Positions 1 to 64,000 of a stretch of DNA of 64,000 bases are shown here, one piece after another. This stretch comes from Candidatus Omnitrophota bacterium (GTDB lineage: Bacteria > Omnitrophota > Gorgyraeia > Aquiviventales > Aquiviventaceae). The stretch covers positions 22,464 to 86,463 of the forward strand of contig JAHFGV010000001.1 of assembly GCA_023247255.1 (NCBI GenBank), in the 5' to 3' direction. Positions within the stretch are counted from its first letter, which is position 1, and every line of letters begins with the position of its first letter. The position numbers and the translations under genes were made by a program. The notes under the pieces are model-generated. The model was not told the origin of the DNA. It did no database searches and was given only the letters and a program-made list of their open reading frames with translations.

Positions 1-1632
1 TTGTCTGGATTGGATACGGCTCCAGTAGAATGTCTGAATGCGAGGATGGTTAACCAGCTCTGCCAAGGAGTGTGCCGGGATTTCTTGTTCCTGAGCGTAA
101 CGTTTCAGATAGATCATGTTTGGCACGATTAATGCGACACAGTAGGGACGTTGGTCTCCGTAGACGAATGCCTGGCTGATAGCCGGATCAGAGATAAAGA
201 GGTTTTCTAACTTCTGAGGGGCGACAAACTTGCCCCCGGCGGTTTTGATCAGATCTTTCTTGCGGTCGGTAATCCACAAGAATCCTTCAGGATCGATATG
301 GCCGATATCCCCGGTGTGGAACCAGCCATCGACGACCACGGCGGCGGTTTCCTCGGACCTGCGATAATAGCCCTGCATGACATGGTCTCCACGGGTGAGG
401 ATCTCTCCATCCTCGGCGATTTTGACTTCCACACCGGAAAGGACTTGTCCTACGCTTCCGAATTGAGGAACCGGTAAACGATTCACCGTAATGACCGGTG
501 AAGTTTCCGTCAAACCATAGCCTTCGAGAATGGTGACCCCGACGTTGTAGAAAAACTCACCGATCTCTTTAGAAAGAGGCGCACTGCCGGATACGAAAAA
601 CCGCAAGCGGCCACCCAGCCGGGCTCGAAGCGTCTTAAAGACTAAAAGCTCAGCCAGGAATCGTTTCACCACAAGGCTTACGGGGGCAGGCTCTGCCTTA
701 AACCGGCCGGCAGCCGATTGACGACCGATACGCAATGCCCACTCGACGAGCCGGCGCTTGCGCGGATCTAATTGTCGGAAGTGTTCTTGGATGCGTCCAT
801 AGAGTTTCTCGAAGAAACGAGGAACGCCCAACATGATGGTGGGGTGAAACTCTAGAATGTTCTCGGGCACCGTGTCCGGGCTTTCTGCGTAGGCGACGGA
901 AGCCCCGACTGTAACCATGAGGTACCAACCGGCCATGCGCTCAAAGACGTGTGAGAGAGGAAGAAAGGACAGGTGGCGGTCGGCGCTGGTGATGGGAAGA
1001 ACGCGCAAACAGGCCTCAATGTTAGAGAGGAAGTTATGATGAGACAGCATGACTCCTTTGGGTTCACCGGTGGTCCCCGAGGTGTAAATGATGGTCGCGA
1101 TGTCATTGGGTTTAAGATGAAGCCGCTGTTGTTCAAGAATGGGACGCATCTGAGGAAGGACATCCCTTCCCTTTTTCAAGGCATCTGACCAGTTACAGTA
1201 TCCGACCTCAGTCGATTGGGCCGCCTGAAAATTGACAAGCAGCCGTATGCAGGAAAGACTGGATCTTGTCTTGAGGCATTTAGCCAGATGTCCAGAACCA
1301 CCGACGATGCAAATGACTGGTTGGGCATCCGCACAGATGGTCCGTACGTCCTCAGCGGTAAGACTGGGATAGATGGGTACTGTCCAGGCTCCGATCGATT
1401 GAATCGCAATGTCTGCGATTGCCCATTCGGGACGGTTTTCGGATAGAATGACCACGCGATCGCTCGGGCTTACTTTTTGAAGTAAAAGCCAGGCGGCGAA
1501 GGCTTCAACGTCTGCACGTGCTTGCTCCCAGCTAATGGGCTGATAACGCCCCTGTTGCTTGATGAAAAACAGCGGTTTTGAACTTAAAGCGATCGCTTGG
1601 CGGATGAATACTTCAGGAATGGTTTCTGCCAT
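1..1632 (-). CDS. fadD: Long-chain-fatty-acid--CoA ligase (AMP-binding), 3' end runs off window
   Basis: Hand translation of minus strand gives MAETIPEVFIRQ...; TSGTTGEPKG AMP-binding motif, GYGLTETSP, GWFHTGDIG; no stop before position 1 so absent from ORF track. Confidence 0.85.
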   Translation of the reverse strand, partial: MAETIPEVFIRQAIALSSKPLFFIKQQGRYQPISWEQARADVEAFAAWLLLQKVSPSDRVVILSENRPEWAIADIAIQSIGAWTVPIYPSLTAEDVRTICADAQPVICIVGGSGHLAKCLKTRSSLSCIRLLVNFQAAQSTEVGYCNWSDALKKGRDVLPQMRPILEQQRLHLKPNDIATIIYTSGTTGEPKGVMLSHHNFLSNIEACLRVLPITSADRHLSFLPLSHVFERMAGWYLMVTVGASVAYAESPDTVPENILEFHPTIMLGVPRFFEKLYGRIQEHFRQLDPRKRRLVEWALRIGRQSAAGRFKAEPAPVSLVVKRFLAELLVFKTLRARLGGRLRFFVSGSAPLSKEIGEFFYNVGVTILEGYGLTETSPVITVNRLPVPQFGSVGQVLSGVEVKIAEDGEILTRGDHVMQGYYRRSEETAAVVVDGWFHTGDIGHIDPEGFLWITDRKKDLIKTAGGKFVAPQKLENLFISDPAISQAFVYGDQRPYCVALIVPNMIYLKRYAQEQEIPAHSLAELVNHPRIQTFYWSRIQSRQ

Positions 1633-1652
1633 GGTATTTGCGGAATTCAGGG

Positions 1653-3524
1653 TTATGCCAAGATGCCTGTTTCCAACCAAGTCATCTTACCGTCGAGGAA
1701 GTTCTGGGTCAGTTGATAGGATTGATGGTCATCGTTGTGAGCCATACCCTTCCATGCTTGCGCGATTTGACGTCGGGCCAAGCGGCAGAAGACGTCGGCT
1801 AACTGCTCGGGGCTTGAATCCGATACGTTCTGAGACAGCATGGCCTGGGCTTTTGAGCAGGCAGCCATCATGACGAACAGGTAGCTTCCCACATCGACGA
1901 GCCTGGCCAAGAGTTGTTGCTGATCGGCAAGGCGCATTTGATAGCGCAAGGCGCTATGAAAAAGGGTACGGGCGAGTTTATGGCTGGTCTGTTCCACAAA
2001 CTGCATATGCCTGGCCAAAGGCTCAGGCAGACGATGAGCGAGACTGATCCCTTTCCAGGAACACCATTGTTGGGGATACCAGACTGCGTAATGCAGGCCT
2101 GCTCCCCAGGTGGTTTGGAGTCTGTGGGCGAGGCTCTGTCTTTGTTTCAACAAACTTGCCAGAATCCGCAAGTGGGCATCGAGCGCTTCACGTGCGATGA
2201 ATAGCCGCATGATCTCACTGGTGCCCTCGATGATGCGATTGATTCGAGCATCCCGCATCATACGCTCGACAGGCTCCGGGGGTTCACCACGCGCGCGCAG
2301 GGAGGGCGCAGTTTCGTAGCCACGCCCACCGCGAATCTGGACGGTGGCATCGACGATACGCCAGCAGGCTTCGGAGCAGAACAATTTAGCCATGGCGGCT
2401 TCGAGTCGAATGTCGATCGTCTTTCGATCGACCAGAGAAGATACCAGCCAGACCATGGCGTCCATAGCAAACGTCGTCGCTGCGATCTCAGCGATTTGTA
2501 CGGCAATGGCCTGGTGCCTGCCGATCGGTTTGCCCCATTGTTGGCGCTGTTGTGCCCATGGCCGGATGATTTGAAGACAGCGTTTTGCCGTTCCAACAGA
2601 AGCAGCAGGAATTGCGATACGACCCGCATTCAATGTGGTTAATGCCAGCTTCAAGCCGAGTCCCAGTCCCCAAAGGATGTGGGACTTGGGTATTCGGACG
2701 TTGTGAAAACGCAGGACGCCGTTTTGGATCCCTTTCAGACCCATGAAGTCGCAACGGTGTACGACTTCAAACCCGGGCATGGATCGCTCCACGATGAAAG
2801 CCGTGATCTGTTTGCGCTCCTTGCCCCCGATTGTAACAGAAGGTGTCCTTGCCATGACGATGACTACCTCAGCCACAGGACCATTGGTACACCAGAGCTT
2901 TTCTCCGCTGAGCAGATAGTATTGCCCATCTTCAATGGGGGTCGCTGTCGTCATCATGTTGGCCGGATCTGACCCGACTTCTGGCTCCGTCAAAGCAAAG
3001 GCAGAGATCGTTCCGGCAGCCAGCCGCGGCAGGAATTGACGTTTCTGTTGCTCCGTTCCAAAGAGCATGAGGGGTTGGGGGGCGCCGATGCTTTGATGAG
3101 CACTGAGCCAAACCGTCGTGGACCCACAAAAGCTTCCCAGAAGGGCGATCACCCGATTGTAATTGGTCTGGGACATCTCTAGCCCGCCGTATGCCTTCGG
3201 AATCTTCATTCCGAAACATCCCAGCCGCGCGAGCCCCTCAATGACCGTGGCGGGGATTTCTCCTGTTCGATCGATTTCATCAGGATCCACCGAGGACTTG
3301 AGGAATGCGCTCAACTCGGCGATGAAGGTGTCGCCGATCTGGCGGTCCTGAGGATTTTGTTCAGGATAGGGAAAGATAATATCCGTGCGTACTCGTCCCA
3401 TAAACAAATCGGCAACGACGCTGGGATAGTGCCACTCTGTTTGTCGAGCCGCCTCTGTTACCTCAAGCGCTTCAGGGGATCCTGACCGAAGCAACGGATG
3501 AGAATCTGGAGTTGGATTCATCAA
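1653..3524 (-). CDS. Acyl-CoA dehydrogenase (long form, ~620 aa)
   Basis: 623 aa ORF; ACAD N/M/C domains (GAPQPLMLFGTEQQKRQFLPRLA, FALTEPEVGSD, C-terminal extension); tandem with fadD. Confidence 0.85.
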   Translation of the reverse strand: MMNPTPDSHPLLRSGSPEALEVTEAARQTEWHYPSVVADLFMGRVRTDIIFPYPEQNPQDRQIGDTFIAELSAFLKSSVDPDEIDRTGEIPATVIEGLARLGCFGMKIPKAYGGLEMSQTNYNRVIALLGSFCGSTTVWLSAHQSIGAPQPLMLFGTEQQKRQFLPRLAAGTISAFALTEPEVGSDPANMMTTATPIEDGQYYLLSGEKLWCTNGPVAEVVIVMARTPSVTIGGKERKQITAFIVERSMPGFEVVHRCDFMGLKGIQNGVLRFHNVRIPKSHILWGLGLGLKLALTTLNAGRIAIPAASVGTAKRCLQIIRPWAQQRQQWGKPIGRHQAIAVQIAEIAATTFAMDAMVWLVSSLVDRKTIDIRLEAAMAKLFCSEACWRIVDATVQIRGGRGYETAPSLRARGEPPEPVERMMRDARINRIIEGTSEIMRLFIAREALDAHLRILASLLKQRQSLAHRLQTTWGAGLHYAVWYPQQWCSWKGISLAHRLPEPLARHMQFVEQTSHKLARTLFHSALRYQMRLADQQQLLARLVDVGSYLFVMMAACSKAQAMLSQNVSDSSPEQLADVFCRLARRQIAQAWKGMAHNDDHQSYQLTQNFLDGKMTWLETGILA

Positions 3525-4573
3525 TGAGTCTGACGGATTGGAGATACCAAACGAGCGGTTCGTGACGCTGGACAGATAACGTTTCCTGGGGCGCCCTTAA
3601 TAAAATCGGTGATGTTGTCAGCGGTGGTGTCCAGGATTCGTTGGAGCGCTTCCCGGCTGTCGAAGGCAATATGGGGGGTGATCACCACGTTTTCTCGGTG
3701 CAAGAGGATATGGTTTTTCAATGCCGTGGCCAGTTTCTCTTTGGGAAAATCCTTGGAAAGCAATTGGTGCTCTTCTTTCACCAGCTCTTCGCCTTCCAAT
3801 ACATCCAGTCCCACGCCGCTGACGATTCCTTCGTCCAAGGCCCATACCAAAGCATCTGTGTCAATGAGCCCTCCCCGCGCGGTATTGATCAAAAGCGATC
3901 CCCGTTTCATCAAGGTGAAGGTCTTGCGATTCATCAGATGGTGAGTCGCTAAGGTATAGGGCACATGAAGGCTGACGATGTCTGAATGGCGCAGCAAACT
4001 TTCGAGAGAGGCATAGCCAAAATCGAGGACTTCACTCAGAAAGGGATCCCTTCGAATATCATGGACCAAAACGTCCATGCCAAACCCCTTTGCCATCTTG
4101 ATGACGTGCAAGCCGATGTGACCACTGCCCACCACGCCCAGGGTCTTTCCTTTTAAATCGAATCCTTGCAGCCCTTCCAAAGAGAAATCCCCTTTCATAG
4201 TCTTGATATAGGCTTTATGGATGTTGCGGGAAAGAGCCAGGATCAATGCAAAGGTATGCTCGGCCACAGTATTCTCTCCGTACGAGGGTACGTTGGAAAC
4301 CGCGATGTGGCGTTTCTGACAGGTGGCTATGTCGATATGATCGAAACCCGTGGAGCGCGTGGCGATGAAACGCAACCGAGGAAGGCGGCGAAGGATAGAA
4401 GCACTGAGGCGGGAGTAGATGAACACGGAAAGAATTTCGGTGCCTGAAGCGATTCGTAAATTGTCTTCCGTGAGCGGATCAGGAATGCACTGGATGCTCA
4501 GCCGCAGGCGTGCCAAGGCACTGGCAAGAAACCGGCGTTCCCAAGAAGCGGTTTCGAAAAACACGGCTTTCAT
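3521..4573 (-). CDS. D-isomer specific 2-hydroxyacid dehydrogenase family protein (NAD-binding)
   Basis: GVVGSGHIGLHVIKMAKGFGMDV Rossmann, catalytic R/E/H pattern typical of D-2-HADH. Confidence 0.8.
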   Translation of the reverse strand: MKAVFFETASWERRFLASALARLRLSIQCIPDPLTEDNLRIASGTEILSVFIYSRLSASILRRLPRLRFIATRSTGFDHIDIATCQKRHIAVSNVPSYGENTVAEHTFALILALSRNIHKAYIKTMKGDFSLEGLQGFDLKGKTLGVVGSGHIGLHVIKMAKGFGMDVLVHDIRRDPFLSEVLDFGYASLESLLRHSDIVSLHVPYTLATHHLMNRKTFTLMKRGSLLINTARGGLIDTDALVWALDEGIVSGVGLDVLEGEELVKEEHQLLSKDFPKEKLATALKNHILLHRENVVITPHIAFDSREALQRILDTTADNITDFIKGAPGNVICPASRTARLVSPIRQTH

Positions 4574-4585
4574 GATGGGATCGTC

Positions 4586-5443
4586 TCAGCGATCCTTGAA
4601 TTGGGGCTGGCGTTTTTCACGGAACGCCCGGAGGCCCTCCCGACTGTCTTCGCTCTGCGCAACCACGCCAAAGGCCTCTGCTTCCAGAGCCAAGCCATCC
4701 TCCAACGAACGATCTGCTCCCTTTTCAATAGCGCGTAGCGATTGGGTTACGGCAACCATGCCTTTCGCTGCGATTTTCCTTGCCAGATCCTTGGCGGCTT
4801 TGAGGACTTGACCCTGAGCGACTACGAGGTTTACCAATCCCACACGGTAGGCTTCCTGTGCGGAAAATAGGTCGCCGGTCAGAATCCACTCAATCGCTTT
4901 TGCCTTTCCAATCAGGCGAGGGAGTCGTTGGGTCCCTCCCCATCCCGGTATAATGCCTAGAGTGACTTCGGGTTGGCCGAATCGGACACGGTCTCCGCTG
5001 ATTCGTAAATGGCAGGACATTGCTAGTTCCAGTCCTCCTCCCAGACAGACTCCATTGATCGCGGCAATCACGGGTTTGTCCGACCGCTGTAATTTCAGAA
5101 AGACCGATTGGCCCAAGGATGCCATTTGCTTGGCCTCATCTACCGAAGCAATCTGACTCATTTCTTTCAAATCAGCACCGGCCACAAAAGCCAGCGACCC
5201 TGCGCCGGTGACGATGATGACTTTGCTTGCGGTTTCCGTTTGAAGGCTGTCTAACGCCTGCCCGAGTTCGTTTAACGTCTGCCGGTTCAAGGCGTTGACC
5301 GGACGATGATCAATCGTCACAATTCCCACCCGATCTTCCACGGTTACTTTCACACATTCTCCTGAGTTCAAGGCTGTCATGTCATAGGGTCCACGTTTTA
5401 TTTCGGATTTAGGATGGCAAATTGCGGATTGAAAAGAAATCAA
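4586..5443 (-). CDS. Enoyl-CoA hydratase/crotonase
   Basis: AAINGVCLGGGLELAMSCHLRI, crotonase fold signature. Confidence 0.9.
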   Translation of the reverse strand: MISFQSAICHPKSEIKRGPYDMTALNSGECVKVTVEDRVGIVTIDHRPVNALNRQTLNELGQALDSLQTETASKVIIVTGAGSLAFVAGADLKEMSQIASVDEAKQMASLGQSVFLKLQRSDKPVIAAINGVCLGGGLELAMSCHLRISGDRVRFGQPEVTLGIIPGWGGTQRLPRLIGKAKAIEWILTGDLFSAQEAYRVGLVNLVVAQGQVLKAAKDLARKIAAKGMVAVTQSLRAIEKGADRSLEDGLALEAEAFGVVAQSEDSREGLRAFREKRQPQFKDR

Positions 5444-5446
5444 GAG

Positions 5447-6667
5447 TCATGGGTAGTCAAAGAAGCCTTTCTTTGTCTGTTTGCCTAGATGTCCGGCAGC
5501 TACCTTTCGCTTCAACAAAGGCGACGGCCAGAACCGATCCCCGAATAGCTGGGTCAAGCGCTCCAGTTCCGACAGGACGTTTTGCAGCCCGATTTCATCG
5601 GCGTAATGAAGAATGCCTCCCTTGGATTGGGGAAAGCCTAATCCTGCGATCACAGCAAGATCGACGTCAGACGCTGTGCAGACTTGTTCTTCCAGACAAC
5701 GGATAGCCTCGTTGATCATCGGCAGGATGAGTCGTTTGGCTGAATATTCCTTCGGTCCGCGCCAGGAAGCTTGGAGTTGTTGCAGGATGCCTTCTAGCTG
5801 TGGATCGGACTCAGCCGAGCGCTCGCCATAGAGATAGAAGCCAGCACCTGATTTCACGCCATAACGCTTCAGGGCGGCAAGGCGTTCCCAGATCGCCGCC
5901 GGACGCATCCGTGGACCGTAAGCGTCCTGGAGGATGTTCACCACTTCACGGCAGACGTCAAAACCCAGGCTATCGACCAAAGTAAAGGGCCCCATGGGAA
6001 ACCCGAAAGCAACGATGTCCTCATCGATCTGGCGAGAGGAAGCAGCCCCCTCCTGAACACAGTAGGCGGCTTCATTGAGATAAGGCATGAGGATACGATT
6101 GACGAGAAAACCGGGGCATTCATTGACACGGATCGGTATCTTACGCAGGCTCTCGGCAAAAGTCATCACATCCGCAACCGTTTCATCGGAAGTCTCCAAG
6201 CCGGGAATCACCTCGACGAGTTTCATGATATGTGCGGGGTAAAAGAAGTGCATGCCGATTACTTTGTGCGGACGCTTGGTCACGCTACCCAATGCACAGA
6301 TCGACAGCGAGGAGGTGTTCGAGGCCAAGATGGCCGCTTCGGGGCTTTTTGCATCCAACTCTCGGAAGATCTGCCCTTTGAGATCGAGCCGCTCCGGTAC
6401 CGCTTCGATGACGAGATCAACATCTTTAAACGCTGCGTAGTCTGTCACGCCAGTGACTAGACTGAGTTTCTGCTCCATCTCATCGGCGGTCATCTTTCCT
6501 CGATCCACACGCCGTTTGTAGATGGAACGGACCACCGATAGCCCCTTATCGACCAAGGGCTGGTTGATATCTTTTAAGAGAACCGGGATTCCACTGAAGC
6601 TGATCACTTGAGCGATCTCAGCACCCATCGCCCCGGCACCCACCACAGCAGTCTTGTAAATATACAT
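5447..6667 (-). CDS. 3-hydroxyacyl-CoA dehydrogenase (with duplicated C-terminal 3HCDH domain)
   Basis: N-terminal AVVGAGAMGAEIAQV NAD-binding, 406 aa. Confidence 0.9.
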   Translation of the reverse strand: MYIYKTAVVGAGAMGAEIAQVISFSGIPVLLKDINQPLVDKGLSVVRSIYKRRVDRGKMTADEMEQKLSLVTGVTDYAAFKDVDLVIEAVPERLDLKGQIFRELDAKSPEAAILASNTSSLSICALGSVTKRPHKVIGMHFFYPAHIMKLVEVIPGLETSDETVADVMTFAESLRKIPIRVNECPGFLVNRILMPYLNEAAYCVQEGAASSRQIDEDIVAFGFPMGPFTLVDSLGFDVCREVVNILQDAYGPRMRPAAIWERLAALKRYGVKSGAGFYLYGERSAESDPQLEGILQQLQASWRGPKEYSAKRLILPMINEAIRCLEEQVCTASDVDLAVIAGLGFPQSKGGILHYADEIGLQNVLSELERLTQLFGDRFWPSPLLKRKVAAGHLGKQTKKGFFDYP

Positions 6668-6676
6668 CGATATCTC

Positions 6677-7873
6677 TTAGATTTTCTCAAACACGATTGC
6701 TGCCCCCTGCCCTCCTCCTACGCAGGCGGTAGCCACACCGATCGAGAGGTTGCGTCGTTTCATTTCATGGAGCAGCGTCACGACGATACGCGTCCCGGTA
6801 GCACCTACAGGATGGCCCAGGGCGATGGCACCGCCGTTGACGTTGGCAATGTCACGACTGAAATTCAACGCACGCTCACAGGCCAGATAGGTTGCGGCAA
6901 AGGCCTCGTTGATCTCAATAAGCTGCACGTCCTTCAGGCTGAGGCCGGCTTTCTTCAATGCTAAAGGTACGGCCAAGGTGGGGCCCAAGCCCATACGTTC
7001 CGGTTCAAGAGCTGCAAAGGCGTAGGATCGCACACGGGCAAGAACCGTGTAGCCACGGGCCTTCGCTTGGTCCTGCGTCATGATCAGAACCATAGCGGCT
7101 CCATCTGCATTGAAACAACTGTTGCCGGATGTCACTGAACCCTGTTCTTTGAATACCGGAGGATATTGACTCAAGAGTTGCTCATTCAATCCAGGGTTGA
7201 TCCCTTCGTCTTGCGTGAAGGGTTCAGAAGGCAGTTCCCTACCCATGGCGCGTTTAGGAATAAGGACAGGGACTAACTCTTCTTTGAATCGTCCTTCCCG
7301 TGTGGCCCGGTAAGCGCGCTGGTGAGACAAAACAGCAAAGCGGTCCTGCTCCGCACGCGAGAGGGAGAACTCTTGAACAAGGTTCTCTGCTGTCTGACCC
7401 ATGATTTGGCCGCAGATGGGATCGGTCAGCCCTTCCCAGATGGTATCCACCATTTCCGAGTGGCGCAGGCGCTTGCCCCAGCGCAGGTCCCGGCTCACAT
7501 AGGGAGCTGCACTCATACATTCGGCTCCCCCTGCGATTTGCACGTCACGTTCCGCGCAGGCGATATTCTGACAGGCATTCACAATGGCTTGTAACCCTGA
7601 GGCGCAATTGCGCTGGACGGTATAGGCCACTACGGCATGAGGAATCCCTGCTCGAAGGGCAATGACTCGCGCTAGGTTCGGGGCATCCGATGCCTGTCCC
7701 ACGCAGCCAACGATGACTTCTTCCACCTCAGCCGGCTTCAGATTCGTTCGCTTGAGCAGTTCACGAACGACAATCTCCCCTAACTGCTGTGATGTAAAAT
7801 TCTTCAAGGCCCCCCCAAACACTCCTTGGGGGCTGCGGAGTCCCTCGACGATAACAGCCTCACGAGACATCAA
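6677..7873 (-). CDS. Acetyl-CoA C-acyltransferase (thiolase)
   Basis: NCASGLQAI active-site Cys, C-terminal GHPVGATG and GGGQGAA motifs. Confidence 0.92.
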   Translation of the reverse strand: MMSREAVIVEGLRSPQGVFGGALKNFTSQQLGEIVVRELLKRTNLKPAEVEEVIVGCVGQASDAPNLARVIALRAGIPHAVVAYTVQRNCASGLQAIVNACQNIACAERDVQIAGGAECMSAAPYVSRDLRWGKRLRHSEMVDTIWEGLTDPICGQIMGQTAENLVQEFSLSRAEQDRFAVLSHQRAYRATREGRFKEELVPVLIPKRAMGRELPSEPFTQDEGINPGLNEQLLSQYPPVFKEQGSVTSGNSCFNADGAAMVLIMTQDQAKARGYTVLARVRSYAFAALEPERMGLGPTLAVPLALKKAGLSLKDVQLIEINEAFAATYLACERALNFSRDIANVNGGAIALGHPVGATGTRIVVTLLHEMKRRNLSIGVATACVGGGQGAAIVFEKI

Positions 7874-7884
7874 TATTCTCTCTC

Positions 7885-10152
7885 TTATCGCCCAGTGTAC
7901 TGGTCTTGTACGGGCTTGTCAACGGAGAGCTCCCGCAGACCGGCGATGCGTTTGATCTCCGGCAGATAGGCCATGGCGATTTCTTCCCCTCGACGGATGA
8001 ATTTCTCCGGGCTGAAAAACTCCAGCCAGTGAGAATCCGGTACCGTGGGACGCAAGGTCAGATCGGCCTCACGGCAGGAGATTTCCGCAATCTGGTATTC
8101 CATCCACTGCATGGAGCGCATGATGACATCGAAAACCAGAGGAGAAACAGCCTGTATGAGTTCGTGGCGAAGCCAGACCAAGAAGCGGATGGGAAAACTT
8201 CGCGAAGCCAGCTGCGCCTCACGCTGCTGACGCCGCTGCTGCAGCTTTTGACGGTGCATCCTGAGTTCCTCTATGTTGGGAAAAACGTTGACGGCGATCA
8301 CACGATTCGCCCCCGCTTGTTTAAGGACACTGACCGGAATGGGATTGACGACTCCTCCATCCAGGCAAATATCTCCACCAAACCGTATCGGTTTGAAAAT
8401 GCCCGGGATGGATACCGAGGCACGGACCGCCTCTGCCAGGGATCCGGAGTCGATGATCACTTCTTCCCGGGTCATCGGGTTGGCGGCCACGATTTTTACA
8501 GGAATCCAAGTATCCTCAAAAGTTCTGTTCTGGAAATCTGCCTGGAGTCTTGCCATTAACTGAGCACCCTGAATGGGACCTCCGGATAATGGCCCGAGGA
8601 TCAAACCCATGATGACACACACGAAACTGGCCAGCAGCGCTGTCCAGATTCCGGCGATCGGCCAGACGACCAGTCCCATTACCACGGCGACCACGACACT
8701 TACCAAGGGCACCTGCACGTCGAGCAGAAAGAGTTTGTTGATATCCCACGGATGCTTGAATCTCAATGCCATGTGTTCGATCTCTTCCACGCTACGACCC
8801 GAAGCCCACAAGCCGCCGATCAGTGCACCGATGCTTGAGCCTGCAATAATGTCGATCGGGATTTTCTCGCGTTCAAGTACTTTAAGCACCCCGATATGAG
8901 CCAATCCCAGAGCGGCTCCAGAGCCGAGAGCCAGTCCCACAAGGCCACCGCTTAGTTTTCGCGCAACCCGTTGGACGGTCAGCGCGTAAGCGGATCGACG
9001 TTCCTCCAAAAGCTGAGCCAAGCTTTCAATAGTCATGGCATCCGCCAAAGGAAGGAAAGGAAGAGTGAACGTGACCGGACGGCCCAATTGTTCCGCGATC
9101 CCCACATCTCGACCTCGCGGCGGACCTCCTAAGAGCATGCTCAAAAAATTCGTTTTCTCCTCTGAATCTTGCAACTGATTGAGAACAACCTGGACGCGTT
9201 GCGTGGTGGTGCTCACCACAGAGGTGATTTGATGGATCAGCATTCGCGTTTGCGCCAAATGGTCGGAATCAGGATTAGTCACCACGTAGATGAGATCGGA
9301 CTGAGTGAGTGCTTTCAAGACCGGCGGGGTGGCTTCGGCAGGCAGATCGACCAGGACGTAGTGGAAGCGTTTGGTCAATGCGTTCAACAGGGGAGCGACG
9401 GTGTGTTCTCCTTGGGAATCAGAAAGCAGCTCCCCGGCACTCAACAGCAGAAATCCCAGTGGGTGGATGTCTAGGACATTGTCTAATTGCTCTTCCAAAA
9501 CTAGATTGGTTAGCGTGGTTTTAATCTCGGACGAAGGACGACTAGACTTAAAACGCCACGCCCAATGATGGGGGTCATTGGTCATATTGACCAAAACGAT
9601 CTGGCGATTGGTCTCGTGCTTCAGCATAGCTGCCAAGGAAACGGCAAACAATGTGCAGCCTACTCCTCGGGTGGCGCTGGTGATAGAGGCGATCGTCGTA
9701 TCGGTGGGTTCAGGAAGGTCTTCGCGGGTTCGCAGACGCTTGGAAAGCAATCGGCTGAGGTAGAGTACTAAAGACGGGATACGGTTAATGACTTCGTTGA
9801 AATCTTCCTTCTTCAATTCAAGCACCAGGGTATCATTGAGTGCCTGGACCGTTGCCGAGTGCTTTTCTCCTGTCAGTAAAGAGATCTCTCCAAAAGAATC
9901 TCCGTTATAGAGAATGGCCAAGGTCTTCTCAACATGATGGGACAAAGAGAAAACACGCAGACGGCCCGAGCTGACGATATAAAAAGAGTCCGCAGGATCC
10001 CCCTCGCGGTAAATCACTTCTTCCTTCTTATATTCCACCAGGCGGGTGCGTTTTGCAATCAGGTACAGCTGTTGATCCGTGCAAGCAGCAAACAGGGGGA
10101 TGCGCTTAAGTATTACGATCTTGTCTTGCCAGTGCGACGACTCAAGCGTCAT
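7885..10152 (-). CDS. Cyclic-nucleotide-binding domain / patatin-like phospholipase (NTE-like) with internal TM segment and degenerate ParA/MinD-like middle domain
   Basis: N-terminal cNMP-binding (FAACTDQQLYLIA...GDPADSFYIVSSGRLRV); patatin GxSxG (GSSIG) and DGG motif (DGGVVNPIP); hydrophobic stretch LVSVVVAVVMGLVVWPIAGIW; middle region has Walker-A-like TRGVGCT lacking Lys. Confidence 0.8.
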   Translation of the reverse strand: MTLESSHWQDKIVILKRIPLFAACTDQQLYLIAKRTRLVEYKKEEVIYREGDPADSFYIVSSGRLRVFSLSHHVEKTLAILYNGDSFGEISLLTGEKHSATVQALNDTLVLELKKEDFNEVINRIPSLVLYLSRLLSKRLRTREDLPEPTDTTIASITSATRGVGCTLFAVSLAAMLKHETNRQIVLVNMTNDPHHWAWRFKSSRPSSEIKTTLTNLVLEEQLDNVLDIHPLGFLLLSAGELLSDSQGEHTVAPLLNALTKRFHYVLVDLPAEATPPVLKALTQSDLIYVVTNPDSDHLAQTRMLIHQITSVVSTTTQRVQVVLNQLQDSEEKTNFLSMLLGGPPRGRDVGIAEQLGRPVTFTLPFLPLADAMTIESLAQLLEERRSAYALTVQRVARKLSGGLVGLALGSGAALGLAHIGVLKVLEREKIPIDIIAGSSIGALIGGLWASGRSVEEIEHMALRFKHPWDINKLFLLDVQVPLVSVVVAVVMGLVVWPIAGIWTALLASFVCVIMGLILGPLSGGPIQGAQLMARLQADFQNRTFEDTWIPVKIVAANPMTREEVIIDSGSLAEAVRASVSIPGIFKPIRFGGDICLDGGVVNPIPVSVLKQAGANRVIAVNVFPNIEELRMHRQKLQQRRQQREAQLASRSFPIRFLVWLRHELIQAVSPLVFDVIMRSMQWMEYQIAEISCREADLTLRPTVPDSHWLEFFSPEKFIRRGEEIAMAYLPEIKRIAGLRELSVDKPVQDQYTGR

Positions 10153-10194
10153 CGGAGTGGGTGTCTGACGGTTTCGTTAAAACGGCCAGAGCTC

Positions 10195-10962
10195 TCAAAG
10201 ACACAGGCATTGGTCACGTAGCCGTTTGGGATCGTTGGTGAAAAACCCATCGACGCCCCATCGCAGGAGCTGGCGAGCCTGTTTGGGTTCATCGATCGTC
10301 CATGCATGAACTCGGAGTCCGATGGTGTGCGCTTTTTCAATGCGTGTGGGGTTCAGCAAGGAATGAAACGGATGCCATGCCTTGCAACGAAGCCGGACAG
10401 CCTGTCGTAGCGAGGAATCTGGGTAATGACGACAAATCAGCGCCAAGGCAAGACCGGTTCCTTGGAGGCCCTCAAGCAATGCGGGATCAAAAGATGAAAG
10501 AAGCAGACGTTTCTTCAAAGACGCCGATGCGATTATCTGCAGGATTCGATTCAACAAGGCCTTACGCTTCGAGGTCCGTTTCAATTCGAGATTGATTCCC
10601 ATCCAGGATGGCACATAACGAAGTGCTTGCGAGAGTAATAAAATCCTTTGTTTTTTGAATCGCGGATGAAACCAACAGCCCGCGTCCAATTGAGCTAACT
10701 TAGAATAAGGGGTGCGTCCAATGTGCCCTCGGCCGTTGGTGGTCCGCTCCAATCGCTCGTCATGGAAAATAATGAGCTCGCCATCAAAGGTCATCTGAAC
10801 ATCTAATTCCACCATATCGGCTCTGGCTTGTGCAGCGCATCGAATGGCCGCTCGGGTACCTTCAGGAGCGACGGCAGAAGCTCCTCGATGAGCGATAATC
10901 CAAGGAAACGTTTTGGGGCTACGGCCTATGGCCTGGATATCCCAAGTCCGCCATTGCGCCAC
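10195..10962 (-). CDS. Glycerophosphodiester phosphodiesterase (GDPD); start uncertain
   Basis: PWIIAHRGAS...VELDVQMTFDGELIIFHDERLERTTNG GDPD motifs. ORF-track ORF extends to 11223 through a repeat copy and would overlap the upstream DUF62 gene; the in-frame GTG at 10960-10962 lies inside the repeat and is a guess. Confidence 0.75.
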   Translation of the reverse strand: MAQWRTWDIQAIGRSPKTFPWIIAHRGASAVAPEGTRAAIRCAAQARADMVELDVQMTFDGELIIFHDERLERTTNGRGHIGRTPYSKLAQLDAGCWFHPRFKKQRILLLSQALRYVPSWMGINLELKRTSKRKALLNRILQIIASASLKKRLLLSSFDPALLEGLQGTGLALALICRHYPDSSLRQAVRLRCKAWHPFHSLLNPTRIEKAHTIGLRVHAWTIDEPKQARQLLRWGVDGFFTNDPKRLRDQCLCL

Positions 10963-11070
10963 GGCCGAAAGCGGTGGGCGGACACGGCAGTCAGCAGCCA
11001 ATGGGTAGACGGGATGTCGCCCCACGCGAGGCGGAGTTGCCGGTGCCACAGGCTCATCCTGTGGGACCCC
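10951..11070 (+). repeat. REP/MITE-like palindromic element family 1, copy A (single unit)
   Basis: ccattgcgccacggccgaaagc...gggatgtcgccccacgcgaggcg...gtgccacaggctcatcctgtggg; shares 100+ bp with copies at 15268, 19721, 21337(rc), 34262. Confidence 0.85.
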
Positions 11071-11074
11071 CCTT

Positions 11075-11631
11075 TTAGGAGATGCGTGCGACCTTGTCTG
11101 TGCGCTTGGCATACCAGACCTTGGCTGCGGAACCTTCACGAATCGCCAGCTCGATGAATCCGTGCGAACCCACCACAGCAACCAACTTTCTCGCAGGTCC
11201 TTCTGAATATGATGATACCACACTCAAGCGGTTTCGTTTGTATTCAACGGGTTCCATTTCAACACCGCCGATTTCTCGGGGCAAAGCGAAGCTACTAGGG
11301 CTTCCCACTCCGGAATCGACGACACCGACGAAAACGGTTTTGGGTGGGAACCAGCGAAAGGTGTAGGCTAGCGTAAAGGCTCCTGCAAAAATGTCTAGGG
11401 GGGGATTTCATGCGTGATGTCAATCAATCGGGCGGCGGGACAGCGCGAAAGGGTGACTGCCTCGAGGCAGGCAACGTACCCATCTCGCGTCCCAAAGTCA
11501 CTCAGCAAAGCGATCAAGGGCTGAGATTTGAACGGGAAGATGGCGGGTTCGGGTAAGCTGCTGTTTTGTGGAGTCCCACGGCCAGAGGCCATGGCCCGAT
11601 GGCGGGGTCGACGCACTCGATGTTCGTCCAA
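11075..11631 (-). pseudogene. SAM hydroxide adenosyltransferase-like (DUF62) gene split by a frameshift at a C7 homopolymer
   Basis: N-terminal ORF 11395-11631 (..LIALLSDFGTRDGYVACLEAV..DITHEIPP*) and C-terminal ORF 11075-11308 (..VAVVGSHGFIELAIREGSAA..). Adding one C to the run at ~11394-11400 joins them as THEIPPLDIFAGAF..VGVVDSGVGS.. Confidence 0.7.
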
Positions 11632-11633
11632 AA

Positions 11634-12005
11634 TTATTCGAACGATTCCGGCGCTGTTTTCTGGGAAAGACGTCGATGGACAAATTGCGCGATGACATTA
11701 CGATCCTTCGCCAGAAGCTCAGTGAAGAAAATGGCTACGTCATAACTGCCATGTTCGAGGGAAGTCATCCGAGATTCCACGCGCACGACGACTCCAATAC
11801 AACGGATGCTGGCCGAGTGACTATTCAAAGACAACCCAAACTGGATCGTCAGTTTGGACATGGGTGCAATGAACTTATCAACCATACAACAGACTCCCGA
11901 GGTGCTCAGGTTGTGCATCTTCGCCGTGAAATCGGCATTGGCATCGCTCAAGACAATCGATGTCTGTCCGCTTACTCGGGGACTGCTCCGTCGCTCTGGA
12001 GTCAT
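11634..12005 (-). CDS. PilZ domain protein (c-di-GMP binding); start probably MTPERR
   Basis: RRSSPR (RxxxR) and NLSTSGV (D/NxSxxG) PilZ motifs; start at 12005 avoids overlap with the HIT gene. Confidence 0.6.
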   Translation of the reverse strand: MTPERRSSPRVSGQTSIVLSDANADFTAKMHNLSTSGVCCMVDKFIAPMSKLTIQFGLSLNSHSASIRCIGVVVRVESRMTSLEHGSYDVAIFFTELLAKDRNVIAQFVHRRLSQKTAPESFE

Positions 12006-12043
12006 TCTGGGCACATTTTGTTGAGTTTTAAAACCAGGCACAT

Positions 12044-12394
12044 TCAACCCGGCGGCCATAACATTTTTCTTCCCCCAAGCAAGTGGACATGGAAGTGATC
12101 GACGCTCTGTCCTGCCTGAAGGCCACAATTTACCACCAAACGGTATCCCGTTTGACTGAGTTGGTGTTCTTTGGCAATGCGATTCGCCATGTGAATGGCG
12201 TTGCCGATTAAAAGGGTATGGCGCTCTGTCAACTGAGCGACGCTCGGAATATGCTCAATCGGAATGATCAACATATGTGTAGGGGCTTGAGGATGGATGT
12301 CTTTAAAAGCGAGCAGACCATCAGCCTCTTCCACGATATCAGCTTTTAGCTGCCGATTCGCGATTCGGCAAAAGAGACAGTCGTTGTCCATCAA
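12044..12394 (-). CDS. HIT family (histidine triad) protein
   Basis: CLFCRI...HFHVHLLGG histidine triad. Confidence 0.9.
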   Translation of the reverse strand: MMDNDCLFCRIANRQLKADIVEEADGLLAFKDIHPQAPTHMLIIPIEHIPSVAQLTERHTLLIGNAIHMANRIAKEHQLSQTGYRLVVNCGLQAGQSVDHFHVHLLGGRKMLWPPG

Positions 12395-12578
12395 TGGGGT
12401 TAGACTGACGGCTACTGGGCTGGAGCTTGAGAGGCACTTGCCTCAGCGCCTTTCTCTTTGGCTGTCTTCCATGCCCGTTTGTTGTAAAAGTATTTTCCAT
12501 CACGATAATACCAGGACTTGCGACGCAATCGTTTTCCAGACTGTGCACAAGTAGCGGATCGATTATGAGCGGCCATCG

Positions 12579-13286
12579 TTAGCCATCCTCCTTCGTCAGT
12601 TTTCTGGGTAGGTCACCCAATGGACAGTGATCGCAGTCAGGGTTCTTCCGTTGGCAGTAACGCTTTCCCACTGCGACTAGCAAGGCGTGGAACTCATTAT
12701 AAAGCGATACGCTGTGTGTCCACCCCGACATTGCGCCACGGCCGAAAGCCTTCATTACGAGCCGTTGAATGGTTTCATAAGTGGCGGTGCCGTCGATGAC
12801 TCCATGCCGACGAAACACTCTTCGAGTGTAGGCATCGACGGCAAATACCGGTTGCTGGCCAGCGTACAGGAGTATACAATCCGCCGTTTCAGGACCAATT
12901 CCCCGCAGGGCTAGAAGCTCCTGGCGCAAGATCTGCCACGGTCTTTGGAACATCCGTGACGGACGTCCCCCATAACGGTGGATATACCACTGAGTAAACG
13001 CGCGCAATCGTTGAGTCTTTTGACGGAAATATCCCGCCGGCCGAATCAGTCGTTGGAGCCTGAGAATCGGCAATCTTAACAATCCTTCAGCAGACAATGC
13101 CTGAGCTTGTTTCAACTGACTGATCGCCCGTTGGACATTACGCCAGTTCGTCGCCTGCGTCAGGATGGCACCAACCATCATTTCAAAAGGGCTCTTGGCT
13201 GGCCACCAGTGTTGAGGCCCAAAGGCTTTTGCGAGTCGCTGATAAATGACGGATACCGATACTGCTTTCCGGTTTTGGCTCGGCAT
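12579..13286 (-). CDS. HhH-GPD / endonuclease III-related DNA glycosylase with 4Fe-4S cluster loop
   Basis: LRGIGPETADCILLYA HhH-GPD; C-x6-C-x2-C-x5-C (CQRKNPDCDHCPLGD). Confidence 0.8.
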   Translation of the reverse strand: MPSQNRKAVSVSVIYQRLAKAFGPQHWWPAKSPFEMMVGAILTQATNWRNVQRAISQLKQAQALSAEGLLRLPILRLQRLIRPAGYFRQKTQRLRAFTQWYIHRYGGRPSRMFQRPWQILRQELLALRGIGPETADCILLYAGQQPVFAVDAYTRRVFRRHGVIDGTATYETIQRLVMKAFGRGAMSGWTHSVSLYNEFHALLVAVGKRYCQRKNPDCDHCPLGDLPRKLTKEDG

Positions 13287-13362
13287 TTCTAACGGTTCAA
13301 TGAGAGCACAAGGCCTTCTCTACTGCACTGCCATGCATGATCGGTTTAGTTTGTTCGCTTTC

Positions 13363-13461
13363 TCAAAGGCTCAAAAACCAATGGTAAGCAAGCGCTAAGG
13401 ACAGCCCGATGGTCAGACCAAGCAAAAGATCCGTGATCCGAGGATTAAAGATGGGAAACAC
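13363..13461 (-). CDS. Putative 32-aa hydrophobic mini-protein (GTG start)
   Basis: AGGAGAAG RBS then GTG; VFPIFNPRITDLLLGLTIGLSLALAYHWFLSL; below ORF-track size cutoff. Confidence 0.3.
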   Translation of the reverse strand: MFPIFNPRITDLLLGLTIGLSLALAYHWFLSL

Positions 13462-13555
13462 GATACTTCTCCTAATGATGATGCGTTGATACAGGGTATG
13501 CACTCAGAGAGATTAGTGTAGCGAATCTCATCGACGAGGGTCAAGTAGAATTTAT

Positions 13556-13589
13556 CGAAAAAAGAGGCTGCCCTTGCGCCTGGGCAGCC
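13556..13589 (-). terminator. Rho-independent terminator downstream of the 51-aa membrane protein gene
   Basis: ggctgccc-ttgcgcct-gggcagcc hairpin followed by U6 on the minus-strand transcript. Confidence 0.6.
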
Positions 13590-13617
13590 CCTGTGCGTTA
13601 ATTGCCTGTTCCTGGGA

Positions 13618-13773
13618 TTAAGTAATCACTTTGAAGTAACGCAACCCAAGAACGATCGAGAGCACAACGAGCACGAGTTGATATTGAGCAAGGGGATGAT
13701 AGAGCCCGATCAATCCCCCTAGTACAATGCCTGTGAAGATATCCACCATACGTTCGTGTTTTAATCCCTTCAT
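13618..13773 (-). CDS. Small hypothetical membrane protein (51 aa)
   Basis: Strong RBS AGGAGGTG 9 nt before ATG; MKGLKHERMVDIFTGIVLGGLIGLYHPLAQYQLVLVVLSIVLGLRYFKVIT; followed by terminator. Confidence 0.5.
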   Translation of the reverse strand: MKGLKHERMVDIFTGIVLGGLIGLYHPLAQYQLVLVVLSIVLGLRYFKVIT

Positions 13774-14107
13774 GGTCTCAATCACCTCCTTCTTGTAGAC
13801 TTTTGTCTAGATCTAAAACCCCGTTCATCCTCCTAGTGAACGGTTGACAGCCAGAATAACTATACCACAGTCTAGTTATTTTTTCAAATATTACTTAAAA
13901 TATGATTAATATACAGACATATGTTGCCTTATTTTAACCCTGATGACCCAGAGTCTGACGGAGTCAAGACTGCGCCTAGTACTGTGTCATGGTCGATGTG
14001 TCATGAGTCATGGAAAGCAAAAGGAGCACTTTGGCCATGCTTGAGATGGCTGTTTATTTTCTGCTTTTTCATGACACATGACACAATATCGACAAGAGGC
14101 GGACGAG

Positions 14108-15195
14108 TCAGGGCCATCGCATCTAAATTTGTAGGAGGATCTGCGCAAGGTGGTCCGTATCACAGGCGGCACGCAGACGTCTGACCTTGATGCCGTCTTT
14201 GCGTGAGGTTTCGCGCTTCAGGAGATTGAGAGCCACACGCCGCAGGAGAGCGAGATTTTCTGGGACATGCTGTTTGCGGACCCGAGAGAGATTCTCACCG
14301 AAGCACACATCGAAGGTCCAGTGCAGAGCGTTTTCGATGGACCAGTGTGCACGCACCGCTTCGGCAAAGCGCGGCAGCTCAGTCTCTGGCAAGCTCAAGA
14401 GGTAGTAACGTCGTTGGGTCTGAGTAGAGCCGTTAGCCGTCTGTTGAGCTTCGACCATGTCGTGACCCAATCATCGAGGCAGGTGCGGACTTCCTCAAAG
14501 GCCGTTTCGTGATTGCCTTTGAGTGCCAGGACATAGTCGGCCTTCGCCGTGGTGATATCCTGGGCGATCGATTTTTGGGTCCCCAGCGCATCGATGGTGA
14601 CAATACATCCTGCCAGATCGAGCAGTTGCAGCAAGTGCGGGATGGCAGTGATCTCGTTGGAGTGCTCGGCACTCTTCATCTGGCCCAGGACCACTCGATT
14701 CTTGAAGGCCCAGGCACTCACCAGGTGCGGTGCTCTCCAGCTGCGCGATCGAACGAACGCCGCAGCGTCTTGCCATCGATGGCCACCCCGTCGCCATCGG
14801 TAGCACTGCTGATGTATCGAATCCAATAGAGGCAGCACTGTTGAAATGCGCGGGGATCCAGTAAAGCAAAGACGCTGCCAAAGGTATCCTGTGAGGGAAT
14901 CCCGTTGGGCAACTTGAGGAGCCCTCGAAGCCAGGCCTCCTTGGCCTTGCCGAATTCCTCCACCTCCACCCAAGAATCGGCTCCGCAGATTATGGCGCAG
15001 AGCGCGATCACAATAATCTCCAACAGGTCATGGCGTTTGGTACGGTCAATCCTCGGGTCTTTCAATGATTGAGAAGTGATGGAAGATATCCGCTGGAGAG
15101 CGCTGGAGCATCGCACCTGCTCTCTGGTCTGTCATCGCAAAGAAGCTATTATCGCAACTCCTTTTCGCTAGAGAAAGTTAAGATGCGATGGCCTT
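14108..15195 (-). mobile_element. ISAs1-family insertion sequence (degenerate), flanked by 10-bp direct repeat GGCGGACGAG
   Basis: Terminal inverted repeats gggccatcgcatctaaa (14111-) and ttaagatgcgatggcc (-15193); identical 10-mer GGCGGACGAG at 14098-14107 and 15196-15205 (target-site duplication). Confidence 0.75.
14123..15116 (-). pseudogene. ISAs1-family transposase split into three frames
   Basis: ORFs 14718-15116 (DPRIDRTKRHDLLEIIVIALCAIICGADSW), 14395-14973 (ITAIPHLLQLLDLAGCIVTIDALGTQKSIAQDI) and 14123-14470 (HWSIENALHWTFDVCFGENLS) together match one ISAs1-type DDE transposase. Confidence 0.8.
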
Positions 15196-15267
15196 GGCGG
15201 ACGAGTTACATTTGCTTGACAGGACTTGGTGATGCGCTACAATGTTGATAATTTTCCTCACTCACTG

Positions 15268-15400
15268 CACCCCGCCGTCGGGCACAGGCCTTAGGCCATG
15301 AGCCCAGTTGGCTGGATTCAACGAGCCGGGGGGTGGGATGTCGCCCCACGCGGGGCGTGTTCTTGGATGTCACGGGCTTACCCGTGGGGCTCCACAAAAC
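15268..15400 (+). repeat. REP/MITE-like element family 1, copy C (unit type 2), ends at exeA ATG
   Basis: ccccgccgtcggg...gcccagttgg...gggtgggatgtcgccccacgcgg...cacgggcttacccgtggggctccacaaaac. Confidence 0.8.
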
Positions 15401-16219
15401 ATGTATCTTGACTTCCTAGGCTTGAAGGAAAAACCCTTCACCATTACGGCCGACCCCGCGTTTGTCTTTCTTTCCAAAAAACACCGCGAAGCCCTCTCCC
15501 ACATGATCTATGGTATTCGGGAACGAAAAGGATTTGTCGAGATTACGGGGGAGGTCGGGACCGGTAAAACGACTCTCTGCAAGATGTTGTTGCGCCAACT
15601 GGAGCCAACTACAAAAACTGCTTTGATCCTTCATTCCAACCTTTCGGAGCTCCAGTTGCTCCAAACCATCGTTCAGGATTTTGGTCTGAATCCGATGCGT
15701 CCGACTCGTGTGAATCTCTTTAACCAATTAAACCAATTTCTGTTGGAACAAGCGGCTGTAGGACACAATATCGTTCTTGTCTTAGACGAGGCACAGAATC
15801 TTAGCCTCAGGCTTCTCGAGCAGATTCGGATGCTTTCCAATTTTGAAACCGATAAAGAAAAATTAATCCAGGTAATCCTGGTAGGCCAACCGCAATTGCG
15901 AGCAAAACTTGCCCAACCGGCCTTGGAACAGCTCCGTCAACGAATTGGGGTGCGCTATCATATCACCCCTTTAGACTTGGATGAGGTGGCTACCTACATT
16001 GGCCATCGTCTTAAAATTGCTGGGTCCAATGGTTCTCTGGATTGGACGTCGGAAAGTATCGATGAGGTGTACCGTTGCTCTAAGGGAATTCCGCGATTGA
16101 TCAATCTGATCTGCGACCGCACGCTGCTTGCCTGTTATGTATTTCGAGTCAAGCGAGTGGATCGGGAACTGGTCAAACGCAGTTACCAAGAATTAGAGGG
16201 AAGGGTGCTTGAAGGATAG
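15401..16219 (+). CDS. ExeA/GspA-like AAA+ ATPase (T2SS / MSHA MshM-type)
   Basis: MYLDFLGLKEKPFTITADPAFVF..., Walker A GEVGTGKTT, Walker B VLVLDEAQ; the ORF-track start at 15308 lies inside the repeat. Confidence 0.8.
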   Translation: MYLDFLGLKEKPFTITADPAFVFLSKKHREALSHMIYGIRERKGFVEITGEVGTGKTTLCKMLLRQLEPTTKTALILHSNLSELQLLQTIVQDFGLNPMRPTRVNLFNQLNQFLLEQAAVGHNIVLVLDEAQNLSLRLLEQIRMLSNFETDKEKLIQVILVGQPQLRAKLAQPALEQLRQRIGVRYHITPLDLDEVATYIGHRLKIAGSNGSLDWTSESIDEVYRCSKGIPRLINLICDRTLLACYVFRVKRVDRELVKRSYQELEGRVLEG

Positions 16220-16270
16220 TGTGACAGAAGCGACCCACGGGCAGGCCCGTGCTCTTAAAAGGAGGATTCC

Positions 16271-16930
16271 ATGAGTTTGATTGAGGAAGCCCTGCGTCGG
16301 TTGCAGGATCCAAATCCCAACGTGCCTCAGACAGAACCCGCAAAGAGCAAAACTCAATCGGTTCCTCATCATGACATCCCCACTCATCCTTCCTGGTCTG
16401 TGAGCTCAACGTCTCTGGGAAGGCTGCCAGATCCTTCAATCTTAAAACCGAGTAGGGTCCCTGTATTTGTGGGAGGACTTATCCTAGCATCGATGTTAGT
16501 GTTGCTCATTGCGGGGGCTTTCTGGATAGGGCGGGTATTGGGGCAGCAGCACTCGCAAGGCAATGCACCACAAGCAGAAACTACACTCATGGCGATTTCC
16601 CCTTCCGTAGGTGCGACACAACCGGCCTTAACGCTGGATGGTAAACGGGAACAAGCAAAGGCGCTGGAAGATCCGGCTAAAGGAAGTTCCACCCCTTCCA
16701 TCACCGAGCGTCCCTTTCGGATGAGCACGTCGTCACGTAAGGCTTCAGACCGTTCTTGGATTCTAAATGGCGTGATGGAAGGTCGGGGGCAACCTTATGC
16801 GATGATTAATGGGACGATTTTGGGTATCGGAGATCGTATTGGGGATGCAACTCTACTGAATATTGCGGATGGTTCAGTGATTTTGCGGGAAGACAATGGA
16901 GGGGAAACTACCCTAAAGGTTACTCCATAA
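16271..16930 (+). CDS. GspB/ExeB-like protein
   Basis: Cytoplasmic N-terminus, single TM (VFVGGLILASMLVLLIAGAFWI), S/T/P-rich linker, conserved C-terminal GspB-type domain (INGTILGIGDRIGDATLLNIADGSVILREDNGGETTLKV). Confidence 0.6.
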   Translation: MSLIEEALRRLQDPNPNVPQTEPAKSKTQSVPHHDIPTHPSWSVSSTSLGRLPDPSILKPSRVPVFVGGLILASMLVLLIAGAFWIGRVLGQQHSQGNAPQAETTLMAISPSVGATQPALTLDGKREQAKALEDPAKGSSTPSITERPFRMSTSSRKASDRSWILNGVMEGRGQPYAMINGTILGIGDRIGDATLLNIADGSVILREDNGGETTLKVTP

Positions 16931-16964
16931 CTCCTCAAATTATGGGAGATGAATTTTATAAATT

Positions 16965-18086
16965 CTATTTCCTTCCGCGCATCTTTCCTGTCCTGAGATA
17001 GTTAGCCAGAACCCTTCGGACGACTTTATCAGGGACATTCTCTGTCACCACTACTTTACCGATGCGAGTTGGCAAGACCCACCGAGGCCGTCCATGAATG
17101 AATTTTTTATCATACTCCAGCGCCTGAAGCACGCAGCGATGATCGACATTTTCGGCGACGGTGGGTAGGCCAGCGCGGCGGATGAGTTGAGCCAGGCGTT
17201 GAAAGTCCGATTCGGGGAGAAGTTTCAATTGGACACTGATGTGTGCCGCTGCACACATCCCTATGGCAATGGCTTCTCCGTGCGTCCACCGACGGTAATG
17301 GGTAGCAGCTTCCAAGGCATGTCCCAAGGTATGGCCGAAGTTGAGGTGGGCACGCAGATCCGATACCTCTCGTTCATCCCGTGAAACCACTTGGGCTTTG
17401 ATCGCGCATGAACGCGCCACCATGAACTGGAGAGCTTGGGCCTGAAGCGAAAGGCACTCTTCGAGGTGCTTTTCTAGGAAAGAAAACAAGCGGGGATCTG
17501 CAATCACCCCGTATTTGATGATTTCGGCGAGGCCCGACTGACGTTGACGCCAAGGCAGGCTCTGAAGGATACCGAGGTGGTTGTACACAAGGCGCGGTTG
17601 ATAGAAACAACCCACCAGGTTTTTGGCAAAAGGAAGATCCACCCCGACCTTTCCACCGATTGCTGAGTCCACCTGAGCCAGAAGCGTCGTAGGCAGTTGG
17701 ACGTAAGGAATTCCTCGACGAAATACCGCAGCCACAAATCCTGCCAGATCGCCGATAACCCCTCCCCCGAAAGCAAAAAGCACCGGAACGTGCATCCGGG
17801 CTTGATGGGAAAGCGCTTCGGTCAACCGCCGCGCCATAGCCAAAGATTTGGAAGACTCCGATTCAGGGACACAGAGGCTGTGGAGGGTCCATCCGTTGTC
17901 CTGAAGAGGGCCAAGCAATGCTCGTGCGTAGCGTCGAAGCAGTCGAGGATGTGACACTACCCATCCTTGTTTGGAAAGCGACAAGGATGACAGTTGTGTC
18001 GGCAGTTGCTTATAAGAATCCGAGATGAAAATTGGATACGAGCGCAACCCCAAGGATACAACGATGGGCTTTGCCACTAGGGACAT
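16965..18086 (-). CDS. aroB: 3-dehydroquinate synthase
   Basis: GGGVIGDLAGFVAA, TTLLAQVDSAIGGKVGVD, NFGHTLGHALE. Confidence 0.95.
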   Translation of the reverse strand: MSLVAKPIVVSLGLRSYPIFISDSYKQLPTQLSSLSLSKQGWVVSHPRLLRRYARALLGPLQDNGWTLHSLCVPESESSKSLAMARRLTEALSHQARMHVPVLFAFGGGVIGDLAGFVAAVFRRGIPYVQLPTTLLAQVDSAIGGKVGVDLPFAKNLVGCFYQPRLVYNHLGILQSLPWRQRQSGLAEIIKYGVIADPRLFSFLEKHLEECLSLQAQALQFMVARSCAIKAQVVSRDEREVSDLRAHLNFGHTLGHALEAATHYRRWTHGEAIAIGMCAAAHISVQLKLLPESDFQRLAQLIRRAGLPTVAENVDHRCVLQALEYDKKFIHGRPRWVLPTRIGKVVVTENVPDKVVRRVLANYLRTGKMRGRK

Positions 18087-18090
18087 CGAG

Positions 18091-18789
18091 TTATGAGATC
18101 TTCGCTTCAGCGAGCAAGTAACGGGGAATCGTGATGGAATCCACCTGCAACTTTCCCGTGTGTGCTGGCCCTTGTTGGATCAGGCAGCCTTTTTTAGGTA
18201 AACCAAAGGTAACGGTCAGATTCGCGTTGACCGCGCATCCCTGCGGGAGGCCTGTGTCTGCGTTGAGTCCGGATGGGATGTCTACCGCGACGATAGGTTT
18301 GCCTGAACGGTTCATCCGATGGATGAGACTGGTGATGGGTTCCCGGACGTTTCCCCGGACACCAATGCCCAACAAGGCGTCGACGATAAGACTGCAGGTG
18401 TTCCAGACATCTTCCAGGTTGCTGAGAGCCTCAAGGGAGGGACATTCCAGAAGCGATAGGCCGAGCTGTCTAAGAATGTAGGCGTATATAGCAGGCTCCT
18501 CTCGCAATTGCCCGATCTTTCCAAGGATAGCGATTCGTAAATCATATCCCCAATTATGCAGATGACGCGCTGCAGCTAAGCCGTCCCCTCCGTTATATCC
18601 TGTCCCGCAACAGATGAAAAGGGACTGGTCAGATACGGACGGATCTTCAGAACGTGGGGATAAATCGACAACAGCCTTGGCGATCGCTAAGCCCGCATGC
18701 TCCATCAGCAAAAGTCGAGGAATACCTAGATTTTCGATAGCCGCCTGGTCGATCTTTTGCATCTGCTCGACTGAGATGGCTGCTACCAT
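18091..18789 (-). CDS. nnr: NAD(P)H-hydrate epimerase (YjeF N-terminal domain)
   Basis: LFICCGTGYNGGDGLAAARHL. Confidence 0.85.
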   Translation of the reverse strand: MVAAISVEQMQKIDQAAIENLGIPRLLLMEHAGLAIAKAVVDLSPRSEDPSVSDQSLFICCGTGYNGGDGLAAARHLHNWGYDLRIAILGKIGQLREEPAIYAYILRQLGLSLLECPSLEALSNLEDVWNTCSLIVDALLGIGVRGNVREPITSLIHRMNRSGKPIVAVDIPSGLNADTGLPQGCAVNANLTVTFGLPKKGCLIQQGPAHTGKLQVDSITIPRYLLAEAKIS

Positions 18790-18919
18790 CGTTAGACGAC
18801 GGATTTCGAAACGTCAATGAGTTTGGAGGAAAAGGGAAAGGTTGTGATCGGCTCTAGCAGGCTGCGGGAAAATACCCATTTGCTTAAAGCTCGTGATACG
18901 GGAAGCGGGGCAAGTTTTT

Positions 18920-19000
18920 AATTTCGGATTTGGGATTGCGAATTGTGGATTGGAAAGAAATCAAAAATCCGAAATCCACAATCGAAAATCGACAATTCCA
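18920..19000 (+). repeat. Palindromic element family 2 (tandem degenerate octamers GGATTGNG x4, spacer, reverse complement x4)
   Basis: aatttcggatttgggattgcgaattgtggattgg...aatccgaaatccacaatcgaaaatcgacaattcc; homologous to 37512-37598 and to a half-copy inside hisF. Confidence 0.7.
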
Positions 19001-19074
19001 AATGCCCCCTGTCTCATGCCCCTTGCCCCACACTAACGCCCAGAGTCGATTTGAATGGAGCACTGGTACGGCCA

Positions 19075-19320
19075 CTACTTCGAAGGACTTGCAAGTGCCG
19101 TGGCTGATGCTGCAGCAGTGTCCTCAGGTTTTTTTTCCTGAGTGATTGCTTTCCTTGATTTGATCTTGGCCTGCTTAATCTTGGGAAGGCCGAACATCGA
19201 ACGGCCTTCCGTCCAGTGGCCCTGGGACATCAGGTGACGCACGCGTTCATGTCGTTTTATGACATTCCGCCGTAAGCCGGCCGTGCCTTTCTTAGATCGT
19301 AATGAAGAATGGATCGACAT
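19075..19320 (-). CDS. Small basic hypothetical protein (81 aa, Lys/Arg-rich)
   Basis: ORF-track ORF; composition only, no confident family. Confidence 0.4.
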   Translation of the reverse strand: MSIHSSLRSKKGTAGLRRNVIKRHERVRHLMSQGHWTEGRSMFGLPKIKQAKIKSRKAITQEKKPEDTAAASATALASPSK

Positions 19321-19327
19321 GGAAACC

Positions 19328-20152
19328 TCACAAGGTTTTCACAAAACAGTCTTGATAACGCGTTCTCAGCTCCACTTGCTTCTGGTGAGCGTTCGCCTTT
19401 GACGGGAATGGCCCCACGTACAATACGCTATGTCCGTTTCGTGTCATTAGAAATGCAGGTTCTCCTTGGGTCTTGAGCCGGTTGAGTTCTCGGGTGGCCA
19501 TCTGGGGCTTAGTGTAGGTCACCACTTGAACGGCATACCGACGTTTCTGGTCGTTTATATTGATCGTCTTGTTCGGGATTTCTGTTTGAAAAGTCGTAGG
19601 GGCCTTGGACGGTATCGTTAGGGGTGATGGATGATCGTTTTTCTGTACCGGTAATTGTGTTTTAAACGGCTGCGCCGGTGAGCAAGTTTCGGAAGCTTCA
19701 TCCGAAGGTTGCTGGCGAGTCAACCCCGCCATTGCGCCATGGCCGAAAACCGTAGGCGAGGCAGAGTTGTCGGTGCCACGGGCTAATCCTGTGGGGCTCC
19801 TCCCCGCCATCGGGCCCACGGCCGAAGGCATGGGCCCAGTTGGTTTGCTTAAGCAATTGGGTGGGCGGGATGTCGCCCCACACGAGGCGTCTCCTTGAAT
19901 ATCACGGGCTAATCCTGTGGGGCTCCACAATATTCGTTCCGTTCTTACCAGTTGTTTTCCCCGCTCTACCCCACAGGCAAAGACTACGGTAAACCCCAAG
20001 ACTGTTGCTATGGCAGCCATAATCAGTTGATCCGATCGCAGCTCAAAAGCAATCCTCCCCAATCTGTGTTTGCGCCCATAACCACCTGGCGTGGTCTGCG
20101 ATAGCTCAAAAAATTCCAATTGTCCTTCAGAATCGGTGGGTTGCATCTTCAC
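19328..20152 (-). CDS. SPOR-domain protein with a family-1 repeat doublet in-frame in its linker
   Basis: N-terminal TM (LIMAAIATVLGFTVVFACGV), C-terminal SPOR (YAVQVVTYTKPQMATRELNRLKTQGEPAFLMTRNGHSVLYVGPF); repeat at 19721-19935 is translated without a stop. Confidence 0.8.
   Translation of the reverse strand: MKMQPTDSEGQLEFFELSQTTPGGYGRKHRLGRIAFELRSDQLIMAAIATVLGFTVVFACGVERGKQLVRTERILWSPTGLARDIQGDASCGATSRPPNCLSKPTGPMPSAVGPMAGRSPTGLARGTDNSASPTVFGHGAMAGLTRQQPSDEASETCSPAQPFKTQLPVQKNDHPSPLTIPSKAPTTFQTEIPNKTININDQKRRYAVQVVTYTKPQMATRELNRLKTQGEPAFLMTRNGHSVLYVGPFPSKANAHQKQVELRTRYQDCFVKTL
19721..19935 (+). repeat. REP/MITE-like element family 1, copy D (tandem doublet) inside the SPOR-protein CDS
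   Basis: ccccgccattgcgccatggccgaaaacc...gtgccacgggctaatcctgtggggctcctccccgccatcgggcccacggccgaaggc...gggcgggatgtcgccccacacgaggcg...ctaatcctgtggggctccacaatatt. Confidence 0.9.
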
Positions 20153-20204
20153 TCTAAATACTCTTAGGAGTCGACGGACATTGTATGTAATTCAAACCCT
20201 CCCG

Positions 20205-20846
20205 TCAACCCTCAAACAACTCCGAGGGCTCTTTATGTCTTTGCAGTCTTTGTACACGATGCTCCTGACCTTTGAGGAGTCTGGCGATATTGGATCGGTG
20301 CCGGATGATCATTAAGAGAGTCAAACCCGATCCTGCAACCCATTCCGCCCAGCTTCGATGGAGAAGCATAAGACCGATCGGAATCACCAAGGATGCGGCT
20401 AAGGAACCTACCGAGACGTATCGCCAGATCAAAAAGCAGATTAACCACACCCCGATGGATATTACGGCAATCGACGGCCAACTGGCCAACAGAACACCGA
20501 TTGTGGTGGCGACTCCTTTACCTCCCGCAAATCGTAACCACACCGGAAAATCGTGTCCCATCACCGTTGCCAAGCCACATAGAACAGGAGATAACGTTTC
20601 TGACGGATCCCAAAACCATGGAGCGATGAGCGCGACGGCGAGAAATCCTTTAGCCACATCGACGATAAACACAAACAAGGCAGCCCAGGGACCTGCGGCC
20701 CGCGCCGTATTCGTCGCGCCGATATTTCCGCTTCCCACCGTGCGAATATCCGTATGTTTGAGGCATTTAACGACCCAGAATCCCGTGGGGATCGATCCGA
20801 TTAAATAACAAATGCCCAAAGCCAAGATCCATCGGAAGGTTTCCAT
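20205..20846 (-). CDS. plsY: Glycerol-3-phosphate acyltransferase PlsY
   Basis: GSGNIGATN motif, multi-TM. Confidence 0.92.
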   Translation of the reverse strand: METFRWILALGICYLIGSIPTGFWVVKCLKHTDIRTVGSGNIGATNTARAAGPWAALFVFIVDVAKGFLAVALIAPWFWDPSETLSPVLCGLATVMGHDFPVWLRFAGGKGVATTIGVLLASWPSIAVISIGVWLICFLIWRYVSVGSLAASLVIPIGLMLLHRSWAEWVAGSGLTLLMIIRHRSNIARLLKGQEHRVQRLQRHKEPSELFEG

Positions 20847-20911
20847 TTAAGAAACCCCCTCTAATGCAAACGAACCTATTCGTGAGACATTCTGAGGAAA
20901 GTCCGTTTGCA

Positions 20912-22453
20912 TTAGACGTCGTGTCTCAAGTCTGATTGCGCTTGTATTAATTGGATTGGGATTCCACCCAGTTGCGGGTGTTGATGCAAATGCTTCATCA
21001 AGTACCGTTGATAAGGAATCGGAAGACGAGCTTTTGGATGTGTGACCAGTTCCACACGACAGGGATGTCCGGAATGCCATCGGACATCCGTTAATTGCGG
21101 CGGGCGTCTACCGACGAGCGGAGGGGGATACGAATTCCACTTAGGTCGCAGGATGAAAAGGAGCTCTTTGGATGACAGCCCCTGTTGGATTACCTCTTTC
21201 ATCTGCAGTGCCAAGGGCAGGATGCGTTCCAACTGAAACTTTGTCTTCGCCGATACAGCAAGTACGGGAGCTCGCTGAGCTTCCGGAATCAGTCGGTGCA
21301 TCTGTTTGGCGAGTGAAGATGGCAGGTCGGATCGTGAAGCCCCACGGGATGAGCCTATGGCACCGACAAGTCCGCCCCGATGGGACCGATATCCCGCCCA
21401 CCCATCGTCTTCTGTACTACCGTGTCGCCCACGGCTTTCGGCCGTGGCGCAATGGCGGGGTCGATCATTTCCTCTCGCTGTTCTTGGGGTTGATCGTAAG
21501 TCCCTTTCTTTTGGTCTGTGCATACACAGATCCCACTTATTGAGAAGAAGAATAAATCCACAGCCTGCCAGACGCACTTGGCCGACCACCCGACGATCAT
21601 CGCGCGTCACACCCGCAGGAGCATCCAACACGACTAACGCGATGTCGCATTGTTTCAAAGCAGTCAGGGAGTGTGCCATCGAAAACAGATCGACAGGATG
21701 CTTGATTTTACTGCGATGTCTGAGTCCCGCGGTATCAGTCAGCGTGATTGGTTTCTTTCGGACACACAACTGTGTCTCAATGGCGTCTCGTGTCGTTCCG
21801 GGAAGATCGCTGATGATGGCCCGTTCCTCATCAAGGAGGGAATTGAGCAATGACGATTTGCCGACGTTTCGACGCCCGATGAGTACCATGCGACAACCGG
21901 CAGTCCCTTCTATGGAGGAAGCTGGCTTAAGAAGCACTGGGTTAGCCGAGGGGTGTTGAATGAGATCGTCCAATAGTTCTTCAATCCCTCCTGCGTGCAA
22001 GGCGGAAACGGGAAAAATAGAGCTCAGCCCCAGAGAAAAGAATTCCGGTGGAACCGTAAGGTTGTGATCTTGCTTGTTGATGAGACCCCAGATCGGTTTG
22101 CCCAGCCTTCTGAGATTTTCAACGATCATAATGTCTGAAGGGACCAACCCTTCTTGTCCATCACAAACAAAAAGGATCGCTTGCGCTTCTTGAATCGCTT
22201 TTTGAACCTGCCGCTGAATAGCTGGCCAAAGGGAATCGCCCGCGGGTGCCGCCAACTCCAATCCCCCTGTGTCGATGAGCCTAAAGGAGAAACCCCGCCA
22301 AGTTGCCTCGCCATAGAGTCTATCCCGGCTGGTCCCTCGCACAGGTGAAACGACGGCTTGGCGAGCGCCAATGATTCGATTAAAGAGAGTGGATTTTCCA
22401 ACGTTGGGGCGACCTACGATTGCAATCAGAGGAACCGCCGGTCGCTGAGTCAT
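20912..22453 (-). CDS. der: GTPase Der (EngA) with ~50-aa in-frame insertion from a family-1 repeat
   Basis: Two G domains (GRPNVGKSTLFN; GRRNVGKSSLLN; LLNKWDL), KH-like C-terminus; extra RPRHCATAESRGRHGSTEDDGWAGYRSHRGGLVGAIGSSRG sits between NKWDL and PVLAVSAK. Confidence 0.9.
   Translation of the reverse strand: MTQRPAVPLIAIVGRPNVGKSTLFNRIIGARQAVVSPVRGTSRDRLYGEATWRGFSFRLIDTGGLELAAPAGDSLWPAIQRQVQKAIQEAQAILFVCDGQEGLVPSDIMIVENLRRLGKPIWGLINKQDHNLTVPPEFFSLGLSSIFPVSALHAGGIEELLDDLIQHPSANPVLLKPASSIEGTAGCRMVLIGRRNVGKSSLLNSLLDEERAIISDLPGTTRDAIETQLCVRKKPITLTDTAGLRHRSKIKHPVDLFSMAHSLTALKQCDIALVVLDAPAGVTRDDRRVVGQVRLAGCGFILLLNKWDLCMHRPKERDLRSTPRTARGNDRPRHCATAESRGRHGSTEDDGWAGYRSHRGGLVGAIGSSRGASRSDLPSSLAKQMHRLIPEAQRAPVLAVSAKTKFQLERILPLALQMKEVIQQGLSSKELLFILRPKWNSYPPPLVGRRPPQLTDVRWHSGHPCRVELVTHPKARLPIPYQRYLMKHLHQHPQLGGIPIQLIQAQSDLRHDV
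21337..21476 (-). repeat. REP/MITE-like element family 1, copy E (single unit, reverse orientation) inside der
   Basis: Reverse complement reads gaccccgccattgcgccacggccgaaagccgtgggcg...gggtgggcgggatatcgg...gtgccataggctcatcccgtggggcttc. Confidence 0.9.
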
Positions 22454-22478
22454 CGTTGAGAGGGTATTTCCATGGTCG

Positions 22479-23024
22479 TCATCCGAGCAGACGAATGCCC
22501 TGACGAATGTAACCGATGCCGGAAAGAACAGTCAGGCACGTGGCCAATCCGATTATAGGTGACTTAACCGGTAGCCCCAGAAGCAAGGTCGGGATCACTG
22601 ACATTTGGGCAACCGTTGTGCACTTGCCGAGCCAATTGGGTTGTATCCCACTCCAACGTCCCTGGACAAAGAAGAGTATGATTGAGCCGGCAATGAGTAT
22701 GGCGTCTCGGCTGATCACAACCAGGTTGAACCACGCAGGCAGACGCATCCATGGAGGAAGACCATGAATGACTGAGCAACTGATCAGGGTGGACAAAATC
22801 AGCAATTTATCCGCGATGGGATCAAGGAGAGCACCTAATTGCGATTGTTGGTGCTGAGAGCGAGCGAGCAGTCCGTCCAGGGCATCCGAAACCATAGCCA
22901 CGGTAAAAAGGCCTAACGCAACGTACCGGAGTCCATCGCGTTCGGGATGATAATATACCAGGCACGCAATGATTCCAGGAACCAGTAGAATTCTAAATAG
23001 CGATAGTTGATTAGCCAAATTCAT
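22479..23024 (-). CDS. pgsA: CDP-diacylglycerol--glycerol-3-phosphate 3-phosphatidyltransferase
   Basis: DALDGLLAR...G...DPIADK CDP-alcohol phosphatidyltransferase motif. Confidence 0.88.
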   Translation of the reverse strand: MNLANQLSLFRILLVPGIIACLVYYHPERDGLRYVALGLFTVAMVSDALDGLLARSQHQQSQLGALLDPIADKLLILSTLISCSVIHGLPPWMRLPAWFNLVVISRDAILIAGSIILFFVQGRWSGIQPNWLGKCTTVAQMSVIPTLLLGLPVKSPIIGLATCLTVLSGIGYIRQGIRLLG

Positions 23025-23071
23025 CGAAATGTAAAGCCCTATCCCCCTTCGGCCGTGGCCCTATGACGGGG

Positions 23072-23110
23072 TAGAAGAAAACCCCACCCGCATTAACGGG
23101 TGGGGTTTTT
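23072..23110 (-). terminator. Rho-independent terminator after the glycine-zipper lipoprotein gene
   Basis: ccccacccg-cattaa-cgggtgggg stem-loop with U-runs on both sides. Confidence 0.65.
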
Positions 23111-23156
23111 CATGCAAGCGCAATGTATCCGTCTGCGTGGATCTTCTGTTATCTGC

Positions 23157-23531
23157 TTATTCCTTGACTCGCAGCTCAACACCGTGGTTGGGACAATATT
23201 TTACATTTTCCGAATAGGTTTCCCCACCCACCGGGCAAAATCTTGTCAGACCCGTCACTGTGGTAGTTGCGGCACCCGAAGAATTTCGGCTTTGTTCCTC
23301 CATGGCATTTCCAAGCAGCCCTCCTCCTAGGGCCCCTAAGCCAGCACCGATGGCAGCTCCTTCTCCAGCATGACCCGACTGATTTCCAATGATAGCTCCC
23401 GCCGCTGCCCCCAAACCAGAACCCAACAGTCCTCCTTGAACCTTCTTGGATTGTGCCGCCGTTCCAATTCCCTCACAACCCAGGGCGGCCAAACTGGCTA
23501 CAGTAATAACAATGACACTTACCCGTTTCAT
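23157..23531 (-). CDS. Glycine-zipper lipoprotein with C-terminal zinc-ribbon
   Basis: Signal peptide plus lipobox (SLAALGC), GxxxGxxxG repeats, CPVGG...CPNHG ribbon; strong RBS GGAGGTGG. Confidence 0.7.
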   Translation of the reverse strand: MKRVSVIVITVASLAALGCEGIGTAAQSKKVQGGLLGSGLGAAAGAIIGNQSGHAGEGAAIGAGLGALGGGLLGNAMEEQSRNSSGAATTTVTGLTRFCPVGGETYSENVKYCPNHGVELRVKE

Positions 23532-23633
23532 TCTTTTCCACCTCCTTGTTAGTTTCTTTTTTTAAGGATGACGAACAAATTCATCTTAATTCTAGCACGT
23601 TAGATGTCAAAAGGCAACGGGACCGCAGTGCCG

Positions 23634-24251
23634 TTACCGTAGAGCCCGCAAGCGATTGAGAGGCCAGAAAATACATACGGCCCGTCCGATCAAAAAACGC
23701 GCAGGCACGAAACCCCAGAACCGACTATCATGAGAAGACCTTGAGTTGTCGCCGAGTACATAGAAGTGGTTCGGGGGCACTTGAATCACCTGGCGGGTTT
23801 TGCCATACAAGCCGTCGTTGACATAATGGATGCTTTGAAAGACTTCTGCTTCCTTGAGGACTTGCCCGTTTACAAGAATCTGTCCCTCTCGAATCTCAAC
23901 GGTGTCCCCGCCTAATGCGACCAGGCGTTTGATGAAAGGGCGCTTGGGATCCTCCGGATAGCGGAACACGACGATTTCCCCACGTCGAGGGGGCCGAAAG
24001 TGGTATAAGAACTTGCTAACCAGAATTCGGTCCCCTTCAATGAGCGTTGGGTGCATCGATCCGGAAGGAATCTTAAAGGGAGCAATGATAAAAGTGCGGA
24101 TTAACAGAGCTAGGGCGACGGCCCATAGGAAGGATTCAATGTTCTCTCGCCAAACGGAAGCCCGCTGTTGCGAGCGCTGAGCATCGGAGGCTTGCTCGGA
24201 TGTTCGCAAGGAAGGAGGTTTCGGGAAGTAGGAAAACCGTCTGAGGTTCAT
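23634..24251 (-). CDS. lepB: Signal peptidase I
   Basis: SGSMHPTL, GDNSRSSHDSRFWGFVP; ATGA overlap with the lepA stop at 24248-24251. Confidence 0.9.
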   Translation of the reverse strand: MNLRRFSYFPKPPSLRTSEQASDAQRSQQRASVWRENIESFLWAVALALLIRTFIIAPFKIPSGSMHPTLIEGDRILVSKFLYHFRPPRRGEIVVFRYPEDPKRPFIKRLVALGGDTVEIREGQILVNGQVLKEAEVFQSIHYVNDGLYGKTRQVIQVPPNHFYVLGDNSRSSHDSRFWGFVPARFLIGRAVCIFWPLNRLRALR

Positions 24252-26053
24252 GAGCGTGGAGACATCTTCAATACTGCCAAGAACGCTTCCTGAGGAATGT
24301 CGATCCCTCCAAACTGTTTCATGCGTTTTTTTCCTTCCTTCTGACGTTCCCAAAGCTTGCGTTTGCGGGTGATATCACCCCCGTAACATTTCGCCGTCAC
24401 ATTCTTAGCAAGGGGACGGACGCTTTGGCGTGCGATGATGTGAGAGCCGATAGCAGCCTGAATCGCTACTTCGAAAAGCTGACGGGGGATCAAATCCTTC
24501 AGGCGCTCCACCAGTTCCTTGCCCTTTTCGTACGCTTGGGCCTTGGCGACAATTGAAGAAAGCGGCTCGCACACCCGGCCATTCAGGAGGATATCGAGCC
24601 GGATCAAGTTCGCCACCCGATAGCCGATCAGTTCGTAATCAAAGGACCCATATCCCCGAGTCAGGGATTTGAGCCGATCGTAGAAATCGACGAGGATCTC
24701 GCTCAAAGGAAGTTCATAGATCAGCTTGACGCGCGTTTCACTCAGATATTCTGTGAAACAGTATACCCCTCGATTTTGAATCGCCAAATCCATCAAGGCT
24801 CCTACGGTTTCAGCGGGACAAAGGATGACGGCTTTGACGAAAGGCTCGGCGACCGATGCGATCGTCGCTAGATCGGGCAGATCCGTCGGGCGATGCACTT
24901 CAATGACTTTTCCCCCGTGCAGGGTGACTTGGAACACGACACTGGGAGTGGTGAGAACCAAATCCACTCCGTGCTCCCGCTCCAGGCGCTCCTGGACAAT
25001 CTCCATATGGAGGAGCCCCAGAAAGCCGCATCGGAATCCCTGCCCCAGGGCGTCCGACTGTTCGGGTTCGAATTGAAAAGCCGAATCGGTAAGGACGAAT
25101 TTTTCCATGGCGGTGCGCAAGGTGGTGAGATCTTGGGTCTTGGAAGGATAGATACCGGCAAAAACCATGGGTTTAAGCTTGCGAAATCCTGGAAGCTGTT
25201 TTGCTGTAGGACGCGCAGATTCAGTCACGGTATCTCCTACCCACACGTCATGAGGATTGCGAATGTTAGCGGTGAAATATCCCACCTCACCGGTGTGGAG
25301 CTCCTTCACCGGTTCCGGTTTAGGCGAGAGGATACCAACTTCCTGAACGGAGAATTGAAGGTGATTTCCTAGAAATCGGATCCCCAGGCCAGGGCGGATG
25401 GCTCCGTCAAAGATGCGGATGAAAACCACGACGCCCTTATAGGAGTCGTAGGTCGAATCGAAAATCAGGGCGGATAGACTCTCGGCAGGATTGCCTTTCG
25501 GGGGAGGCACTTCATTGACGATCCGCTCCAGAAGTTCAGGCACCCCACGGCCTTCCTTGGCGCTGACTTTGCTGATAGTGACTTCGCTGTCCTGCAGTAA
25601 ATGGTTGATTTCTTTTGTCACGCGCTCCAACTGGGCGTTGAAAAGATCGATCTTGTTGATTACGGGCAGGATTGCCAGTCCCCGTTCCCGGGCCAGCATG
25701 AAGTTCGCCACCGTCTGCGCTTCCACGCCCTGAACCGCATCGACGACTAAAAGGGTGCCTTCACAAGCCTGAAGGCTCTTGGTGACTTCAAAAGAAAAAT
25801 CGACATGACCGGGCGTGTCGATGAGATTCAGCACGTACTGCCGATTATCCGACGCACGGTAGTGCAGCCGGACACAGGAGGCCTTAATCGTGATGCCGCG
25901 CTCCCGTTCCAATTCCATGTCATCCAGGAGTTGTTCTCGGAACTTTCGCTGCTCCACCGCTCCTGTCAGTTGCAGGAGGCGGTCGGCAAGAGTGGACTTT
26001 CCGTGGTCGATGTGCGCCACGATTGAGAAGTTTCGAATCCGTGCGAGATCCAT
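24248..26053 (-). CDS. lepA: Elongation factor 4
   Basis: IRNFSIVAHIDHGKSTLADRLL...; 601 aa. Confidence 0.95.
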   Translation of the reverse strand: MDLARIRNFSIVAHIDHGKSTLADRLLQLTGAVEQRKFREQLLDDMELERERGITIKASCVRLHYRASDNRQYVLNLIDTPGHVDFSFEVTKSLQACEGTLLVVDAVQGVEAQTVANFMLARERGLAILPVINKIDLFNAQLERVTKEINHLLQDSEVTISKVSAKEGRGVPELLERIVNEVPPPKGNPAESLSALIFDSTYDSYKGVVVFIRIFDGAIRPGLGIRFLGNHLQFSVQEVGILSPKPEPVKELHTGEVGYFTANIRNPHDVWVGDTVTESARPTAKQLPGFRKLKPMVFAGIYPSKTQDLTTLRTAMEKFVLTDSAFQFEPEQSDALGQGFRCGFLGLLHMEIVQERLEREHGVDLVLTTPSVVFQVTLHGGKVIEVHRPTDLPDLATIASVAEPFVKAVILCPAETVGALMDLAIQNRGVYCFTEYLSETRVKLIYELPLSEILVDFYDRLKSLTRGYGSFDYELIGYRVANLIRLDILLNGRVCEPLSSIVAKAQAYEKGKELVERLKDLIPRQLFEVAIQAAIGSHIIARQSVRPLAKNVTAKCYGGDITRKRKLWERQKEGKKRMKQFGGIDIPQEAFLAVLKMSPRS

Positions 26054-26082
26054 CGTATTCGCGTATCCGCTGGCGATAGTCG

Positions 26083-27531
26083 TTAGGATCGGGTAGCAAG
26101 TGTGATGCCAGACCCAAGGAGTGCAGGCAATGTACGTGGGGACGGAGTTTCCGCGTAAATCCGTACGATTGGCTCTGTTCCCGAACGTCGAAACAAAAGC
26201 CAGCTTTCATCACGGCCGATGAGTTTGATACCATCCAGGGTGTTGATCTGCGCGACAGGAATGATCCCTAGCTTTTCAGGTGGATGAGACTGGAGTCTCT
26301 TGAAGAGCCGCTCGACCTGTGACGGCTGAAGGTGAAGGTCGAAACGGCCGTATGCCCAACGTCCATAGGCGCGTTCCAGCTCCCGCAAGATTTCCAACAA
26401 GCTTTTGCGTCGCATGGCCAGGACTTCCAGAAGCAGCAGCCCATTAACGATTCCATCACGCTCCGGAAGGTAATCGGTGATGCCGATGCCTCCCGATTCC
26501 TCTCCCCCCATGAGCACCTTATCTTCCATCATGAGCTTGGCAATATGTTTAAATCCAACCGGCACCTCGATCAGGCGCAAGCCAAGGGCTTTCGTCATCC
26601 GGTTGATCATCATGGTGTTGGACACCGTCTTGACGACGGCTCCCTGGACGTGTCGCGTCCTCACCCAATGGTCGAGTAGAACACAGAGGGCTTGTCCCGG
26701 ATTGAGCCAGGCACCGTCGGGGGCGATGATACCCAGGCGATCCGCGTCTCCATCGTTGGCAATGCCAACAGAGGCATGCCTGTGCCGGACTGTTTTGCGA
26801 AGCTCCACCAGATGCGAGGCGATCGGCTCGGGAGCCTGTCCGCCGAACAGAGGATCCGGATCCGCATGCAAGGTTTCAACATGACACTTGCCCCCACGCA
26901 GCAGGCGTTCGATCAGACGACCACCTGTGCCGTACATGGAGTCCACGATTACGTGCAGCCGACAGCGACGGATAGCTGAGAGATCGACGAATGAGCGGAT
27001 ACCCTGAAGGAAGGGTGCGATGAAATCATCGTGCGATATCCGTCGGTCTCTGAGTGCTTCCTCAAAGGGTACGTTCTTGACGGGGTGGCGGCCAAGGAGT
27101 CGTTCTACCGATGCCACCGTCTGCGTTGTCGCGGAGCCTCCGAAAGATTCCTTGATTTTGATCCCATTGTAAATGGGAGGGTTGTGACTTGCGGTAACCA
27201 TGATGCCGGCAAAAAGCCGGCGATCCACGACGTAACGACTAACCGCACAGGTCGGAATCGCACCGTTGCTCAAAATGCATCGGATGTTGTTTGCCGCAAG
27301 CACCTCGCAGACGCTGCGTGCGAAACGGTCGGAGAGAAACCGGGTATCGTATCCGACAGCAATGGTCAGTGGTGAACGTGTTTGAAGGCCTCCTCGAGCC
27401 TGATGCCGCATATGATCGGCGATGGCCTGAGTGACCAACCGTACGTTCTGTGAAGTGAACCCTTCGGCCATAATGCTTCGCCAGCCTTCGGTTCCGAACT
27501 GAATCGACGTCATTTCATCTGCGCCTCTCAC
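26083..27531 (-). CDS. Phosphomannomutase/phosphoglucomutase
   Basis: TASHNPPIYNGIKI active-site Ser loop, alpha-D-phosphohexomutase domains. Confidence 0.9.
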   Translation of the reverse strand: MRGADEMTSIQFGTEGWRSIMAEGFTSQNVRLVTQAIADHMRHQARGGLQTRSPLTIAVGYDTRFLSDRFARSVCEVLAANNIRCILSNGAIPTCAVSRYVVDRRLFAGIMVTASHNPPIYNGIKIKESFGGSATTQTVASVERLLGRHPVKNVPFEEALRDRRISHDDFIAPFLQGIRSFVDLSAIRRCRLHVIVDSMYGTGGRLIERLLRGGKCHVETLHADPDPLFGGQAPEPIASHLVELRKTVRHRHASVGIANDGDADRLGIIAPDGAWLNPGQALCVLLDHWVRTRHVQGAVVKTVSNTMMINRMTKALGLRLIEVPVGFKHIAKLMMEDKVLMGGEESGGIGITDYLPERDGIVNGLLLLEVLAMRRKSLLEILRELERAYGRWAYGRFDLHLQPSQVERLFKRLQSHPPEKLGIIPVAQINTLDGIKLIGRDESWLLFRRSGTEPIVRIYAETPSPRTLPALLGSGITLATRS

Positions 27532-28214
27532 CCGGACGGTGCTCTCAACGATTGGATCGCATCCCGATACGATGTCGATCGAAACACATAGGTTCCTGCC
27601 ACCAAAACATTGGCTCCGGCCTTGCGCATTTGCTCACCGGTCTTGGCGTTGATGCCTCCGTCGACCGCCAGGTGTCCCGAAAACCACTGGCGTAACATCC
27701 GGACCTTGGGCACGACCTGGGGCATGAACGCCTGAGCGCCGAAGCCGGGTTCAACGCTCATGACGAGAATCAGATCGACCCGATCCAGAAATGGCCTTAC
27801 GGATTCGGCGTCGGTCTTGGGACGCAACGACAATCCGGCACCTACTTTGGCTTTTCGGATCGTTTCCAAGCTGTTGCGTAACACGGCCGGTTGCTCAAGC
27901 CCCGGAGCTTCGACATGCACGGTAAGATAATGGACGCCAACGTCCAGAAACGGTCGCAGCCATTGCTGGGGATGGTCCAGCATGAGATGGACGTCTAAGG
28001 GGATGCGGCTTACCCGTCGTATGGCCTCGACCACGACAGGGCCCATCGTCAAGTTGGGAACGAAATGGCCATCCATGACATCTACGTGGAGCCAGTCAGC
28101 TCCGGCCTCTTCTACCTTACGAATTTCCTCAGCCAGATGGGCGAAATCGCACGCCAAAAGGCTAGGGGCAACCAGCAGCGACGGCAGGGACGGCATTTTC
28201 ATTCGATACGACAC
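27528..28214 (-). CDS. rpe: Ribulose-phosphate 3-epimerase
   Basis: LHVDVMDGHFVPNLTMGP. Confidence 0.93.
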   Translation of the reverse strand: MSYRMKMPSLPSLLVAPSLLACDFAHLAEEIRKVEEAGADWLHVDVMDGHFVPNLTMGPVVVEAIRRVSRIPLDVHLMLDHPQQWLRPFLDVGVHYLTVHVEAPGLEQPAVLRNSLETIRKAKVGAGLSLRPKTDAESVRPFLDRVDLILVMSVEPGFGAQAFMPQVVPKVRMLRQWFSGHLAVDGGINAKTGEQMRKAGANVLVAGTYVFRSTSYRDAIQSLRAPSG

Positions 28215-29494
28215 ACGGATGAAAGTTGGCCAGAGAGCGTTTCCGAGACCGGCCCGACGACGGCCAGATGAGTCTTGGCGTTCGTAAACAAAGATCTAGC
28301 GACCTTTTGAATATGGGAAGTGCTGACTCGTCGCAATTGTTTCAGAAGGCGTCTGGGCTCGGCAATGCCACCCACCGTGATTGCTTGCTCTCCCATCCAG
28401 AGCATGTGGTCCATGGAATCTTCCAGGCCCATGATGAGCTGACCTGCGTAGTAGTCTTTCGCCCGCTTGAGTTCTGATGAAGGAATCGGATCCCGACGGA
28501 TACGCCTCAGCTCCCGGCAAATGGTCTGTACCGTTGCTGTCAGTTTTCCCGTATCACAACCCGCGTAAATCACGAACGCCCCGGTGTCGCGGAAACGTTT
28601 GATCTGCGTGCCGATTTCATAGACCAGCCCGCGTTTTTCGCGGACCTCCCGGAAGAGCCGAGAAGACATGTTCGCCCCCAGAATCACATGCAAGATTTCC
28701 AGGGCGAAACGATCCGGATGCGTTCGGGGAACAGCGTACGTGCCCAAGCAGAGATGGGTCTGCTCCGTGTCTTTTTTCCATACCCGAACCTGGGGTTTGC
28801 TGCGGGCTCGCGGGGCCGCAGACAAACGAACTGCCGAACGTTCGGTTTTCCCTGCCCTGAAAGCGCGAGTGATCTGGCGCGTGAAGACTGAGAAGTCATC
28901 CGCACCGGCGCAGGCGACGAGCATGTTTCTAGGCTGGTACATGCGTCTCCAGTAACGCACCAGGTCTTTTCTTTGGATGCGCCGGACCGAATCGATGGTG
29001 CCTGACAACAACGTGCCCAAGGGATGGTTGGGCCAAAGCAACTGATTGAAAAGATCATGCACCAATTGGCCTGGGGCGTCCTCATACATTCGGATTTCTT
29101 CAAGAATCACCTCGCGTTCACGCTCCACATCCCCGGGCTTTAGCGTAGGAGAGCAAACCATATCGGCCAACACATCAATGGCTCGTCGGGCATACTGGCG
29201 GGGAACCTTGGCCATATAGCAGGTGAACTCCTCTGCCGTGAATCCGTTCAGGGAACCCCCGATCCCTTCGACGTGCTGCTTGAGCGCTTCGCAGGAACGC
29301 CGCCGCGTGCCTTTAAACAGAAGATGCTCCAGAAAATGCGAAATCCCGGCCAACTCAGAGGATTCGTAACGCCCCCCCGCCTGAACCCAGATTCCTACAG
29401 CAACAGACAAAGCATGAGGCATTCGGTGGAACGCCAACCCGAGGCCATGGGGGCCTGGACTCATGACGTAGGTTACAGAAGGGATTTTTGACAT
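28199..29494 (-). CDS. M16 family zinc peptidase (pitrilysin-like)
   Basis: HFLEHLLFKGT HxxEH zinc motif. Confidence 0.88.
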   Translation of the reverse strand: MSKIPSVTYVMSPGPHGLGLAFHRMPHALSVAVGIWVQAGGRYESSELAGISHFLEHLLFKGTRRRSCEALKQHVEGIGGSLNGFTAEEFTCYMAKVPRQYARRAIDVLADMVCSPTLKPGDVEREREVILEEIRMYEDAPGQLVHDLFNQLLWPNHPLGTLLSGTIDSVRRIQRKDLVRYWRRMYQPRNMLVACAGADDFSVFTRQITRAFRAGKTERSAVRLSAAPRARSKPQVRVWKKDTEQTHLCLGTYAVPRTHPDRFALEILHVILGANMSSRLFREVREKRGLVYEIGTQIKRFRDTGAFVIYAGCDTGKLTATVQTICRELRRIRRDPIPSSELKRAKDYYAGQLIMGLEDSMDHMLWMGEQAITVGGIAEPRRLLKQLRRVSTSHIQKVARSLFTNAKTHLAVVGPVSETLSGQLSSVCRIE

Positions 29495-29505
29495 TAGCTG
29501 TGGTT

Positions 29506-29946
29506 TCAGGTTTGAGATCCCTTTTCCTGACGCTGGCGCTCCAGAAATTGCTGAAGGATGAGTTGCGCCGCGACTTGGTCCACTACTTGTTTGCGGCTTC
29601 GGTGAGGCAAACGGATCTCGCGCAGGGCGCGTTGGCTTTGCACCGTCGTTAATCGCTCGTCTATCATCCGGATAGGAACAACCAGCCGTTGGCGTAATGT
29701 TTGCACGAAGGCTTCAACCTTCCTGGCTTGTGGACCTCGATCCCCGCGCATGGTTAGAGGAAGGCCCACGACAATCATCTGGACGTTGTGCTGCTCAACG
29801 AGTTGACGAATGGCCTCTGCATCCGAGGCAGCCGTCGCCTGCCGATTCAGCACCGTGAGACGGCCAGCGGTCAGTCCCAAGGCATCGCTGAGGGCAACCC
29901 CCACGCGTCGTTCTCCAACGTCCAAACCCAGGATTCGGCCTTCCAT
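29506..29946 (-). CDS. ruvX: Holliday junction resolvase-like RuvX/YqgF
   Basis: ILGLDVGERRVGVALSD. Confidence 0.9.
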   Translation of the reverse strand: MEGRILGLDVGERRVGVALSDALGLTAGRLTVLNRQATAASDAEAIRQLVEQHNVQMIVVGLPLTMRGDRGPQARKVEAFVQTLRQRLVVPIRMIDERLTTVQSQRALREIRLPHRSRKQVVDQVAAQLILQQFLERQRQEKGSQT

Positions 29947-29947
29947 G

Positions 29948-31063
29948 CTATTGATAAGGTTTCAACTGTGGGCGTTGAGCGAGCTGCCTGAGCAGTTGAC
30001 GCACTTCTTGAGATGCCTTCGGCGAACAGATCAGGGTTGCTGAAGGGCTCTGCACGACGATGAGATTTCTGACGCCGATCGTTGCCACCAAGTGCGATTC
30101 CTCACCGATGACCGTGACGTTGCGGCTTTCAATCCCGACTGTTTTCGGAGATCGACACAAATGAGCCCATGCGTCCCAGCTTCCCAAGTCCATCCAATCG
30201 AATCGTCCTTCCACGACGATCGCACGAGTCAGCATGTCCATCACCCCATGGTCAAAGGAGATGTTATCGAGATGGCGATACGCAACCTGGGCTCGATGAA
30301 CAAACGATTTTCTACCCACCCGATTGGCCAATGGAAAAAGACGACAGATGTGATTGGGAAGATACTCGGTCAAACACTCAAGAAAAGTGTCCGCGGCGCC
30401 GATGAAAATACCGCTGTTCCAGAAAGTGCGTGGGCGTCTGATAAGCTGCGCTGCGACCGATCGGGTCGGTTTTTCCACGAATCGGTCAAGACGAAACACA
30501 CCTGTGGTCAACGGAGTGCCCGCGCACAGGTATCCCAGTCCGCAATGGGGATAGGTAGGATGGATGCCGATCGTTACAATCGTATCATGGGCCAAGGCGG
30601 CGCGGATCGCCGTTCGGAGATTCTTGCGAAAGGCCCAGACGTTTCTAATCCAATGATCCGCAGGCATGACCACCATGATTTCTCGAGGGTTGCGGATGGC
30701 TAGCGCGATGGCCGCCAGTCCGATGCAGGCTGCTGTGTTTTTGGGCTGTGGTTCAACCAACAGGGAGTTCTCAAGATTGGGTGTTCGCTGGTTGCTGTGA
30801 CGCAAGCAATCACGGATCGCATCTTCTTGCCCGTTCGTTGTCACGATCAGCCACCGAGCGTCTGGCCAGAGACCTCGGAGACGATCGATTGTGGCTTCCA
30901 AAAGGCTGTGTTTACCGTCGATGGACAGGCAGACCTTGGGTTTATTCGTACGGACAAGCGGCCACAGACGTTCCCCTCTTCCCCCAGCCATGATGACGAT
31001 GGTTACGTGAGATCTGTTCCCAGCCGCTGGTTGATGTTTTTGGGTGCGCAGGTGTGGTTTCAT
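29948..31063 (-). CDS. Mannose-1-phosphate guanylyltransferase-like nucleotidyltransferase
   Basis: IMAGGRGERLWPL NTP-transferase G-loop. Confidence 0.75.
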   Translation of the reverse strand: MKPHLRTQKHQPAAGNRSHVTIVIMAGGRGERLWPLVRTNKPKVCLSIDGKHSLLEATIDRLRGLWPDARWLIVTTNGQEDAIRDCLRHSNQRTPNLENSLLVEPQPKNTAACIGLAAIALAIRNPREIMVVMPADHWIRNVWAFRKNLRTAIRAALAHDTIVTIGIHPTYPHCGLGYLCAGTPLTTGVFRLDRFVEKPTRSVAAQLIRRPRTFWNSGIFIGAADTFLECLTEYLPNHICRLFPLANRVGRKSFVHRAQVAYRHLDNISFDHGVMDMLTRAIVVEGRFDWMDLGSWDAWAHLCRSPKTVGIESRNVTVIGEESHLVATIGVRNLIVVQSPSATLICSPKASQEVRQLLRQLAQRPQLKPYQ

Positions 31064-31887
31064 AAGGCTGTCCTGAGTCGATGGATAAACCGGAAGGCTG
31101 CTGAGTAAATATCCTGCCGGTTCCTTGCCTGCCCCATGGCTTGGAGCAAAGCGCTGCCAACGATGACCCCATCGGCTACTTCACTCACCGTGCGGGCTTG
31201 TGCCGCAGTGGAAACTCCAAAGCCAACGCACACGGGCTTGGAGCTGAGACGCTTGAGGTTGCGAACGCCCGATAACAAACTTTCCGGTAACTGTCTGCGA
31301 GCCCCCGTCGTACCCGTCACAGAAACGTAGTAAATGAACCCTTCGGACATTTGGGCGATGGATCGCAGACGCTCGGAGGAGCTGGTCGGGGCGGCTAAAA
31401 AGATCGTGGCAAGCTCGTGAGCCGATGCGACTTGATGAAACATTCCGCCCTCTTCGATGGGCAGGTCCACAACGATGAGTCCTGATATTCCGCTGCGTTG
31501 GGCAGCGCGGATGAATGCCACAGGAGTGCCCCCTTCTGTAGGTCTGCCGACCATGGGCCTGCCGAATTGAATAATCGGATTCCAGTAGGAAAGGCAGATG
31601 ACAGGAATGTGGATTCGATGACGGACCGATGCCACGACGTCCAAGACCTTCTGTGGGGTGGTTCCCCTTGACAACGCGCGCATGGAAGCTTGTTGAATCA
31701 CGGGGCCATCCGCTAAGGGATCGGAAAATGGAATTCCTACTTCGATCAAATCGGCTTGCGCGTCTTGCAGACACAGTAAGAGTCGGGCGGTACTGGAAAG
31801 ATCCGGATCCCCTGCCATGATGAAAGGAATGAGGGCTTTGCGGTTTTTCGATTTAAGTCGGTCAAATCGCAAGTCAATGGCGTTCAT
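31060..31887 (-). CDS. trpA: Tryptophan synthase alpha chain
   Basis: [22 protein letters not shown]. Confidence 0.95.
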
Positions 31888-33086
31888 CCCCCCAGATGCT
31901 CCGCCATCGTCTGCGCGTCCTTGTCGCCGCGTCCAGACAGACCAAGGATGACGACCGTCCGGCGCTTGAGTCGTGGGGCAAGATTCTCCAGATAGGCGAT
32001 GGCATGCGCCGGCTCAAGGGCTGGCAGGATGCCCTCGGTTCGGGCGAGTAGCCGGCAAGCTTCCAGGGCCTTGCGGTCAGTGACAGCGACATACTGGGCG
32101 CGGCGCGTGAGTTTGTAATAAGCATGCTCAGGGCCCACACCGGGATAATCCAACCCGGCAGCGATTGAGGCGGTAGGAAGCACCTGGCCGTAACGATCCT
32201 GAAGGAGCAGGCTGTAGGATCCGTGGAGAACCCCGGGACGACCCTTGAGTAAGGTCGCTGCATGATGTCCGGGGCTGAGTCGGTTTCCTCCAGCCTCGAC
32301 CCCGATACAGCGCACCGAACGATCATTGGCGAAGGCATGGAACAGCCCGATCGCATTGGAGCCGCCCCCCACACAGGCGATTAAAAGATCAGGCAGACGG
32401 CCGGTTTCTTGAAGAATCTGCCGACGAGCTTCCTGGCCAATGACGGATTGGAAATCTCGGACAAGCAGGGGATAAGGATGAGGCCCGACGACCGATCCGA
32501 TGCAGTAATGGCTGGTTCGGACCGTGGTGACCCAATTACGAATGGCTTCGTTGCAGGCATCTTTCAAGGTTCTTGTTCCCGTACGAACCGGGCTGACACG
32601 CGCCCCTAACAGGCGCATCCGAACCACATTCAGGTTTTGCCGCTCGATGTCATCCTCTCCCATAAACACTTCACAGCTGAGTCCAAAGAGGGCTGCCGCG
32701 GTTGCGGTGGCGACTCCGTGTTGGCCGGCTCCTGTTTCCGCGATCAGGCGCTTTTTGCCCATCCGCACAGCTAGAAGCGCCTGCCCGAGGGCATTGTTGA
32801 TCTTGTGAGCTCCCGTATGAAGCAAGTCTTCTCGTTTTAAATAGACGCAGAGCCCGCCGAACTGCTTTCCGAGGCGCTTGGCATCATAAAGCGGCGTCGG
32901 GCGTCCCGCGTAGTTCTGGAGCAGTCGATGGAACTCTCGGCGAAACTCAGGATCTTGACGGGCCTTGGCGTAGGCGCGCTCCAGTTCAGAGAGCGCCCCC
33001 ATGACCGTTTCTGGAACGAATTTACCCCCGAACGGACCAAAGTGTCCTGTCGAATCAGGTAGTGTTTGTCGTCGAGACATAGGCAA
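31884..33086 (-). CDS. trpB: Tryptophan synthase beta chain
   Basis: [23 protein letters not shown] lysine. Confidence 0.95.
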
Positions 33087-33136
33087 CTCTAGGACTCTTG
33101 CTGAAACGGCTATGATAACTGAAAGGTCTTAGGGTG

Positions 33137-34261
33137 TCAAACGCGGATCGTCGGAAAAGGGACCTGGAAGTCGACGCAAAGACCGATACCCCGACGTTGC
33201 GCCTGTCGGGTCACTTCATGTCCCAGGACCACATCATGGATGGCAATGCCTGTGGAGTCAAAGACGGTAAGCCCCGTACCCCGAATCCGGGTGGGACTTT
33301 TGTAGTACGGGGTAAGCGGTTTGGGGTTCTGACGAAGTCTTTTGCGCAAAAGCAGCAACTCGCCCAGACTTGCATGGATATCCTTAGGGTGAAATTGACC
33401 CCGTCGAACAGGAACGTTGATTTCACCACCATGAACCGCTTGTTCGTAGTTATCGACCACGACAGTCGCGTCTTTGAGGATGCGCGGATCCAGCTCCTGT
33501 TTGCCCGGTCCATCGGCTCCGATGGCATTGATATGCGCTCCAGGACGCAACCAGGAGCGCATCACCAACGGACGTCGGGATGGCGTCAATGTGACGATAA
33601 TATCCGCATCCCGCACGCAATCTTTGACCGTGGTGGCAGGCGCAAATGAGATTCCTTTCACTAACGGCCGCATCCGACGGCAGAACCGCTGGGCTTCTTT
33701 TGCCAGATACCCCCACACATTTACCTGCGACAGGCCGAAGACTTCAGCCAGCGCCAGCAATTGGGCATCGGCCTGAGCCCCGCAGCCGATGAGCCCTACG
33801 ATACGGCTGTCTGGTCTGGCCAAAACCTCAGCCGCAACCGCGGCCGAGGCCGCAGTGCGTAACTTGGTGATGAGCAGCCCATCCATAACGGCTAACGGAA
33901 ACCCGCTCGCCGGGTCATTGATGATGATTAGAGCCATCACCGTTGGCAGGCCTCGTCGGGGATTCCGTGGATGGACATTCACCCATTTCATGCCGCACGC
34001 TCCGGTCGATGTCACATAAGCCGGCATCGCGCGAAAGTCACTTCCATCCGGAAGGCTCAAGTAAACCTTGGCCGGCATGATGGTCTTACCGCTGGCGCTG
34101 ACGATGAAGGCTTCGCGTACCAACCGGATGGCTGTAGGCATGTCGATCAGCCTGGCCACATCGCGTTGCGTCAATATTCGAGTCCTCAGAGACATCTGAC
34201 CGATGGAATCGTCGATTGCCGATCTTCGGTTTTCGATTGAAAGCCGTTTCCAGCCTGCCAA
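33137..34261 (-). CDS. Ornithine cyclodeaminase / mu-crystallin family protein (start ambiguous, M1 34261 or M23 34195)
   Basis: LIGCGAQADAQLLAL Rossmann, OCD/mu-crystallin architecture. Confidence 0.75.
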   Translation of the reverse strand: MAGWKRLSIENRRSAIDDSIGQMSLRTRILTQRDVARLIDMPTAIRLVREAFIVSASGKTIMPAKVYLSLPDGSDFRAMPAYVTSTGACGMKWVNVHPRNPRRGLPTVMALIIINDPASGFPLAVMDGLLITKLRTAASAAVAAEVLARPDSRIVGLIGCGAQADAQLLALAEVFGLSQVNVWGYLAKEAQRFCRRMRPLVKGISFAPATTVKDCVRDADIIVTLTPSRRPLVMRSWLRPGAHINAIGADGPGKQELDPRILKDATVVVDNYEQAVHGGEINVPVRRGQFHPKDIHASLGELLLLRKRLRQNPKPLTPYYKSPTRIRGTGLTVFDSTGIAIHDVVLGHEVTRQAQRRGIGLCVDFQVPFPTIRV

Positions 34262-34530
34262 TCGTCAATCGACCCCGTCATTGCGCCATGGCCGAAGGAT
34301 GTGAGCGACACGGCAGTGCAGAGCCGATTGGGTGGACGGGATGTCGCCCCACTCGAAGCGGACTTGCCGGTGCCACAGGCTTGTCCCGTGGGGCTCCTCC
34401 CCGCCATCGGGCCTCGACCTTCGGCTTTCGGCCCAGTTGGTTTGCTTAAGCGAACGGGTGGGCGGGATGTCGCCCCACTCGAAGCGGACTTGCCGGTGCC
34501 ACAGGCTTGTCCCGTGGGGCTCCACAATAT
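34262..34530 (+). repeat. REP/MITE-like element family 1, copy G (tandem doublet) filling the ocd-ychF intergenic space
   Basis: cccgtcattgcgccatggccgaagg...gggatgtcgccccactcgaagcgg...gtgccacaggcttgtcccgtggggctcctccccgccatcgggcc...gggcgggatgtcgccccactcgaagcgg...ggggctccacaatattt. Confidence 0.9.
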
Positions 34531-34532
34531 TT

Positions 34533-35618
34533 CTACTGGCCGATACGAAAATGGATGACATCTCCGTCCTGAACGACGTAGTCTTTTCCTTCCAAGCGCA
34601 GCAGCCCCTGGGCGCGCGCGGCGGATTCACTTGCGCAACGGACTAAATCCTTGGTGGAGATGACTTCCGCTCGGATAAATTGTTTCTCAAAATCCGTGTG
34701 AATGACCCCGGCCGCCTGTGGAGCCTTTGTGCCTTTAGGAATCGTCCAGGCCTGAAGGATCTTGGAGGTGGTGGTAAAGAAACTGATCAAGCGCAATAAC
34801 GTCGCACTTTCTCGGATGATCCGGTTCAAAGCGGATTCCTGGATGCCACAGGCCTGCATCATGGCTTGCCGATCCGAAGGCTCCAATTCAACCAATTCTG
34901 CTTCCAATTTTGCGCAGCAGATGACTAGACCCGATTGTTCGTCGGCAATTTTCTGACGCAGGCTATCCCAGGCGGCGCTTAACGCTGTTTCTCCAACGTT
35001 GGCGATATAAAGAACAGGCTTCGCGCTCAACAGATCGATGCCGAAAGCCTGGGGATGTTCTTCGCCTGCCAGTGGCAGGCGTCGAATGGGGATTCCCTTG
35101 CTGAGTGCTTCGATCCAACGGCTGATGACATCCAGGAATTTTTGAGCCTGTTTGTCTCCGCTTCTGGCGAGTTTCTGATCATGGTCGGCTCGTCGTTGCA
35201 AGATCTCAAGGTCTTTGAGAAGCAGCTCGGTTGTGATGATTTCCACATCGCGCAAGGGATCTACGGACTCCAGGGTGTGGGCGACGTTTGAATCCTCGAA
35301 ACAGCGAACGACGTGAAGCAGAGCATCGACGCTGTAAACATGGCTTAAGAACTGGTTGCCCAGCCCTTCGCCTTTATGCGCGCCTTTGACCAGGCCGGCG
35401 ATGTCGACAAACTCGATGCTCGTGGGAACCACGCGCTCAGGCGACACACAATTCCCCAAGGCCTCCAACCGTGGATCCTCGACGCTGGCAACGCCCACAT
35501 TGCGGTCGGTCGTCGTAAAAGGATAAGGAGCCACGGCTGCGTGGGCGTGGGTAAGCGCATTGAATAGGGTAGATTTTCCTGCGTTGGGCAGGCCCACCAG
35601 GCCAAGTTTGGATCCCAT
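34533..35618 (-). CDS. ychF: Ribosome-binding ATPase YchF
   Basis: LGLVGLPNAGKSTLFNALT, TGS C-terminal domain. Confidence 0.95.
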   Translation of the reverse strand: MGSKLGLVGLPNAGKSTLFNALTHAHAAVAPYPFTTTDRNVGVASVEDPRLEALGNCVSPERVVPTSIEFVDIAGLVKGAHKGEGLGNQFLSHVYSVDALLHVVRCFEDSNVAHTLESVDPLRDVEIITTELLLKDLEILQRRADHDQKLARSGDKQAQKFLDVISRWIEALSKGIPIRRLPLAGEEHPQAFGIDLLSAKPVLYIANVGETALSAAWDSLRQKIADEQSGLVICCAKLEAELVELEPSDRQAMMQACGIQESALNRIIRESATLLRLISFFTTTSKILQAWTIPKGTKAPQAAGVIHTDFEKQFIRAEVISTKDLVRCASESAARAQGLLRLEGKDYVVQDGDVIHFRIGQ

Positions 35619-35637
35619 CCCTTCACTCGCGAATCCG

Positions 35638-36060
35638 TTACTTTTGCAACAGCATTACGCCGCAGACAATCAGCACAGCCCCAGAGGCACGAGTCCAAGT
35701 GAGGGGTTCATGCAGAAACCAAAAGCTAAACAGGGAGGCGACCAAAGGATAGGCTCCTGCGATCGGGGTTACTTGAGAAACCGTGCCCAGTTGCAGTGCA
35801 CGATAGAAGGCCAGTTGGCCGATGAAACTGGCTAGAAATCCGCCTCCGGCTAAGAGAAAAAACGAAGGCAATCCCAGGTTTTGGATCAGCGCTGCGGGTG
35901 ACCAAAGGATCCAACCGATCAAAGATCCGAAGATCACGCCTATGCTGCGAACCAATACCCCGGTCGTGGCAGATACCTGGGCTCCCAGCCCCATTTTCTC
36001 CATCAACGGAACGATTCCCCAAATACAAGCCGTCACTAGCGCCCAAGACGATCCGTTCAT
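35638..36060 (-). CDS. Small EamA/DMT-family membrane protein (4 TM)
   Basis: Hydrophobic EamA half-transporter; GAGGAGG RBS before MNGSS suggests start at 36060. Confidence 0.7.
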   Translation of the reverse strand: MNGSSWALVTACIWGIVPLMEKMGLGAQVSATTGVLVRSIGVIFGSLIGWILWSPAALIQNLGLPSFFLLAGGGFLASFIGQLAFYRALQLGTVSQVTPIAGAYPLVASLFSFWFLHEPLTWTRASGAVLIVCGVMLLQK

Positions 36061-36184
36061 TTTCCTCCTCGTCAACCGGTTTCATTACCGATGGGTTTTA
36101 CAAAATCCGAGGAAAGACCCCCAGATTTATTGCCTTTGTTGCTCACTAACCACTGGTCACTCCGTCAGCCCTGCAAAACCTCAA

Positions 36185-36595
36185 TCAATGCATCTCTTCA
36201 AACGGGTAGGGTTGTTGCCCGGAGCGTTTGTCAAAGTAAGGCAGCGTGGGTAGGATGGGAGCAAAATTCTCTGGATAGGGGAGTAAGAAAGTGGCTGTCT
36301 CGTAGACACCAACGACAGTACGGGCCACTCCCTTGAATAAACCGACAGCCATTCCTGTGAAGATGCTGCCTGCAGTGTCTGTCGTACGGTACCGATTGTG
36401 GATGTTAAGAGGGATTTCCAGCCATCCACCGAAAATATTGGATATCCCGCGCCCCAGCTTTTCCAAGGAGGGATGGACATTGAAGCGTCCCATCACATCT
36501 TCGACAGGATCCTGAGACTCAGATACGACAGGCTGACCGGCCAAGGCCTGGGAGGCGCTTAAACAAAAAAGAGTCAGAGTGACCAGAGCCATCCG
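36185..36595 (-). CDS. Secreted protein resembling the exosortase-system-associated TIGR04073 family
   Basis: Signal peptide MALVTLTLFCLSASQALAG, then KLGRGISNIFGGWLEIP motif; family assignment from memory. Confidence 0.45.
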   Translation of the reverse strand, partial: RMALVTLTLFCLSASQALAGQPVVSESQDPVEDVMGRFNVHPSLEKLGRGISNIFGGWLEIPLNIHNRYRTTDTAGSIFTGMAVGLFKGVARTVVGVYETATFLLPYPENFAPILPTLPYFDKRSGQQPYPFEEMH

Positions 36596-36675
36596 TTCGT
36601 TAAATCCGCGATGCAAATAAGTCTTTAAACAACGAGTCGCCATGTGTCTGTTCCCTCCTTCGTTTTATAGTAGTT

Positions 36676-37419
36676 TTATCGGTTGAAAAGATGGCCGGCT
36701 ACGGTTTTAAGGCTGACGCAGCCGTGGCTGCCTACAATCACGTGGTCTAGGACCTCGATCCCCAACAGATGTCCGGCTGCCACCAAGCGTTTGGTGATTC
36801 GCAGATCATGATCCGAAGGATCCGGATCACCCGAAGGATGATTATGCCCTAAGATTACTGCTGCAGCCGAGGCGCTGATTGCTTCTTTGAACAGCTCTCG
36901 CGGATGCACGATGGTAGCCGAGAGGCTTCCTGTCGCGATGGTGCTCGCTCGAATTAAATGATGCCGATTGTCCAAAAGCAGGATGACGAAAAACTCTTTC
37001 TTTTTATGCGCCAGAATCGGACGCAAAATGTCAGCGGCTTTTTCCGAGCTGTCGATGGCGGGATGCAGGCCATTGGACGTTTGCGCAACCCGTCGAGAGA
37101 GTTCGGCGGCGGCTTTAAGCTGAATGGCTTTGGAAGAACCGATGCCATGAACGCAAGAGAGTTGTTCCACCGAAGCTTCTGCGATTCCGCGCAAAGATCC
37201 AAAAGTCGCCAGCAATCGCTGGGCACTCATGAGCACCGACTCCCTGGCGACTCCCCTGCCCAGGATACAAGCTAACAGCTCCTGTTCGGAAAGGGCCTCC
37301 GCTCCCAGTCGAGCCAGACGTTCCCGGGGACGTTCCGACTCAGGCAAATCTCGAATCGTCAAGGATCTGTGATGCGGCATCTTACCATAGACTGGGGCTT
37401 TACAAAACGTGTCTTCCAT
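36676..37419 (-). CDS. radC: DNA repair protein RadC (JAMM/MPN)
   Basis: HNHPSGDPDPSDHD JAMM motif, HhH N-terminus. Confidence 0.92.
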   Translation of the reverse strand: MEDTFCKAPVYGKMPHHRSLTIRDLPESERPRERLARLGAEALSEQELLACILGRGVARESVLMSAQRLLATFGSLRGIAEASVEQLSCVHGIGSSKAIQLKAAAELSRRVAQTSNGLHPAIDSSEKAADILRPILAHKKKEFFVILLLDNRHHLIRASTIATGSLSATIVHPRELFKEAISASAAAVILGHNHPSGDPDPSDHDLRITKRLVAAGHLLGIEVLDHVIVGSHGCVSLKTVAGHLFNR

Positions 37420-37511
37420 AGCCAGAAAAACTACAACCCGAATTCAGCATTTTACATTTCCCCTTGCGCTACCAGGCTGCGGAAAAATCCATTTTGGTTC
37501 TGGGCTGAGAG

Positions 37512-37598
37512 AATCTTCGATTGTAGATTTTCGATCTTCGATTGGAAAACATTGATCTGCCAACAAATCGACAATCGACGATTGACAATCGACAATTC
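37512..37598 (+). repeat. Palindromic element family 2, second copy
   Basis: cgattgtagattttcgatcttcgattgg...aatcgacaatcgacgattgacaatcgacaattcg. Confidence 0.7.
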
Positions 37599-37614
37599 GT
37601 TGGCATTCCAGAAC

Positions 37615-39324
37615 CTACCAGGCTCCTCCCCCACCCCCACCACCCCCGCCACCCGAAAATCCGCCTCCTCCAGAGCTGCCTCCTCCAAAGCCACTGGTGT
37701 CTGATCGAGGAGCAGAAGTAAAAGAATGTCCCATGGACGATGTGGCTTGAGTAATGTCCTGACCTAATTGACGTGCGGAAAAATGGTCCCAGGAACCGAC
37801 GTACCAAGATGGCGGCTGGGTATAAAGTCCTTCAAAAACCCGTGTCCATCGATCGGCGACGCCCAATGCCAAGGCATAAGGCAGAAACCGTTCAAACAGG
37901 CTCGGATCGTTGATTTGCCGCAAACGATCTTGGTCGGTGCGTCGGAGGAATTCCAAGAATCCAAAGATGTGCTCGGTGGTTTGCGCGCCTTTGAGTGTTC
38001 GCCGGGGCATGAATAGGCCAAAGACGATGATGATCAGCCCACAGAGGGCCGAGGCAATCTTGGAGGTAATGGTGTCGATTCCCCGCGAATGCTCAAGTGC
38101 TTGAAGTCCGAAAAATAGGGAAATCCCTAACGCCCAGCCGAAAATATGATAGCGGCTGCGAATACGGTCGGGATGGCTGTCCAAATACCCAGCCTCGATC
38201 AGTCCCTGATACAACTGATCTCGAATCTTGGGCAGTTTCTGGTAAAACACCTCATTGAGATCCGAAAGGTGTATAGAGGTTTCTGAAACGTCGAAGATTC
38301 CTTTCAAAAGCATTCGCTCATGCGGCTTAAGATGCGGGTCCTGTTCCCAGGGTTTTAAGCTGACGAGTTGATAGTCCCAGCCCCCGAATCGTTTCGCCTT
38401 GATTATTCGAAGATAGCCGCGGACGGCCAAATCGATGACGGTGGCGGTGATGTCTCTCAGGTTAACACGCTGATCGATCAAGGTTCCCAATTCGGCGGGA
38501 CTTACATCCTTGGGGGGCTCATACTGAACCATTGGGGAAGTTTCCAGACGAACCTCCCGTCCGCGTGCCGACCAGAGTGCCGTCATCAGAGAAAGCACAA
38601 GCAATACAAGACCATACATCCAATTATCTTCAATCCACCAACGGAAGATACGCCATCCTGAAGGGGGTTGAACCAGGCCCTTTTCCCAGGCTACCGCAGC
38701 CGTTAGCCCTTCATAAGGCTCAAGCCCTTCAGAAGGTTCAATCACCACGTGATCCACAAAGGTGTGCAGATGCTGCGTATGCGCGGTGGACCCGTAGCTT
38801 CCCAGATAGGCGATAGCCCTGAGTTCTTTAACCGTGTCTGGCAAGCGGATTTCCCCGCGTGCCTTTCGAATGGGTACCGCCCACTCGTTACCCGTGAGAT
38901 TCCAATAGCATTCATCATGGTCCGGGAAAAAGCGAACCGCCCCGCGCTTGACCTTGTAGATGATTCGGTAAGTTTGCCGACCGCTCAGTGTCAAATCAGG
39001 ATCTCCGATTCGGATACGATGGTAAGGTCCCGTGGATTCCGAGTGATACTTCAAAGCCCTGCCCGAGTCGTCGGTTATCTCCTCAATCTCTAGACGCATC
39101 CTGAAGGGTTGTCCGGCTCGATCCCTAGCATGAACTGGGATGTCCCGGTAAATACCGTGGCGGGCTTCTTGTTTAAAGTCTGCCAGAATCGTTTCCGTGA
39201 TCGTTGCGGTCGCATCCCGATGTATCTGGACTTGTGTGTCGAAGCTAGCGATTTCCCAAGCCTGTGCCGAGCCTGGAAACAAAAGCACCCCAATAATATT
39301 CAACCACCAGCGACTGAAAATCAT
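37615..39324 (-). CDS. DUF2207-domain membrane protein with Gly-rich C-terminal tail
   Basis: Signal peptide, TM segments, C-terminal [18 protein letters not shown]; paired with LemA as usual. Confidence 0.8.
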
Positions 39325-39336
39325 GCGTTTGGTTTC

Positions 39337-39885
39337 TCAAGAAAGACTAACCTTCGGGGCATTGGCTTCTTCCGGGACCTCGAGCTGGAAAAAGTCTCTG
39401 GGAAGAAAATGCGTAGTTTGAGCGACCAGCGAATTTGGAAAAATCGCCAACTTCGTATTATAGTCCCGAACCACGGCATTGTAGTAGCGTCGAGCCCCTT
39501 GAAGGGCTTCTTCAACCTGAGTCAGGGATTGTTGGAGTCCTAAGAAATTCTCATTCGCCCGCAATTGAGGATAGTTTTCGGCAACGGCAAACAGGCTTTT
39601 GAGACTGCTGGTGAGCATTCCCTCGGCAGCCTCCTTGCCTTTGGGATCTTTAACCTGCATGGCCTTAGACCGCGCTTCGGTTACTTTGACGAACACCTGT
39701 TTTTCATGAGCCGCATAGCCCTTTACGGCTTCGACGACGTTCGGGATCAAATCGTAACGACGCTTTAACTGAACCCCGATATCCGACCAGGCATTGTCCG
39801 CACGCAGCCGCATCTGCACCAAGTCATTGTACACGACGACCGTCCAAATCAAAACCACGCCAATGACTATTCCCAGGATCCACAT
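39337..39885 (-). CDS. lemA: LemA family protein
   Basis: N-terminal TM then YNDLVQMRLRADNAWSDIGVQLKRRYDLIPN. Confidence 0.9.
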   Translation of the reverse strand: MWILGIVIGVVLIWTVVVYNDLVQMRLRADNAWSDIGVQLKRRYDLIPNVVEAVKGYAAHEKQVFVKVTEARSKAMQVKDPKGKEAAEGMLTSSLKSLFAVAENYPQLRANENFLGLQQSLTQVEEALQGARRYYNAVVRDYNTKLAIFPNSLVAQTTHFLPRDFFQLEVPEEANAPKVSLS

Positions 39886-39906
39886 GGTTTTCTCCTCAGT
39901 TGATAT

Positions 39907-40557
39907 TCATCGACGGTGAATCACCCCCTGTTTGGCGCAGAAACGCTCCAGAGGACATTTGCTGCACCAAGGAGAGGTGGGATGGCAGAGGTTTTGTCCA
40001 AAAGTAACCAGAAGGTCGTTGTAGATCAGCCAGTACCTTCGAGGCAGGATTTGGCGCAGAGCCATTTCCGTTTCTTGGGGGTTCTTTGTCTTGACGTAGC
40101 CCCAACGGTTGCTGATGCGATGCACGTGGGTATCCACGCAGATTCCCGGCTTGCGGAAGGCCAGTGTGACGACGAGATTCGCCGTTTTGCGCCCCACTCC
40201 CGGTAAACGGAGCAATTCATCGATATCGCTGGGAACGTTTCCTTGATAGCGCTCCAACAATAGGTGGCAGACGCTAAGGATTGTCCGGGCTTTCGTTCGA
40301 TAAAAACCCACGGGGTAGATTGCGCGCTCAATTTCTTTCGGAGAGAGTCGAAGCATGCGCTCAGGGTCGTTCGCCAACTGGAAAAGCCGCTCGGAAGCGC
40401 CATGGGTCGTCTGATCTTTGGTCCGTAAGCTGAGCAGACAACTGATCAGCGTCGTGAAGGGGTCGTGTTTATAGTAGCTCACGACCGGCTCCTCCCATTG
40501 ATGCACGAGGCGCTTTAAAATACGAATCACCTGATGAATATTACGATTCGTCACCAT
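39907..40557 (-). CDS. nth: Endonuclease III
   Basis: LPGVGRKTANLV HhH, C-x6-C-x2-C-x5-C. Confidence 0.93.
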   Translation of the reverse strand: MVTNRNIHQVIRILKRLVHQWEEPVVSYYKHDPFTTLISCLLSLRTKDQTTHGASERLFQLANDPERMLRLSPKEIERAIYPVGFYRTKARTILSVCHLLLERYQGNVPSDIDELLRLPGVGRKTANLVVTLAFRKPGICVDTHVHRISNRWGYVKTKNPQETEMALRQILPRRYWLIYNDLLVTFGQNLCHPTSPWCSKCPLERFCAKQGVIHRR

Positions 40558-40673
40558 TCGCTAGTTTTGATCACTCCAGAGTCGATGCCACCCCGCTCTG
40601 CGGGGCGGTCTGAGCCTCTCCGCGGGGTGCGGTTGCATGCCGCACCCCGAAGACACAGCGGAAGGGAAAACCT

Positions 40674-41627
40674 TCAGGTTTCCCCTCCGAGGTGACTCAT
40701 CAAGGCTCGGAGGTGTGCTTCCACGCTGGCTCCGAGGGCCTGGAGGTGGTAGCCTCCTTCGAGAACCGATACGATTCGCCCTGCGCAAAATTTCTCGGCG
40801 ATTTCTCGCACCTGGCGCGTTAAGGCAGCAAAGCCCTCTTCGGTGACAACAAGGCCTGCAAGAGGATCATCTCGGTGAGCGTCAAAACCCGCAGAGATGA
40901 GTATTAACTCTGGTTTAAAAGCCTCAGCCTTGGGAAGTAGTTCTTTGCGGAAGGCGGCGATGATTTCCCTATCCCCGCATCCAGAGGATAGGGGAACGTT
41001 GATGGTAAACCCCTTCCCTGCTCCCCGTCCGGTTTCCTCACGGCCTCCCGTTGCCGGATAGAAAGGAGCTTGATGAGTGCTGAAATAGAGAACGGAGGGA
41101 TCGTTGTAAAAAATGGCTTGGGTTCCATTCCCATGATGGACGTCCCAATCGACAATCAGGATACGACGGAGTCCATGATGACGCTCTGCGTATCGTGCCC
41201 CGATAGCAACGTTGTTGAAGAGGCAGAAACCCATCGCATGATTCGCTAGGGCGTGATGCCCCGGAGGGCGTACGGCGCAAAAGACAGACTTCGACGAGCC
41301 CTGCATCACCTCGTCGATACCCTGTGTGACAGCCCCGACGGCTCGCAAGGCAGCCTCCCAAGAACCCACAGAAGCGACGGTGTCTGGATCTAAATGCGAA
41401 GGGCCGTTTCGGCAAGCTTCTTCGATTTTATCGATATACCGAGGAGGATGAACGAGATGGAGAACTTCGGGACTAGCAAGCGGTGGTTCCAAGTGGCGTA
41501 ACTGCTCCCAAAGGTCCATTGGGCGCAGATGTTCGATGATGGCTTGGACACGCTCCATACGTTCCGGATGCCCTGCTCCTGTATCATGTTTCAAGAAGCT
41601 CGGATGAAACGCCAACCCAACCTGCAT
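40674..41627 (-). CDS. Histone deacetylase-family / acetoin utilization AcuC-like deacetylase
   Basis: RPPGHHA, DWDVHHGNGTQ. Confidence 0.9.
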   Translation of the reverse strand: MQVGLAFHPSFLKHDTGAGHPERMERVQAIIEHLRPMDLWEQLRHLEPPLASPEVLHLVHPPRYIDKIEEACRNGPSHLDPDTVASVGSWEAALRAVGAVTQGIDEVMQGSSKSVFCAVRPPGHHALANHAMGFCLFNNVAIGARYAERHHGLRRILIVDWDVHHGNGTQAIFYNDPSVLYFSTHQAPFYPATGGREETGRGAGKGFTINVPLSSGCGDREIIAAFRKELLPKAEAFKPELILISAGFDAHRDDPLAGLVVTEEGFAALTRQVREIAEKFCAGRIVSVLEGGYHLQALGASVEAHLRALMSHLGGET

Positions 41628-41656
41628 GTCTCATGTTCCTTGTCCCACGTCTGCTG

Positions 41657-42490
41657 CTATGTTCCCTGTCTCACGTCCCATATCCCATTAAATAGCTCTT
41701 TCACTTTTACTTTAACGTCAGCAGCGCTCATCAAGGCCTCTCCGATTAAGAGTGCGTGGACACCGAGTCTGTGCATGCGCTGAACATCTGTTGCCGTTTG
41801 AATACCGCTTTCAGCCACCACCGTCGTCCCCGATGGAATGCTCGGGATGAGCCGTTCCGAGAGGCGAGTATCGAGGGTAAACGTCGTCAGATCCCGATGG
41901 TTGATACCGATAATCTTGGCATCCACTCTCACGGCTCTTTTAAGTTCTTCGTCGTTGTGAATCTCAACCAAAGCATCGAGCCCTAACTCTCTGGCGAGCG
42001 CTAGATATTCCGATAACTGCCCATCACTTAAAGCACGCACGATCAAGAGAACCGCATCCGCTTGATAGAATAAAGACTCATAAAGCTGATAAGCATCGAT
42101 GATGAAGTCCTTGCGCAAAACCGGAATCTCGGTGAACTGCTTAACGTCCCTTAAGAAATCCAGATGCCCGCCAAAGAAAGGCTCATCCGTCAGAACAGAC
42201 AAGGCGGATGAGCCTGCTTCCTCGAGGCTCTGAGCGAGGCTAACAGGATCGAATCTCTCCCGAAGCATTCCTTTCGATGGTGATTTGCGCTTCAGCTCCG
42301 CAATCAAGCAGAGTCTTCCCGGCTGGTAGATTGCCTGCCGAAAATCGCGCTCCCGAGCATGCCCCCCCACCCGTTCTTTGAGTTCTTCAAGAGATACCCT
42401 TTCCTTCACGCGTGCGATCTCTTGTCTTTTCCTTTCCAGAATCTTCTCAAGCATTGTCAATCGTTCGAACACCTTTGCGTCTTCTCCCAA
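41657..42490 (-). CDS. trpC: Indole-3-glycerol phosphate synthase
   Basis: IAELKRKSPSKG, LLIVRALSD, TIM-barrel IGPS motifs. Confidence 0.92.
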   Translation of the reverse strand: MGEDAKVFERLTMLEKILERKRQEIARVKERVSLEELKERVGGHARERDFRQAIYQPGRLCLIAELKRKSPSKGMLRERFDPVSLAQSLEEAGSSALSVLTDEPFFGGHLDFLRDVKQFTEIPVLRKDFIIDAYQLYESLFYQADAVLLIVRALSDGQLSEYLALARELGLDALVEIHNDEELKRAVRVDAKIIGINHRDLTTFTLDTRLSERLIPSIPSGTTVVAESGIQTATDVQRMHRLGVHALLIGEALMSAADVKVKVKELFNGIWDVRQGT

Positions 42491-42679
42491 TTTTTGTAGA
42501 CCCCCTTAGCTTTCTCAAACCCCGCTCATTCATCTCTCATCCGTAAGTAGCGAGGAAGACTCTCTTTCTCATCATCCTGTTATCGCTTATATAGTTACAG
42601 AGACTTTCGCGTCTCGCGTTTTCATAACCTATGGCTCAAAACGTCCCGTTCGTTCATCGGCTCGGTTATTCCTGGCCGT

Positions 42680-43597
42680 TCACACTTTGGCTGTTGGCCT
42701 CACTCGTAGAGTGTCACACCTCTTCAGAAGTTCTGGATTTACCTGACCCCCGAACTTCTCAAAAAAGCTTTCGAGATGAGGCATCGCTGACCACGCTCCA
42801 TATACTTGGTCATTCTCAAGTACGATTTGGGCAATCTCGTTCGCTTCCTCCGGCGTGAAAGTAGCGAACTCCAGCAAAGCTTTTGAGCTGGCACCTGCCT
42901 GATCATACGTATGACTCGCTTTTAAAGATCGGGTGGTACACTTCTTGATAGCGCCTTTCAGTTCAGGGTACTCAGACGCTATGCCGGAAAGCAATTCAAC
43001 ACACGTAGAATGAAAAGTGACTGGATGAGTTCCTCGCAAGGAAACCGCCTGACTTACTTCCATGAAACCATATGGGTCGACATCCACTTTGATGGGAGCT
43101 ATGACCATGCCCCGTCCGACAGCTATACCAGCTTCTTGGTCTGTCCATTCTGACTCATGAAAGCGTTTTGTTAGGATCGGGATGAAAATGTTACAAACGA
43201 CTGTCAGGTGACGCAGTATCACCTTTTGCCAAGCTGCCGAGGGGCGGATATCCTCGTGTGCCACAAATGCGCTGGCACCGAACCGCTCAAAGACGCTCTT
43301 TAGTTCTTTCGCAACTTCAACATCATCATGTTTATGGCTCAAGAAAACATGGATTCTATCATAAGACAACCGTCCAACTACAGGAGGTTGGACAGCTTCT
43401 CGTTCTTCAAATCTTTCAAGTTGGTCGACTCGTTTTTCCATCGCTTTATACCAAGCGTGACGGCTATCTCCGGGTGAAATCTCGCTCAACGCAGCTGTGA
43501 TATCTGTCCTGGTATATGCCTCAATTAATCCCTTGTCTCCTGTTTGGAGGAACTTATGGAAGGCAGCTATTATAGCCAGAGTTTTGTCACTAGCCAT
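42680..43597 (-). CDS. TIR-domain protein (80-aa helical N-terminus, TIR core, ~95-aa C-terminal domain)
   Basis: IHVFLSHKHDD...AFVAHEDIRPSAAWQKVI...IFIPILTKRFHESEWTDQEAGIA matches bacterial TIR (SxxxD ... SxW..E). Confidence 0.75.
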   Translation of the reverse strand: MASDKTLAIIAAFHKFLQTGDKGLIEAYTRTDITAALSEISPGDSRHAWYKAMEKRVDQLERFEEREAVQPPVVGRLSYDRIHVFLSHKHDDVEVAKELKSVFERFGASAFVAHEDIRPSAAWQKVILRHLTVVCNIFIPILTKRFHESEWTDQEAGIAVGRGMVIAPIKVDVDPYGFMEVSQAVSLRGTHPVTFHSTCVELLSGIASEYPELKGAIKKCTTRSLKASHTYDQAGASSKALLEFATFTPEEANEIAQIVLENDQVYGAWSAMPHLESFFEKFGGQVNPELLKRCDTLRVRPTAKV

Positions 43598-43633
43598 TGG
43601 GCAACTCCATTCCTGGAAGTAAACCCTACTACT

Positions 43634-44122
43634 TTACTTCCACACGATACCCCACTTATCAAGGAAGGGTTTAAGATCTTCTCCGCGTTTATTGATATTC
43701 AAGTGCCGCTTCGTATTTGTTGAATCGTGTCGTCTGCCCCCACGACCAGGAGTTTTCACCCAACGATCGTGGTCCTCTCGTAGCCACGTATCCACTTGAG
43801 CTGTTGGTACGATGTAGAATTGGAGATTTTTCGTCTTTTCGGTCAGGTTAACGAGAATCGTGAAGTCCGCTGTCTTACCGATGTCCCGGAATATTGTGCC
43901 ATCCTGCTTAACCACCCATTGCCAGTCATCGTACTCCTCGGATTTGGTCTTGACTCGAACCCGTACCATCTGCGTTCCCTTGCTAGCAAGAATATCAACG
44001 GACGGCGTGTTTCGCGGCGCAAGGGCGGCCACGATTCCCCTTTTCAGGAGTTCTGCGACAACGTAATGCTCACCAGAATTTCCGATGAGCGAACCCTGCC
44101 CCGCTTTAATTCTGCCTTCCAT
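43634..44122 (-). CDS. Small PD-(D/E)xK nuclease-fold protein (YraN/Hjc-like core)
   Basis: GNSGEHYVVAELLKRGIVAAL...SVDILAS...VRVRVKTKS = GxxGE...D...VxVK pattern. Confidence 0.6.
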   Translation of the reverse strand: MEGRIKAGQGSLIGNSGEHYVVAELLKRGIVAALAPRNTPSVDILASKGTQMVRVRVKTKSEEYDDWQWVVKQDGTIFRDIGKTADFTILVNLTEKTKNLQFYIVPTAQVDTWLREDHDRWVKTPGRGGRRHDSTNTKRHLNINKRGEDLKPFLDKWGIVWK

Positions 44123-44156
44123 CCTGAGATTTCACCCCCTGAATTTGATAACCTAC

Positions 44157-44228
44157 TTACTTATAACCGTTTAGCTTCTTGAGAATTTCCAGCGCCATCC
44201 CTAGTAACTTACACATACGGTCAGCCAT
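44157..44228 (-). CDS. 23-aa mini-ORF, paralog of 47560-47643
   Basis: MADRMCKLLGMALEILKKLNGYK; differences from its paralog are concentrated at synonymous third positions. Confidence 0.4.
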   Translation of the reverse strand: MADRMCKLLGMALEILKKLNGYK

Positions 44229-44487
44229 AAGTAATGACCGCGAGACGCTTCTTCATCTCAGAAATGCCTGTCCCTCGGTGCCTGGCACCTTTCAGGGCGG
44301 CATCTGTCTTACCGCCATTTACCGTCCTCTTTTCTGCTTCCATTCCAACCGCTTTCGTCATCCTAGTTTTTTAACCTTTCGCTGCTCGCATGCTCGGGCT
44401 TGAAGGCCTATGGTTTGCCGTTTCTTCTTTTCGAATTAGTCCTGCTTTAATAACCTCGTATCAGGCAATGAGTTCTGTTGTTGAATG

Positions 44488-45519
44488 TTATTTCTTTGGC
44501 GTGACCGAACCTAGTAATCGCCCAATTGCTTCTGTCGGAAGCTTCTGTGCACCAAGCGTATCTTCATCGTGTGGAAGCAAGCCGGAACTACCAAAAGCCA
44601 CCACTGCTTCCACCAAGTTTGCAAGAATTAAGTCACGCTGTTCAGGAGTTTGTGCTGATACCACGAATGCCTCGATGCTATTTGCAACTCTCTGCCGATG
44701 TTTATTGAGTTGGCTCATGTGGATATGTGCCCTCAACATCCTCATAGTAAAGGTAGTAATTGCCCCAACGGCAGATAAGATTACAATTCTAAGAGCCGTC
44801 TGATAGACGGCGATGTGCCATTCAGATTCTACTGGTAGCTTGATAAAGATAAATGCGATGGCCACTCCGAAGAAAGCGATGATTGCGAACGCACTCAACC
44901 AACCCCATAGCTTTATGTCTCTCGATAGTTCAATCTGAGCTTCCTTGAATTGCCGCTGTGCTTCTTGAACAGAGATTTTAGTCGCTGTCCGTCTTGCTTT
45001 CGTCTCAATTTCCTCGGCAAGTTTCTTGGCTTCGTCTATAGCTTTCCTTGCTTCTTCCTTAAGGGATTGGATAGTTTCTGATGATTCCTTTCTGAGTGAC
45101 TCGACTGTACGCTGGTATTCTTGTCTAATACCTTCATCTTCTAGGAAACCACGCTCTATGACCGCTGCGGCAACGAACGATGGCTCTGTTCGCTTAGCTT
45201 CCTCTAAGAATGTATCAATGTCGGTCAGAAAACTTGTCCTTCGCGCGATATATTGCGAGCTAGCAGAGCCAGCCTGATTCGAGAATTGGCTGTGAATTTG
45301 CTGAAGAACGTTCGTGATCTGATTAATCGGCTCATTGTGAACCTGTGGAGCGTATTGGATTGCTAATCGGCGCAATTTAGAGAGACGCTCCAACCGCGGC
45401 TGAAGCTCCTTTTCGAGAGACTCTTCACCGAGGGATTTCCTAAGAAGCTTTTCCATGTCAACCGAATTTACAGCATCGTCGGCTTTCTTCAAATTATCAA
45501 GGTATTGCTGAGATGCCAT
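44488..45519 (-). CDS. Coiled-coil protein with two adjacent TM helices (candidate membrane effector)
   Basis: ~220 aa charged helical N-terminus, TM1 LWGWLSAFAIIAFFGVAIAFIFI, TM2 IAVYQTALRIVILSAVGAITTF, ~75 aa C-terminus. Confidence 0.6.
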   Translation of the reverse strand: MASQQYLDNLKKADDAVNSVDMEKLLRKSLGEESLEKELQPRLERLSKLRRLAIQYAPQVHNEPINQITNVLQQIHSQFSNQAGSASSQYIARRTSFLTDIDTFLEEAKRTEPSFVAAAVIERGFLEDEGIRQEYQRTVESLRKESSETIQSLKEEARKAIDEAKKLAEEIETKARRTATKISVQEAQRQFKEAQIELSRDIKLWGWLSAFAIIAFFGVAIAFIFIKLPVESEWHIAVYQTALRIVILSAVGAITTFTMRMLRAHIHMSQLNKHRQRVANSIEAFVVSAQTPEQRDLILANLVEAVVAFGSSGLLPHDEDTLGAQKLPTEAIGRLLGSVTPKK

Positions 45520-45585
45520 TTTCTACCTCCTACACGACAACATTACTGTTGCCCTTATACATATTCCCAGTCTCCACCCCACACC

Positions 45586-45918
45586 TTAAGCATTACTTGC
45601 CTCAAAACCCATGACCTTCTCGTCGTCTTTTATCTCAGTACACGGTACCACAATTGAAGCAATAAAACCCCACTTCACCAAAGCAATAGAATCAAACTCT
45701 GTTTCCTGGGGCGGTCTTCCATCTGAGAAGACGATGTGTCTTTTTATTTTTGGGATGTAAACCCAAACACCAAGATCATCGACGCCTCTAATTTGCAAAT
45801 ACTGATTTTGCAAAACAATTCCCTGTTGATCCAAACCCAATTCCTGTGGCAGTTTTACGAGACACACGATAACATTCTTGTTGAGTAAGTCCTTGCCTAT
45901 AAACCCTATTTCAGGCAT
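45586..45918 (-). CDS. Hypothetical protein (110 aa)
   Basis: ORF-track ORF in AT-rich island, no recognisable motif. Confidence 0.45.
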   Translation of the reverse strand: MPEIGFIGKDLLNKNVIVCLVKLPQELGLDQQGIVLQNQYLQIRGVDDLGVWVYIPKIKRHIVFSDGRPPQETEFDSIALVKWGFIASIVVPCTEIKDDEKVMGFEASNA

Positions 45919-45928
45919 GATGGCTCCG

Positions 45929-46135
45929 TTACTTATTTGTTCTCGTTTTTACAAATTCCTCAAGATCCTCGGGCGCAATGCGCCATCTCTTTATCTTAGT
46001 CGCACGAATCTGCTTCAGATTGATGAGCTCACGCACTCTCTCCTCAGTGAGGTCCAGCTTCTCAGCGACCTTCGCCACCGTCAGGTAATTTTTGACATCC
46101 ATAACGCGATCCTCGTTCTCAGTTCTTCGGGACAT
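45929..46135 (-). CDS. Excisionase/AlpA-like HTH DNA-binding protein
   Basis: YLTVAKVAEKLDLTEERVRELINLKQIRATKIKRWRI (HTH_17 / Xis-type). Confidence 0.7.
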   Translation of the reverse strand: MSRRTENEDRVMDVKNYLTVAKVAEKLDLTEERVRELINLKQIRATKIKRWRIAPEDLEEFVKTRTNK

Positions 46136-47420
46136 TAAACACCATGACTGTAAGAATCAATTCTCTGCTGGCATCGCTCGGTTGGTGAAACATGTACTGG
46201 AAGGAAGTCTCATGCTGTTTGACGAGTTCTCTCTTGAAGCACGAATGAGTCTTCACTATCTCGGGGACTTGCGACAAGACGGCAGAGAAATCCTGATTCT
46301 TATTAAACAGAATTACTGCAATCTTCGTATCCCGCCAGCTTGCATATCTCAAGACCTGGTCTATCGCTTCGCTCAAGCTCTTTTGTCCGTGCCAAATTTT
46401 GCATTCCGCGATGAAGACATTTTTGCCTTCATAACGGATCAAAATATCGGTCTTCCCTGAATAGTTGAAGGCTTCACCCGTCGCCAATTCGTAATGGCTG
46501 TTGAGAGGAACCAAGAACTGCCATCTGAGGGATTCCTCGTCCATCTCACGAAACGCTTTGGGGCTTCGCTCCATAACAAGTGCCATCCGGGAGATCAAAT
46601 CCAGAATGTGCCTATACTCCCCTTCTTGGAGGATCGGCTCTCTCGTTACACTACCTTCCTGAATCTTCGGGGGTTCAATCAGAGGTTTTCGCCGAACCAC
46701 AGGAACGGTGTAAGTAGCCGCATCCTGTTCTCTTCGCTTTATAGGGATTCCGAGACCCTCCACTAAGCCTTCGTCCTTCAATATCCTTTCTTTTCTCGCA
46801 ACCAAAAGTCGCCTTGCCTCACCCTCTATGAACTTGTTGTGTTCTGCGGCATCGCGGGCCATAGTCTGTAAGTAGCCCTTGATCTGACCGATATCCTGCT
46901 CCATATCCGTCTTTATTTTGTCCGTGCTCATATCCTGGGGCAGACCCCGATACCGCAAATGTATCTCATTCCCCACCACGTTACCGCGGATCCCGCTTAA
47001 AGAAAAAGAGGACGGGGTGAAATGGAATAATTGTCCATCGCCTTCAAATGGGACAGCTATGGTGACGGAAATACCCTTTACAATATGCGGTTCGTCATCA
47101 TCGATGATCGCGTAATCAACACGCCCCCTCACATCCATGTCAATGTCTTCGGCGGGATGGGCAACCTTGTTGTCATCATGCAATACTGGTGTTTCTAAGG
47201 TATATCTGCCGACCAGATACTTGCACAGTTCTTCTTCGCTAGTTTTCAGCAAGTATTCACGACCCATACGCTGAACCTCGTCTTTCAAGCCTGCTTTGAG
47301 AGACTCCAACAAATTCCGAAACTCTCCCTTTTGGTGGAACAGTAATTCGTTACCTGCCATCTCACTTCGTACCCTTTGGCGTTTATAAAACTGTCCGTGC
47401 CTGCGCATATTCATTTCCAC
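46119..47420 (-). CDS. 433-aa protein with C-terminal PD-(D/E)xK nuclease motif
   Basis: GKTDILIRYEGKNVFIAECKIWHG (D...ExK) near the C-terminus; N-terminal two-thirds unrecognised. Confidence 0.6.
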   Translation of the reverse strand: MEMNMRRHGQFYKRQRVRSEMAGNELLFHQKGEFRNLLESLKAGLKDEVQRMGREYLLKTSEEELCKYLVGRYTLETPVLHDDNKVAHPAEDIDMDVRGRVDYAIIDDDEPHIVKGISVTIAVPFEGDGQLFHFTPSSFSLSGIRGNVVGNEIHLRYRGLPQDMSTDKIKTDMEQDIGQIKGYLQTMARDAAEHNKFIEGEARRLLVARKERILKDEGLVEGLGIPIKRREQDAATYTVPVVRRKPLIEPPKIQEGSVTREPILQEGEYRHILDLISRMALVMERSPKAFREMDEESLRWQFLVPLNSHYELATGEAFNYSGKTDILIRYEGKNVFIAECKIWHGQKSLSEAIDQVLRYASWRDTKIAVILFNKNQDFSAVLSQVPEIVKTHSCFKRELVKQHETSFQYMFHQPSDASRELILTVMVFNVPKN

Positions 47421-47559
47421 ACGATTCCATATTGCTCCATATTCTACTGCCAGCCGAAAGACAAGTCACCTGAAAGCTTGTCAACAGAAGGACAGAATTG
47501 CGTGCGGAAAAAGGCGTGCTCGAAAGAGGGCAATTCACGACGGATTTTTCGTAACCAAC

Positions 47560-47643
47560 TCACTCATAACCGTTCAGCTTCTTCAGCAGCCCCAGCGCCA
47601 TCTCGCGCCAACGGCACATACGGTCAGCCGTAGGTTTGGACAT
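47560..47643 (-). CDS. 27-aa mini-ORF, paralog of 44157-44228
   Basis: MSKPTADRMCRWREMALGLLKKLNGYE. Confidence 0.4.
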   Translation of the reverse strand: MSKPTADRMCRWREMALGLLKKLNGYE

Positions 47644-47651
47644 ATACCGAC

Positions 47652-48053
47652 CTATGCATTTTTGCCTTCCTGGGGAAGCTGTCGGAACACGGCTGCAAGC
47701 TCAGCTTTGCTTATCTTACCCGACGCCACCTTCAACATGGCGTCCTTAAGGTCTCCCGCCGGATCGGTAAGACTGACATCGTTCAGTTCCAGAAAGACCA
47801 ACGCGCAGGCTAACGCCGTCCGCTTGTTGCCATCGACGAACGGGTGATTCTGACAAAGATGATACGCATAGGCAGCGGCCATCTCATAGACGTCCTGGTG
47901 GAGCCATTCACCAGCGAACGAAGCCTCAGGCTGCGCAAGCGCTGATTGGAGCAGGCCCATGTCACGCAATCCGGCCTGGCCTCCGTAGCGTCTGAGTTGG
48001 TCGGCGTGTACTTCAACAACCTCGGCCAGCGTCAGGAATTGCGGCTCGCCCAC
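47652..48053 (-). CDS. doc: Doc (Fic-family) toxin; GTG start assumed
   Basis: HPFVDGNKRTALACALVFL Fic motif; GTG at 48051-48053 sits 8 nt after the antitoxin stop, GGAG upstream. Confidence 0.8.
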   Translation of the reverse strand: MGEPQFLTLAEVVEVHADQLRRYGGQAGLRDMGLLQSALAQPEASFAGEWLHQDVYEMAAAYAYHLCQNHPFVDGNKRTALACALVFLELNDVSLTDPAGDLKDAMLKVASGKISKAELAAVFRQLPQEGKNA

Positions 48054-48060
48054 GGCCAGC

Positions 48061-48288
48061 TTACTCCGCCAATTCCTTGAGCGTCTTGCCGTGGCGCCGA
48101 TTGACGGCCTCCAGGGCAGAACGGAAACGCCGTTCCTGCGTGGCATCCCTCAGGGGCGAAATGATAAGATTTCGGCCATCGGTGGACAACTCAAGCGGAG
48201 TTTTCGTGGTAATGTGGAGCAGTTCCAGCACAGCCTTATCGATGACCAGTGCTGTGCTGTTACCATGTTGCGTCAGATGTTTCACCAT
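48061..48288 (-). CDS. AbrB/MazE-fold antitoxin
   Basis: MVKHLTQHGNSTALVIDKAVLELLHITTKTPLELSTDGRNLIISP looped-hinge helix. Confidence 0.8.
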   Translation of the reverse strand: MVKHLTQHGNSTALVIDKAVLELLHITTKTPLELSTDGRNLIISPLRDATQERRFRSALEAVNRRHGKTLKELAE

Positions 48289-48545
48289 CTGAACCCCCTG
48301 TTTGACTGGTTATACAGTGTACTTACAATGTATCACCTCCATTGCGGCTCGTCAAGTGTCGCCACCTCAGCAGCGGCCAGCACCAGCCGAAATCCTTCCG
48401 CCAGGGCGTGAAACACCTGGCTGGTGTCGTGGATGGTGTCCGGCTCCGGTGCTTCAGAAAGTCCAGGTATTTTCGCACTATGGTCATCCATACGTCTAGA
48501 GGTAGAATTGTTTGGTCATCTTAAAAAATAGAACCGCCACCTCAT

Positions 48546-48770
48546 TTACCGGCAGCCACGGTCAGCATTCCAGGTTTTCCCATTCCGGCAGGAGCAGACG
48601 ACATCCTTTCCCTCGATGCGCTCGGGACGGGAGCAGGCTTCCGCAAAGGCGGTTTCGCAGTTGAGAAAAACCCCTCCGGTTAACTCGCACAGGGATTTAA
48701 ACCTCGCGAGATCGCTCTTCGCCTGACACCCTGCGAATGCAAAAAGCACGATTATGAGGATTCTGAACAC
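48546..48770 (-). CDS. Small Cys-rich lipoprotein (74 aa)
   Basis: Signal peptide plus lipobox FAFAGC, six further Cys. Confidence 0.5.
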   Translation of the reverse strand: MFRILIIVLFAFAGCQAKSDLARFKSLCELTGGVFLNCETAFAEACSRPERIEGKDVVCSCRNGKTWNADRGCR

Positions 48771-48962
48771 TGATCTTCCCGTAAACTAAGTAGACGTATT
48801 ACGGTTCTAGTGTATTCATAATAGGTTACGAGTTAATTCCGGTAAAAGCTCTGCGCTTTCACAGTGAGCTTGTTCAAAGACTCCGCAACGCTCTTAAGCA
48901 GTTCCTTCAAGTTTTTGGTCCTCATAGCGTAGCCCCTTTTACATATGTCGCTATGTGTTGCA

Positions 48963-49955
48963 TTATGGGCTGACACAAAGGCTGCGCACGCGATCGAGGA
49001 GTTGTCTTGCCTTTCCACTCTCGATTGTCTGACGTGCGGACTCCATGCCCTCTTGGATCGTCGCTGCGCGATTGGAAACGTAGATCACACAGCCGGCATT
49101 GACTACGACGATGTCGCGGGCTGGTCCTTCCTTGCCATCCAGAATGTCGCGGGCAATCGCGGCGTTTCTTTCCACAGAACCTCCCTGGATGGCTGGTAGC
49201 AAAACACGTGGAATATCAAAGGCTCGGGTATCGAGCGTGGCGCGCGTGATACGACCGTCTCGGACCTCCAGGGTATCTGTGAGTGCTGTGGTGCTGATCT
49301 CATCCAAACCATCGCGACCATGGACAACCATTCCATGCTGAACACCCAGTCGGCTGATGGCTTCTGCCATCGGCTGCAATAACCGCTCGTCGGAGACTCC
49401 CACCAATTGAAATGCCAGCGCTGCCGGATTCGCCAATGGGCCGATGAGATTGAATAGAGTGCGTATTCCCAGTTCCTTTCGGATACCTGCGACGCCTTTC
49501 ATCGCCGGATGAAAAATCGGGGCAAAACAGAACCCGAATCCCAACGTTTCCACACAGTGGGCCACCTGCTTGGGTGAAGCCGATAGATTAACGCCCATGG
49601 CCTCCAAAACATCGGCACTGCCGCAGCGGCTGGATGCTGCGCGGTTTCCGTGTTTGACGATTCGTACGCCGCTAGCGGCGGCCACCAGCGCAGCAAGTGT
49701 GGAAACGTTCACGGTTTGTTGTTTGTCTCCACCCGTGCCGCAGGTATCACAGAGATTCTGCGTATTTGTCAAGGGCAGGCGCACTGCATGGGCTCGCAGG
49801 ACTTCAACCGCAACAGCTATCTCCTGTGACGTTTCTCCCCGTTTTGCCAGCGTTTGGAGGAAAATCCGCGTGGATTCGGCAGGGTAGCTGCCAGTCATGA
49901 TCTGGGTCATGACCTGGCGCATCGCTTCGGCGGGTAAGGGCTGCTCGAAGTCCAT
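48963..49955 (-). CDS. trpD: Anthranilate phosphoribosyltransferase
   Basis: CDTCGTGGDKQQTVNVSTLAALVAAASG. Confidence 0.95.
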   Translation of the reverse strand: MDFEQPLPAEAMRQVMTQIMTGSYPAESTRIFLQTLAKRGETSQEIAVAVEVLRAHAVRLPLTNTQNLCDTCGTGGDKQQTVNVSTLAALVAAASGVRIVKHGNRAASSRCGSADVLEAMGVNLSASPKQVAHCVETLGFGFCFAPIFHPAMKGVAGIRKELGIRTLFNLIGPLANPAALAFQLVGVSDERLLQPMAEAISRLGVQHGMVVHGRDGLDEISTTALTDTLEVRDGRITRATLDTRAFDIPRVLLPAIQGGSVERNAAIARDILDGKEGPARDIVVVNAGCVIYVSNRAATIQEGMESARQTIESGKARQLLDRVRSLCVSP

Positions 49956-49956
49956 C

Positions 49957-50556
49957 CTATCGATGAGAAGGCCGGCGTTTGTGAAAGTCCCTCACCAGGC
50001 GTAGGAAATTCCGCAACAGATCCTTGCCCTGTGTGGTGAGGATGGACTCCGGGTGAAACTGCACGCCATATACAGGCAGATGGCGATGTTGGAGTCCCAT
50101 GATTTCGCGCTGAATCGTCCAGGCCGTAACGCGGAGTGTCTTGGGTAGAGTCTCTCGACGCACGATCAACGAATGATAGCGGGTGGCTTCAAAAGGATTG
50201 GGAAGTTTTCGGAACAGTCCGGTCCGTATGTGATAGATTGCGGAAGTCTTACCGTGCATGGGCCGTCTGGCACGGACCACGTGGCCTCCGAAGACCTCGC
50301 CGATGCATTGGTGGCCCAGGCATACGCCAAGAATAGGGGTGGATGCTGCGAAGGTTTTGATGAGGTCATTAGATATCCCAGCATCGGAAGGGTTGCCTGG
50401 CCCAGGAGAGATGACAATGCTCGACGGTTTGAGTCGCCGGATGCCCTTTAAGGTGATTTGATCGTTGCGCTTGACCACCAGTTCCTCACCCAATTCTCCC
50501 AAGTATTGGACGAGGTTGTAAGTGAACGAGTCGTAATTGTCGATCATGAGGATCAT
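49957..50556 (-). CDS. trpG: Anthranilate synthase component II (glutamine amidotransferase)
   Basis: [12 protein letters not shown] catalytic Cys. Confidence 0.95.
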
Positions 50557-50574
50557 GGATAACCTCTAAATGGG

Positions 50575-50690
50575 ATTTGCGCGTTGGCGCGAGTGTGCAT
50601 GTTAACGTTTCTACCTGTGCAATGGGACAGCTTGAAGCTTGTTAACTCGCGCACTCGCAAACCCACTAACGCGCTAACTCGCCAACACGC
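50575..50690 (-). promoter_or_regulatory. Structured trpE-trpG intergenic element (long imperfect inverted repeat)
   Basis: gcgcgttggcgcgagtgtgcatgttaac ... gttaactcgcgcactcgc ... ctcgccaacacgc. Confidence 0.35.
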
Positions 50691-52186
50691 TAACCCTTTC
50701 GTCGTTCCGCCAACTCAATGGCTTGGAGCATGCCTTTGGCCTTGTTGATCGTCTCTTGATATTCCCGATCGGGTTGGGAATCCGCGACGATACCGGCACC
50801 TGCTTGAATATAAGCGTGACGATCTTTAACCAGGATGGTGCGGATCGTGATGCACGCATCGAGGTTTCCGGAGAAGCTGAAATAGCCGACGGCTCCGGCG
50901 TAAATGCCCCGATCTTGCCGCTCCAACTGGGCAATAATTTCCATAGCCCTGACTTTAGGAGCACCGGTGACGGTTCCTGCCGGGAACGTGGCACGCAAGG
51001 CGTCGAAAGCTGTTTTTCCTGAACGCAGCTTACCTGTCACCCCGCTGACTAGATGCAGAACATGCGAGTATTTCTCAACGATCATCAGCTCCGGGGTGCG
51101 AACCGATCCTACCTGGGCCACTCGACCCAGATCGTTGCGTCCCAAATCCACGAGCATGAGATGTTCGGCGCGTTCCTTGGGACTTGTGCGCAACTGATGA
51201 ATCAGGCGCTCATCCTCACGTTCACTCTTACCCCTGGGTCGAGTGCCGGCAATGGGCCGGGTTTCCAGAAGACCTTCTTCGCAGCGGATGAGCATTTCCG
51301 GAGAAGATCCGACCAGAGACAGGTTTCCTAGACGTAAAAAGAACATATAGGGAGACGGATTGAGCGATCGCAGGGAACGGTAAACTTTCAAGGGTTCGCA
51401 ATCCAAGCGTCTCTCAAAACGTTGAGAAAGAACGACCTGGATGATCTCACCTGAGCGGATCGCTTGCTTGGCCTGGTGGACCATGCTCACAAACTCTTCA
51501 CGACTCATGCTGGACTGAAAGGGCTTCGAGACAGAGGGAATACTTTGTTTTCTCCGGGTATCTGGAAGGCTTCGGGAAAGTTTCCGGGCCATGGCGTGTA
51601 TGGTTTCAACCGCCTTTCGGTAGGCAAGCCGCGGCGCATGCGTCTGGGTTTGGGCGTTGGCCACCAACAATAGCTTATGTTGGGCATGGTCGAAAATGGC
51701 CATTGTCTGGGTCAGCATCAGCATGATGTCCGGCAGGCGCAAGTCATTTTCTCGATGGGTAGGCAGACGTTCCAAGAATCGCACGACGTTATATCCGAGA
51801 TAGCCGACCCATCCTCCGCAAAACCGCGGCAGTCCCTCAACAGGCACAAAACGAATGGGTGCCGTCAGGCGTTCGATTTCCTTGAGGGGATCCGGCACAT
51901 TTTCAAAACGCCGCGTTTGGCGAGTGCCCTGCCCGAATGTTGTGAGATCGACGTTTCTGCCGCTGCTGGTGAAAAGCATCTGCGGGCTGCTACCCAGGAA
52001 TGAAAAACGCGCGACTTTTTCTGTTCCCTCTACCGATTCGAGCAGATAGCTGAGCCGGCCGTCGTCCAGTTTCATAAACGCGCTCACAGGCGTTTCCAAA
52101 TCAGCCAGCATCGTCCCGTAGACAGGAATAACATTTCCCTGTTTTGCTAAACGGATGAACTCAACTTCTGATGGTTGAATCTTCAT
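50690..52186 (-). CDS. trpE: Anthranilate synthase component I
   Basis: LSYLLESVEG N-terminus, chorismate-binding C-terminus GAVGYFSFSG. Confidence 0.95.
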   Translation of the reverse strand: MKIQPSEVEFIRLAKQGNVIPVYGTMLADLETPVSAFMKLDDGRLSYLLESVEGTEKVARFSFLGSSPQMLFTSSGRNVDLTTFGQGTRQTRRFENVPDPLKEIERLTAPIRFVPVEGLPRFCGGWVGYLGYNVVRFLERLPTHRENDLRLPDIMLMLTQTMAIFDHAQHKLLLVANAQTQTHAPRLAYRKAVETIHAMARKLSRSLPDTRRKQSIPSVSKPFQSSMSREEFVSMVHQAKQAIRSGEIIQVVLSQRFERRLDCEPLKVYRSLRSLNPSPYMFFLRLGNLSLVGSSPEMLIRCEEGLLETRPIAGTRPRGKSEREDERLIHQLRTSPKERAEHLMLVDLGRNDLGRVAQVGSVRTPELMIVEKYSHVLHLVSGVTGKLRSGKTAFDALRATFPAGTVTGAPKVRAMEIIAQLERQDRGIYAGAVGYFSFSGNLDACITIRTILVKDRHAYIQAGAGIVADSQPDREYQETINKAKGMLQAIELAERRKG

Positions 52187-52192
52187 AACAGG

Positions 52193-52837
52193 TCACAGGT
52201 TCTTTGAATTAAACGGAAACCATGTTTGTAAAAGTGTGCGGAGGCGCACAAACGATTCATCCTGGCACCGATCCAAACTGACCCTTTCGGCAAGCTGTCG
52301 ATACAGAGAAGATGAGCGTGGAATACTGACTTGTTTCAATGCTGTTTCAAGGGCCCTCCGTGGTTCTTGAGGTTTTCTGTCAGACCCTTTCCATAATTCC
52401 TGATGTTGTAGCCAATTTCGTAATGTGGGTGTTCTGCCTTTCCATCCTAAGACGGCATCTACCTCGCTTGAATCACTCCATACCCACACTTCCAATTCAG
52501 GGTTGATAACGAGCACTTCCGCACGCTCATCCCACCCATTATTAGCGAGCCTAGCTTTTAGATTAGCTTCGATTTCCTGGACACCCGAAGTTTCTTGGCC
52601 ACAGCCTTTAGCATCAAATACCACCAGTGCTCGCTTAGCCTTTTTAAAGTAGAAACGCAATACCTCAGGGGCTTCCTTAAAGCATCCAGGGTCTCGGTGG
52701 AAATTTACTAGAATCTCGTATCGAATGGACCGAATACCCAGGCTTCTTTGACGTGTGGAGATGAGTCCTTCGAAAACTTCTCGTTCATCAGTTCCTGGAA
52801 CAAGCAAGATAAGATCGAGCGGAGATTCAGCATTCAT
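52193..52837 (-). CDS. DUF4276-like (TOPRIM-like) protein, partner of the upstream ABC/AAA_21 ATPase
   Basis: N-terminal LILLVPGTDEREVFEGLI resembles the DUF4276/TOPRIM start (VEGxTE); 4-nt overlap with the ATPase stop. Confidence 0.55.
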   Translation of the reverse strand: MNAESPLDLILLVPGTDEREVFEGLISTRQRSLGIRSIRYEILVNFHRDPGCFKEAPEVLRFYFKKAKRALVVFDAKGCGQETSGVQEIEANLKARLANNGWDERAEVLVINPELEVWVWSDSSEVDAVLGWKGRTPTLRNWLQHQELWKGSDRKPQEPRRALETALKQVSIPRSSSLYRQLAERVSLDRCQDESFVRLRTLLQTWFPFNSKNL

Positions 52838-54093
52838 CCGAGAACGCCTGTTGCAAATAGCGTCCCAAGATCAATGCCTCTTCGCCAATCTCGTAACATC
52901 GGATGTTCGCTTCCACGGACGATATCCGTAGCACCTCCGCTGCTACGAGCGAAACAAAGAATTTGCTCAGGCTCAGCAAGGGAGAGGATCACGGGTGAGT
53001 GGCTGGCGCACAGAATTTGGTTCTCATAAGTCGATGAGAGTGACTGGAATACTGCTTCAACGGCTCTGGGATGAATGCCATTCTCAGGTTCCTCAATGAG
53101 ATAAATGTGCCCTGCTTGATTGAGATAGGCCAACAGGGTGAGAGCGAGCAGTCGCAGTGTCCCATCGGATATCATCCAAGATGGCGCACTCAGTCCCGAC
53201 TGATAGGATAGGCGAAGATAGCGATGTTTGTCCTCTGGCCGTTCTACCGTATCGACCGTGTTCAAATCCGTAAGTGCCGTGCGCACGTGTCCAATCCAGC
53301 GTTCAAAACGTTCTGGGGATTTCCGTAGCTCCTCGATTACTAACGGTAGATTGGATCCATCAGGCTGAAATTCTTGAGGGCTTCCAGGAGGAGTAGGACG
53401 TCGCATCGCCTGGCTATTGAGAGTCAGACTCTGGATGCCTTCTATAAGTAGATGTTTAACCCAGATAGCCACAGGGAAACGATTTTCGTCCTCAGGCAAG
53501 TTAGCGAGCGCTGAGCGCTGGGGTCCCAATCTAAAGGGGTTGTTCCAATCTGTCGTTTCGGAAAAGAAGTAATCGTTACCGGACTCAGATTTTTTTGTCA
53601 CAACTTTTTTCCATCCTGAAGGGGTATGTTTTCCTTCGGGAAGGACAACAGGTGTGGTTATCACCTGAAGGGATGGAAAAAGTTCACGTTGGTTCTCTTT
53701 CTTTTCTTCCTCTTTAGGAGCAGGTTTTAACCAGAGCGTTTCGCTAAGGATGGAAAGCACATTCTTAACATCTAAACCTATAGCCATTTCATACCGTGCG
53801 CGTTCATACCCATTGCGTGGAAGTTGCCGCCGTCGTTCTTCAGGAATCTCCATTTCAACAGCGATTTCAAATTCTTTATTCTGTCCCATCCAGATCAGAT
53901 CTGACAGGTTGGGTGAGCGAGAATGGACCGCTTCCATGAGTCCATCTTTAAGCACATCACCGAGTAGACGGATGACATCCAGAAAAGTCGATTTTCCACT
54001 GGCATTGGGTCCTACAAGAACATGGAAGCTCTCCATTTGCTGGCGTACACGGTGTAAACAGCGATATCCCTCCACGTCAATCAGTCGGATCAT
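52834..54093 (-). CDS. AAA_21 / ABC-type ATPase (OLD/Gabija-GajA/AbiL-like), start at [10 protein letters not shown]
   Basis: Walker A VGPNASGKSTFLD, Walker B/D-loop IYLIEEPENGIHP, CASHSP; ATGA overlap with the hisI stop (tcat at 54090-54093). Confidence 0.8.
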   Translation of the reverse strand: MIRLIDVEGYRCLHRVRQQMESFHVLVGPNASGKSTFLDVIRLLGDVLKDGLMEAVHSRSPNLSDLIWMGQNKEFEIAVEMEIPEERRRQLPRNGYERARYEMAIGLDVKNVLSILSETLWLKPAPKEEEKKENQRELFPSLQVITTPVVLPEGKHTPSGWKKVVTKKSESGNDYFFSETTDWNNPFRLGPQRSALANLPEDENRFPVAIWVKHLLIEGIQSLTLNSQAMRRPTPPGSPQEFQPDGSNLPLVIEELRKSPERFERWIGHVRTALTDLNTVDTVERPEDKHRYLRLSYQSGLSAPSWMISDGTLRLLALTLLAYLNQAGHIYLIEEPENGIHPRAVEAVFQSLSSTYENQILCASHSPVILSLAEPEQILCFARSSGGATDIVRGSEHPMLRDWRRGIDLGTLFATGVLG

Positions 54094-54524
54094 TTTGAAA
54101 CTCCTTTGTACACTTTCTTTGGATCGAAAACCTTTCGACTCTGGACTTGTAATCTTCCTAAATGGGAGAGAATCCGAAAATAGCAACTGAAGTATCCGGC
54201 GTGGCAGGCGGCGACGCGCTGGCGGACGAAAAACACAAGGGATTTGCCTTCACAGTCAACGGCTATACTTTGGATGAACTGAATGTGTCCAGAGGTCTCT
54301 CCTTTACGCATGAGTGTCTGTTGGGAGCGTCGGAAAAGATAAACGGTTCCTGTCTGTAGGCTCTTACGCAAAGCTTCACGGTTGAGGTAGCACAGGGTCA
54401 GAACTTGCTTGCTCTTGGCATCTTGGATGATTGTTGGAATCAGTTCCTCATCGGAGAACTTCAAAACCGAAACGAGTTGGCGGAAACCGGCTAAGGCTTT
54501 GCCGCGCTGAAGGTTTGTCTTCAT
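54090..54524 (-). CDS. hisI: Phosphoribosyl-AMP cyclohydrolase
   Basis: [23 protein letters not shown]...[11 protein letters not shown]. Confidence 0.9.
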
Positions 54525-55309
54525 ATCCGAACCGTCAGTCCTTTAGAGGCAATATAACGTTTCACTTCCGCAATCGTAAGCTCTCCAAAATGAAACAAAG
54601 AGGCGGCCAAGGCGGCGTCGGCCTTGCCCTGTGTGAGTGCTTTTACGAAGTGCTCCGGATTACCGGCACCGCCGGATGCGATCACAGGAATCGAGACCGC
54701 TTCAGAGACGGCTTTCGTCAATGCCACGTCATAGCCCATTTTCGTGCCGTCTCGATCCATACTGGTGAGGAGAATCTCACCCGCTCCCATTTCTTGCGCT
54801 TCCTTCGCCCATTCCACAGCGTCCTTCCCTGTAGGATTCCTTCCTCCGTGGGTGTAGACTTTCCATTCGGATTGCGGATTGTGAATTGTGGGTTGTGGAT
54901 CTGAATGACGGCGCTTGGCATCGATGGCTACGACGATACACTGAGCGCCGAATCTTTCAGACGCTTCGCGGATAAAAATGGGATTCTCAAGCGCGCTTGT
55001 GTTGATTGAGACCTTATCGGCTCCCGCTTTCAACAGAGCGCGGATGTCCTCCAGCGTGCGAATTCCTCCACCCACCGTCAGGGGCATGAAGGCAACGGAT
55101 GCGGTTTTCGCCACTACGTCGATGAGAATCGGCCGCTGCTCAAAACTCGCGGTGATGTCGAGAAAGACAAGCTCATCGGCCCCCGCATCGTTGTAAGCCT
55201 TGGCCGCATCGACTGGGTCTCCAGCATCCTTGAGGCTCACGAACCGCACGCCTTTGATGATGCGTCCGCGATCTACATCGAGACAAGGAATGATGCGTTT
55301 AGCTAGCAT
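54521..55309 (-). CDS. hisF: Imidazole glycerol phosphate synthase cyclase subunit, with a short in-frame family-2 half-repeat
   Basis: [16 protein letters not shown]...; extra [14 protein letters not shown] is encoded by cggattgcggattgtgaattgtgggttgtgg at 54866-54907. Confidence 0.93.
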
Positions 55310-55328
55310 ATTAGCGCGTAGCTATCTG

Positions 55329-56054
55329 CTAAGTCCCAAGTGCTTGGATGGCTTGCTTGAGATCAATCTGTTTCTCATACAACGCCTTGCCGACGATGGC
55401 TCCCATTAAGCCACGTTCTTCCAAATTCTTGAGCTGCTGCAGATCTTTCAACGATGCGATTCCTCCAGATGCAATCAGCTGTTTGGGGCCGACGTCCAAG
55501 ATTTCTTCCAGCAGGGAAAGATTAGGCCCTTGGAGCATTCCGTCGCGGCTGACATCCGTGCAAATCAGCGTCTCGACTCCTAGCATGACGACACTACGTG
55601 CCAGAGCCGATGGTTTCAGGGTGGTTGAACGCATCCAACCTCTGGCAACGACCTGCCCGGCCCTTGCGTCAATGGCGACGGCGATCTTGGAGCCGTAACG
55701 GTCAGCAGCTTCCTGAACGAAAACCGGATCCTCACAGGCTTTGGTGCCCAGAACCACTCGGGCAGCCCCTGAGGCAAAAGCCTGGGTGAGGGCTTGCTTA
55801 GTGCGGATTCCCCCGCTCAATTCGACCGAAGCATTGCATGAACGGATGATCCGCTCAGCCAGGGGAAGATTGACGTATGTCCCCTCGAAGGCGCCGTTAA
55901 GATCCACAACGTGCAACCAGCAAGCGCCTTGAGCTACCCACTGCTTAGCGATGGCTATCGGATCTTTGGAATAGACGACGACTTGATCCCGTTTGCCTTG
56001 GGAGAGCCGCACCACTTGTCCATCGAGCAAGTCAATCGCTGGAATAATAATCAT
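55329..56054 (-). CDS. hisA: ProFAR isomerase
   Basis: MIIIPAIDLLDGQVVRL. Confidence 0.93.
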   Translation of the reverse strand: MIIIPAIDLLDGQVVRLSQGKRDQVVVYSKDPIAIAKQWVAQGACWLHVVDLNGAFEGTYVNLPLAERIIRSCNASVELSGGIRTKQALTQAFASGAARVVLGTKACEDPVFVQEAADRYGSKIAVAIDARAGQVVARGWMRSTTLKPSALARSVVMLGVETLICTDVSRDGMLQGPNLSLLEEILDVGPKQLIASGGIASLKDLQQLKNLEERGLMGAIVGKALYEKQIDLKQAIQALGT

Positions 56055-56692
56055 AGAGAAATGAAATTTCTGAGAAGCTGCAATCCCAGTGTCTGACTTT
56101 TTTCAGGATGAAACTGCGTGGCGTAGAGATTTTCCCGCCACACCATCGATGCAAACCGGACGCCATAATCTGTTTCCAGTATGACTACCGATCGGTCGGC
56201 TGGTTCAGGATAATAGGAATGGACGAAGTACACAAAACTTCCATCCGGTATCCCCTCCAGCAGTGGACAGGTCTTTTGCTTTTGCTGATTGCTGTAAATC
56301 TGATTCCATCCCATGTGGGGAATTTTAAGGGGCGAGGGGCGCGAGGCGAGGGGCGAGGTTTTTGCACGGAAGCGTTTAACAACGCCTCTCAAGACTCCGA
56401 GGCCAGATGAGGCTTCTCCTTCTTCACTGCGTTCAAAAAGCAATTGCAACCCAAGACAGATGCCTAAGTAAGGAACGCCACGCGTGATCGCTGATGTAAT
56501 CGGTCCAATCAGCCCACGTGAGGATAACTCCTGCATGGCTGCTGGAAAAGCGCCCACCCCTGGCAGAATGAGTTTGTCGGCCTTCGCCACTTCAACCGGA
56601 TTGCTTGAGACACGGACAGACGCCCCGAGTGCCTCCAACGCTTTGGAGACGCTGCGCAAATTTCCCATACCGTAATCGATGATGACAATCAT
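56051..56692 (-). CDS. hisH: Imidazole glycerol phosphate synthase glutaminase subunit, with in-frame G-rich insert
   Basis: MIVIIDYGMGNLRSV, GICLGLQLL; insert AKTSPLASRPSPL corresponds to ggggcgaggggcgcgaggcgaggggcgagg at 56321-56365. Confidence 0.9.
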   Translation of the reverse strand: MIVIIDYGMGNLRSVSKALEALGASVRVSSNPVEVAKADKLILPGVGAFPAAMQELSSRGLIGPITSAITRGVPYLGICLGLQLLFERSEEGEASSGLGVLRGVVKRFRAKTSPLASRPSPLKIPHMGWNQIYSNQQKQKTCPLLEGIPDGSFVYFVHSYYPEPADRSVVILETDYGVRFASMVWRENLYATQFHPEKSQTLGLQLLRNFISL

Positions 56693-56700
56693 ATACGGGG

Positions 56701-56745
56701 CAGGGGGCAAGGGGCGCGGGGCATGGGAGCCTGTCCCCTGTCTCG
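56701..56745 (+). repeat. G-quadruplex-type motif in the hisB-hisH spacer, related to the hisH insert
   Basis: GGGGGcaaGGGGcgcGGGGcatGGG (four G-runs, loops 3 nt). Confidence 0.5.
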
Positions 56746-56759
56746 TGCCCCTTGGCTCT

Positions 56760-57362
56760 TCATAGGTGGCCCTTCGAGGAGGGGATTCCTTTTACCCGCG
56801 GGTTGCGCGTTACAGCTTGGCAAAGGGCGCGTCCCAGGGCTTTGAAGACCGCCTCAAGGACATGGTGGAAGTCGCTGCCAGAGAGGACGTCAATGTGAAT
56901 CGTTAGTTTCGCGGCCCTTGCGAAGGACTCGAGGAAATGCTCGGCATCCCCCCATTGATAAGAAGTGCTGGATGAAAGGCCTCCTTTGGAACGACTGCTG
57001 CGCGCATCCCTGAAGGCTACCTTGGGCCTTCCGGAGATGTCTAGAACCACACGCGCTAGGGCTTCGTCCATGGGAACGTAAGCACAACCAAAACGCTCAA
57101 TCCCGACACGTTTTCCCAACGTTTGGTCAAGTGCTTCTCCCAGAACAAGTCCAATATCTTCATTCGTGTGGTGCAAGTCGATATCCAAATCACCCTGCGC
57201 TTGGATGTTCAGATCCAACAATCCGTGGACGCCCAGAAGGGTGAGCATGTGATTCAGGAATGGGATGCCTGTTTTGACAGAAGCCTTCCCGGCTCCATCT
57301 AAGTTGAGTGTCACACGAATGTTCGTTTCTTTACTCTTGCGTATTATGTTCGCTTGTCTCAT
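56760..57362 (-). CDS. hisB: Imidazoleglycerol-phosphate dehydratase
   Basis: RKSKETNIRVTLNLDG...HHTNEDIGLVLG. Confidence 0.93.
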   Translation of the reverse strand: MRQANIIRKSKETNIRVTLNLDGAGKASVKTGIPFLNHMLTLLGVHGLLDLNIQAQGDLDIDLHHTNEDIGLVLGEALDQTLGKRVGIERFGCAYVPMDEALARVVLDISGRPKVAFRDARSSRSKGGLSSSTSYQWGDAEHFLESFARAAKLTIHIDVLSGSDFHHVLEAVFKALGRALCQAVTRNPRVKGIPSSKGHL

Positions 57363-57420
57363 CTAAACGGTCTACTCTCTCGTTTTTTGGACACTGGGCC
57401 ACTCAGGCTCACCTTGCCAT

Positions 57421-58641
57421 TTACGTTAGCCTGACCTTCACCGCATCGAAATGGCGCGGAAGGCCTTCGATGGTGGTTAACTGCTCCAGAGGCTCCCGGA
57501 ACCGCTCCAAGGCCTTTTTCGTATAGCTGATCACATGGGTACGTCGGATAAAGTCATCGAGACCCAATCCTGAGAATGCCCGGGCAGATCCTCCGGTCGG
57601 CAACACATGGCTGGGGCCAGCGATGTAGTCTCCCACAGTCACGGGTGAATAAGATCCCAGGAATATGGCGCCTGCGTGCGTGATCCGTTTGGCCAGCTTC
57701 TGCGGCGAACGCACCATGATTTCAAGATGCTCAGGAGCTAGGCTATTGGCGACGGCAATCGCTTCCTGTTGATTCTTGACGACGACGCAATAACCGCCGG
57801 GTATTTGTTTTCTCGCCATTTTGGCGAGTGCTTTGGAGGTTGTGATCAGAAATCCGAGTCCGCCGGCATGTTCTGTTTCTCCCAGAAGATCGGCCAACAC
57901 ATATTCCGGATTCGCGTGGCGGTCGGCAATGACTCCGATCTCAGAAGGACCGGCAATGGTATCGACGTCTACAAACCCAAAGACCTGGCGTTTGGCTTCC
58001 GCCACAAAAGCATTGCCGGGTCCGACGATCTTGTCCACCTTGGGGACGGTCTTCGTTCCAAAAGCAAAGGCTGCGATCGCTTGAGCGCCTCCCATTTTAT
58101 AGATTTCATCCACGCCCAGAAGACTCGCTACTGCCAAGATGTGCGGGTCGACGCTTCCATCCTTACGCGGAGGGGTCGCCAAGATGATCCGCTTGACGCC
58201 TGCTCTCTGGGCAGGAATCACCGTCATGTAAACGGTGGAAACCAGACTGGCGGTGCCACCCGGGATGTAAATGCCCACGCGCTCAATGGGATCGAATTTC
58301 TCACCCAGAAGCACCCCGTCTCCATCAACCAGCCGCACCGGCTTTAAGCGTGAACGTCCGTAAAAAACCTGAACGTTTTGTATCGCGCTCTTCAGACGCA
58401 GGGCAAATTTAGGATCCAAATGTTGAAAAGCTCCGGAAATCTCCGCCTCAGTGACTCGAAGTTGCTTAGAACTGAGCTTGACTTTGTCGAAGCGTCGGGT
58501 GTAGCGCAAGAGTGCTTCATCGCCATGTTTGTAGATAGAGTCAACGATGTCCCGGACCCGCTGTTCAATCCGTTGCTTGCGCACAAGCTGGCGCGTACAG
58601 AGTCGTTGCCATTCCTTGCTTGTCGTTGAGATGATCTTCAT
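57421..58641 (-). CDS. hisD: Histidinol dehydrogenase
   Basis: 406 aa, GPGNAFVAEAKRQV, zinc-binding motifs. Confidence 0.93.
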   Translation of the reverse strand: MKIISTTSKEWQRLCTRQLVRKQRIEQRVRDIVDSIYKHGDEALLRYTRRFDKVKLSSKQLRVTEAEISGAFQHLDPKFALRLKSAIQNVQVFYGRSRLKPVRLVDGDGVLLGEKFDPIERVGIYIPGGTASLVSTVYMTVIPAQRAGVKRIILATPPRKDGSVDPHILAVASLLGVDEIYKMGGAQAIAAFAFGTKTVPKVDKIVGPGNAFVAEAKRQVFGFVDVDTIAGPSEIGVIADRHANPEYVLADLLGETEHAGGLGFLITTSKALAKMARKQIPGGYCVVVKNQQEAIAVANSLAPEHLEIMVRSPQKLAKRITHAGAIFLGSYSPVTVGDYIAGPSHVLPTGGSARAFSGLGLDDFIRRTHVISYTKKALERFREPLEQLTTIEGLPRHFDAVKVRLT

Positions 58642-61361
58642 GTTGATTCCAACGCTTGTCGGATGAGTTCTTCGGCCCGTTTGAGGGCATCAGGGACCTT
58701 CGACACCTCGGTTCCTCCACCCTGTGCGAAGTCGGGACGTCCGCCTCCTTTTCCTTGTGTCAGGGCGGCTACTTGCTTCAAAAGCTCACCGGCATGCACG
58801 CGCCCAGCTAAACCTTTGGTCGTTGCACTAAGCCAAGATACCTGCTTGGGAGATTCTATTGCCGCCAATACCACGATGCCTTCTGTGTTTAGCGAGCGTT
58901 TGATGGCATCTGCCAAGACGGCCAAGATTTCACGGTCCGCTTGATCGATTTTTGCCGCAATCAGGCAGACGCCGTTAATGGATCTAGCTTCAGCCACGAG
59001 CCTGGGGGCGCGCACCTGAGCGAGCTCTGTCTGAAGGTTCTTGCGCTGTTTCTTGAGGTTTTTGAGCTGCTCCAGAAGCTCTTCAATGCCTTGAACGAGT
59101 TCCTGTGGAGACCTCCCCAATCGCTGCGCGGCTTGCGTCAACAACGACCGGTTTTGATGCTGGCGCTGCGATGCCGCTTCTCCGACTTCGGCTTCCACGC
59201 GCCGGGTTCCGGCGGCGATGGAACTCTCTGAGGTGATAACGAACGAACCGACGTATCCCGTGTGCAATAAATGGGTGCCGCCGCAGAGTTCTTTGGAGTA
59301 ATCGCCGATGGTAACCACGCGCACGTTTGCGCCGTATTTTTCACCGAAGAGCGCTAAGGCCCCGGTTCGCTTGGCTTGTTCCAGACTCATTGGGTTTGCG
59401 CAAACCGCATCGGCGAGCCGAATGCGGCTGTTGATTAGTTCTTCCACCTGGTAGCGCTGTTCTTCATGCAGACCTTTGAGGGATGAGAAGTCAAAGCGCA
59501 CCCGCTCGATCTCGACGTAAGAACCCGCTTGCACCGTCTCAGGGCCTAAAACCTTACGCAGTGCCCAGTGAAGCAAGTGCGCGGCCGTGTGACTCCGTGC
59601 AACCTTCAGACGTCTTTCGGAATCGACGGATGCGCGCGCCGGATTCTGCACGGCAATGCTGCCTGTGCGGATCGTGGCCTGGTGCAGCAACACGTCATCG
59701 ACCCATGTCGTCTTTTGTATTTCAGCCATGCCTCGAGGGGTCTCCAGCACTCCAGAATCTCCGATCTGTCCTCCCGCCTCGCCGTAAAAGGGGGAGTGAT
59801 TCAAGACAATACCCACCTGCTCTCCGGCGTGAGCTTCGTTGATCCACTGGTTTCCATTCCATATCCCACGGATGATAGCCTCGGCCTTGAGGTTTTCATA
59901 GCCGATGAACTGAGCGTCTTTCGAGGGAAGATCGGGAATCATCGAACGCACAGATAGCTCGTCGCTGACGAACACCCCCCCGCTAAACTGACTCGCCGCG
60001 CGTGAACGTTCTTGTTGTACGGCCAAAGCCTTTTCAAACGTCGCTTGATCGACGGTAAGGCCATGCTCATGAGCGATATCGATTGTTATCTCAAGCGGAA
60101 ACCCGTGAGTGTCATAGAGCTTGAATGCCTCTTCCCCTGAGAGGGTTTTCTGTCGTAACCGCTTAAGTTCTTGAATGAGATTTTGCAAACGGTTCTCCCC
60201 ACCTTCCAAGGTTTCCGCGAACTGCTTCTCTTCTTGATACCAGGCTTGATAGATGGACTCGTCATTTTTTAATAAATCCTCATGCGGTGAGCCTTTCATA
60301 GTATCAATAACTGCTTGAATCAAATCCCATCTGGCAGTCCGCGTCTTGTCCCGTAGTGCTGCAGAACCCTCCGGCAATCCGAGTTTTCGCGCGAAGCGAT
60401 GAGCTCTTCGGATGAGCATTCGAAGAACATAACCACGCTGTCCATTTGATGGTGAGAGTCTTTCGGCCAGCAGAAACACGATGGCACGAAAGTGATCGGC
60501 CAAGGCCCACTCCAGAATCACCTTTTGATCGACATCTGCAGAGGATACAGTTAGTCTGGGTCGAATTTCTCCAATGATAGGTTCAAATAAATCGGTTTCG
60601 TAATCACTGAGGATTCTCCCTTGTGCCAGTCCTTGGACTACAGCGGTCAATCGCTCCAGGCCCATTCCGGTATCGATGTTGGGTTTGGGCAGGGGCTTCA
60701 GGCTGCCGTCCGGCTGGCGATCGTATTGAGTGAAAACGAGGTTCCAGACCTCCACCGATTTCGGACCTTGGACTATGGCCTCAGGATCATAATAAATCTC
60801 CGAGCAAGGCCCGCAAGGGCCGTTGGGTCCTTCTTTGGGGGCGTTGGCCGGCCAGAAATTGTCCGCCTGGCCAAAACGACGGATCCGATTCTCGGGAATC
60901 CCAAGTTTGCGCCAGAGCTTGAAGGCTTCCTCATCCTCTTCGTAGATACTGACCCACAGTTTTTCCGCAGAAAGACTGAGGCATAAATCCCGAACAGGGC
61001 TGGACTGCTTGCCGGCATAGTCGAGAGTGCCGGTCAGAAATTCCCAGGCCCATTGGATGGCCTCTGCTTTGAAATAGTCCCCGAATGAAAAGTTGCCGAG
61101 CATTTCAAAGAACGAATGGTGGCTGGGAGTCTTGCCTACTCTTTCCAGATCCCCGGTCCGAAGGCATTTCTGGCAGGAGACGGCGCGCTTCAAGTCAGTA
61201 CGTTTTCCGAGGAAGTAGTCTTTAAACTGGTTCATCCCTGCGGACGTGAACAAGACGGTGGGATCTCCACTAGGAATGAGGGAATCACTTTCTTTTCGAA
61301 TGTGTCCGTAGGCCTCGAAGAACTTGAGGAAGCGCTCACGCAGATCGTTACTCTTGATCAT
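58638..61361 (-). CDS. alaS: Alanine--tRNA ligase
   Basis: FTSAGMNQFKDYFLGK; 907 aa. Confidence 0.96.
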   Translation of the reverse strand: MIKSNDLRERFLKFFEAYGHIRKESDSLIPSGDPTVLFTSAGMNQFKDYFLGKRTDLKRAVSCQKCLRTGDLERVGKTPSHHSFFEMLGNFSFGDYFKAEAIQWAWEFLTGTLDYAGKQSSPVRDLCLSLSAEKLWVSIYEEDEEAFKLWRKLGIPENRIRRFGQADNFWPANAPKEGPNGPCGPCSEIYYDPEAIVQGPKSVEVWNLVFTQYDRQPDGSLKPLPKPNIDTGMGLERLTAVVQGLAQGRILSDYETDLFEPIIGEIRPRLTVSSADVDQKVILEWALADHFRAIVFLLAERLSPSNGQRGYVLRMLIRRAHRFARKLGLPEGSAALRDKTRTARWDLIQAVIDTMKGSPHEDLLKNDESIYQAWYQEEKQFAETLEGGENRLQNLIQELKRLRQKTLSGEEAFKLYDTHGFPLEITIDIAHEHGLTVDQATFEKALAVQQERSRAASQFSGGVFVSDELSVRSMIPDLPSKDAQFIGYENLKAEAIIRGIWNGNQWINEAHAGEQVGIVLNHSPFYGEAGGQIGDSGVLETPRGMAEIQKTTWVDDVLLHQATIRTGSIAVQNPARASVDSERRLKVARSHTAAHLLHWALRKVLGPETVQAGSYVEIERVRFDFSSLKGLHEEQRYQVEELINSRIRLADAVCANPMSLEQAKRTGALALFGEKYGANVRVVTIGDYSKELCGGTHLLHTGYVGSFVITSESSIAAGTRRVEAEVGEAASQRQHQNRSLLTQAAQRLGRSPQELVQGIEELLEQLKNLKKQRKNLQTELAQVRAPRLVAEARSINGVCLIAAKIDQADREILAVLADAIKRSLNTEGIVVLAAIESPKQVSWLSATTKGLAGRVHAGELLKQVAALTQGKGGGRPDFAQGGGTEVSKVPDALKRAEELIRQALEST

Positions 61362-61944
61362 CGAAGGAAGATCGCGTTTGAGTCGTTTCGTTGAGGATGC
61401 GTTCGATCAATTCCGCTTCGAAACCACGCGAAGCGAGGCGTCTGGCTAATTGGGAACGAAGGGTAGCGTCTGCAGCTTTGATACGCGAAGCGGCAATGAG
61501 TTGGCGAGCCCGAGCTTCATCCTGAACCTGCGCTCCCACGGTTTTTGCCACGACCGCGATTGTATCTTCCCCAAGACCTCTGGCCCTGAGTTTTTCCCGG
61601 ATAGCTCTCCATGCGTAGCCTTGACGTGCCCAGTGCTCGGCCCAAAGTTTGGTAGCGGCAGCGTCGTCGAGCCACCCGCCTTGTTGACAGATTCGGATAG
61701 TTTCATCCGTCTCTTGGGGTGAATAGCATCGACTCAGAAGGTGGGTTCTCACTTCTTGGATGGAGCGGACCCGATGACGGATAAAACGAGCGATGGCCGG
61801 CGGAAGTGTGCGGCTCGTGTCTCGACTATATTGAGTTACATGCTGTTTGGATCGCTCGGTACTAGCACTAGAAGGCTGCTGAAAAAGGTGCATCTGCTGC
61901 GTTGCATGCCTTACGGCTTCGTCAGCGTACTTTCCAGTACGCAT
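61348..61944 (-). CDS. recX: RecX-like regulatory protein (start uncertain)
   Basis: Position between recA and alaS; helical repeats (GYLDD-like GGWLDDAA); longer than a typical RecX. Confidence 0.55.
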   Translation of the reverse strand: MRTGKYADEAVRHATQQMHLFQQPSSASTERSKQHVTQYSRDTSRTLPPAIARFIRHRVRSIQEVRTHLLSRCYSPQETDETIRICQQGGWLDDAAATKLWAEHWARQGYAWRAIREKLRARGLGEDTIAVVAKTVGAQVQDEARARQLIAASRIKAADATLRSQLARRLASRGFEAELIERILNETTQTRSSFDDQE

Positions 61945-62137
61945 CCTCAGCCGAATCGAGCTGCACCTTGCATCTGCGCCTTTTTCAGCAACCTGCTAGC
62001 GAAGTTGGGATTGCTATTTTCACTAGTCACTCGTGTTGTATCGAGTTTCATATGTTTGTGCCATGGGAGAACAGCAGACCTTTAATCTTCCCTAACACAT
62101 GATACATCGACCTGACACAGTACTTGCTAAGCACTGG

Positions 62138-63688
62138 TCACTGACCACTAGTCTTGATGACGACATACCCTCGAGTCGTTCTCACCAAGGCATTGTCTTT
62201 CACTGTGGCGATGGCACGCCGGTATTCGCTCACGTTGTTGATGCGGGTACGATTGATTTCGTTGATCAGGTCACCGGGGCGCAGGCCGGCTTCTTCCGCC
62301 GGACTGTTTTGCTCTATTTCAATGACCAAGATGCCTGTGGCATCTGCAGGCAGGTGAAAGCGCTCTGCATATTCGGCGGATAGGTCGCTGACTTTCAGGC
62401 CACGCCAGAATTCTGTAGTGCTCACTCCAGCGGTTTCTGCCAGATCACCGGGGCGCTCGCCGATTTTCACTTTCAAGGAAAGGGAGCGGCCTTCCCGGAG
62501 CACCTCCAGCTCAACCACGGTACCCGCGGGTGTGCGACTGACGCCCTCAATCAGCTGGCGCGAGTGACGGACGGGCTGATGATTAAAACTCTGAATGATG
62601 TCGCCATCCTGAAGACCTGCTTCCTTGGCCGGACTTGCCGGGAGCACCTGATAGATCAATACCCCCTCGCGTCCGGGTAGACCATAGAATTCGGCTACGT
62701 CCTGTCCCAGGTCCTGAATCTGGATGCCTAACCATCCATAGATGATTTCACGGCCCTCGATCAATGCATCAAGAATATCCTTGACCTTGTTGATGGGAAT
62801 CGCAAAGCCGATGCCTTCGTACCCTCGAGAACTGGTGAGGATGGCGACGTTGATTCCAATCACTTGCCCTTTTAGATTAAGCAGCGGCCCGCCGCTGTTT
62901 CCTGGGTTGATTGCCGCATCTGTTTGAATCAGTCCGGAATAGTCACGGTCGTATCGAGAGGCGCTGGGCAACTGACGATTCAAAGCGCTCACGATTCCCA
63001 CCGTCAAAGTGGGCTCAGTTCCAATGGCTTGAATCCCTGGGCCGGAACCCATCAAGCCAAAGGGGTTGCCAAGCGCCACCGCCCACTGACCTGTTTTCAC
63101 AGTGTTGGAATCCCCTAAACTTGCGACTGGCAGCTTCTGGGCGTTGATCTGAATCACCGCCAGATCCGAACGGCTATCCTTACCTTTTACGATTCCAGTC
63201 AATTCACGTCCGTCGGAAAGGGTGACCGTAATCTTATCCGCATCCGCCACCACGTGCTCGTTGGTTAGAATAAAGCCCTTGGGGTCGATGATGACCCCGG
63301 AACCCAATCCAAACCGATGGAATTCCTGCTGGGGGGTATTCCCGTAAAACTGTTGGAAGAATTCTTCAAACGGATCTCCATCCGGTCCGAAGAAAGGATG
63401 GACCCGAAAATATTGCCGGACGCGCTCAATCTGCTCGGTCGAGATACTGACGACCGCAGGACCCACCTGCTGACCGATCCGTATGAATGCTTGTTCCAAC
63501 GTTTCAGCCTCGCTGGGGGCTGCCTGAACAGTGGAGGAGATGCCGCTTCCATAACTTCCTGGGCTAAGGTTTGATGAAGCCTGCCGGGCACTGGGCCACA
63601 ACTGTGCAGGCAGGCTTAGCAGGGCGAAGCCACTTCCAAGTCCCAGGAAACTCAATCCGAATGCAGACCACCAGCGTCGTCGAGTCAT
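62138..63688 (-). CDS. htrA: Periplasmic serine protease HtrA/DegP (two PDZ domains)
   Basis: His (TNEHVV), Asp, GNSGGPLLN catalytic triad; two PDZ domains. Confidence 0.93.
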
Positions 63689-64000
63689 GCTTCAACACTC
63701 TCCATATTCGCCATCTGTTGTGCTGGGTCTTTGGGGGATTCCACGGGATGTCCGCTAGACTGTTTGCGTATGACATCTTCCATCTGGTGCATCAATTTTG
63801 GATTTTCTTTGAGAAACAACCGTGCCCCATCCCGGCCTTGACCTAACTTGATTTCGCCGTAAGAGAGCCAGGTTCCATGGCGTTTGACGATGTTTGAGGT
63901 TTCTGCCACGTCCAAGATGCTACCCGCTTTCGAGATCCCCTCGTCAAAAAAGATGTCAAATTCCGCTTGCCGAAAAGGAGGTGCTACTTTGTTTTTGACG
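63685..64000 (-). CDS. recA: Recombinase RecA, C-terminal part (5' end beyond window)
   Basis: [33 protein letters not shown]...[23 protein letters not shown]; ATGA-type overlap with htrA. Confidence 0.9.

Follow-up and report, generated by a model that had tools for sequence, protein, structure and literature searches.

Two short inverted repeats in the genome of an uncultured Candidatus Omnitrophota bacterium, each just downstream of a minus-strand gene, raise the question of what kind of element can lie between the genes of operons and also, as a single arm, in frame within a conserved enzyme of histidine biosynthesis. Here, we examine these repeats in a 64-kb stretch of the genome (the window), compare them with loci of related Omnitrophota and of other phyla (denoted by L numbers), and consider how they may have arisen.

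Structure and position of the intergenic hairpins

The sequence-only reading had described two inverted-repeat elements of ~85 bp, and both are borne out: each forms an imperfect hairpin, with inverted arms of 31-33 nt that are 71-76% complementary and lie 21-22 nt apart, and each folds better than shuffled sequences (Table 1). In the 18921 element, a left arm at ~18921-18953 (GGATTTG, GGATTGC, GAATTGT, GGATTGG) is followed by a loop at ~18954-18964 and a right arm at ~18958/18965-19003 (AATCCGA, AATCCAC, AATCGAA, AATCGAC, AATTCC), for which TRF reports a period of 7 with 6.3 copies at 18958-19002. The arms of the 37511 element (33 nt, 76% complementary) occupy 37511-37543, with TCGATTG-type units, and 37566-37598, with AATCGAC x 4.4; here, too, TRF gives a period of 7, at 37513-37542 (4.3 copies) and 37566-37596 (4.4 copies). 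Each arm thus described holds ~4.5 degenerate heptamers (GGATTGN / NCAATCC). The predicted RNA fold of the 18921 element reaches -28.1 kcal/mol on the plus strand (z = -3.84 against shuffles) and -23.7 kcal/mol on the minus strand (z = -2.49), and that of the 37511 element reaches -27.4 kcal/mol (z = -1.94) and -31.5 kcal/mol (z = -3.32), respectively.

Table 1. Repeat features of the window, of the adjoining locus L090, and of the hisF loop in relatives.
Feature	Location	Strand	Sequence or state	Detected by
Family A, full element	18921..19003	.		TRF, inverted-repeat scan, fold
Family A, diverged full element	37511..37598	.		TRF, inverted-repeat scan, fold
Family A, partial copy (left arm and loop)	5400..5444	.	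ATTTCGGATTTAGGATGGCAAATTGCGGATTGAAAAGAAATCAAG	Pattern search, alignment
Family A, single arm within hisF (54521-55309, minus), in frame	54863..54901	-		TRF, translation, alignment
Adjoining motif	18854..18873	-	ATTTTCCCGCAGCCTGCTAG (minus sense)	
Adjoining motif, second copy	37469..37488	-	ATTTTTCCGCAGCCTGGTAG	
Adjoining motif, further copy	61868-61887	-		
Adjoining motif, further copy	61980-61999	+		
Adjoining motif, further copy	L090 1856-1875			
hisF loop, relative	L083		(AATCCGC) x 4.3, perfect	
hisF loop, relative	L085		(CGGAATG)4 then (ACTCCGC)4, fold -38.4 kcal/mol	
hisF loop, relative	L086		(GTGACCA)4 ... (CTCGCCA)4, fold -38.2 kcal/mol	
hisF loop, relative	L084		CAGACAT blocks	
hisF loop, relative	L211		(GTTCGAA)4.4 then (CAATCCG)4.6, arrays not complementary	
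hisF loop, relatives	L087, L088		Bare DNA	

The same reading had divided the arms into octamers, a segmentation that proved to be out of register. At a strict threshold, a lag scan of the window returned five arrays at lag 7, against 0-1 for lags 5, 6 and 8-11, and at a looser threshold, it returned eight, against 0-3 at other lags within 4-12. With TRF giving a period of 7 on every arm, this excess identifies the units as heptamers. The proposal that the two elements form one family holds for their relationship, as they share the outer end AATCGACAATTC, but not for their sequence, since the 37511 element has diverged toward TCGATTG / AATCGAC units.

Both elements do lie 3' of minus-strand genes, as had been noticed. 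The 18921 element is found 72 nt past the stop (19075) of an 81-aa TIGR04137 'small basic protein' gene (64.4 bits, cut-off 50), ahead of a YjeF_N gene (start 18789) that is also on the minus strand, while the 37511 element begins 17 nt past the DUF2207 stop (37615), with RadC (start 37419) downstream. Every intergenic copy lies 0-72 nt past a stop, and the genes that flank these copies therefore place all of them between co-directional genes, in a window where 59 of the 69 long ORFs are on the minus strand. The DUF2207 gene itself has a glycine-rich tail (37628-37654) encoded by a period-6/9 repeat that abuts the 37511 heptamer element. Rfam covariance models returned nothing at gathering score in the whole window; at E ≤ 1, they returned nothing for 18780-19090 and only far-sub-threshold generic hairpin matches for 37410-37630. 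A promoter scan at the elements yielded only two weak promoter-like matches, inside the arms at 37512, and these we regard as by-products of the repeat sequence.

A heptamer family probably dispersed by copying

A degenerate trimer of the unit (GATTGNNGATTGNNGATTG, up to 3 mismatches) has 20 matches against 2.9 expected, a number reached by none of 100 shuffles. The units run head to tail, as in heptameric SSR (STRR-type) repeats, and a related unit occurs above chance at four dispersed loci in 64 kb (family A), three of which are in co-directional spacers near start or stop codons, with arrays of about four units. Among these, the partial copy at 5400-5444 is ~85% identical to 18921-18968 (as counted on the alignment), over a stretch that takes in the non-repetitive loop. 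This copy directly adjoins the stop codon (5447-5449) of a 3-hydroxyacyl-CoA dehydrogenase gene, and an enoyl-CoA hydratase gene follows downstream; homology to the hydratase starts only at ORF residue ~29, so the copy is intergenic. Further, the boundary (A)TTCGGATT is common to the hisF segment and to the 18921 and 5400 copies. These shared loops and ends indicate that the loci are related by copying and are not four independent slippage events, and on these sequences we infer a copying step between loci.

The genome sequence covered comprises the 64-kb window and ~10 kb beyond it (L090). Within these ~74 kb, we identified no mobilising enzyme, target-site duplication or donor copy, and L090 held no further heptamer array. 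A metagenome scan for the arm-loop junction GGATTGRAAAGAAATCAA returned 120 stretches and no further copy of the family; the sole match beyond chance (L110) was on a contig of 37% G+C with heptamer arrays of its own. An assembly artefact was considered and ruled out, as two independently assembled contigs, one from an ENA metagenome assembly and one from a Logan run assembly, are identical or near-identical to the window (1 mismatch over 19,480 nt and none over 12,613 nt). A look-up of the ORF at 1653-3524 gave no match, probably owing to a wrong start codon.

Array size clusters tightly: over 37 arrays, the median is 4.4 copies, with 25 at 3.9-4.7 and six above 5. Lag-7 arrays occur at 7.8 per 100 kb in the window, at 16.1 per 100 kb in related Omnitrophota loci (a density biased toward the his operon) and at 1.37 per 100 kb in other phyla (75 loci, 1.3 Mb). 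Heptamer arrays are, hence, ~6-12 times denser here than in the other phyla sampled, with other lags near zero. The background for both array density and native loop length came from a HisF-alignment search of genome contigs, in which the matches listed were mostly from distant phyla and included one Omnitrophota locus (L023). The related Omnitrophota loci are enriched in octamer arrays as well (6.4 per 100 kb). Other phyla bear heptamer arrays as well, some of them inverted pairs (L037, L020, L046 and L082). Specifically, L037 (Blastocatellales; 6355-6399 and 9965-9996) carries CAATCCG / AATCCGC, a unit also seen in Omnitrophota HisF loops, with one array ending 5 nt before the L037 hisF start, and Halomonas L020 carries GGTGAGT x 15.4 facing TCACCAT x 6.7.

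An in-frame copy in hisF

The hisF copy is a single C/A-rich arm on the sense strand (GATCCACAACCCACAATTCACAATCCGCAATCCGAA). Its 12 codons read GAT CCA CAA CCC ACA ATT CAC AAT CCG CAA TCC GAA, and TRF reports GGATTGT x 4.6 with a period of 7 at 54869-54900. The insert adds 11 residues to the HisF loop (residues 134-148), and an alignment with the solved HisF-LUCA (4evz) opens an 11-residue gap exactly at this point. In an AlphaFold2 model of HisF (mean pLDDT 81), residues 134-148 lie between strands E125-133 and E149-153 with no assigned secondary structure, and pLDDT falls below 50 at 138-145. This loop follows strand beta-5, which bears the catalytic Asp (D130 here), and is situated at the catalytic face of the barrel.

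An in-frame half-copy adding ~10 aa had been suggested for hisF, and our comparison upholds it at ~11 aa: the segment is a genuine single-arm copy and is non-native, given the short loop of bare homologues, the gap against 4evz and its place in a low-confidence loop of the model. Neither finding that would have told against this reading was made. The family has a further copy at 5400, and the inserted hisF residues are far from universal, given that the loop is ≤ 6 aa in 34 of 120 homologues (typically RGAG or KGSG) and longer in the other 86. In one homologue that is 74% identical (P0016), the loop reads VSGSELRIPSS-HPQPAIHNPQLH, the second half of which nearly equals a 10-residue peptide of the window copy. 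The P0016 loop thus resembles a full-palindrome version of the insert, so that the window hisF copy plausibly descends from a two-arm element.

The HisF loop across Omnitrophota

The 120 homologues compared, at least 71% identical and nearly all either unnamed or labelled Omnitrophota or Omnitrophica, identify this loop as a hypervariable hot spot. Loop lengths have modes at 4, 9, 16 and 23 aa, with 4 aa being the length in bare homologues, and the modes are separated by steps of 7 aa; as 7 aa equals 21 nt, or three heptamers, no other step leaves the reading frame intact. Among loops 11 aa or longer, the peptides show 31.5% identity (210/667) at lag 7, against 5.5-8.8% for the other lags from 3 to 10. 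At the DNA level, syntenic loci of relatives carry unrelated heptamers at the same hisF site (Table 1), and the in-frame arrays of L083, L085, L086 and L211 are 100% matched. A neighbour-joining HisF tree from which the loop was left out shows bare loops interspersed among filled ones.

The in-frame array units are T-poor on the sense strand (~13% T over 17 arrays, by our own count), as would follow if stop codons and hydrophobic residues had to be avoided whichever of the three frames is read. The same requirement would account for hisF keeping the ACAATCC arm and not the GGATTGT arm. Long HisF inserts also occur in Nitrospirota and Nitrospinota loci (L010, L047 and L025), where they are not clearly heptamer-periodic. 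In an unclassified MAG (L035, 1382-1579), a 47-aa insert occupies the HisF loop that holds arrays in Omnitrophota and ends in an octamer array, (CTTCACCC) x 5, encoding LHPLTPSPLHPFTPSP.

Array hot spots in the his operon

Heptamer arrays are concentrated in the operon as a whole. The his operon (window 54521-58641) holds three of the seven array loci of the window in ~8% of its sequence, and in the relatives L083-L087 and L211, most arrays of each 20-kb locus are in or between his genes, a count biased by shared ancestry and by the choice of loci. The sites in relatives include the hisA 3' end, the hisA-hisF spacer and the hisI N-terminus, and in several genomes, spacers of the operon are filled by sister heptamer elements. 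Two more hot spots lie in HisH. At one (window 56326-56360), CCTCGCC units on the sense strand encode TSPLASRPSPL, which is absent in L084; at the other, after HMGWNQ, relatives carry arrays of AGACATC, AGACAGG, CAGAAGG or CAGCGAC. Unit sequences differ between genomes while recurring across genes within one genome: CAGACAT is found in both hisH and hisF of L084, TCCGCAC in both hisH and hisF of L085, and AGTGGCG/CGCCACT at the hisA end and in hisF of L086.

Outside the his genes, occupancy varies at orthologous sites as well. The DUF2207-RadC spacer, 195 nt in the window, is 35 nt in L088 and holds no element there, and L087 and L088, relatives with bare HisF, bear heptamer hairpins in other spacers. 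The L089 locus was without heptamer hairpins. Synteny between the window and its relatives is conserved over recA-htrA-recX-alaS-hisDBHAFI-trpEGD.

Several other repeat families were observed alongside family A. A second, G-rich heptamer family (GGGGCRN / CCCCTTG) occurs at 56693-56756, 56326-56360 and 19004-19035; a hairpin of this family fills the hisB-hisH spacer, the in-frame array encoding TSPLASRPSPL in hisH belongs to it, and a half copy (CCCCCTGTCTCATGCCCCTTGCCCC) that closely resembles 56733-56756 lies directly beside the 18921 element. A further heptamer hairpin at 13997-14085 (TGTGTCATGAGTCATGG ... CATGACACATGACACA) has arms that are 90% complementary and the unit CATGACA, which contains TGA and, thus, could not occupy a coding region in that orientation. 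An octamer inverted element (TAACNCGC; TRF periods 8 and 16) lies at 50570-50694 in the trpE-trpG spacer, with a related array, GTTAGCGA x 3.4, at L090 2517-2543, 10 kb beyond the window.

A motif adjoining both full hairpins

A separate motif, of the form (AAATGG..)ATTTTCCCGCAGCCTG(C/G)TAG and 20-26 nt long, accompanies both full elements (Table 1). The first copy lies ~45 nt downstream of the 18921 hairpin, with the next start codon 65 nt farther on, and may be part of a composite element or a repeat in its own right. The last 10 nt of the second copy, CTACCAGGCT (plus strand, 37469-37478), recur at 37615-37624, where the DUF2207 gene ends with its stop codon, so that direct repeats bracket the 37511 hairpin. 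An inverted pair of motif copies forms the ends of a 132-nt inverted-repeat element (61868-61999) between htrA and recX. The ATTTTCCCGCAGCCTG motif was not found in the loci of relatives; candidate identities for it are the end of a MITE, a duplicated gene end and a signal. Readings of the motif as a sigma-54 promoter, a sigma-70 promoter or a 7-codon mini-ORF (MDFSAAW*) were dropped, as the two copies differ in spacing and in frame.

Comparison with known repeats

Heptamers are the most over-represented class of long SSR in bacteria, and the Calothrix and Nostoc STRR repeats are of this heptameric type (PMC4692102). Those of Xanthomonas (GGGAATC) and Nostoc (GGGGAYT) prefer the gaps between co-directional ORFs and lie no more than 50 bp from a start or stop codon, with four units being favoured and inverted pairs occurring sometimes (PMC4692102). 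Beggiatoaceae have sets of TAACTGA heptamers, a few of which lie inside ORFs (PMC4679880). The elements described here share with these repeats the tandem 7-nt units, the several unit families per genome, the many dispersed loci, the prevalence of co-directional spacers near start or stop codons, the ~4 units per array and the occurrence of inverted pairs; further, GGATTGG/GGATTGN is a cyclic permutation of Nostoc GGGGATT. They differ in belonging to another phylum, the Omnitrophota, in inverted pairing being the rule rather than the exception, and in carrying copies in frame within conserved enzyme loops, at hot spots that different genomes share. Within the collection of papers searched, no report of such repeats in the phylum was found. 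Most units here are not G-rich, so that G-quadruplexes cannot explain the four-unit mode. The kind of repeat is already known, and what sets these copies apart is the repeated, in-frame occupation of the same enzyme loops and the dominant two-arm layout.

For the in-frame behaviour, the closest analogy is to the Rickettsia palindromic elements (RPEs; PMC1779305), with size, structure and turnover all being different. Like the repeats studied herein, RPEs are small and palindromic and occur both in intergenic DNA and, in frame, within housekeeping ORFs, to which they add a tolerated surface segment. They are reportedly 100-150 bp long (Ogata et al. 2000), with a conserved family consensus and no internal tandem structure. 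In contrast, our elements are 31-85 nt (36-69 nt in HisF), built of heptamers and turned over completely in sequence between related genomes, with no consensus across genomes. Nostoc SDRs are likewise very small elements in or next to heptamer arrays, with genome-specific families and suspected mobility. They are said to be non-repetitive units of 21-27 nt with a conserved fold that are inserted into heptamer arrays (Elhai et al. 2008), whereas here, the heptamer arrays themselves are the dispersed unit. REP, BIME and REPIN elements, associated with RAYT transposases (PMC3733652, PMC3116915, PMC3333891), are abundant short hairpin repeats in operon spacers for which, as here, mRNA stabilisation is plausible, and the layout of two inverted arms and a spacer resembles that of a REPIN. 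However, a REP is itself palindromic, carries a GTAG/CGTC tag and is extragenic by definition, while the arms described here are untagged tandem arrays that begin with ATTTCGG... or GAATCTTCG... and are also found inside genes.

Alternative explanations

One alternative is that the hairpins are selected RNA elements of polycistronic transcripts, serving as 3'-exonuclease barriers or RNase III-type processing sites that uncouple the stability of cistrons, as for E. coli REP/BIME. We consider this possible but unlikely. It fits the position of the intergenic copies, all between co-directional genes and 0-72 nt after a stop codon, the long stems, which beat shuffles on the transcribed strand (z = -2.49 and -3.32), and the sister elements that occupy his-operon spacers in several genomes. 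However, neither sequence nor presence is conserved at orthologous sites, single arms and non-complementary pairs are common (L211 and the hisF and 5400 copies), and an RNA function is needless for copies in coding loops. The narrower proposal, already made in the sequence-only reading, that the elements are Rho-independent terminators of the upstream genes is scarcely credible. Each hairpin does lie just 3' of a gene, but no T-run follows the stem on either strand (the tails are AAATTAAAAACTTGCC and TCTCTCAGCCCAG), a terminator scan had no match at either element, and the stems are A+T-rich and imperfect, as opposed to the G+C-rich stem directly before a U-tract that defines an intrinsic terminator. 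Equivalent elements also lie between his-operon genes and inside ORFs. With no U-tract and with positions inside operons and genes, these elements are, therefore, not intrinsic terminators. Binding sites, also suggested in the sequence-only reading, present a further option: each heptamer would engage one subunit of a protein on single-stranded RNA or DNA (for example, a cold-shock or S1-domain protein), resulting in translational or structural regulation. The regular 7-nt period, the uniform ~4-5 units and the closeness of arrays to start and stop codons agree with such a role, as does B. subtilis CspB, which is reported to bind heptamer direct repeats at one protein per repeat and with weak sequence specificity (cited in PMC4679880). 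Given that the unit sequence is not conserved across loci, families or genomes and that arrays are tolerated in enzyme loops, which argues against required binding, we judge this role to be very improbable.

The elements might also be MITE- or REP/REPIN-like and be moved by a transposase encoded elsewhere, with the heptamer period being a secondary feature of the arms. The copies share defined ends and a loop and can be partial, or present in one relative and absent in another, and the arms might be taken for terminal inverted repeats. The segment at 37479-37614 has a 10-nt direct repeat, CTACCAGGCT, on either side, and the adjoining motif forms the arms of the 132-nt element at 61868-61999. 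In addition, a split IS1595-family transposase gene (L090 4261-5149, its zinc-ribbon and DDE parts as two ORFs) lies ~6-10 kb past the window and is the only transposase seen near it. Against this, inspection by eye shows no direct repeat around the copies at 18921 and 5400, no related IS came to light, and each arm is a tandem array, not a palindrome, with no GTAG or CGTC at its start. The genes called in the window and L090 (~74 kb) include no RAYT (Y1/HUH) or IS200/605 gene. Further, the units differ wholly between genomes, even between neighbouring arrays, which a sequence-specific transposase would forbid. Movement by a transposase thus appears distinctly unlikely to us.

Origin and retention of the arrays

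We favour, with a probability of roughly 60%, the explanation that these are STRR-like heptameric SSR elements that have been dispersed by copying, reshaped by slippage and filtered by selection. The family is genome-specific, and an inverted pair able to form a hairpin is its usual layout. The arrays would be largely selfish or neutral DNA, with copies spread or homogenised within a genome via gene conversion between arrays or some transposition, and slipped-strand mispairing would renew their repeat structure. Selection would then keep only harmless copies, namely those in operon spacers and permissive surface loops. The copies tolerated in loops would be stop-free in three frames, T-poor on the sense strand and so hydrophilic, and would change in length only by three units. 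That copies are filtered in this way is borne out by the loop-length classes, which preserve the frame, and by the composition of the units. Once transcribed, the hairpins may, in the manner of REP elements, also happen to shield or mark the ends of mRNA, and by this analogy, a role in mRNA is possible. The turnover of arrays is demonstrably rapid, as seen in the intermixing of bare and filled loops on the HisF tree and in the element-free DUF2207-RadC spacer of L088.

Three observations sit uneasily with dispersal by copying followed by slippage. Array sizes cluster tightly near 4.4 copies, whereas simple slippage predicts broad lengths, which hints at a constraint or a templated process. In-frame arrays are perfect, even though single-unit slippage would shift the frame there and be lethal. 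Finally, the concentration in the his operon is not predicted by a purely neutral model. In light of the tight size mode, the perfect in-frame arrays and the his-operon concentration, we keep open the tentative and, on balance, unlikely idea that a sequence-independent process writes or copies arrays of fixed size (~4.5 heptamers, 31-33 nt, often as inverted pairs). On this idea, the process would time and again colonise the same permissive sites: the spacers of operons, a single loop of HisF and two loops of HisH. The sharing of units within genomes is also compatible with writing of this kind. If true, the arrays would represent a new class of micro-mobile element, or a repair or replication footprint, rather than passive products of slippage.

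For the origin of bacterial heptamer repeats and of their preference for about four units, the Omnitrophota offer a natural experiment, in which one loop of a universally conserved enzyme holds none, one or two unrelated arrays among close relatives, length changes in the HisF loop are forced into 21-nt steps, and dated events of gain, loss and replacement become usable for weighing slippage against copying. The four-unit preference known from Xanthomonas and Nostoc is independent of G-quadruplex potential. For annotators and modellers, the results correct a tempting mis-annotation of the hairpins as terminators and serve as a warning that 7-aa-periodic inserts in Omnitrophota proteins are repeat-derived.

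Follow-up and report, generated by a model that had tools for sequence, protein, structure and literature searches.

Selfish repeats that sit in-frame inside bacterial genes are known best from Rickettsia and from a few Proteobacteria and cyanobacteria. IS200/IS605-derived PATEs and sequences of the REP/REPIN-RAYT type carry hairpins near both ends, without inverted-repeat ends and without target duplication; a REP is a palindrome of 20-40 nt with a GTAG-type head and lies outside genes, while the RAYT gene is flanked by the repeats. Neisseria Correia elements (NEMIS) are defined by 26-bp terminal inverted repeats and a TA duplication. ERIC/IRU sequences (ERIC is ~127 bp) and QMITE1 of Coxiella are small repeats for which intragenic occurrences and in-frame fusions are known (PMC10969869, PMC5896051). 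The RPEs of Rickettsia (Ogata et al. 2000, as summarised in PMC10969869) are multicopy units of ~100-150 bp with hairpins, frequently found in-frame in unrelated housekeeping genes, where they encode a fold-compatible peptide; no transposase is known for them.

We analysed a window of 64,000 nucleotides from a Candidatus Omnitrophota bacterium (contig JAHFGV010000001.1) and found a repeat family that resembles RPEs in its size, hairpins, multicopy state and lack of a known transposase, as well as in its in-frame position in unrelated housekeeping ORFs (Der, SPOR and GDPD here; dGTPase-like and CobA-HemD genes elsewhere). It differs from them in being GC-rich in a genome of 53% GC, in having no single conserved frame but many in which it is read, and in forming doublets of two unit types (A+B). 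The comparison is one of description, and as the host is an Omnitrophota bacterium and not a Rickettsia, i.e., belongs to a different phylum, homology to the RPE families is unlikely. We consider it probable (roughly 80%) that the repeats are small, GC-rich, non-coding and non-autonomous selfish elements, scattered through Omnitrophota genomes and kept in-frame in tolerant places much as RPEs are. The family is new, while the phenomenon of in-frame selfish repeats was already known, and it is this phenomenon that the family carries into an uncultivated phylum.

Within the window we count six full units of the family, a further unit with an internal deletion and three fragments of the 5' end, the full unit being GC-rich, hairpin-forming and modally ~126 nt long. 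Three repeat motifs matched 5, 6 and 6 times against 0.00, 0.03 and 0.00 expected from shuffles, counts so far above expectation that a chance origin is excluded, and nhmmer detected the six full units with E-values of 1e-25 to 1e-31. Every copy listed by the earlier note was present, with slightly corrected coordinates. Specifically, full units with a type A head lie inside the 5' part of the GDPD ORF (10944-11072, plus strand, opposite to the gene; E 3e-25) and inside der (21334-21464, minus strand, the orientation of the gene; E 1e-27, and copy alignment). A solo unit with a type B head (15265-15396, plus strand; E 2e-27) is intergenic, with a promoter-like site (15216-15243) on one side and an AAA_22 ATPase gene (Pfam) on the other. 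An intergenic doublet on the plus strand, flanked by ychF and an ornithine cyclodeaminase-family gene, consists of a full type A unit (34268-34399; nhmmer) and a full type B unit (34400-34526; nhmmer and copy alignment). The tandem doublet reported in the SPOR-domain gene does contain two units on the plus strand, opposite to the gene, but they are not both complete. The second (19802-19929; type B head, E 4e-29, and copy alignment) is full, whereas the first (19720-19801; copy alignment, with split nhmmer matches at 19720-19768 and 19756-19802) is internally deleted, having kept its 5' and 3' hairpins and lost the GGGATGTCGCCCCAC core, with a period of 78 nt instead of 126. The two doublets share an identical junction (GGCTCC-T-CCCCGCC) and an identical 126-nt spacing, and such A+B doublets are a second form in which the units travel.

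The ~30-nt fragment that had been noted near 12721 is real (12719-12751, plus strand): it consists of the left end and half of hairpin H1, is 94% complementary to the der copy (nhmmer E 0.03 alone) and lies in-frame inside an HhH-GPD (endonuclease III-like) ORF. Two further 5'-end fragments, both intergenic and on the minus strand, had been missed, as had the third in-frame case, GDPD; one lies between the PilZ and GDPD genes (11575-11611; nhmmer E 5e-6) and the other downstream of a CDP-alcohol phosphatidyltransferase gene (23043-23075; E 0.003). All copies are confined to 24 kb of the ~82 kb of genome scanned, a clustering that a simple scattering model does not predict. Compared with the family consensus, the window copies show 74-84% identity, with 97 GC-to-AT against 24 AT-to-GC changes, which points to old, ameliorated and AT-shifted sequences; we infer that this genome carries old relics of the element and no active copies. 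A type A head common to several window copies and to two loci elsewhere (L003 and L055) suggests the amplification of a subfamily.

The three host genes with in-frame copies all lie on the minus strand. In der (EngA; 20912-22453, 513 aa), where Pfam finds MMR_HSR1 twice (two GTPase domains) and KH_dom-like, the repeat encodes residues ~330-374, in the loop after the G4 motif NKWD (junction peptide ...TARGNDRPRHCATAESR...), so that one insert adjoins the guanine-recognition motif of an essential GTPase. The segment between NKWDL and PVLAVSAK, which the earlier note had taken for an in-frame insertion, is indeed absent from 13 Der orthologues, which are 436-499 aa long and 38-53% identical over the aligned part. 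AlphaFold models residues 317-373 as coil with pLDDT below 50, flanked by a strand (299-305) and a helix (377-388) that are both modelled with confidence, and the insert is thus predicted to form a disordered or floppy loop. The SPOR-domain gene (19328-20146, 272 aa as called; Pfam SPOR at residues 204-272 of the 274-aa ORF translation) contains the doublet as residues ~73-143, in the linker that joins the membrane helix to the SPOR domain; these ~70 extra residues, likewise anticipated, are missing from orthologues of 184-236 aa. The GDPD (glycerophosphodiester phosphodiesterase) gene (10195-11112, 305 aa as called; Pfam and alignment) has a lineage-specific N-terminal extension of ~65 aa in which the repeat supplies residues ~14-57. 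Nine aligned orthologues begin 3-10 aa before IIAHRG, and no ATG, GTG or TTG occurs between the repeat and the domain.

At the level of sequence, the lineage-specific extra segments of der, SPOR and GDPD coincide with the repeat and leave the frame intact, and the inserts are probably translated by read-through. If the units are RPE-like selfish elements, copies would have scattered through the genome and in-frame landings would have been retained at tolerant sites, namely the Der surface loop, the SPOR linker and the GDPD N-terminus, where the insert would be read through as disordered peptide. Because GC-rich sequence rarely has stop codons, in-frame copies could be tolerated and read in this way.

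Full copies of the family were found in no fewer than four Omnitrophota MAGs and on 43 metagenome contigs, many of them at contig ends. Beyond the window, a dGTPase-like HD/HD_assoc gene and CobA-HemD have in-frame copies inside or between their Pfam domains; others lie inside ORFs of apgM-like, RluD-like and GT9 genes (where Pfam matched a single side), and the C-terminal tail of a TrmD ORF also contains the repeat. Together with GDPD, these cases extend the earlier proposal that in-frame inserts in housekeeping genes are tolerated as RPEs are. Host genes read the repeat from either strand, using at least five frames, which results in unrelated peptides, and many copies are intergenic. A search of a protein database with repeat-encoded peptides gave only 13 matches that passed the large-database E-value, and one such peptide is present in an NCBI-annotated NAD kinase; the repeats inflate gene calls (this NAD kinase, the 305-aa GDPD) and can be mistaken for lineage-specific protein features. 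On two related, syntenic contigs (L020 and L024) half-units were found at different sites, and an orthologous insertion was rejected on this ground. GC skew gave no usable signal for replication orientation, and viral, plasmid and phage sources gave no match to the repeat.

Read 5' to 3', the unit consists of (N)CGA, CCCCGCCATCG, hairpin H1, a small variable palindrome, the conserved core GGGTGGGCGGGATGTCGCCCCACGCGGGGCGT (whose invariance is partly an artefact, as the collections were searched with the core pattern), hairpin H3 and GGCTCCAC, with end motifs CCCCGCCATCGGGCC and GTGGGGCTCCAC. It is thus a series of three to four short hairpins with a conserved core among them, and at least 124 nt separate its anchors. 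H1 begins ~11 nt from the left end and H3 stops ~8 nt from the right end. Folds of whole window copies were mostly no more stable than those of shuffles (z from +0.3 to -2.9), and for this reason we analysed individual hairpins and covariation; with the raw alignment, RNAalifold recovered nothing but invariant long-range pairs, since indels misalign H1 and H3. Hairpin cells were paired in 90.2% of cases, as opposed to at most 58% when partners were slid, eight pairs showed compensatory change, and the covariation score was 0.147 against 0.072, with 0 of 500 shuffles as high. The earlier note's reading of the repeat as hairpin-bearing held up. The sub-terminal H1 and H3 are kept by compensatory changes, and H1 was also seen with quite different, longer stems and H3 with a swapped inner stem. 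In the CCAC/GTGG helix all ten one-sided changes (10/10) gave wobble pairs on one strand, and this strand had the more stable fold in 30 of 32 copies, a strand-specific signal that fits a single-stranded form.

Such a signal is what single-strand recognition would give, and in this the Omnitrophota repeat is similar to both PATEs and REPs. It further shares with PATEs the imperfect sub-terminal hairpins at both ends and the lack of inverted-repeat ends and of target duplication. A triplet recurs at the left end, where the majority of 35 copies have CGA directly before CCCCGCC (TCGA being the commonest form); the 3' flank is variable after CTCCAC. The triplet could equally be a left-abutting target or a part of the element itself. 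By contrast with REPs, the unit is larger and more mosaic, has no GTAG-type head and is often intragenic. By analogy with IS200/IS605 ends or REP-RAYT, the units may have moved as single-stranded hairpin DNA recognised by a trans-acting enzyme of the HUH/Y1 type, an idea that we put forward tentatively. Unlike for PATEs, no cognate Y1/HUH transposase with matching ends was found, nor was any transposase partner in the 0.49 Mb of retrieved loci. The one IS200-type TnpA in these loci (L045 12062-12490; tblastn) is unrelated, its end hairpins, CCCCGCC..GGCGGGG and CCACGCC..GGCGTGG, being different from H1 and H3. An approximate RAYT query gave no significant tblastn match in the retrieved loci, and clustering of the ORFs within 2.5 kb of copies revealed neither a recurrent gene family nor a recurrent mobility gene. 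Taken together, sub-terminal hairpins, the lack of inverted-repeat ends and strand-specific pairing provide a handle for finding the mobilising enzyme.

A bolder variant, to which we give only a small chance, is that an HUH-type element has become adapted to genes and acts as a recurrent generator of protein novelty and not as a passively tolerated parasite. On such a view, the spread across Omnitrophota, a phylum of very small cells, would have supplied essential proteins with new loops and N-terminal extensions, length variants would keep the frame, and the unit might provide start codons, such as the ATG in GCGCAATGGCGGGG. From anchor to anchor the unit modally measures 124 nt; the large variants, which are multiples of three apart, arise from H1 expansions of +15, +18, +21 and +33 nt (and an estimated ~+24 nt in one further copy). 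We found 135 open frames in repeat copies, compared to 129 expected from shuffles; selection for translatability was rejected on these counts, and readability is a by-product of GC content.

The RPE-like selfish reading also has to be weighed against a classical MITE, i.e., a deletion derivative of an insertion sequence with a DDE transposase, which one of the genome's IS families (IS4/ISAs1-like, IS256, IS1595) would mobilise in trans; we regard this as improbable. In keeping with a MITE, the repeat is small, non-coding and present in several copies, the 15265 copy has pieces of a degraded DDE_Tnp_1 transposase 150 bp away (14123-15116), and IS256-type and IS1595-type genes are found just beyond the window. 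However, terminal inverted repeats were not found (in a consensus built from 32-35 copies, the 5' end CGACCCCGCCA agrees with the reverse-complemented 3' end, GGAGCCCCACG, at ~6 of 11 bases), and the flanks of 35 copies contain no direct repeat that would indicate a target-site duplication. Both the exact ends and the missing duplication are defined by alignment of the copies with one another. The degraded transposase has no second flanking copy of the repeat, no end-like motif was found near the IS256 and IS1595 genes, and no parent insertion sequence with the repeat's ends turned up in the 0.49 Mb of loci or near the IS4-like, IS256 and IS1595 genes. The label 'REP/MITE-like' given earlier therefore fits loosely, and it fails to describe a mosaic of three to four hairpins without terminal inverted repeats or target-site duplications. 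The parallel with Correia elements does not hold either: while the two are alike in size (100-155 bp), in high copy number, in overlapping coding sequence now and then and in their effects on transcripts, the defining 26-bp inverted repeats and TA duplication are missing from the Omnitrophota unit. ERIC/IRU and QMITE1 have a similar length and are also intragenic, but these Proteobacterial repeats are long, single, imperfect palindromes or have inverted-repeat ends, as opposed to a chain of short hairpins.

A structured RNA repeated for its usefulness to the host (e.g., as an mRNA stabiliser, terminator or small RNA) is about as improbable as a MITE, and we hold it to be marginally the less likely of the two. 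The compensatory and strand-specific wobble changes in the hairpins and the conservation of the core across genomes would be expected of such an RNA; in addition, the 15265 copy lies between a promoter-like site and a gene, and a terminator scan detected its Hc hairpin followed by Ts (15342-15357). Against this, the copies occur in both orientations relative to host genes, those within coding regions use several frames, copies decay toward host base composition, and fragments as well as internally deleted units have persisted. Rfam gave no gathering-score match on the window and only chance-level hits for two copies (E of at least 0.26) in a scan up to E 10, and ARAGORN found zero genes in the window, which disposed of a tRNA or tmRNA origin.

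It is very unlikely that the inserts are a protein-level module, i.e., a selected linker or interaction motif spread by recombination with no DNA parasite involved. Such a module would account for the preserved reading frame, the large length variants differing by multiples of three and the recurrence of repeat-coded peptides in annotated proteins, but the same DNA is read both ways and in at least five frames to give unrelated peptides, many copies are intergenic, stop codons are not depleted beyond the GC expectation and the Der insert is modelled as disordered.

Finally, repeats do break metagenome assemblies (the Logan contigs and many metagenome matches stop within a copy, and the window is two contigs in the ENA assembly), yet a mis-collapse or mis-joining of repeats into der, SPOR and GDPD is the least credible explanation of all, given that the gene halves flanking each insert are in the correct order and frame, the ENA assembly has the same calls (513, 272 and 305 aa), comparable in-frame copies occur in unrelated MAGs, and the gene-to-repeat junctions are 100% identical with a second assembler. 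Specifically, Logan contigs of run SRR14366783 are 100% identical to window positions 19821-21449 and 7458-11065; each of them terminates within a repeat copy, and one gene-to-repeat junction each is thereby independently reproduced for der, SPOR and GDPD.

A repeat scan of the window and direct reading placed the whole list of copies in the earlier note in a single family. Full units lie at 10944-11072, 15265-15396, 19802-19929, 34268-34399 and 34400-34526 (plus strand) and at 21334-21464 (minus strand), together with an internally deleted unit (19720-19801, plus) and fragments of the 5' end (12719-12751, plus; 11575-11611 and 23043-23075, minus). Three motifs taken from separate parts of the unit matched 5, 6 and 6 times in the window, far above the 0.00, 0.03 and 0.00 matches in dinucleotide shuffles, and the listed copies were borne out. 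From its sequence, the tandem pair of type A and type B units (two forms of the unit head) seems to have been copied as one unit, because both doublets have the same GGCTCC-T-CCCCGCC junction and 126-nt spacing.

Host genes were identified by Pfam, all on the minus strand: der (20912-22453; two MMR_HSR1 GTPase domains and a KH-like domain), a SPOR-domain gene (19328-20152), plsY (20205-20846), a GDPD phosphodiesterase (10195-11223) and an HhH-GPD glycosylase (12579-13286). In der, the segment between NKWDL and PVLAVSAK, described previously as an in-frame repeat insert, is indeed missing from 13 of 13 orthologues (436-499 aa, sharing 38-53% identity where aligned), and residues ~330-374 are encoded by the repeat. 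An AlphaFold model of Der on the orthologue alignment (mean pLDDT 75) renders residues 317-373 as coil with pLDDT below 50, between a strand (299-305) and a helix (377-388) that are both modelled with confidence. The insert of ~70 aa attributed to a doublet in the SPOR linker also stood up: orthologues, from a search that covered 1.8 billion representatives, are 184-236 aa long vs. 272 aa here, every one matched in two stretches, and their alignment places the extra residues in the variable linker. The GDPD gene is a third in-frame case, beyond the two genes of the earlier note. Its orthologues at 57-69% identity (several named Candidatus Omnitrophica) have 223-276 aa, mostly 232-262 aa, and in all nine that were aligned IIAHRG follows 3-10 residues after the start; the window gene has no ATG, GTG or TTG in that region, and its ORF continues upstream through the repeat to give a 305-aa gene call. 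Three Der proteins from lineage relatives among the closest homologues (P0029, P0030, P0007) carry lineage-specific inserts of their own in other loops; in P0029, for example, ~45 aa rich in Gly, Pro and Arg follow the first switch region. These inserts may come from further repeat families that are translated in-frame.

ENA assembly ERZ27280021 contains the window sequence too, with identical 513-, 272- and 305-aa gene calls. Two stretches of the window, 19821-21449 and 7458-11065, are matched at 100% identity by Logan contigs of run SRR14366783, each contig ending inside a repeat copy, as expected of a genuine multicopy repeat, the two assemblies possibly coming from common reads. The ENA assembly splits the window across contigs k141_4060729 and k141_5728979, which by coordinate arithmetic overlap by 141 nt at 47874-48014; the window therefore derives from another assembly with longer contigs. 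One window protein is on record in a 105-kb NCBI contig.

In a core-pattern search of one genome per species, four MAGs contained full copies: three belong to Candidatus Omnitrophota, and the fourth bears the label 'uncultured Planctomycetales'. Two other phyla gave only short core matches at chance level. A metagenome scan returned 43 contigs, in many of which the match lay at the contig end; neither the viral scan nor plasmid and phage collections gave a match. In other genomes the repeat lies in-frame between the HD and HD_assoc domains of a dGTPase-like gene, within the methylase domain of CobA-HemD, in the part of a TrmD ORF that encodes the C-terminal tail, and upstream of an amidase signal peptide. 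It also lies inside ORFs of phosphoglycerate-mutase-like, RluD-like and GT9 glycosyltransferase genes (with a Pfam match on one side only), and one NAD kinase of Candidatus Omnitrophota, as annotated at NCBI, includes the repeat-coded peptide. Host ORFs read the repeat in either orientation and in five or more frames, and some 'open' copies are actually intergenic (e.g., between coaBC and a pilin gene). Reversed, as in the window SPOR and Nth copies, the left end reads GCGCAATGGCGGGG. At the amidase locus (L052, 10217-10365) the repeat sequence differs slightly and its end may provide the start codon, given that its ATG is in-frame and abuts the lipoprotein-type signal peptide (..PMAVSLAGLLLVNAWGCAS).

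Such readability is a by-product of composition and gives no evidence of selection: the units have 63-78% GC, and 135 of 192 frames are stop-free where dinucleotide shuffles predict 129. Window copies share 74-84% identity with a consensus of copies from other genomes, from which they differ by 97 GC-to-AT vs. 24 AT-to-GC changes, and their Hc hairpin is weaker; they resemble old copies whose composition is approaching the host genome's 53% GC. Derived features common to the type A heads suggest that a subfamily has expanded in this lineage.

Across genomes, an alignment of 35 distinct full copies runs from (N)CGA-CCCCGCCATCG to GGGGCTCCAC and shows neither terminal inverted repeats nor flanking duplications; no Rfam family matches the repeat. 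Hairpin H1 is present in almost all copies but varies in sequence and length (commonly GGCCACGGCC..GGCCGTGGCC; GCGCCACGGCCGAAAGCCGTGGGCG in window type A), with far longer stems at four loci (L031, L032, L053, L055). Hairpin H3 is CCACGGGC..GCCCGTGG, or has a swapped inner stem, CCACCCCGCC..GGCGGGGTGG, and one of its pairs shows all four states (G-C, G-T, A-C, A-T). Pairing holds in 90.2% of cells on the stated structure vs. at most 58% with slid partners, eight pairs show both-sided changes, and the covariation score is 0.147 vs. 0.072 (0 of 500 shuffles equally high). In the CCAC/GTGG helix, each of the 10 one-sided changes gives a wobble pair on the aligned strand, and this strand also folds more stably in 30 of 32 copies, a bias that points to this particular strand in single-stranded form. 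Single-stranded DNA during mobilisation would be more plausible than an RNA role in the host, because host genes read the repeat in either orientation.

Thirteen copies measure 124 nt from anchor to anchor, and the lengths of 21 out of 27 (window and L001-L057) belong to the same class modulo 3. Large H1 expansions (+15, +18, +21, +33) are multiples of three, even though several expanded copies look intergenic, while small indels (-4, -2, -1, +1) are not; in L029 the H1 segment is ~24 nt longer, its total length being beyond measurement. This bias, seen post hoc, is weak, since some expansions may have one common origin.

No mobilising enzyme was found in the 0.49 Mb examined, among genes adjoining copies or among IS genes in or near the window, and no gene family recurs beside the copies. 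The only IS200-type TnpA in the 0.49 Mb has end hairpins unrelated to the repeat; it adjoins a tandem pair of another hairpin repeat (GGAATGCCGCGTCCGGCGGGGACGCGGC; L045, 12660-12841). No ends matching the repeat occur at the IS4/ISAs1-like remnants (14123-15116) or at the IS256 and IS1595 genes that lie close beyond the window. Those remnants (minus strand) are a degraded transposase in at least three frames (DDE_Tnp_1_assoc and two DDE_Tnp_1 pieces), 150 bp from one repeat copy and with none on the other side.

Of the parallels previously drawn with known elements, those with Correia elements and classical MITEs fail, as the repeat lacks the defining features of both. The likeness to RPEs, which are unusually prone to in-frame fusion (PMC10969869), stands as a functional one. 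Closest in structure is the IS200/IS605 and REP kind, with hairpin ends and no inverted repeats, but no partner enzyme of the sort that defines that kind was found for the repeat in the 0.49 Mb examined. We found no paper on such repeats in Omnitrophota in limited checks, which do not prove absence, and one large MITE survey makes no mention of the phylum; we file the repeat as a new family of a kind of element already known.

All eight repeat loci lie within 24 kb (10944-34526) of the ~82 kb examined (the window and its flanks, L061 and L062), with no copy in window 1-10900 or 34600-64000, nor in the 8.3 kb before or 9.7 kb after it. By rough estimate, uniform scatter would give such clustering with a chance of ~1e-3, and a simple scattering model does not predict it; copies may have hopped locally, or there may be a regional bias. 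A near-consensus promoter-like site (15216-15243, plus; TTGACA, 16 nt, TACAAT; 11/12) immediately precedes the solo copy (15265-15396) and an AAA_22 ATPase gene, which would place this copy in the 5' untranslated region. A second, AT-rich repeat family (TTTAATTTCGGATTTGGGATTGCGAATTGTGGATTGG ... CCGAAATCCACAATCGAAAATCGACAATTC) occurs at 5396-5448, 18917-18998 (an intergenic copy that forms a long imperfect palindrome) and 37565-37598. Finally, the stretch 42000-48000 has low GC (0.47) and strongly negative GC and AT skew, encodes a TIR_2-domain protein (42680-43597) and a 433-aa protein without a Pfam match (46119-47420), contains an 89-nt direct repeat (44144 and 47547, 75% identical), and may be an acquired island.

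What the first reader, a model, noticed from the sequence alone, without database searches (positions are those of the whole stretch)
42491..48962. AT-richer 6.4-kb island splitting trpD from trpC: candidate multi-gene anti-phage defence locus
trpE-trpG-trpD (52186 to 48963) and trpC (42490 to 41657) should be adjacent, but about 6.4 kb of visibly lower-GC DNA lies between them. It encodes a TIR-domain protein, two PD-(D/E)xK nuclease-like proteins each preceded by a paralogous 23-27 aa mini-ORF, a coiled-coil 2-TM membrane protein, an Xis-type HTH protein, an unknown 110-aa protein and a Doc/AbrB toxin-antitoxin pair. No integrase, ATPase or helicase is present, so it does not match the named TIR systems I can recall (Thoeris ThsA/ThsB, CBASS, SPARTA, Avs). 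TIR signalling enzyme plus nuclease and membrane effector candidates plus HTH regulator plus an addiction module is the classic make-up of a defence island and could be an undescribed system.
Basis: partly seen in the sequence, partly recalled or inferred. Interest (0 to 1): 0.9.

Follow-up and report, generated by a model that had tools for sequence, protein, structure and literature searches.

The report
Cassette-built defence island splitting trp operon
The 6.4-kb insert between trpD and trpC is a real, foreign patchwork of independent anti-phage and addiction genes rather than one new TIR system, and its pieces are joined by a repeated 45-base junction element that may mark a new way of assembling gene cassettes.

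Summary

The genes are not one system:
- The 413-aa nuclease is the known PADLOC candidate PDC-S54 (E 3e-140). It travels only with its HTH_17 partner.
- The 2-TM protein and the TIR protein also occur alone in unrelated contexts.
- Doc/AbrB is an ordinary toxin-antitoxin pair.

It consists of an 11-12-codon micro-ORF ending TYG*, overlapping a 20-bp pseudo-palindrome (ACCTAYG-GCTGAC-CRTAKGT). The element divides the island into three co-oriented cassettes.

Two contigs from a related population carry four more copies, some flanking non-defence genes. One of these contigs joins the island's last cassette to its first exactly at the core. Assembly breaks in two other samples also fall at the elements.

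Best reading: a mosaic defence island built by recombination at a lineage-specific junction site. No recombinase was found.

The parts
48546..48770 (-). 74-aa Cys-rich ORF with a lipoprotein-like signal (MFRILIIVLFAFAGC). It lies between trpD and the first junction element; whether it belongs to the island is uncertain.
   Evidence: ORF list. No family hit. GC of 48289-48962 is 0.503.
48476..48519 (-). Junction element J1. Micro-ORF1 is MTKQFYL*TYG* (interrupted by a stop). The 20-bp site is ACGTATG-GATGAC-CATAGTG.
   Evidence: Found by an nhmmer profile that was not trained on it (E 4.4e-3). 14-nt motif hit.
48333..48491 (-). 52-aa ORF (MDDHSAKIPGL...) whose start codon lies inside the J1 site. 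It occupies the ORF2 position of cassette 1.
   Evidence: Called as a gene in public assemblies. Its first 33 nt are 28/33 identical to the end of the related contig L094. No family hit.
48061..48288 (-). AbrB/MazE-type antitoxin (75 aa), the presumed partner of Doc.
   Evidence: Pfam MazE_antitoxin 7.5e-4, below the cut-off. NCBIfam doc_partner 5.3e-4, below the cut-off. It ends 7 nt before the Doc start.
47652..48053 (-). Doc (Fic-fold) toxin, 133 aa.
   Evidence: Pfam Fic 4.9e-21. NCBIfam TIGR01550, 65.6 bits against a cut-off of 38.65.
47560..47659 (-). Junction element A. Micro-ORF1 is MHRSVYVQTYG* (47659-47624, overlapping the Doc stop). The site ACCTACG-GCTGAC-CGTATGT is at 47635-47616.
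   Evidence: (E 3.5e-4, not in the training set). The start of Logan contig L186 falls at 47621.
46119..47360 (-). PDC-S54 protein (413 aa): an N-terminal alpha/beta domain, a long helix, and a C-terminal PD-(D/E)xK nuclease domain.
45929..46102 (-). HTH_17 / excisionase-family DNA-binding protein (57 aa). It is inherited together with PDC-S54 in the closest relatives.
   Evidence: Pfam HTH_17 4.7e-11. TIGR01764 scores 28.8 bits, exactly at its cut-off. It is 84% identical to the gene after PDC-S54 in L085. The shared DNA block is 47402-45931.
45586..45918 (-). 110-aa protein of unknown function.
   Evidence: No hit in Pfam, PADLOC, NCBIfam or PHROGs. Lowest GC in the island, 0.408. The exact sequence was found only in contigs of the same population.
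44488..45519 (-). 343-aa protein with a long helical N-terminal part and two TM helices; member of a conserved uncharacterised family.
   Evidence: 273 homologues, 45-81% identical and about 342 aa long. Weak PADLOC LeoBC hit, 8e-6. Homologues occur alone next to a XamI R-M system inside a nuo operon, and between tldD and pmbA. The DNA block shared with L095 is 45530-44489.
44157..44361 (-). Junction element B. Micro-ORF1 is MKKRLAVITYG* (44256-44221; it forms the end of a 46-aa ORF that starts at 44361). The site ACTTATG-GCTGAC-CGTATGT is at 44232-44213.
   Evidence: Logan contigs from two runs end at 44262/44264 and start at 44219.
43634..44122 (-). 162-aa I-Ssp6803I-like PD-(D/E)xK endonuclease.
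42680..43597 (-). 305-aa TIR_2 protein: an 80-aa helical N-terminus, a TIR domain, and a C-terminal helical domain with an ENDQV motif.
   Evidence: Pfam TIR_2 1.4e-11. Invariant F85, S87, S149, W151, E155 in 37 homologues. Weak ThsB and ThcB4 hits, far below cut-offs.
42529..42673 (-). 3' segment of cassette 3 plus junction element J4. Micro-ORF1 is MMRKRVFLATYG* (42575-42537). Only a half site is present, ACTTACG-GATGAG-..., 38 nt before the trpC TTG start.
   Evidence: 87% identical over 137 nt to L094 1871-2007, with homology ending at the core. nhmmer E 7.2e-7.

Best explanation
The insert is a mosaic defence and addiction island made of three co-oriented cassettes placed between trpD and trpC:
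- C1 (48481-47622): 52-aa ORF, AbrB-type antitoxin, Doc toxin.
- C2 (47621-44220): PDC-S54 nuclease with its HTH_17 partner, a 110-aa unknown protein, and a 343-aa 2-TM protein.
- C3 (44219-42537): an I-Ssp6803I-like PD-(D/E)xK endonuclease and a TIR-domain protein.

Each cassette boundary carries the same junction element of about 45 nt. It consists of a translated 11-12-codon micro-ORF (consensus M-x-[RK]-[KRS]-[VL]-[FYA]-[LVI]-x-T-[YW]-G-stop). The stop of this micro-ORF overlaps an ATG inside a 20-bp pseudo-palindrome, ACCTAYG-GCTGAC-CRTAKGT.

Shown:
- the gene identities;
- the independence of the components in other genomes;
- the four element copies in the island and four more on two contigs from a related population;
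- a chimeric joint in one of those contigs that switches partner within the core.

Inferred:
- Cassettes are gained, lost and reordered by recombination at the GCTGAC core, by a factor encoded elsewhere.
- Each module then acts on its own. Doc/AbrB stabilises the island. PDC-S54 is a self-contained sensor-nuclease. The TIR protein consumes or converts NAD+ through E155. The small nuclease cuts DNA. The 2-TM protein acts at the membrane.
For: Island reality and mosaic composition.

Independence of the components:
- The PDC-S54+HTH_17 block (window 47402-45931 only) recurs in front of unrelated R-M and DISARM-like genes. A 47%-identical homologue lacks the HTH gene.
- None of 80 loci with 162-aa homologues holds a homologue of any other island protein. 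None of 46 downstream neighbours is a TIR, and there is no recurrent partner.
- TM343 homologues stand alone in other operon-splitting inserts.
- TIR homologues have other neighbours.

Junction element:
- The 14-nt motif occurs 3 times in the island, once in L094, and nowhere in about 1.9 Mb of other loci.
- An nhmmer profile finds only the 4 island copies, 3 in L200 and 1 in L094. It finds none in the other 58 kb of the window.
- ORF1 differences by codon position are 37/30/86.
- L200 copies flank a Na+/H+ exchanger and a GSDH-like gene as well as PDC-S54.

Recombination at the core:
- L094 is homologous to J4-left for 137 nt (87%). After TATGGCTGACC it continues with J1-right (18/22 identical beyond the core).
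- Six of the eight Logan contig ends inside the island lie at the elements (48504, 47621, 44262, 44264, 44219 twice), and the B element itself is missing from the contigs on either side of it in both runs.
Against: - No recombinase was found in the island. None was found in the 64-kb window either, but that test was weak.
- Only eight element copies are known, from three contigs in two populations.
- The element has a coding signature and promoter-like flanks. It could therefore be a shared regulatory leader, with the chimeric joint produced by ordinary homologous recombination.
- The assembly breaks could reflect a second exact copy elsewhere in the genome rather than population variation.
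- The 162-aa gene and the TIR gene are adjacent in the only close relative too, so a functional pairing in this lineage is not excluded.
- No empty trpD-trpC site from a close relative could be obtained.
- No defence function was tested for any gene.
Confidence: 0.6

Rival explanations
1. The junction elements are only shared regulatory leaders, with no dedicated recombination role. Each would be a promoter plus a translated upstream micro-ORF that gates expression of toxic cargo. On this view the island grew by ordinary horizontal transfer into a hotspot, and occasional homologous recombination between the similar leaders produced the chimeric joint.
For: - ORF1 shows third-codon-position variation typical of translated sequence.
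- The elements always lie 5' of the cargo genes and in the same orientation, 16-272 nt from the next start.
- The left flanks share A/T-rich TATAAG-like stretches.
- No recombinase is nearby.
Against: - The switch of partner in L094 lies within the 11-nt core, not somewhere in a longer homologous stretch.
- Contig ends in two assemblies fall at core positions 10-12.
- The site is a 7-6-7 pseudo-palindrome, which coding alone does not explain.
- J1 and A keep the site although J1's ORF1 carries a stop.
Confidence: 0.22
2. One reading: TIR protein, two nucleases, membrane protein and HTH regulator form one integrated, undescribed multi-gene defence system, in which a TIR signal activates nuclease or membrane effectors.
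For: - All genes are co-oriented and tightly spaced.
- The TIR has a conserved putative catalytic Glu.
- The 162-aa gene and the TIR gene are adjacent in the window and apparently in L094.
- No ThsA-type effector is present, so another effector would be needed if the TIR signals.
Against: - No co-occurrence outside this lineage. None of 80 loci with 162-aa homologues carries a TIR or any other island gene.
- PDC-S54, TM343 and TIR homologues all sit in unrelated contexts.
- Homology blocks end at single genes or pairs.
- GC differs per module.
- Junction elements separate the proposed partners into different cassettes.
Confidence: 0.08
3. The island is a degenerate integron cassette array (a CALIN, a cluster of attC sites lacking an integrase) whose attC sites have decayed.
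For: - Homologues of the 162-aa gene are often preceded by an integron-type boundary. 18 of 64 loci have GTTRRRY within 50 nt upstream of the start, against 3.5% expected. L156 and L119 have RYYYAAC...GTTRRRY hairpins.
- Integron cassettes are known to carry defence and TA genes (bioRxiv 10.1101/2024.07.02.601719).
- The layout, co-oriented cassettes with a repeat at each boundary, is the same.
Against: - A scan for RYYYAAC...GTTRRRY pairs finds none in the island's intergenic regions.
- The junction regions do not fold better than shuffles (z -0.35 and +0.44).
- The core is GCTGAC, not G|TT.
- The element has a coding signature.
- No IntI was found.
Confidence: 0.04
4. The 162-aa I-Ssp6803I-like enzyme is a free-standing homing endonuclease that cuts the 20-bp pseudo-palindrome. 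Break repair then copies or reshuffles the neighbouring cassettes.
For: - The best structural match is a homing endonuclease that recognises a 23-bp pseudo-palindrome as a tetramer (PMC3384342).
- The gene lies 91 nt downstream of site B.
- The family is solitary and found in very varied contexts.
Against: - The 80 homologue loci lack the site.
- Intact sites coexist with the gene in the same genome.
- L200 has three sites but no such gene on the contig.
- Position 56 is Arg here, where distant homologues have Gln.
Confidence: 0.06

Closest known systems
Defence islands / variable hotspots between conserved core genes
   Same: A low-GC, mosaic cluster of anti-phage candidates plus a toxin-antitoxin pair lies between conserved housekeeping genes. 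Its content differs in a related population: L094 has an extra Hypoth_Ymh gene and a different cassette order.
   Different: The island sits inside a biosynthetic gene string (trpD|trpC). It has no integrase or tRNA. It is partitioned by a repeated junction element not described for such hotspots, to my knowledge.
Integron cassette arrays and CALINs, including phage-resistance cassettes (BRiCs; bioRxiv 10.1101/2024.07.02.601719)
   Same: Co-oriented cassettes with a conserved site at every boundary. The cargo is defence, TA and miscellaneous genes. Cassette order differs between relatives. One cargo family (the 162-aa nuclease) is preceded by an integron-type boundary in many other loci.
   Different: There are no RYYYAAC/GTTRRRY boxes, no stable attC hairpin and no IntI. 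The core is a 7-6-7 pseudo-palindrome around GCTGAC embedded in a translated micro-ORF. The cassettes hold several genes (up to 3.4 kb).
PADLOC phage-defence candidate PDC-S54
   Same: The 413-aa protein matches the family model end to end (E 3e-140) and has the family's invariant PD-(D/E)xK residues.
   Different: PDC-S54 is catalogued as a single gene with no tested function, and no paper in the searched library mentions it. Here and in the closest relatives it is followed by a co-inherited HTH_17 gene.
Thoeris (ThsA + ThsB TIR)
   Same: A stand-alone bacterial TIR protein with weak ThsB-model similarity and a conserved W-x3-E.
   Different: No ThsA-type effector (SIR2, Macro or SLOG) lies in the island. 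Scores are far below family cut-offs (ThcB4 33.8 bits against 220). The protein has its own conserved C-terminal helical domain.
I-Ssp6803I PD-(D/E)xK homing endonuclease (PDB 2OST) and small type II REases / Hjc
   Different: Only 14% identity. The gene is not intron-encoded. It has a conserved C-terminal extension (W..TPG..G..H). Its target and role are unknown.
Phd/Doc-type toxin-antitoxin modules
   Same: A Doc/Fic toxin above the curated cut-off is preceded by a small AbrB/MazE-fold antitoxin gene.
   Different: The antitoxin scores below the family cut-offs. The pair is preceded by a 52-aa ORF that starts in a junction site.

Membership tests
PADLOC PDC-S54 | Full-length match to the family HMM PDLC05036 | tested here: met
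   E 3e-140, 466 bits, residues 21-432 of the 433-aa ORF against model positions 1-408 of 410.
PADLOC PDC-S54 | Demonstrated anti-phage activity | not testable with these tools
   The family is only a candidate. No paper in the library mentions PDC-S54.
Thoeris | ThsB-type TIR protein | tested here: inconclusive
   Pfam TIR_2 1.4e-11 is above its cut-off. PADLOC ThsB models reach only 3.3e-6. NCBIfam ThcB4 scores 33.8 bits against a cut-off of 220.
Thoeris | Adjacent ThsA effector (SIR2/Macro/TM with SLOG) | tested here: not met
   No such domain was found in any island protein by Pfam, PADLOC or NCBIfam.
Integron / CALIN | Two or more attC sites (RYYYAAC ... GTTRRRY imperfect hairpins) at the cassette 3' ends | tested here: not met
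   A pattern-plus-folding scan of 41-55 kb on both strands gave no candidate in intergenic regions. The junction regions fold no better than shuffles. IntegronFinder's covariance model was not available.
Integron / CALIN | IntI tyrosine recombinase (for a complete integron) | tested here: not met
   None in the island. phmmer with a Phage_integrase query and a box-II motif scan found nothing in the window; this is a weak test.
Phd/Doc toxin-antitoxin | Doc (Fic-fold) toxin | tested here: met
   TIGR01550 scores 65.6 bits against a cut-off of 38.65; Pfam Fic 4.9e-21.
Phd/Doc toxin-antitoxin | Small antitoxin gene immediately upstream | tested here: inconclusive
   The 75-aa ORF ends 7 nt before Doc. 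MazE_antitoxin scores 19.8 bits (cut-off 24.7) and doc_partner 20.3 bits (cut-off 55.9).
PD-(D/E)xK nucleases, I-Ssp6803I-like (Pfam PDDEXK_5) | Restriction-endonuclease-like fold with conserved acidic and Lys catalytic residues | tested here: met
PD-(D/E)xK nucleases, I-Ssp6803I-like (Pfam PDDEXK_5) | Homing activity (site-specific cleavage of an empty allele) | not testable with these tools
   This needs biochemistry. The context data show only that the gene is solitary and mobile.
HEC-01 / MADS MAD3-MAD4 (neighbouring insert at 52193-54186, not part of the finding) | MAD4 protein plus AAA_15/21 ATPase | tested here: met
   NF047734 scores 212.8 bits against a cut-off of 160. HEC-01A 3e-44 and mad3 9e-37.

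The most novel reading that the evidence does not exclude
The junction element is the recombination site of a previously undescribed cassette system that follows integron-like logic. Multi-gene cassettes carrying defence, addiction, transporter and other cargo would be excised, inserted and reordered at a 7-6-7 core (ACCTAYG-GCTGAC-CRTAKGT). The core is embedded in a translated 11-12-codon micro-ORF, and the recombinase, not yet identified, would act in trans. The micro-ORF and the overlapping start codon would at the same time provide translation initiation for whatever cassette lands downstream.
Probability: 0.25. Interest if true: 0.85.

Novelty: new variant of a known kind. Interest (0 to 1): 0.55.

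Why it matters
As a defence island the locus is ordinary, and one of its genes is already a catalogued candidate. Two points make it worth keeping.

First, the case is a reminder that gene clustering in a defence island does not establish a single system. Here every component can be shown to travel alone.

Second, the repeated micro-ORF and pseudo-palindrome junction offers a concrete, testable lead on how integrase-less defence islands are assembled inside conserved gene strings in uncultured bacteria. If it is a true recombination site, it would be a second kind of cassette-capture system besides integrons. It would also give a sequence tag for mining further cargo genes in this lineage.

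Tried and rejected
- **Empty-site comparison.** A genome-contig scan with TrpD returned only relatives of 47% identity or less, so no trpD-trpC junction from a close relative was available. Exact-protein look-ups gave only contigs of the same population.
- **Mini-ORFs as conserved partners of the nucleases.** Rejected. blastn, tblastn and nhmmer found no copy in six PDC-S54 loci or in 80 loci of the 162-aa family.
- **Known RNA family in the island.** Rfam at E <= 1 gave only one chance-level hit. The repeat does not fold better than shuffles.
- **Canonical attC sites.** None found.
- **Pattern scans of viral contigs.** Scans for the mini-ORF and for ORF1 plus core gave 0 hits.
- **Sequence searches of the PDB.** Profiles of the 162-aa and PDC-S54 families gave nothing significant. 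The TIR profile gave only a weak TIRAP hit.
- **Family scans of the small ORFs.** Pfam scans of the mini-ORFs and the 46-, 52- and 74-aa ORFs, and PHROGs scans of the 52- and 74-aa ORFs, gave nothing.
- **110-aa protein against the 112-aa gene next to a TM343 homologue.** Unrelated.
- **A 162-aa gene near a PDC-S54 homologue in L196.** Unrelated, a coincidence of length.
- **Recombinase search in the window.** Nothing found, but the test was weak.
- **Alignments A1 and A2.** They were too diverse for the search for related loci; A3 worked.
- **Taxonomy.** The taxon of the source organism could not be established.

Full report
**1. Observation**

All genes from 39.3 to 63.7 kb lie on the minus strand. 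trpE, trpG and trpD (50690-52186, 49957-50556, 48963-49955) and trpC (41657-42490) are confirmed by Pfam domains, and 6.47 kb lies between trpD and trpC.

The insert has GC 0.485. One-kb windows elsewhere average 0.539 (sd 0.023). Windows within 42491-47651 average 0.470, lower than 99% of the outside windows. The insert is not uniform: AbrB-Doc 0.570, the 110-aa gene 0.408, TM343 0.460, the 162-aa gene 0.503, TIR 0.476.

trpD and trpC are 30-130 nt apart in nine distant genomes. In this genome, however, trpB/trpA lie another 8.6 kb beyond trpC, so the trp genes are already dispersed. A second foreign pair, the MAD4 protein and an AAA ATPase of the HEC-01/MADS type, sits between hisI and trpE.

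**2. What each gene is**

- **TIR protein (305 aa).** Pfam TIR_2 1.4e-11. In 37 homologues the motifs FLSH, FVAHEDI.P and S.WTDQE are invariant or nearly so. E155 lies four residues after W151. From my own knowledge, this is the spacing of the catalytic Glu in enzymatic TIR domains such as SARM1. Similarity to ThsB or ThcB4 models is far below their cut-offs.
- **57-aa protein.** An HTH_17 / excisionase-family protein.
- **343-aa protein.** It has a long helical N-terminal part and two hydrophobic helices, and belongs to a conserved uncharacterised family. Its only defence-related hit is a weak one to LeoBC.
- **110-aa protein.** No hit in any library.
- **Doc.** Above the curated cut-off. The AbrB/MazE-like gene in front of it is below its cut-offs but correctly placed.

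**3. One system or several?**

The contexts of homologues argue for several.

- PDC-S54 homologues of 79% and 71% identity are followed by the same HTH_17 gene (84% identical). The genes beyond that pair are unrelated: Vsr/Dcm/HATPase/N6_Mtase in one case, GmrSD plus large helicases in the other. DNA homology with the window runs only from 47402 to 45931, that is the gene pair plus 42 nt. A 47%-identical homologue has no HTH partner.
- The closest TM343 homologue (79% identity) sits with a XamI R-M system between nuoF and nuoG. Another lies between tldD and pmbA. Neither has a relative of the 110-aa gene, and the shared DNA is the gene alone.
- For the 162-aa family I fetched 80 metagenome loci at 50-64% identity. 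None contains a homologue of any other island protein. The nearest neighbours are heterogeneous, none of 46 downstream neighbours is a TIR, and no neighbour family recurs.
- In 18 of 64 unique loci of that family, an integron R' core (GTTRRRY) lies within 50 nt upstream of the start, against 3.5% expected. L156 and L119 show attC-like hairpins. This family therefore often travels as an integron cassette.
- TIR homologues have still other neighbours.

The only recurrent adjacency is 162-aa/TIR in contig L094 (83% identical TIR). L094 comes from a close relative and is not independent evidence.

**4. The mini-ORFs are part of a junction element**

The 89-nt repeat is absent upstream of PDC-S54 and 162-aa homologues elsewhere. 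Comparing the window with L094 gave the lead.

L094 matches the TIR gene. It then carries an extra 917-nt Hypoth_Ymh insert, and then matches the 137 nt that precede trpC in the window (87% identity). At the sequence TATGGCTGACC it switches to a stretch homologous to the start of the 52-aa ORF at the other end of the island, with 18 of 22 bases identical beyond the core.

The same core occurs at four places in the island, each at a module boundary:
- 48492 (J1)
- 47632 (A)
- 44229 (B)
- 42545 (J4, a degenerate half site)

A second contig from the related population (L200; MAG GCA_964374105.1) has three more copies:
- upstream of its PDC-S54 gene;
- between a 249-aa gene and a Na+/H+ exchanger;
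- between that exchanger and a GSDH-like gene.

An nhmmer profile built from six copies recovers the two island copies left out of training (E 3.5e-4 and 4.4e-3). It finds nothing in the other 58 kb of the window or in about 1.9 Mb of unrelated loci.

**5. Anatomy of the element**

- **ORF1.** A micro-ORF of 11-12 codons in the four window copies: MTKQFYL*TYG*, MHRSVYVQTYG*, MKKRLAVITYG* and MMRKRVFLATYG*. The related contigs have MMRKSVFLVTYG*, ...KKKVFVETYG*, ...TKKVFLETYG* and ...KKVFIQTWG*. Pairwise differences fall 37/30/86 on codon positions 1/2/3, which is a coding signature.
- **Overlap and site.** The TGA stop of ORF1 overlaps an ATG (TATGGCTGA). Both lie in a 20-bp pseudo-palindrome that can be written as 7-bp arms around a 6-bp centre, ACCTAYG-GCTGAC-CRTAKGT. 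Arm symmetry is 6/7 in A, and 5/7 in B, L094 and L200a.
- **ORF2.** Its substitutions show no codon-position bias (22/29/26). In J1 and L094 it is replaced by a 52-aa ORF.

**6. Evidence that the element is a crossover point**

- The L094 joint combines J4-left with J1-right and switches within the core. This is the junction expected from a circle excised by J1 x J4 recombination, or from a different cassette order in the relative.
- In two Logan assemblies of the window's own population, the contigs are 100% identical to the window but end or start at 48504, 47621, 44262, 44264 and 44219 (twice). Six of the eight contig ends inside the island are therefore at the elements, which occupy under 3% of it. 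The B element itself is missing from the contigs on either side of it in both runs.
- This pattern fits a sequence that occurs in more than one context in those samples. It does not prove that.

**7. Most likely explanation**

The insert is a mosaic of three co-oriented cassettes, C1 (AbrB-Doc), C2 (PDC-S54-HTH_17-110aa-TM343) and C3 (nuclease-TIR). They were assembled at a lineage-specific junction site, and each module functions independently.

Shown:
- the identities of the genes;
- their independence from one another;
- the distribution of the element;
- the chimeric joint.

Inferred:
- site-specific recombination at GCTGAC by a factor encoded elsewhere;
- the individual defence mechanisms: a nuclease activated on infection for PDC-S54, NAD+ consumption or signalling by the TIR through E155, DNA cleavage by the small nuclease, a membrane effect of TM343, and stabilisation of the island by Doc.

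The rivals are given separately: a pure regulatory leader, a single multi-gene system, a degenerate integron, and homing by the small nuclease.

**8. Comparison with known systems**

The locus works like a defence island and, in layout, like an integron cassette array. Such arrays are now known to carry phage-resistance cassettes (bioRxiv 10.1101/2024.07.02.601719). It fails the integron membership tests, having no attC and no IntI. It is not Thoeris, because no ThsA is present. It does contain a true member of PDC-S54 and a true Doc toxin. The neighbouring HEC-01-type pair belongs to a candidate type reported as protective in one preprint.

**9. Verdict**

The claim of an undescribed integrated TIR system is not supported. 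The defence-island reading is supported. The new element of interest is the junction micro-ORF and pseudo-palindrome, for which the evidence is suggestive but thin: eight copies, three contigs, no recombinase.

Noticed in passing
window 52193-54186 (-): A MAD4 protein (NF047734, 212.8 bits against a cut-off of 160) and an AAA_15/21 ATPase (PADLOC HEC-01A 3e-44, mad3 9e-37) are inserted between hisI and trpE. GC is 0.476. No junction element is present. HEC-01 was reported as protective in bioRxiv 10.1101/2024.09.26.614923.
   Followed up: partly
alignment A7 (homologues of window 42680-43597): Many 330-360-aa members of this TIR family end in D-[DE]-[IVL]-P-F. From my own knowledge, this is the same motif as the C-terminal tip of bacterial SSB. 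The window protein lacks this tail.
   Followed up: no
L095-L100 (gene at 7001-8032 of L095); L101-L103: Homologues of the 343-aa membrane protein also occur in operon-splitting inserts. One lies with a XamI restriction-modification pair between nuoF and nuoG. Another lies with a 112-aa gene between tldD and pmbA.
   Followed up: partly
L104-L183, e.g. L156 2482-2605 and L119 2254-2310: Many loci of the 162-aa I-Ssp6803I-like nuclease family show an integron-type cassette boundary. GTTRRRY lies within 50 nt upstream of the start in 18 of 64 loci (3.5% expected), and attC-like hairpins flank the gene in L156.
   Followed up: partly
L094 954-1870: The related contig carries an extra Hypoth_Ymh (Abi-like) gene inserted between the TIR stop and the 137-nt segment that precedes the junction core. 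The window represents the empty state for this insertion. An AGG triplet is found at both edges.
   Followed up: partly
window 48546-48770 (-): A 74-aa Cys-rich ORF with a lipoprotein-type signal (MFRILIIVLFAFAGC) lies between trpD and the first junction element. It has no family hit.
   Followed up: no
L085-L090: The PDC-S54 + HTH_17 pair sits at the head of larger defence clusters: Vsr/Dcm/HATPase/N6_Mtase in one case, and GmrSD plus DEAD/MZB/DUF559 and SNF2 helicases in the other. In L200 an HTH_17-like ORF lies upstream of the junction element and PDC-S54 instead.
   Followed up: partly
window 47874-48014 (inside Doc): In assembly ERZ27280021 the two contigs that cover the island break inside the Doc gene, with a 141-nt (k-mer length) overlap. 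This suggests a second Doc-like context in that sample.
   Followed up: no
window 31060-33086 (-): trpB (PALP, 400 aa) and trpA (Trp_syntA, 1.3e-83) lie 8.6 kb downstream of trpC. Unrelated genes (HDAC, EndoIII, LemA, DUF2207, RadC, YchF, OCD) lie in between, so the trp genes of this organism are dispersed in several places.
   Followed up: partly
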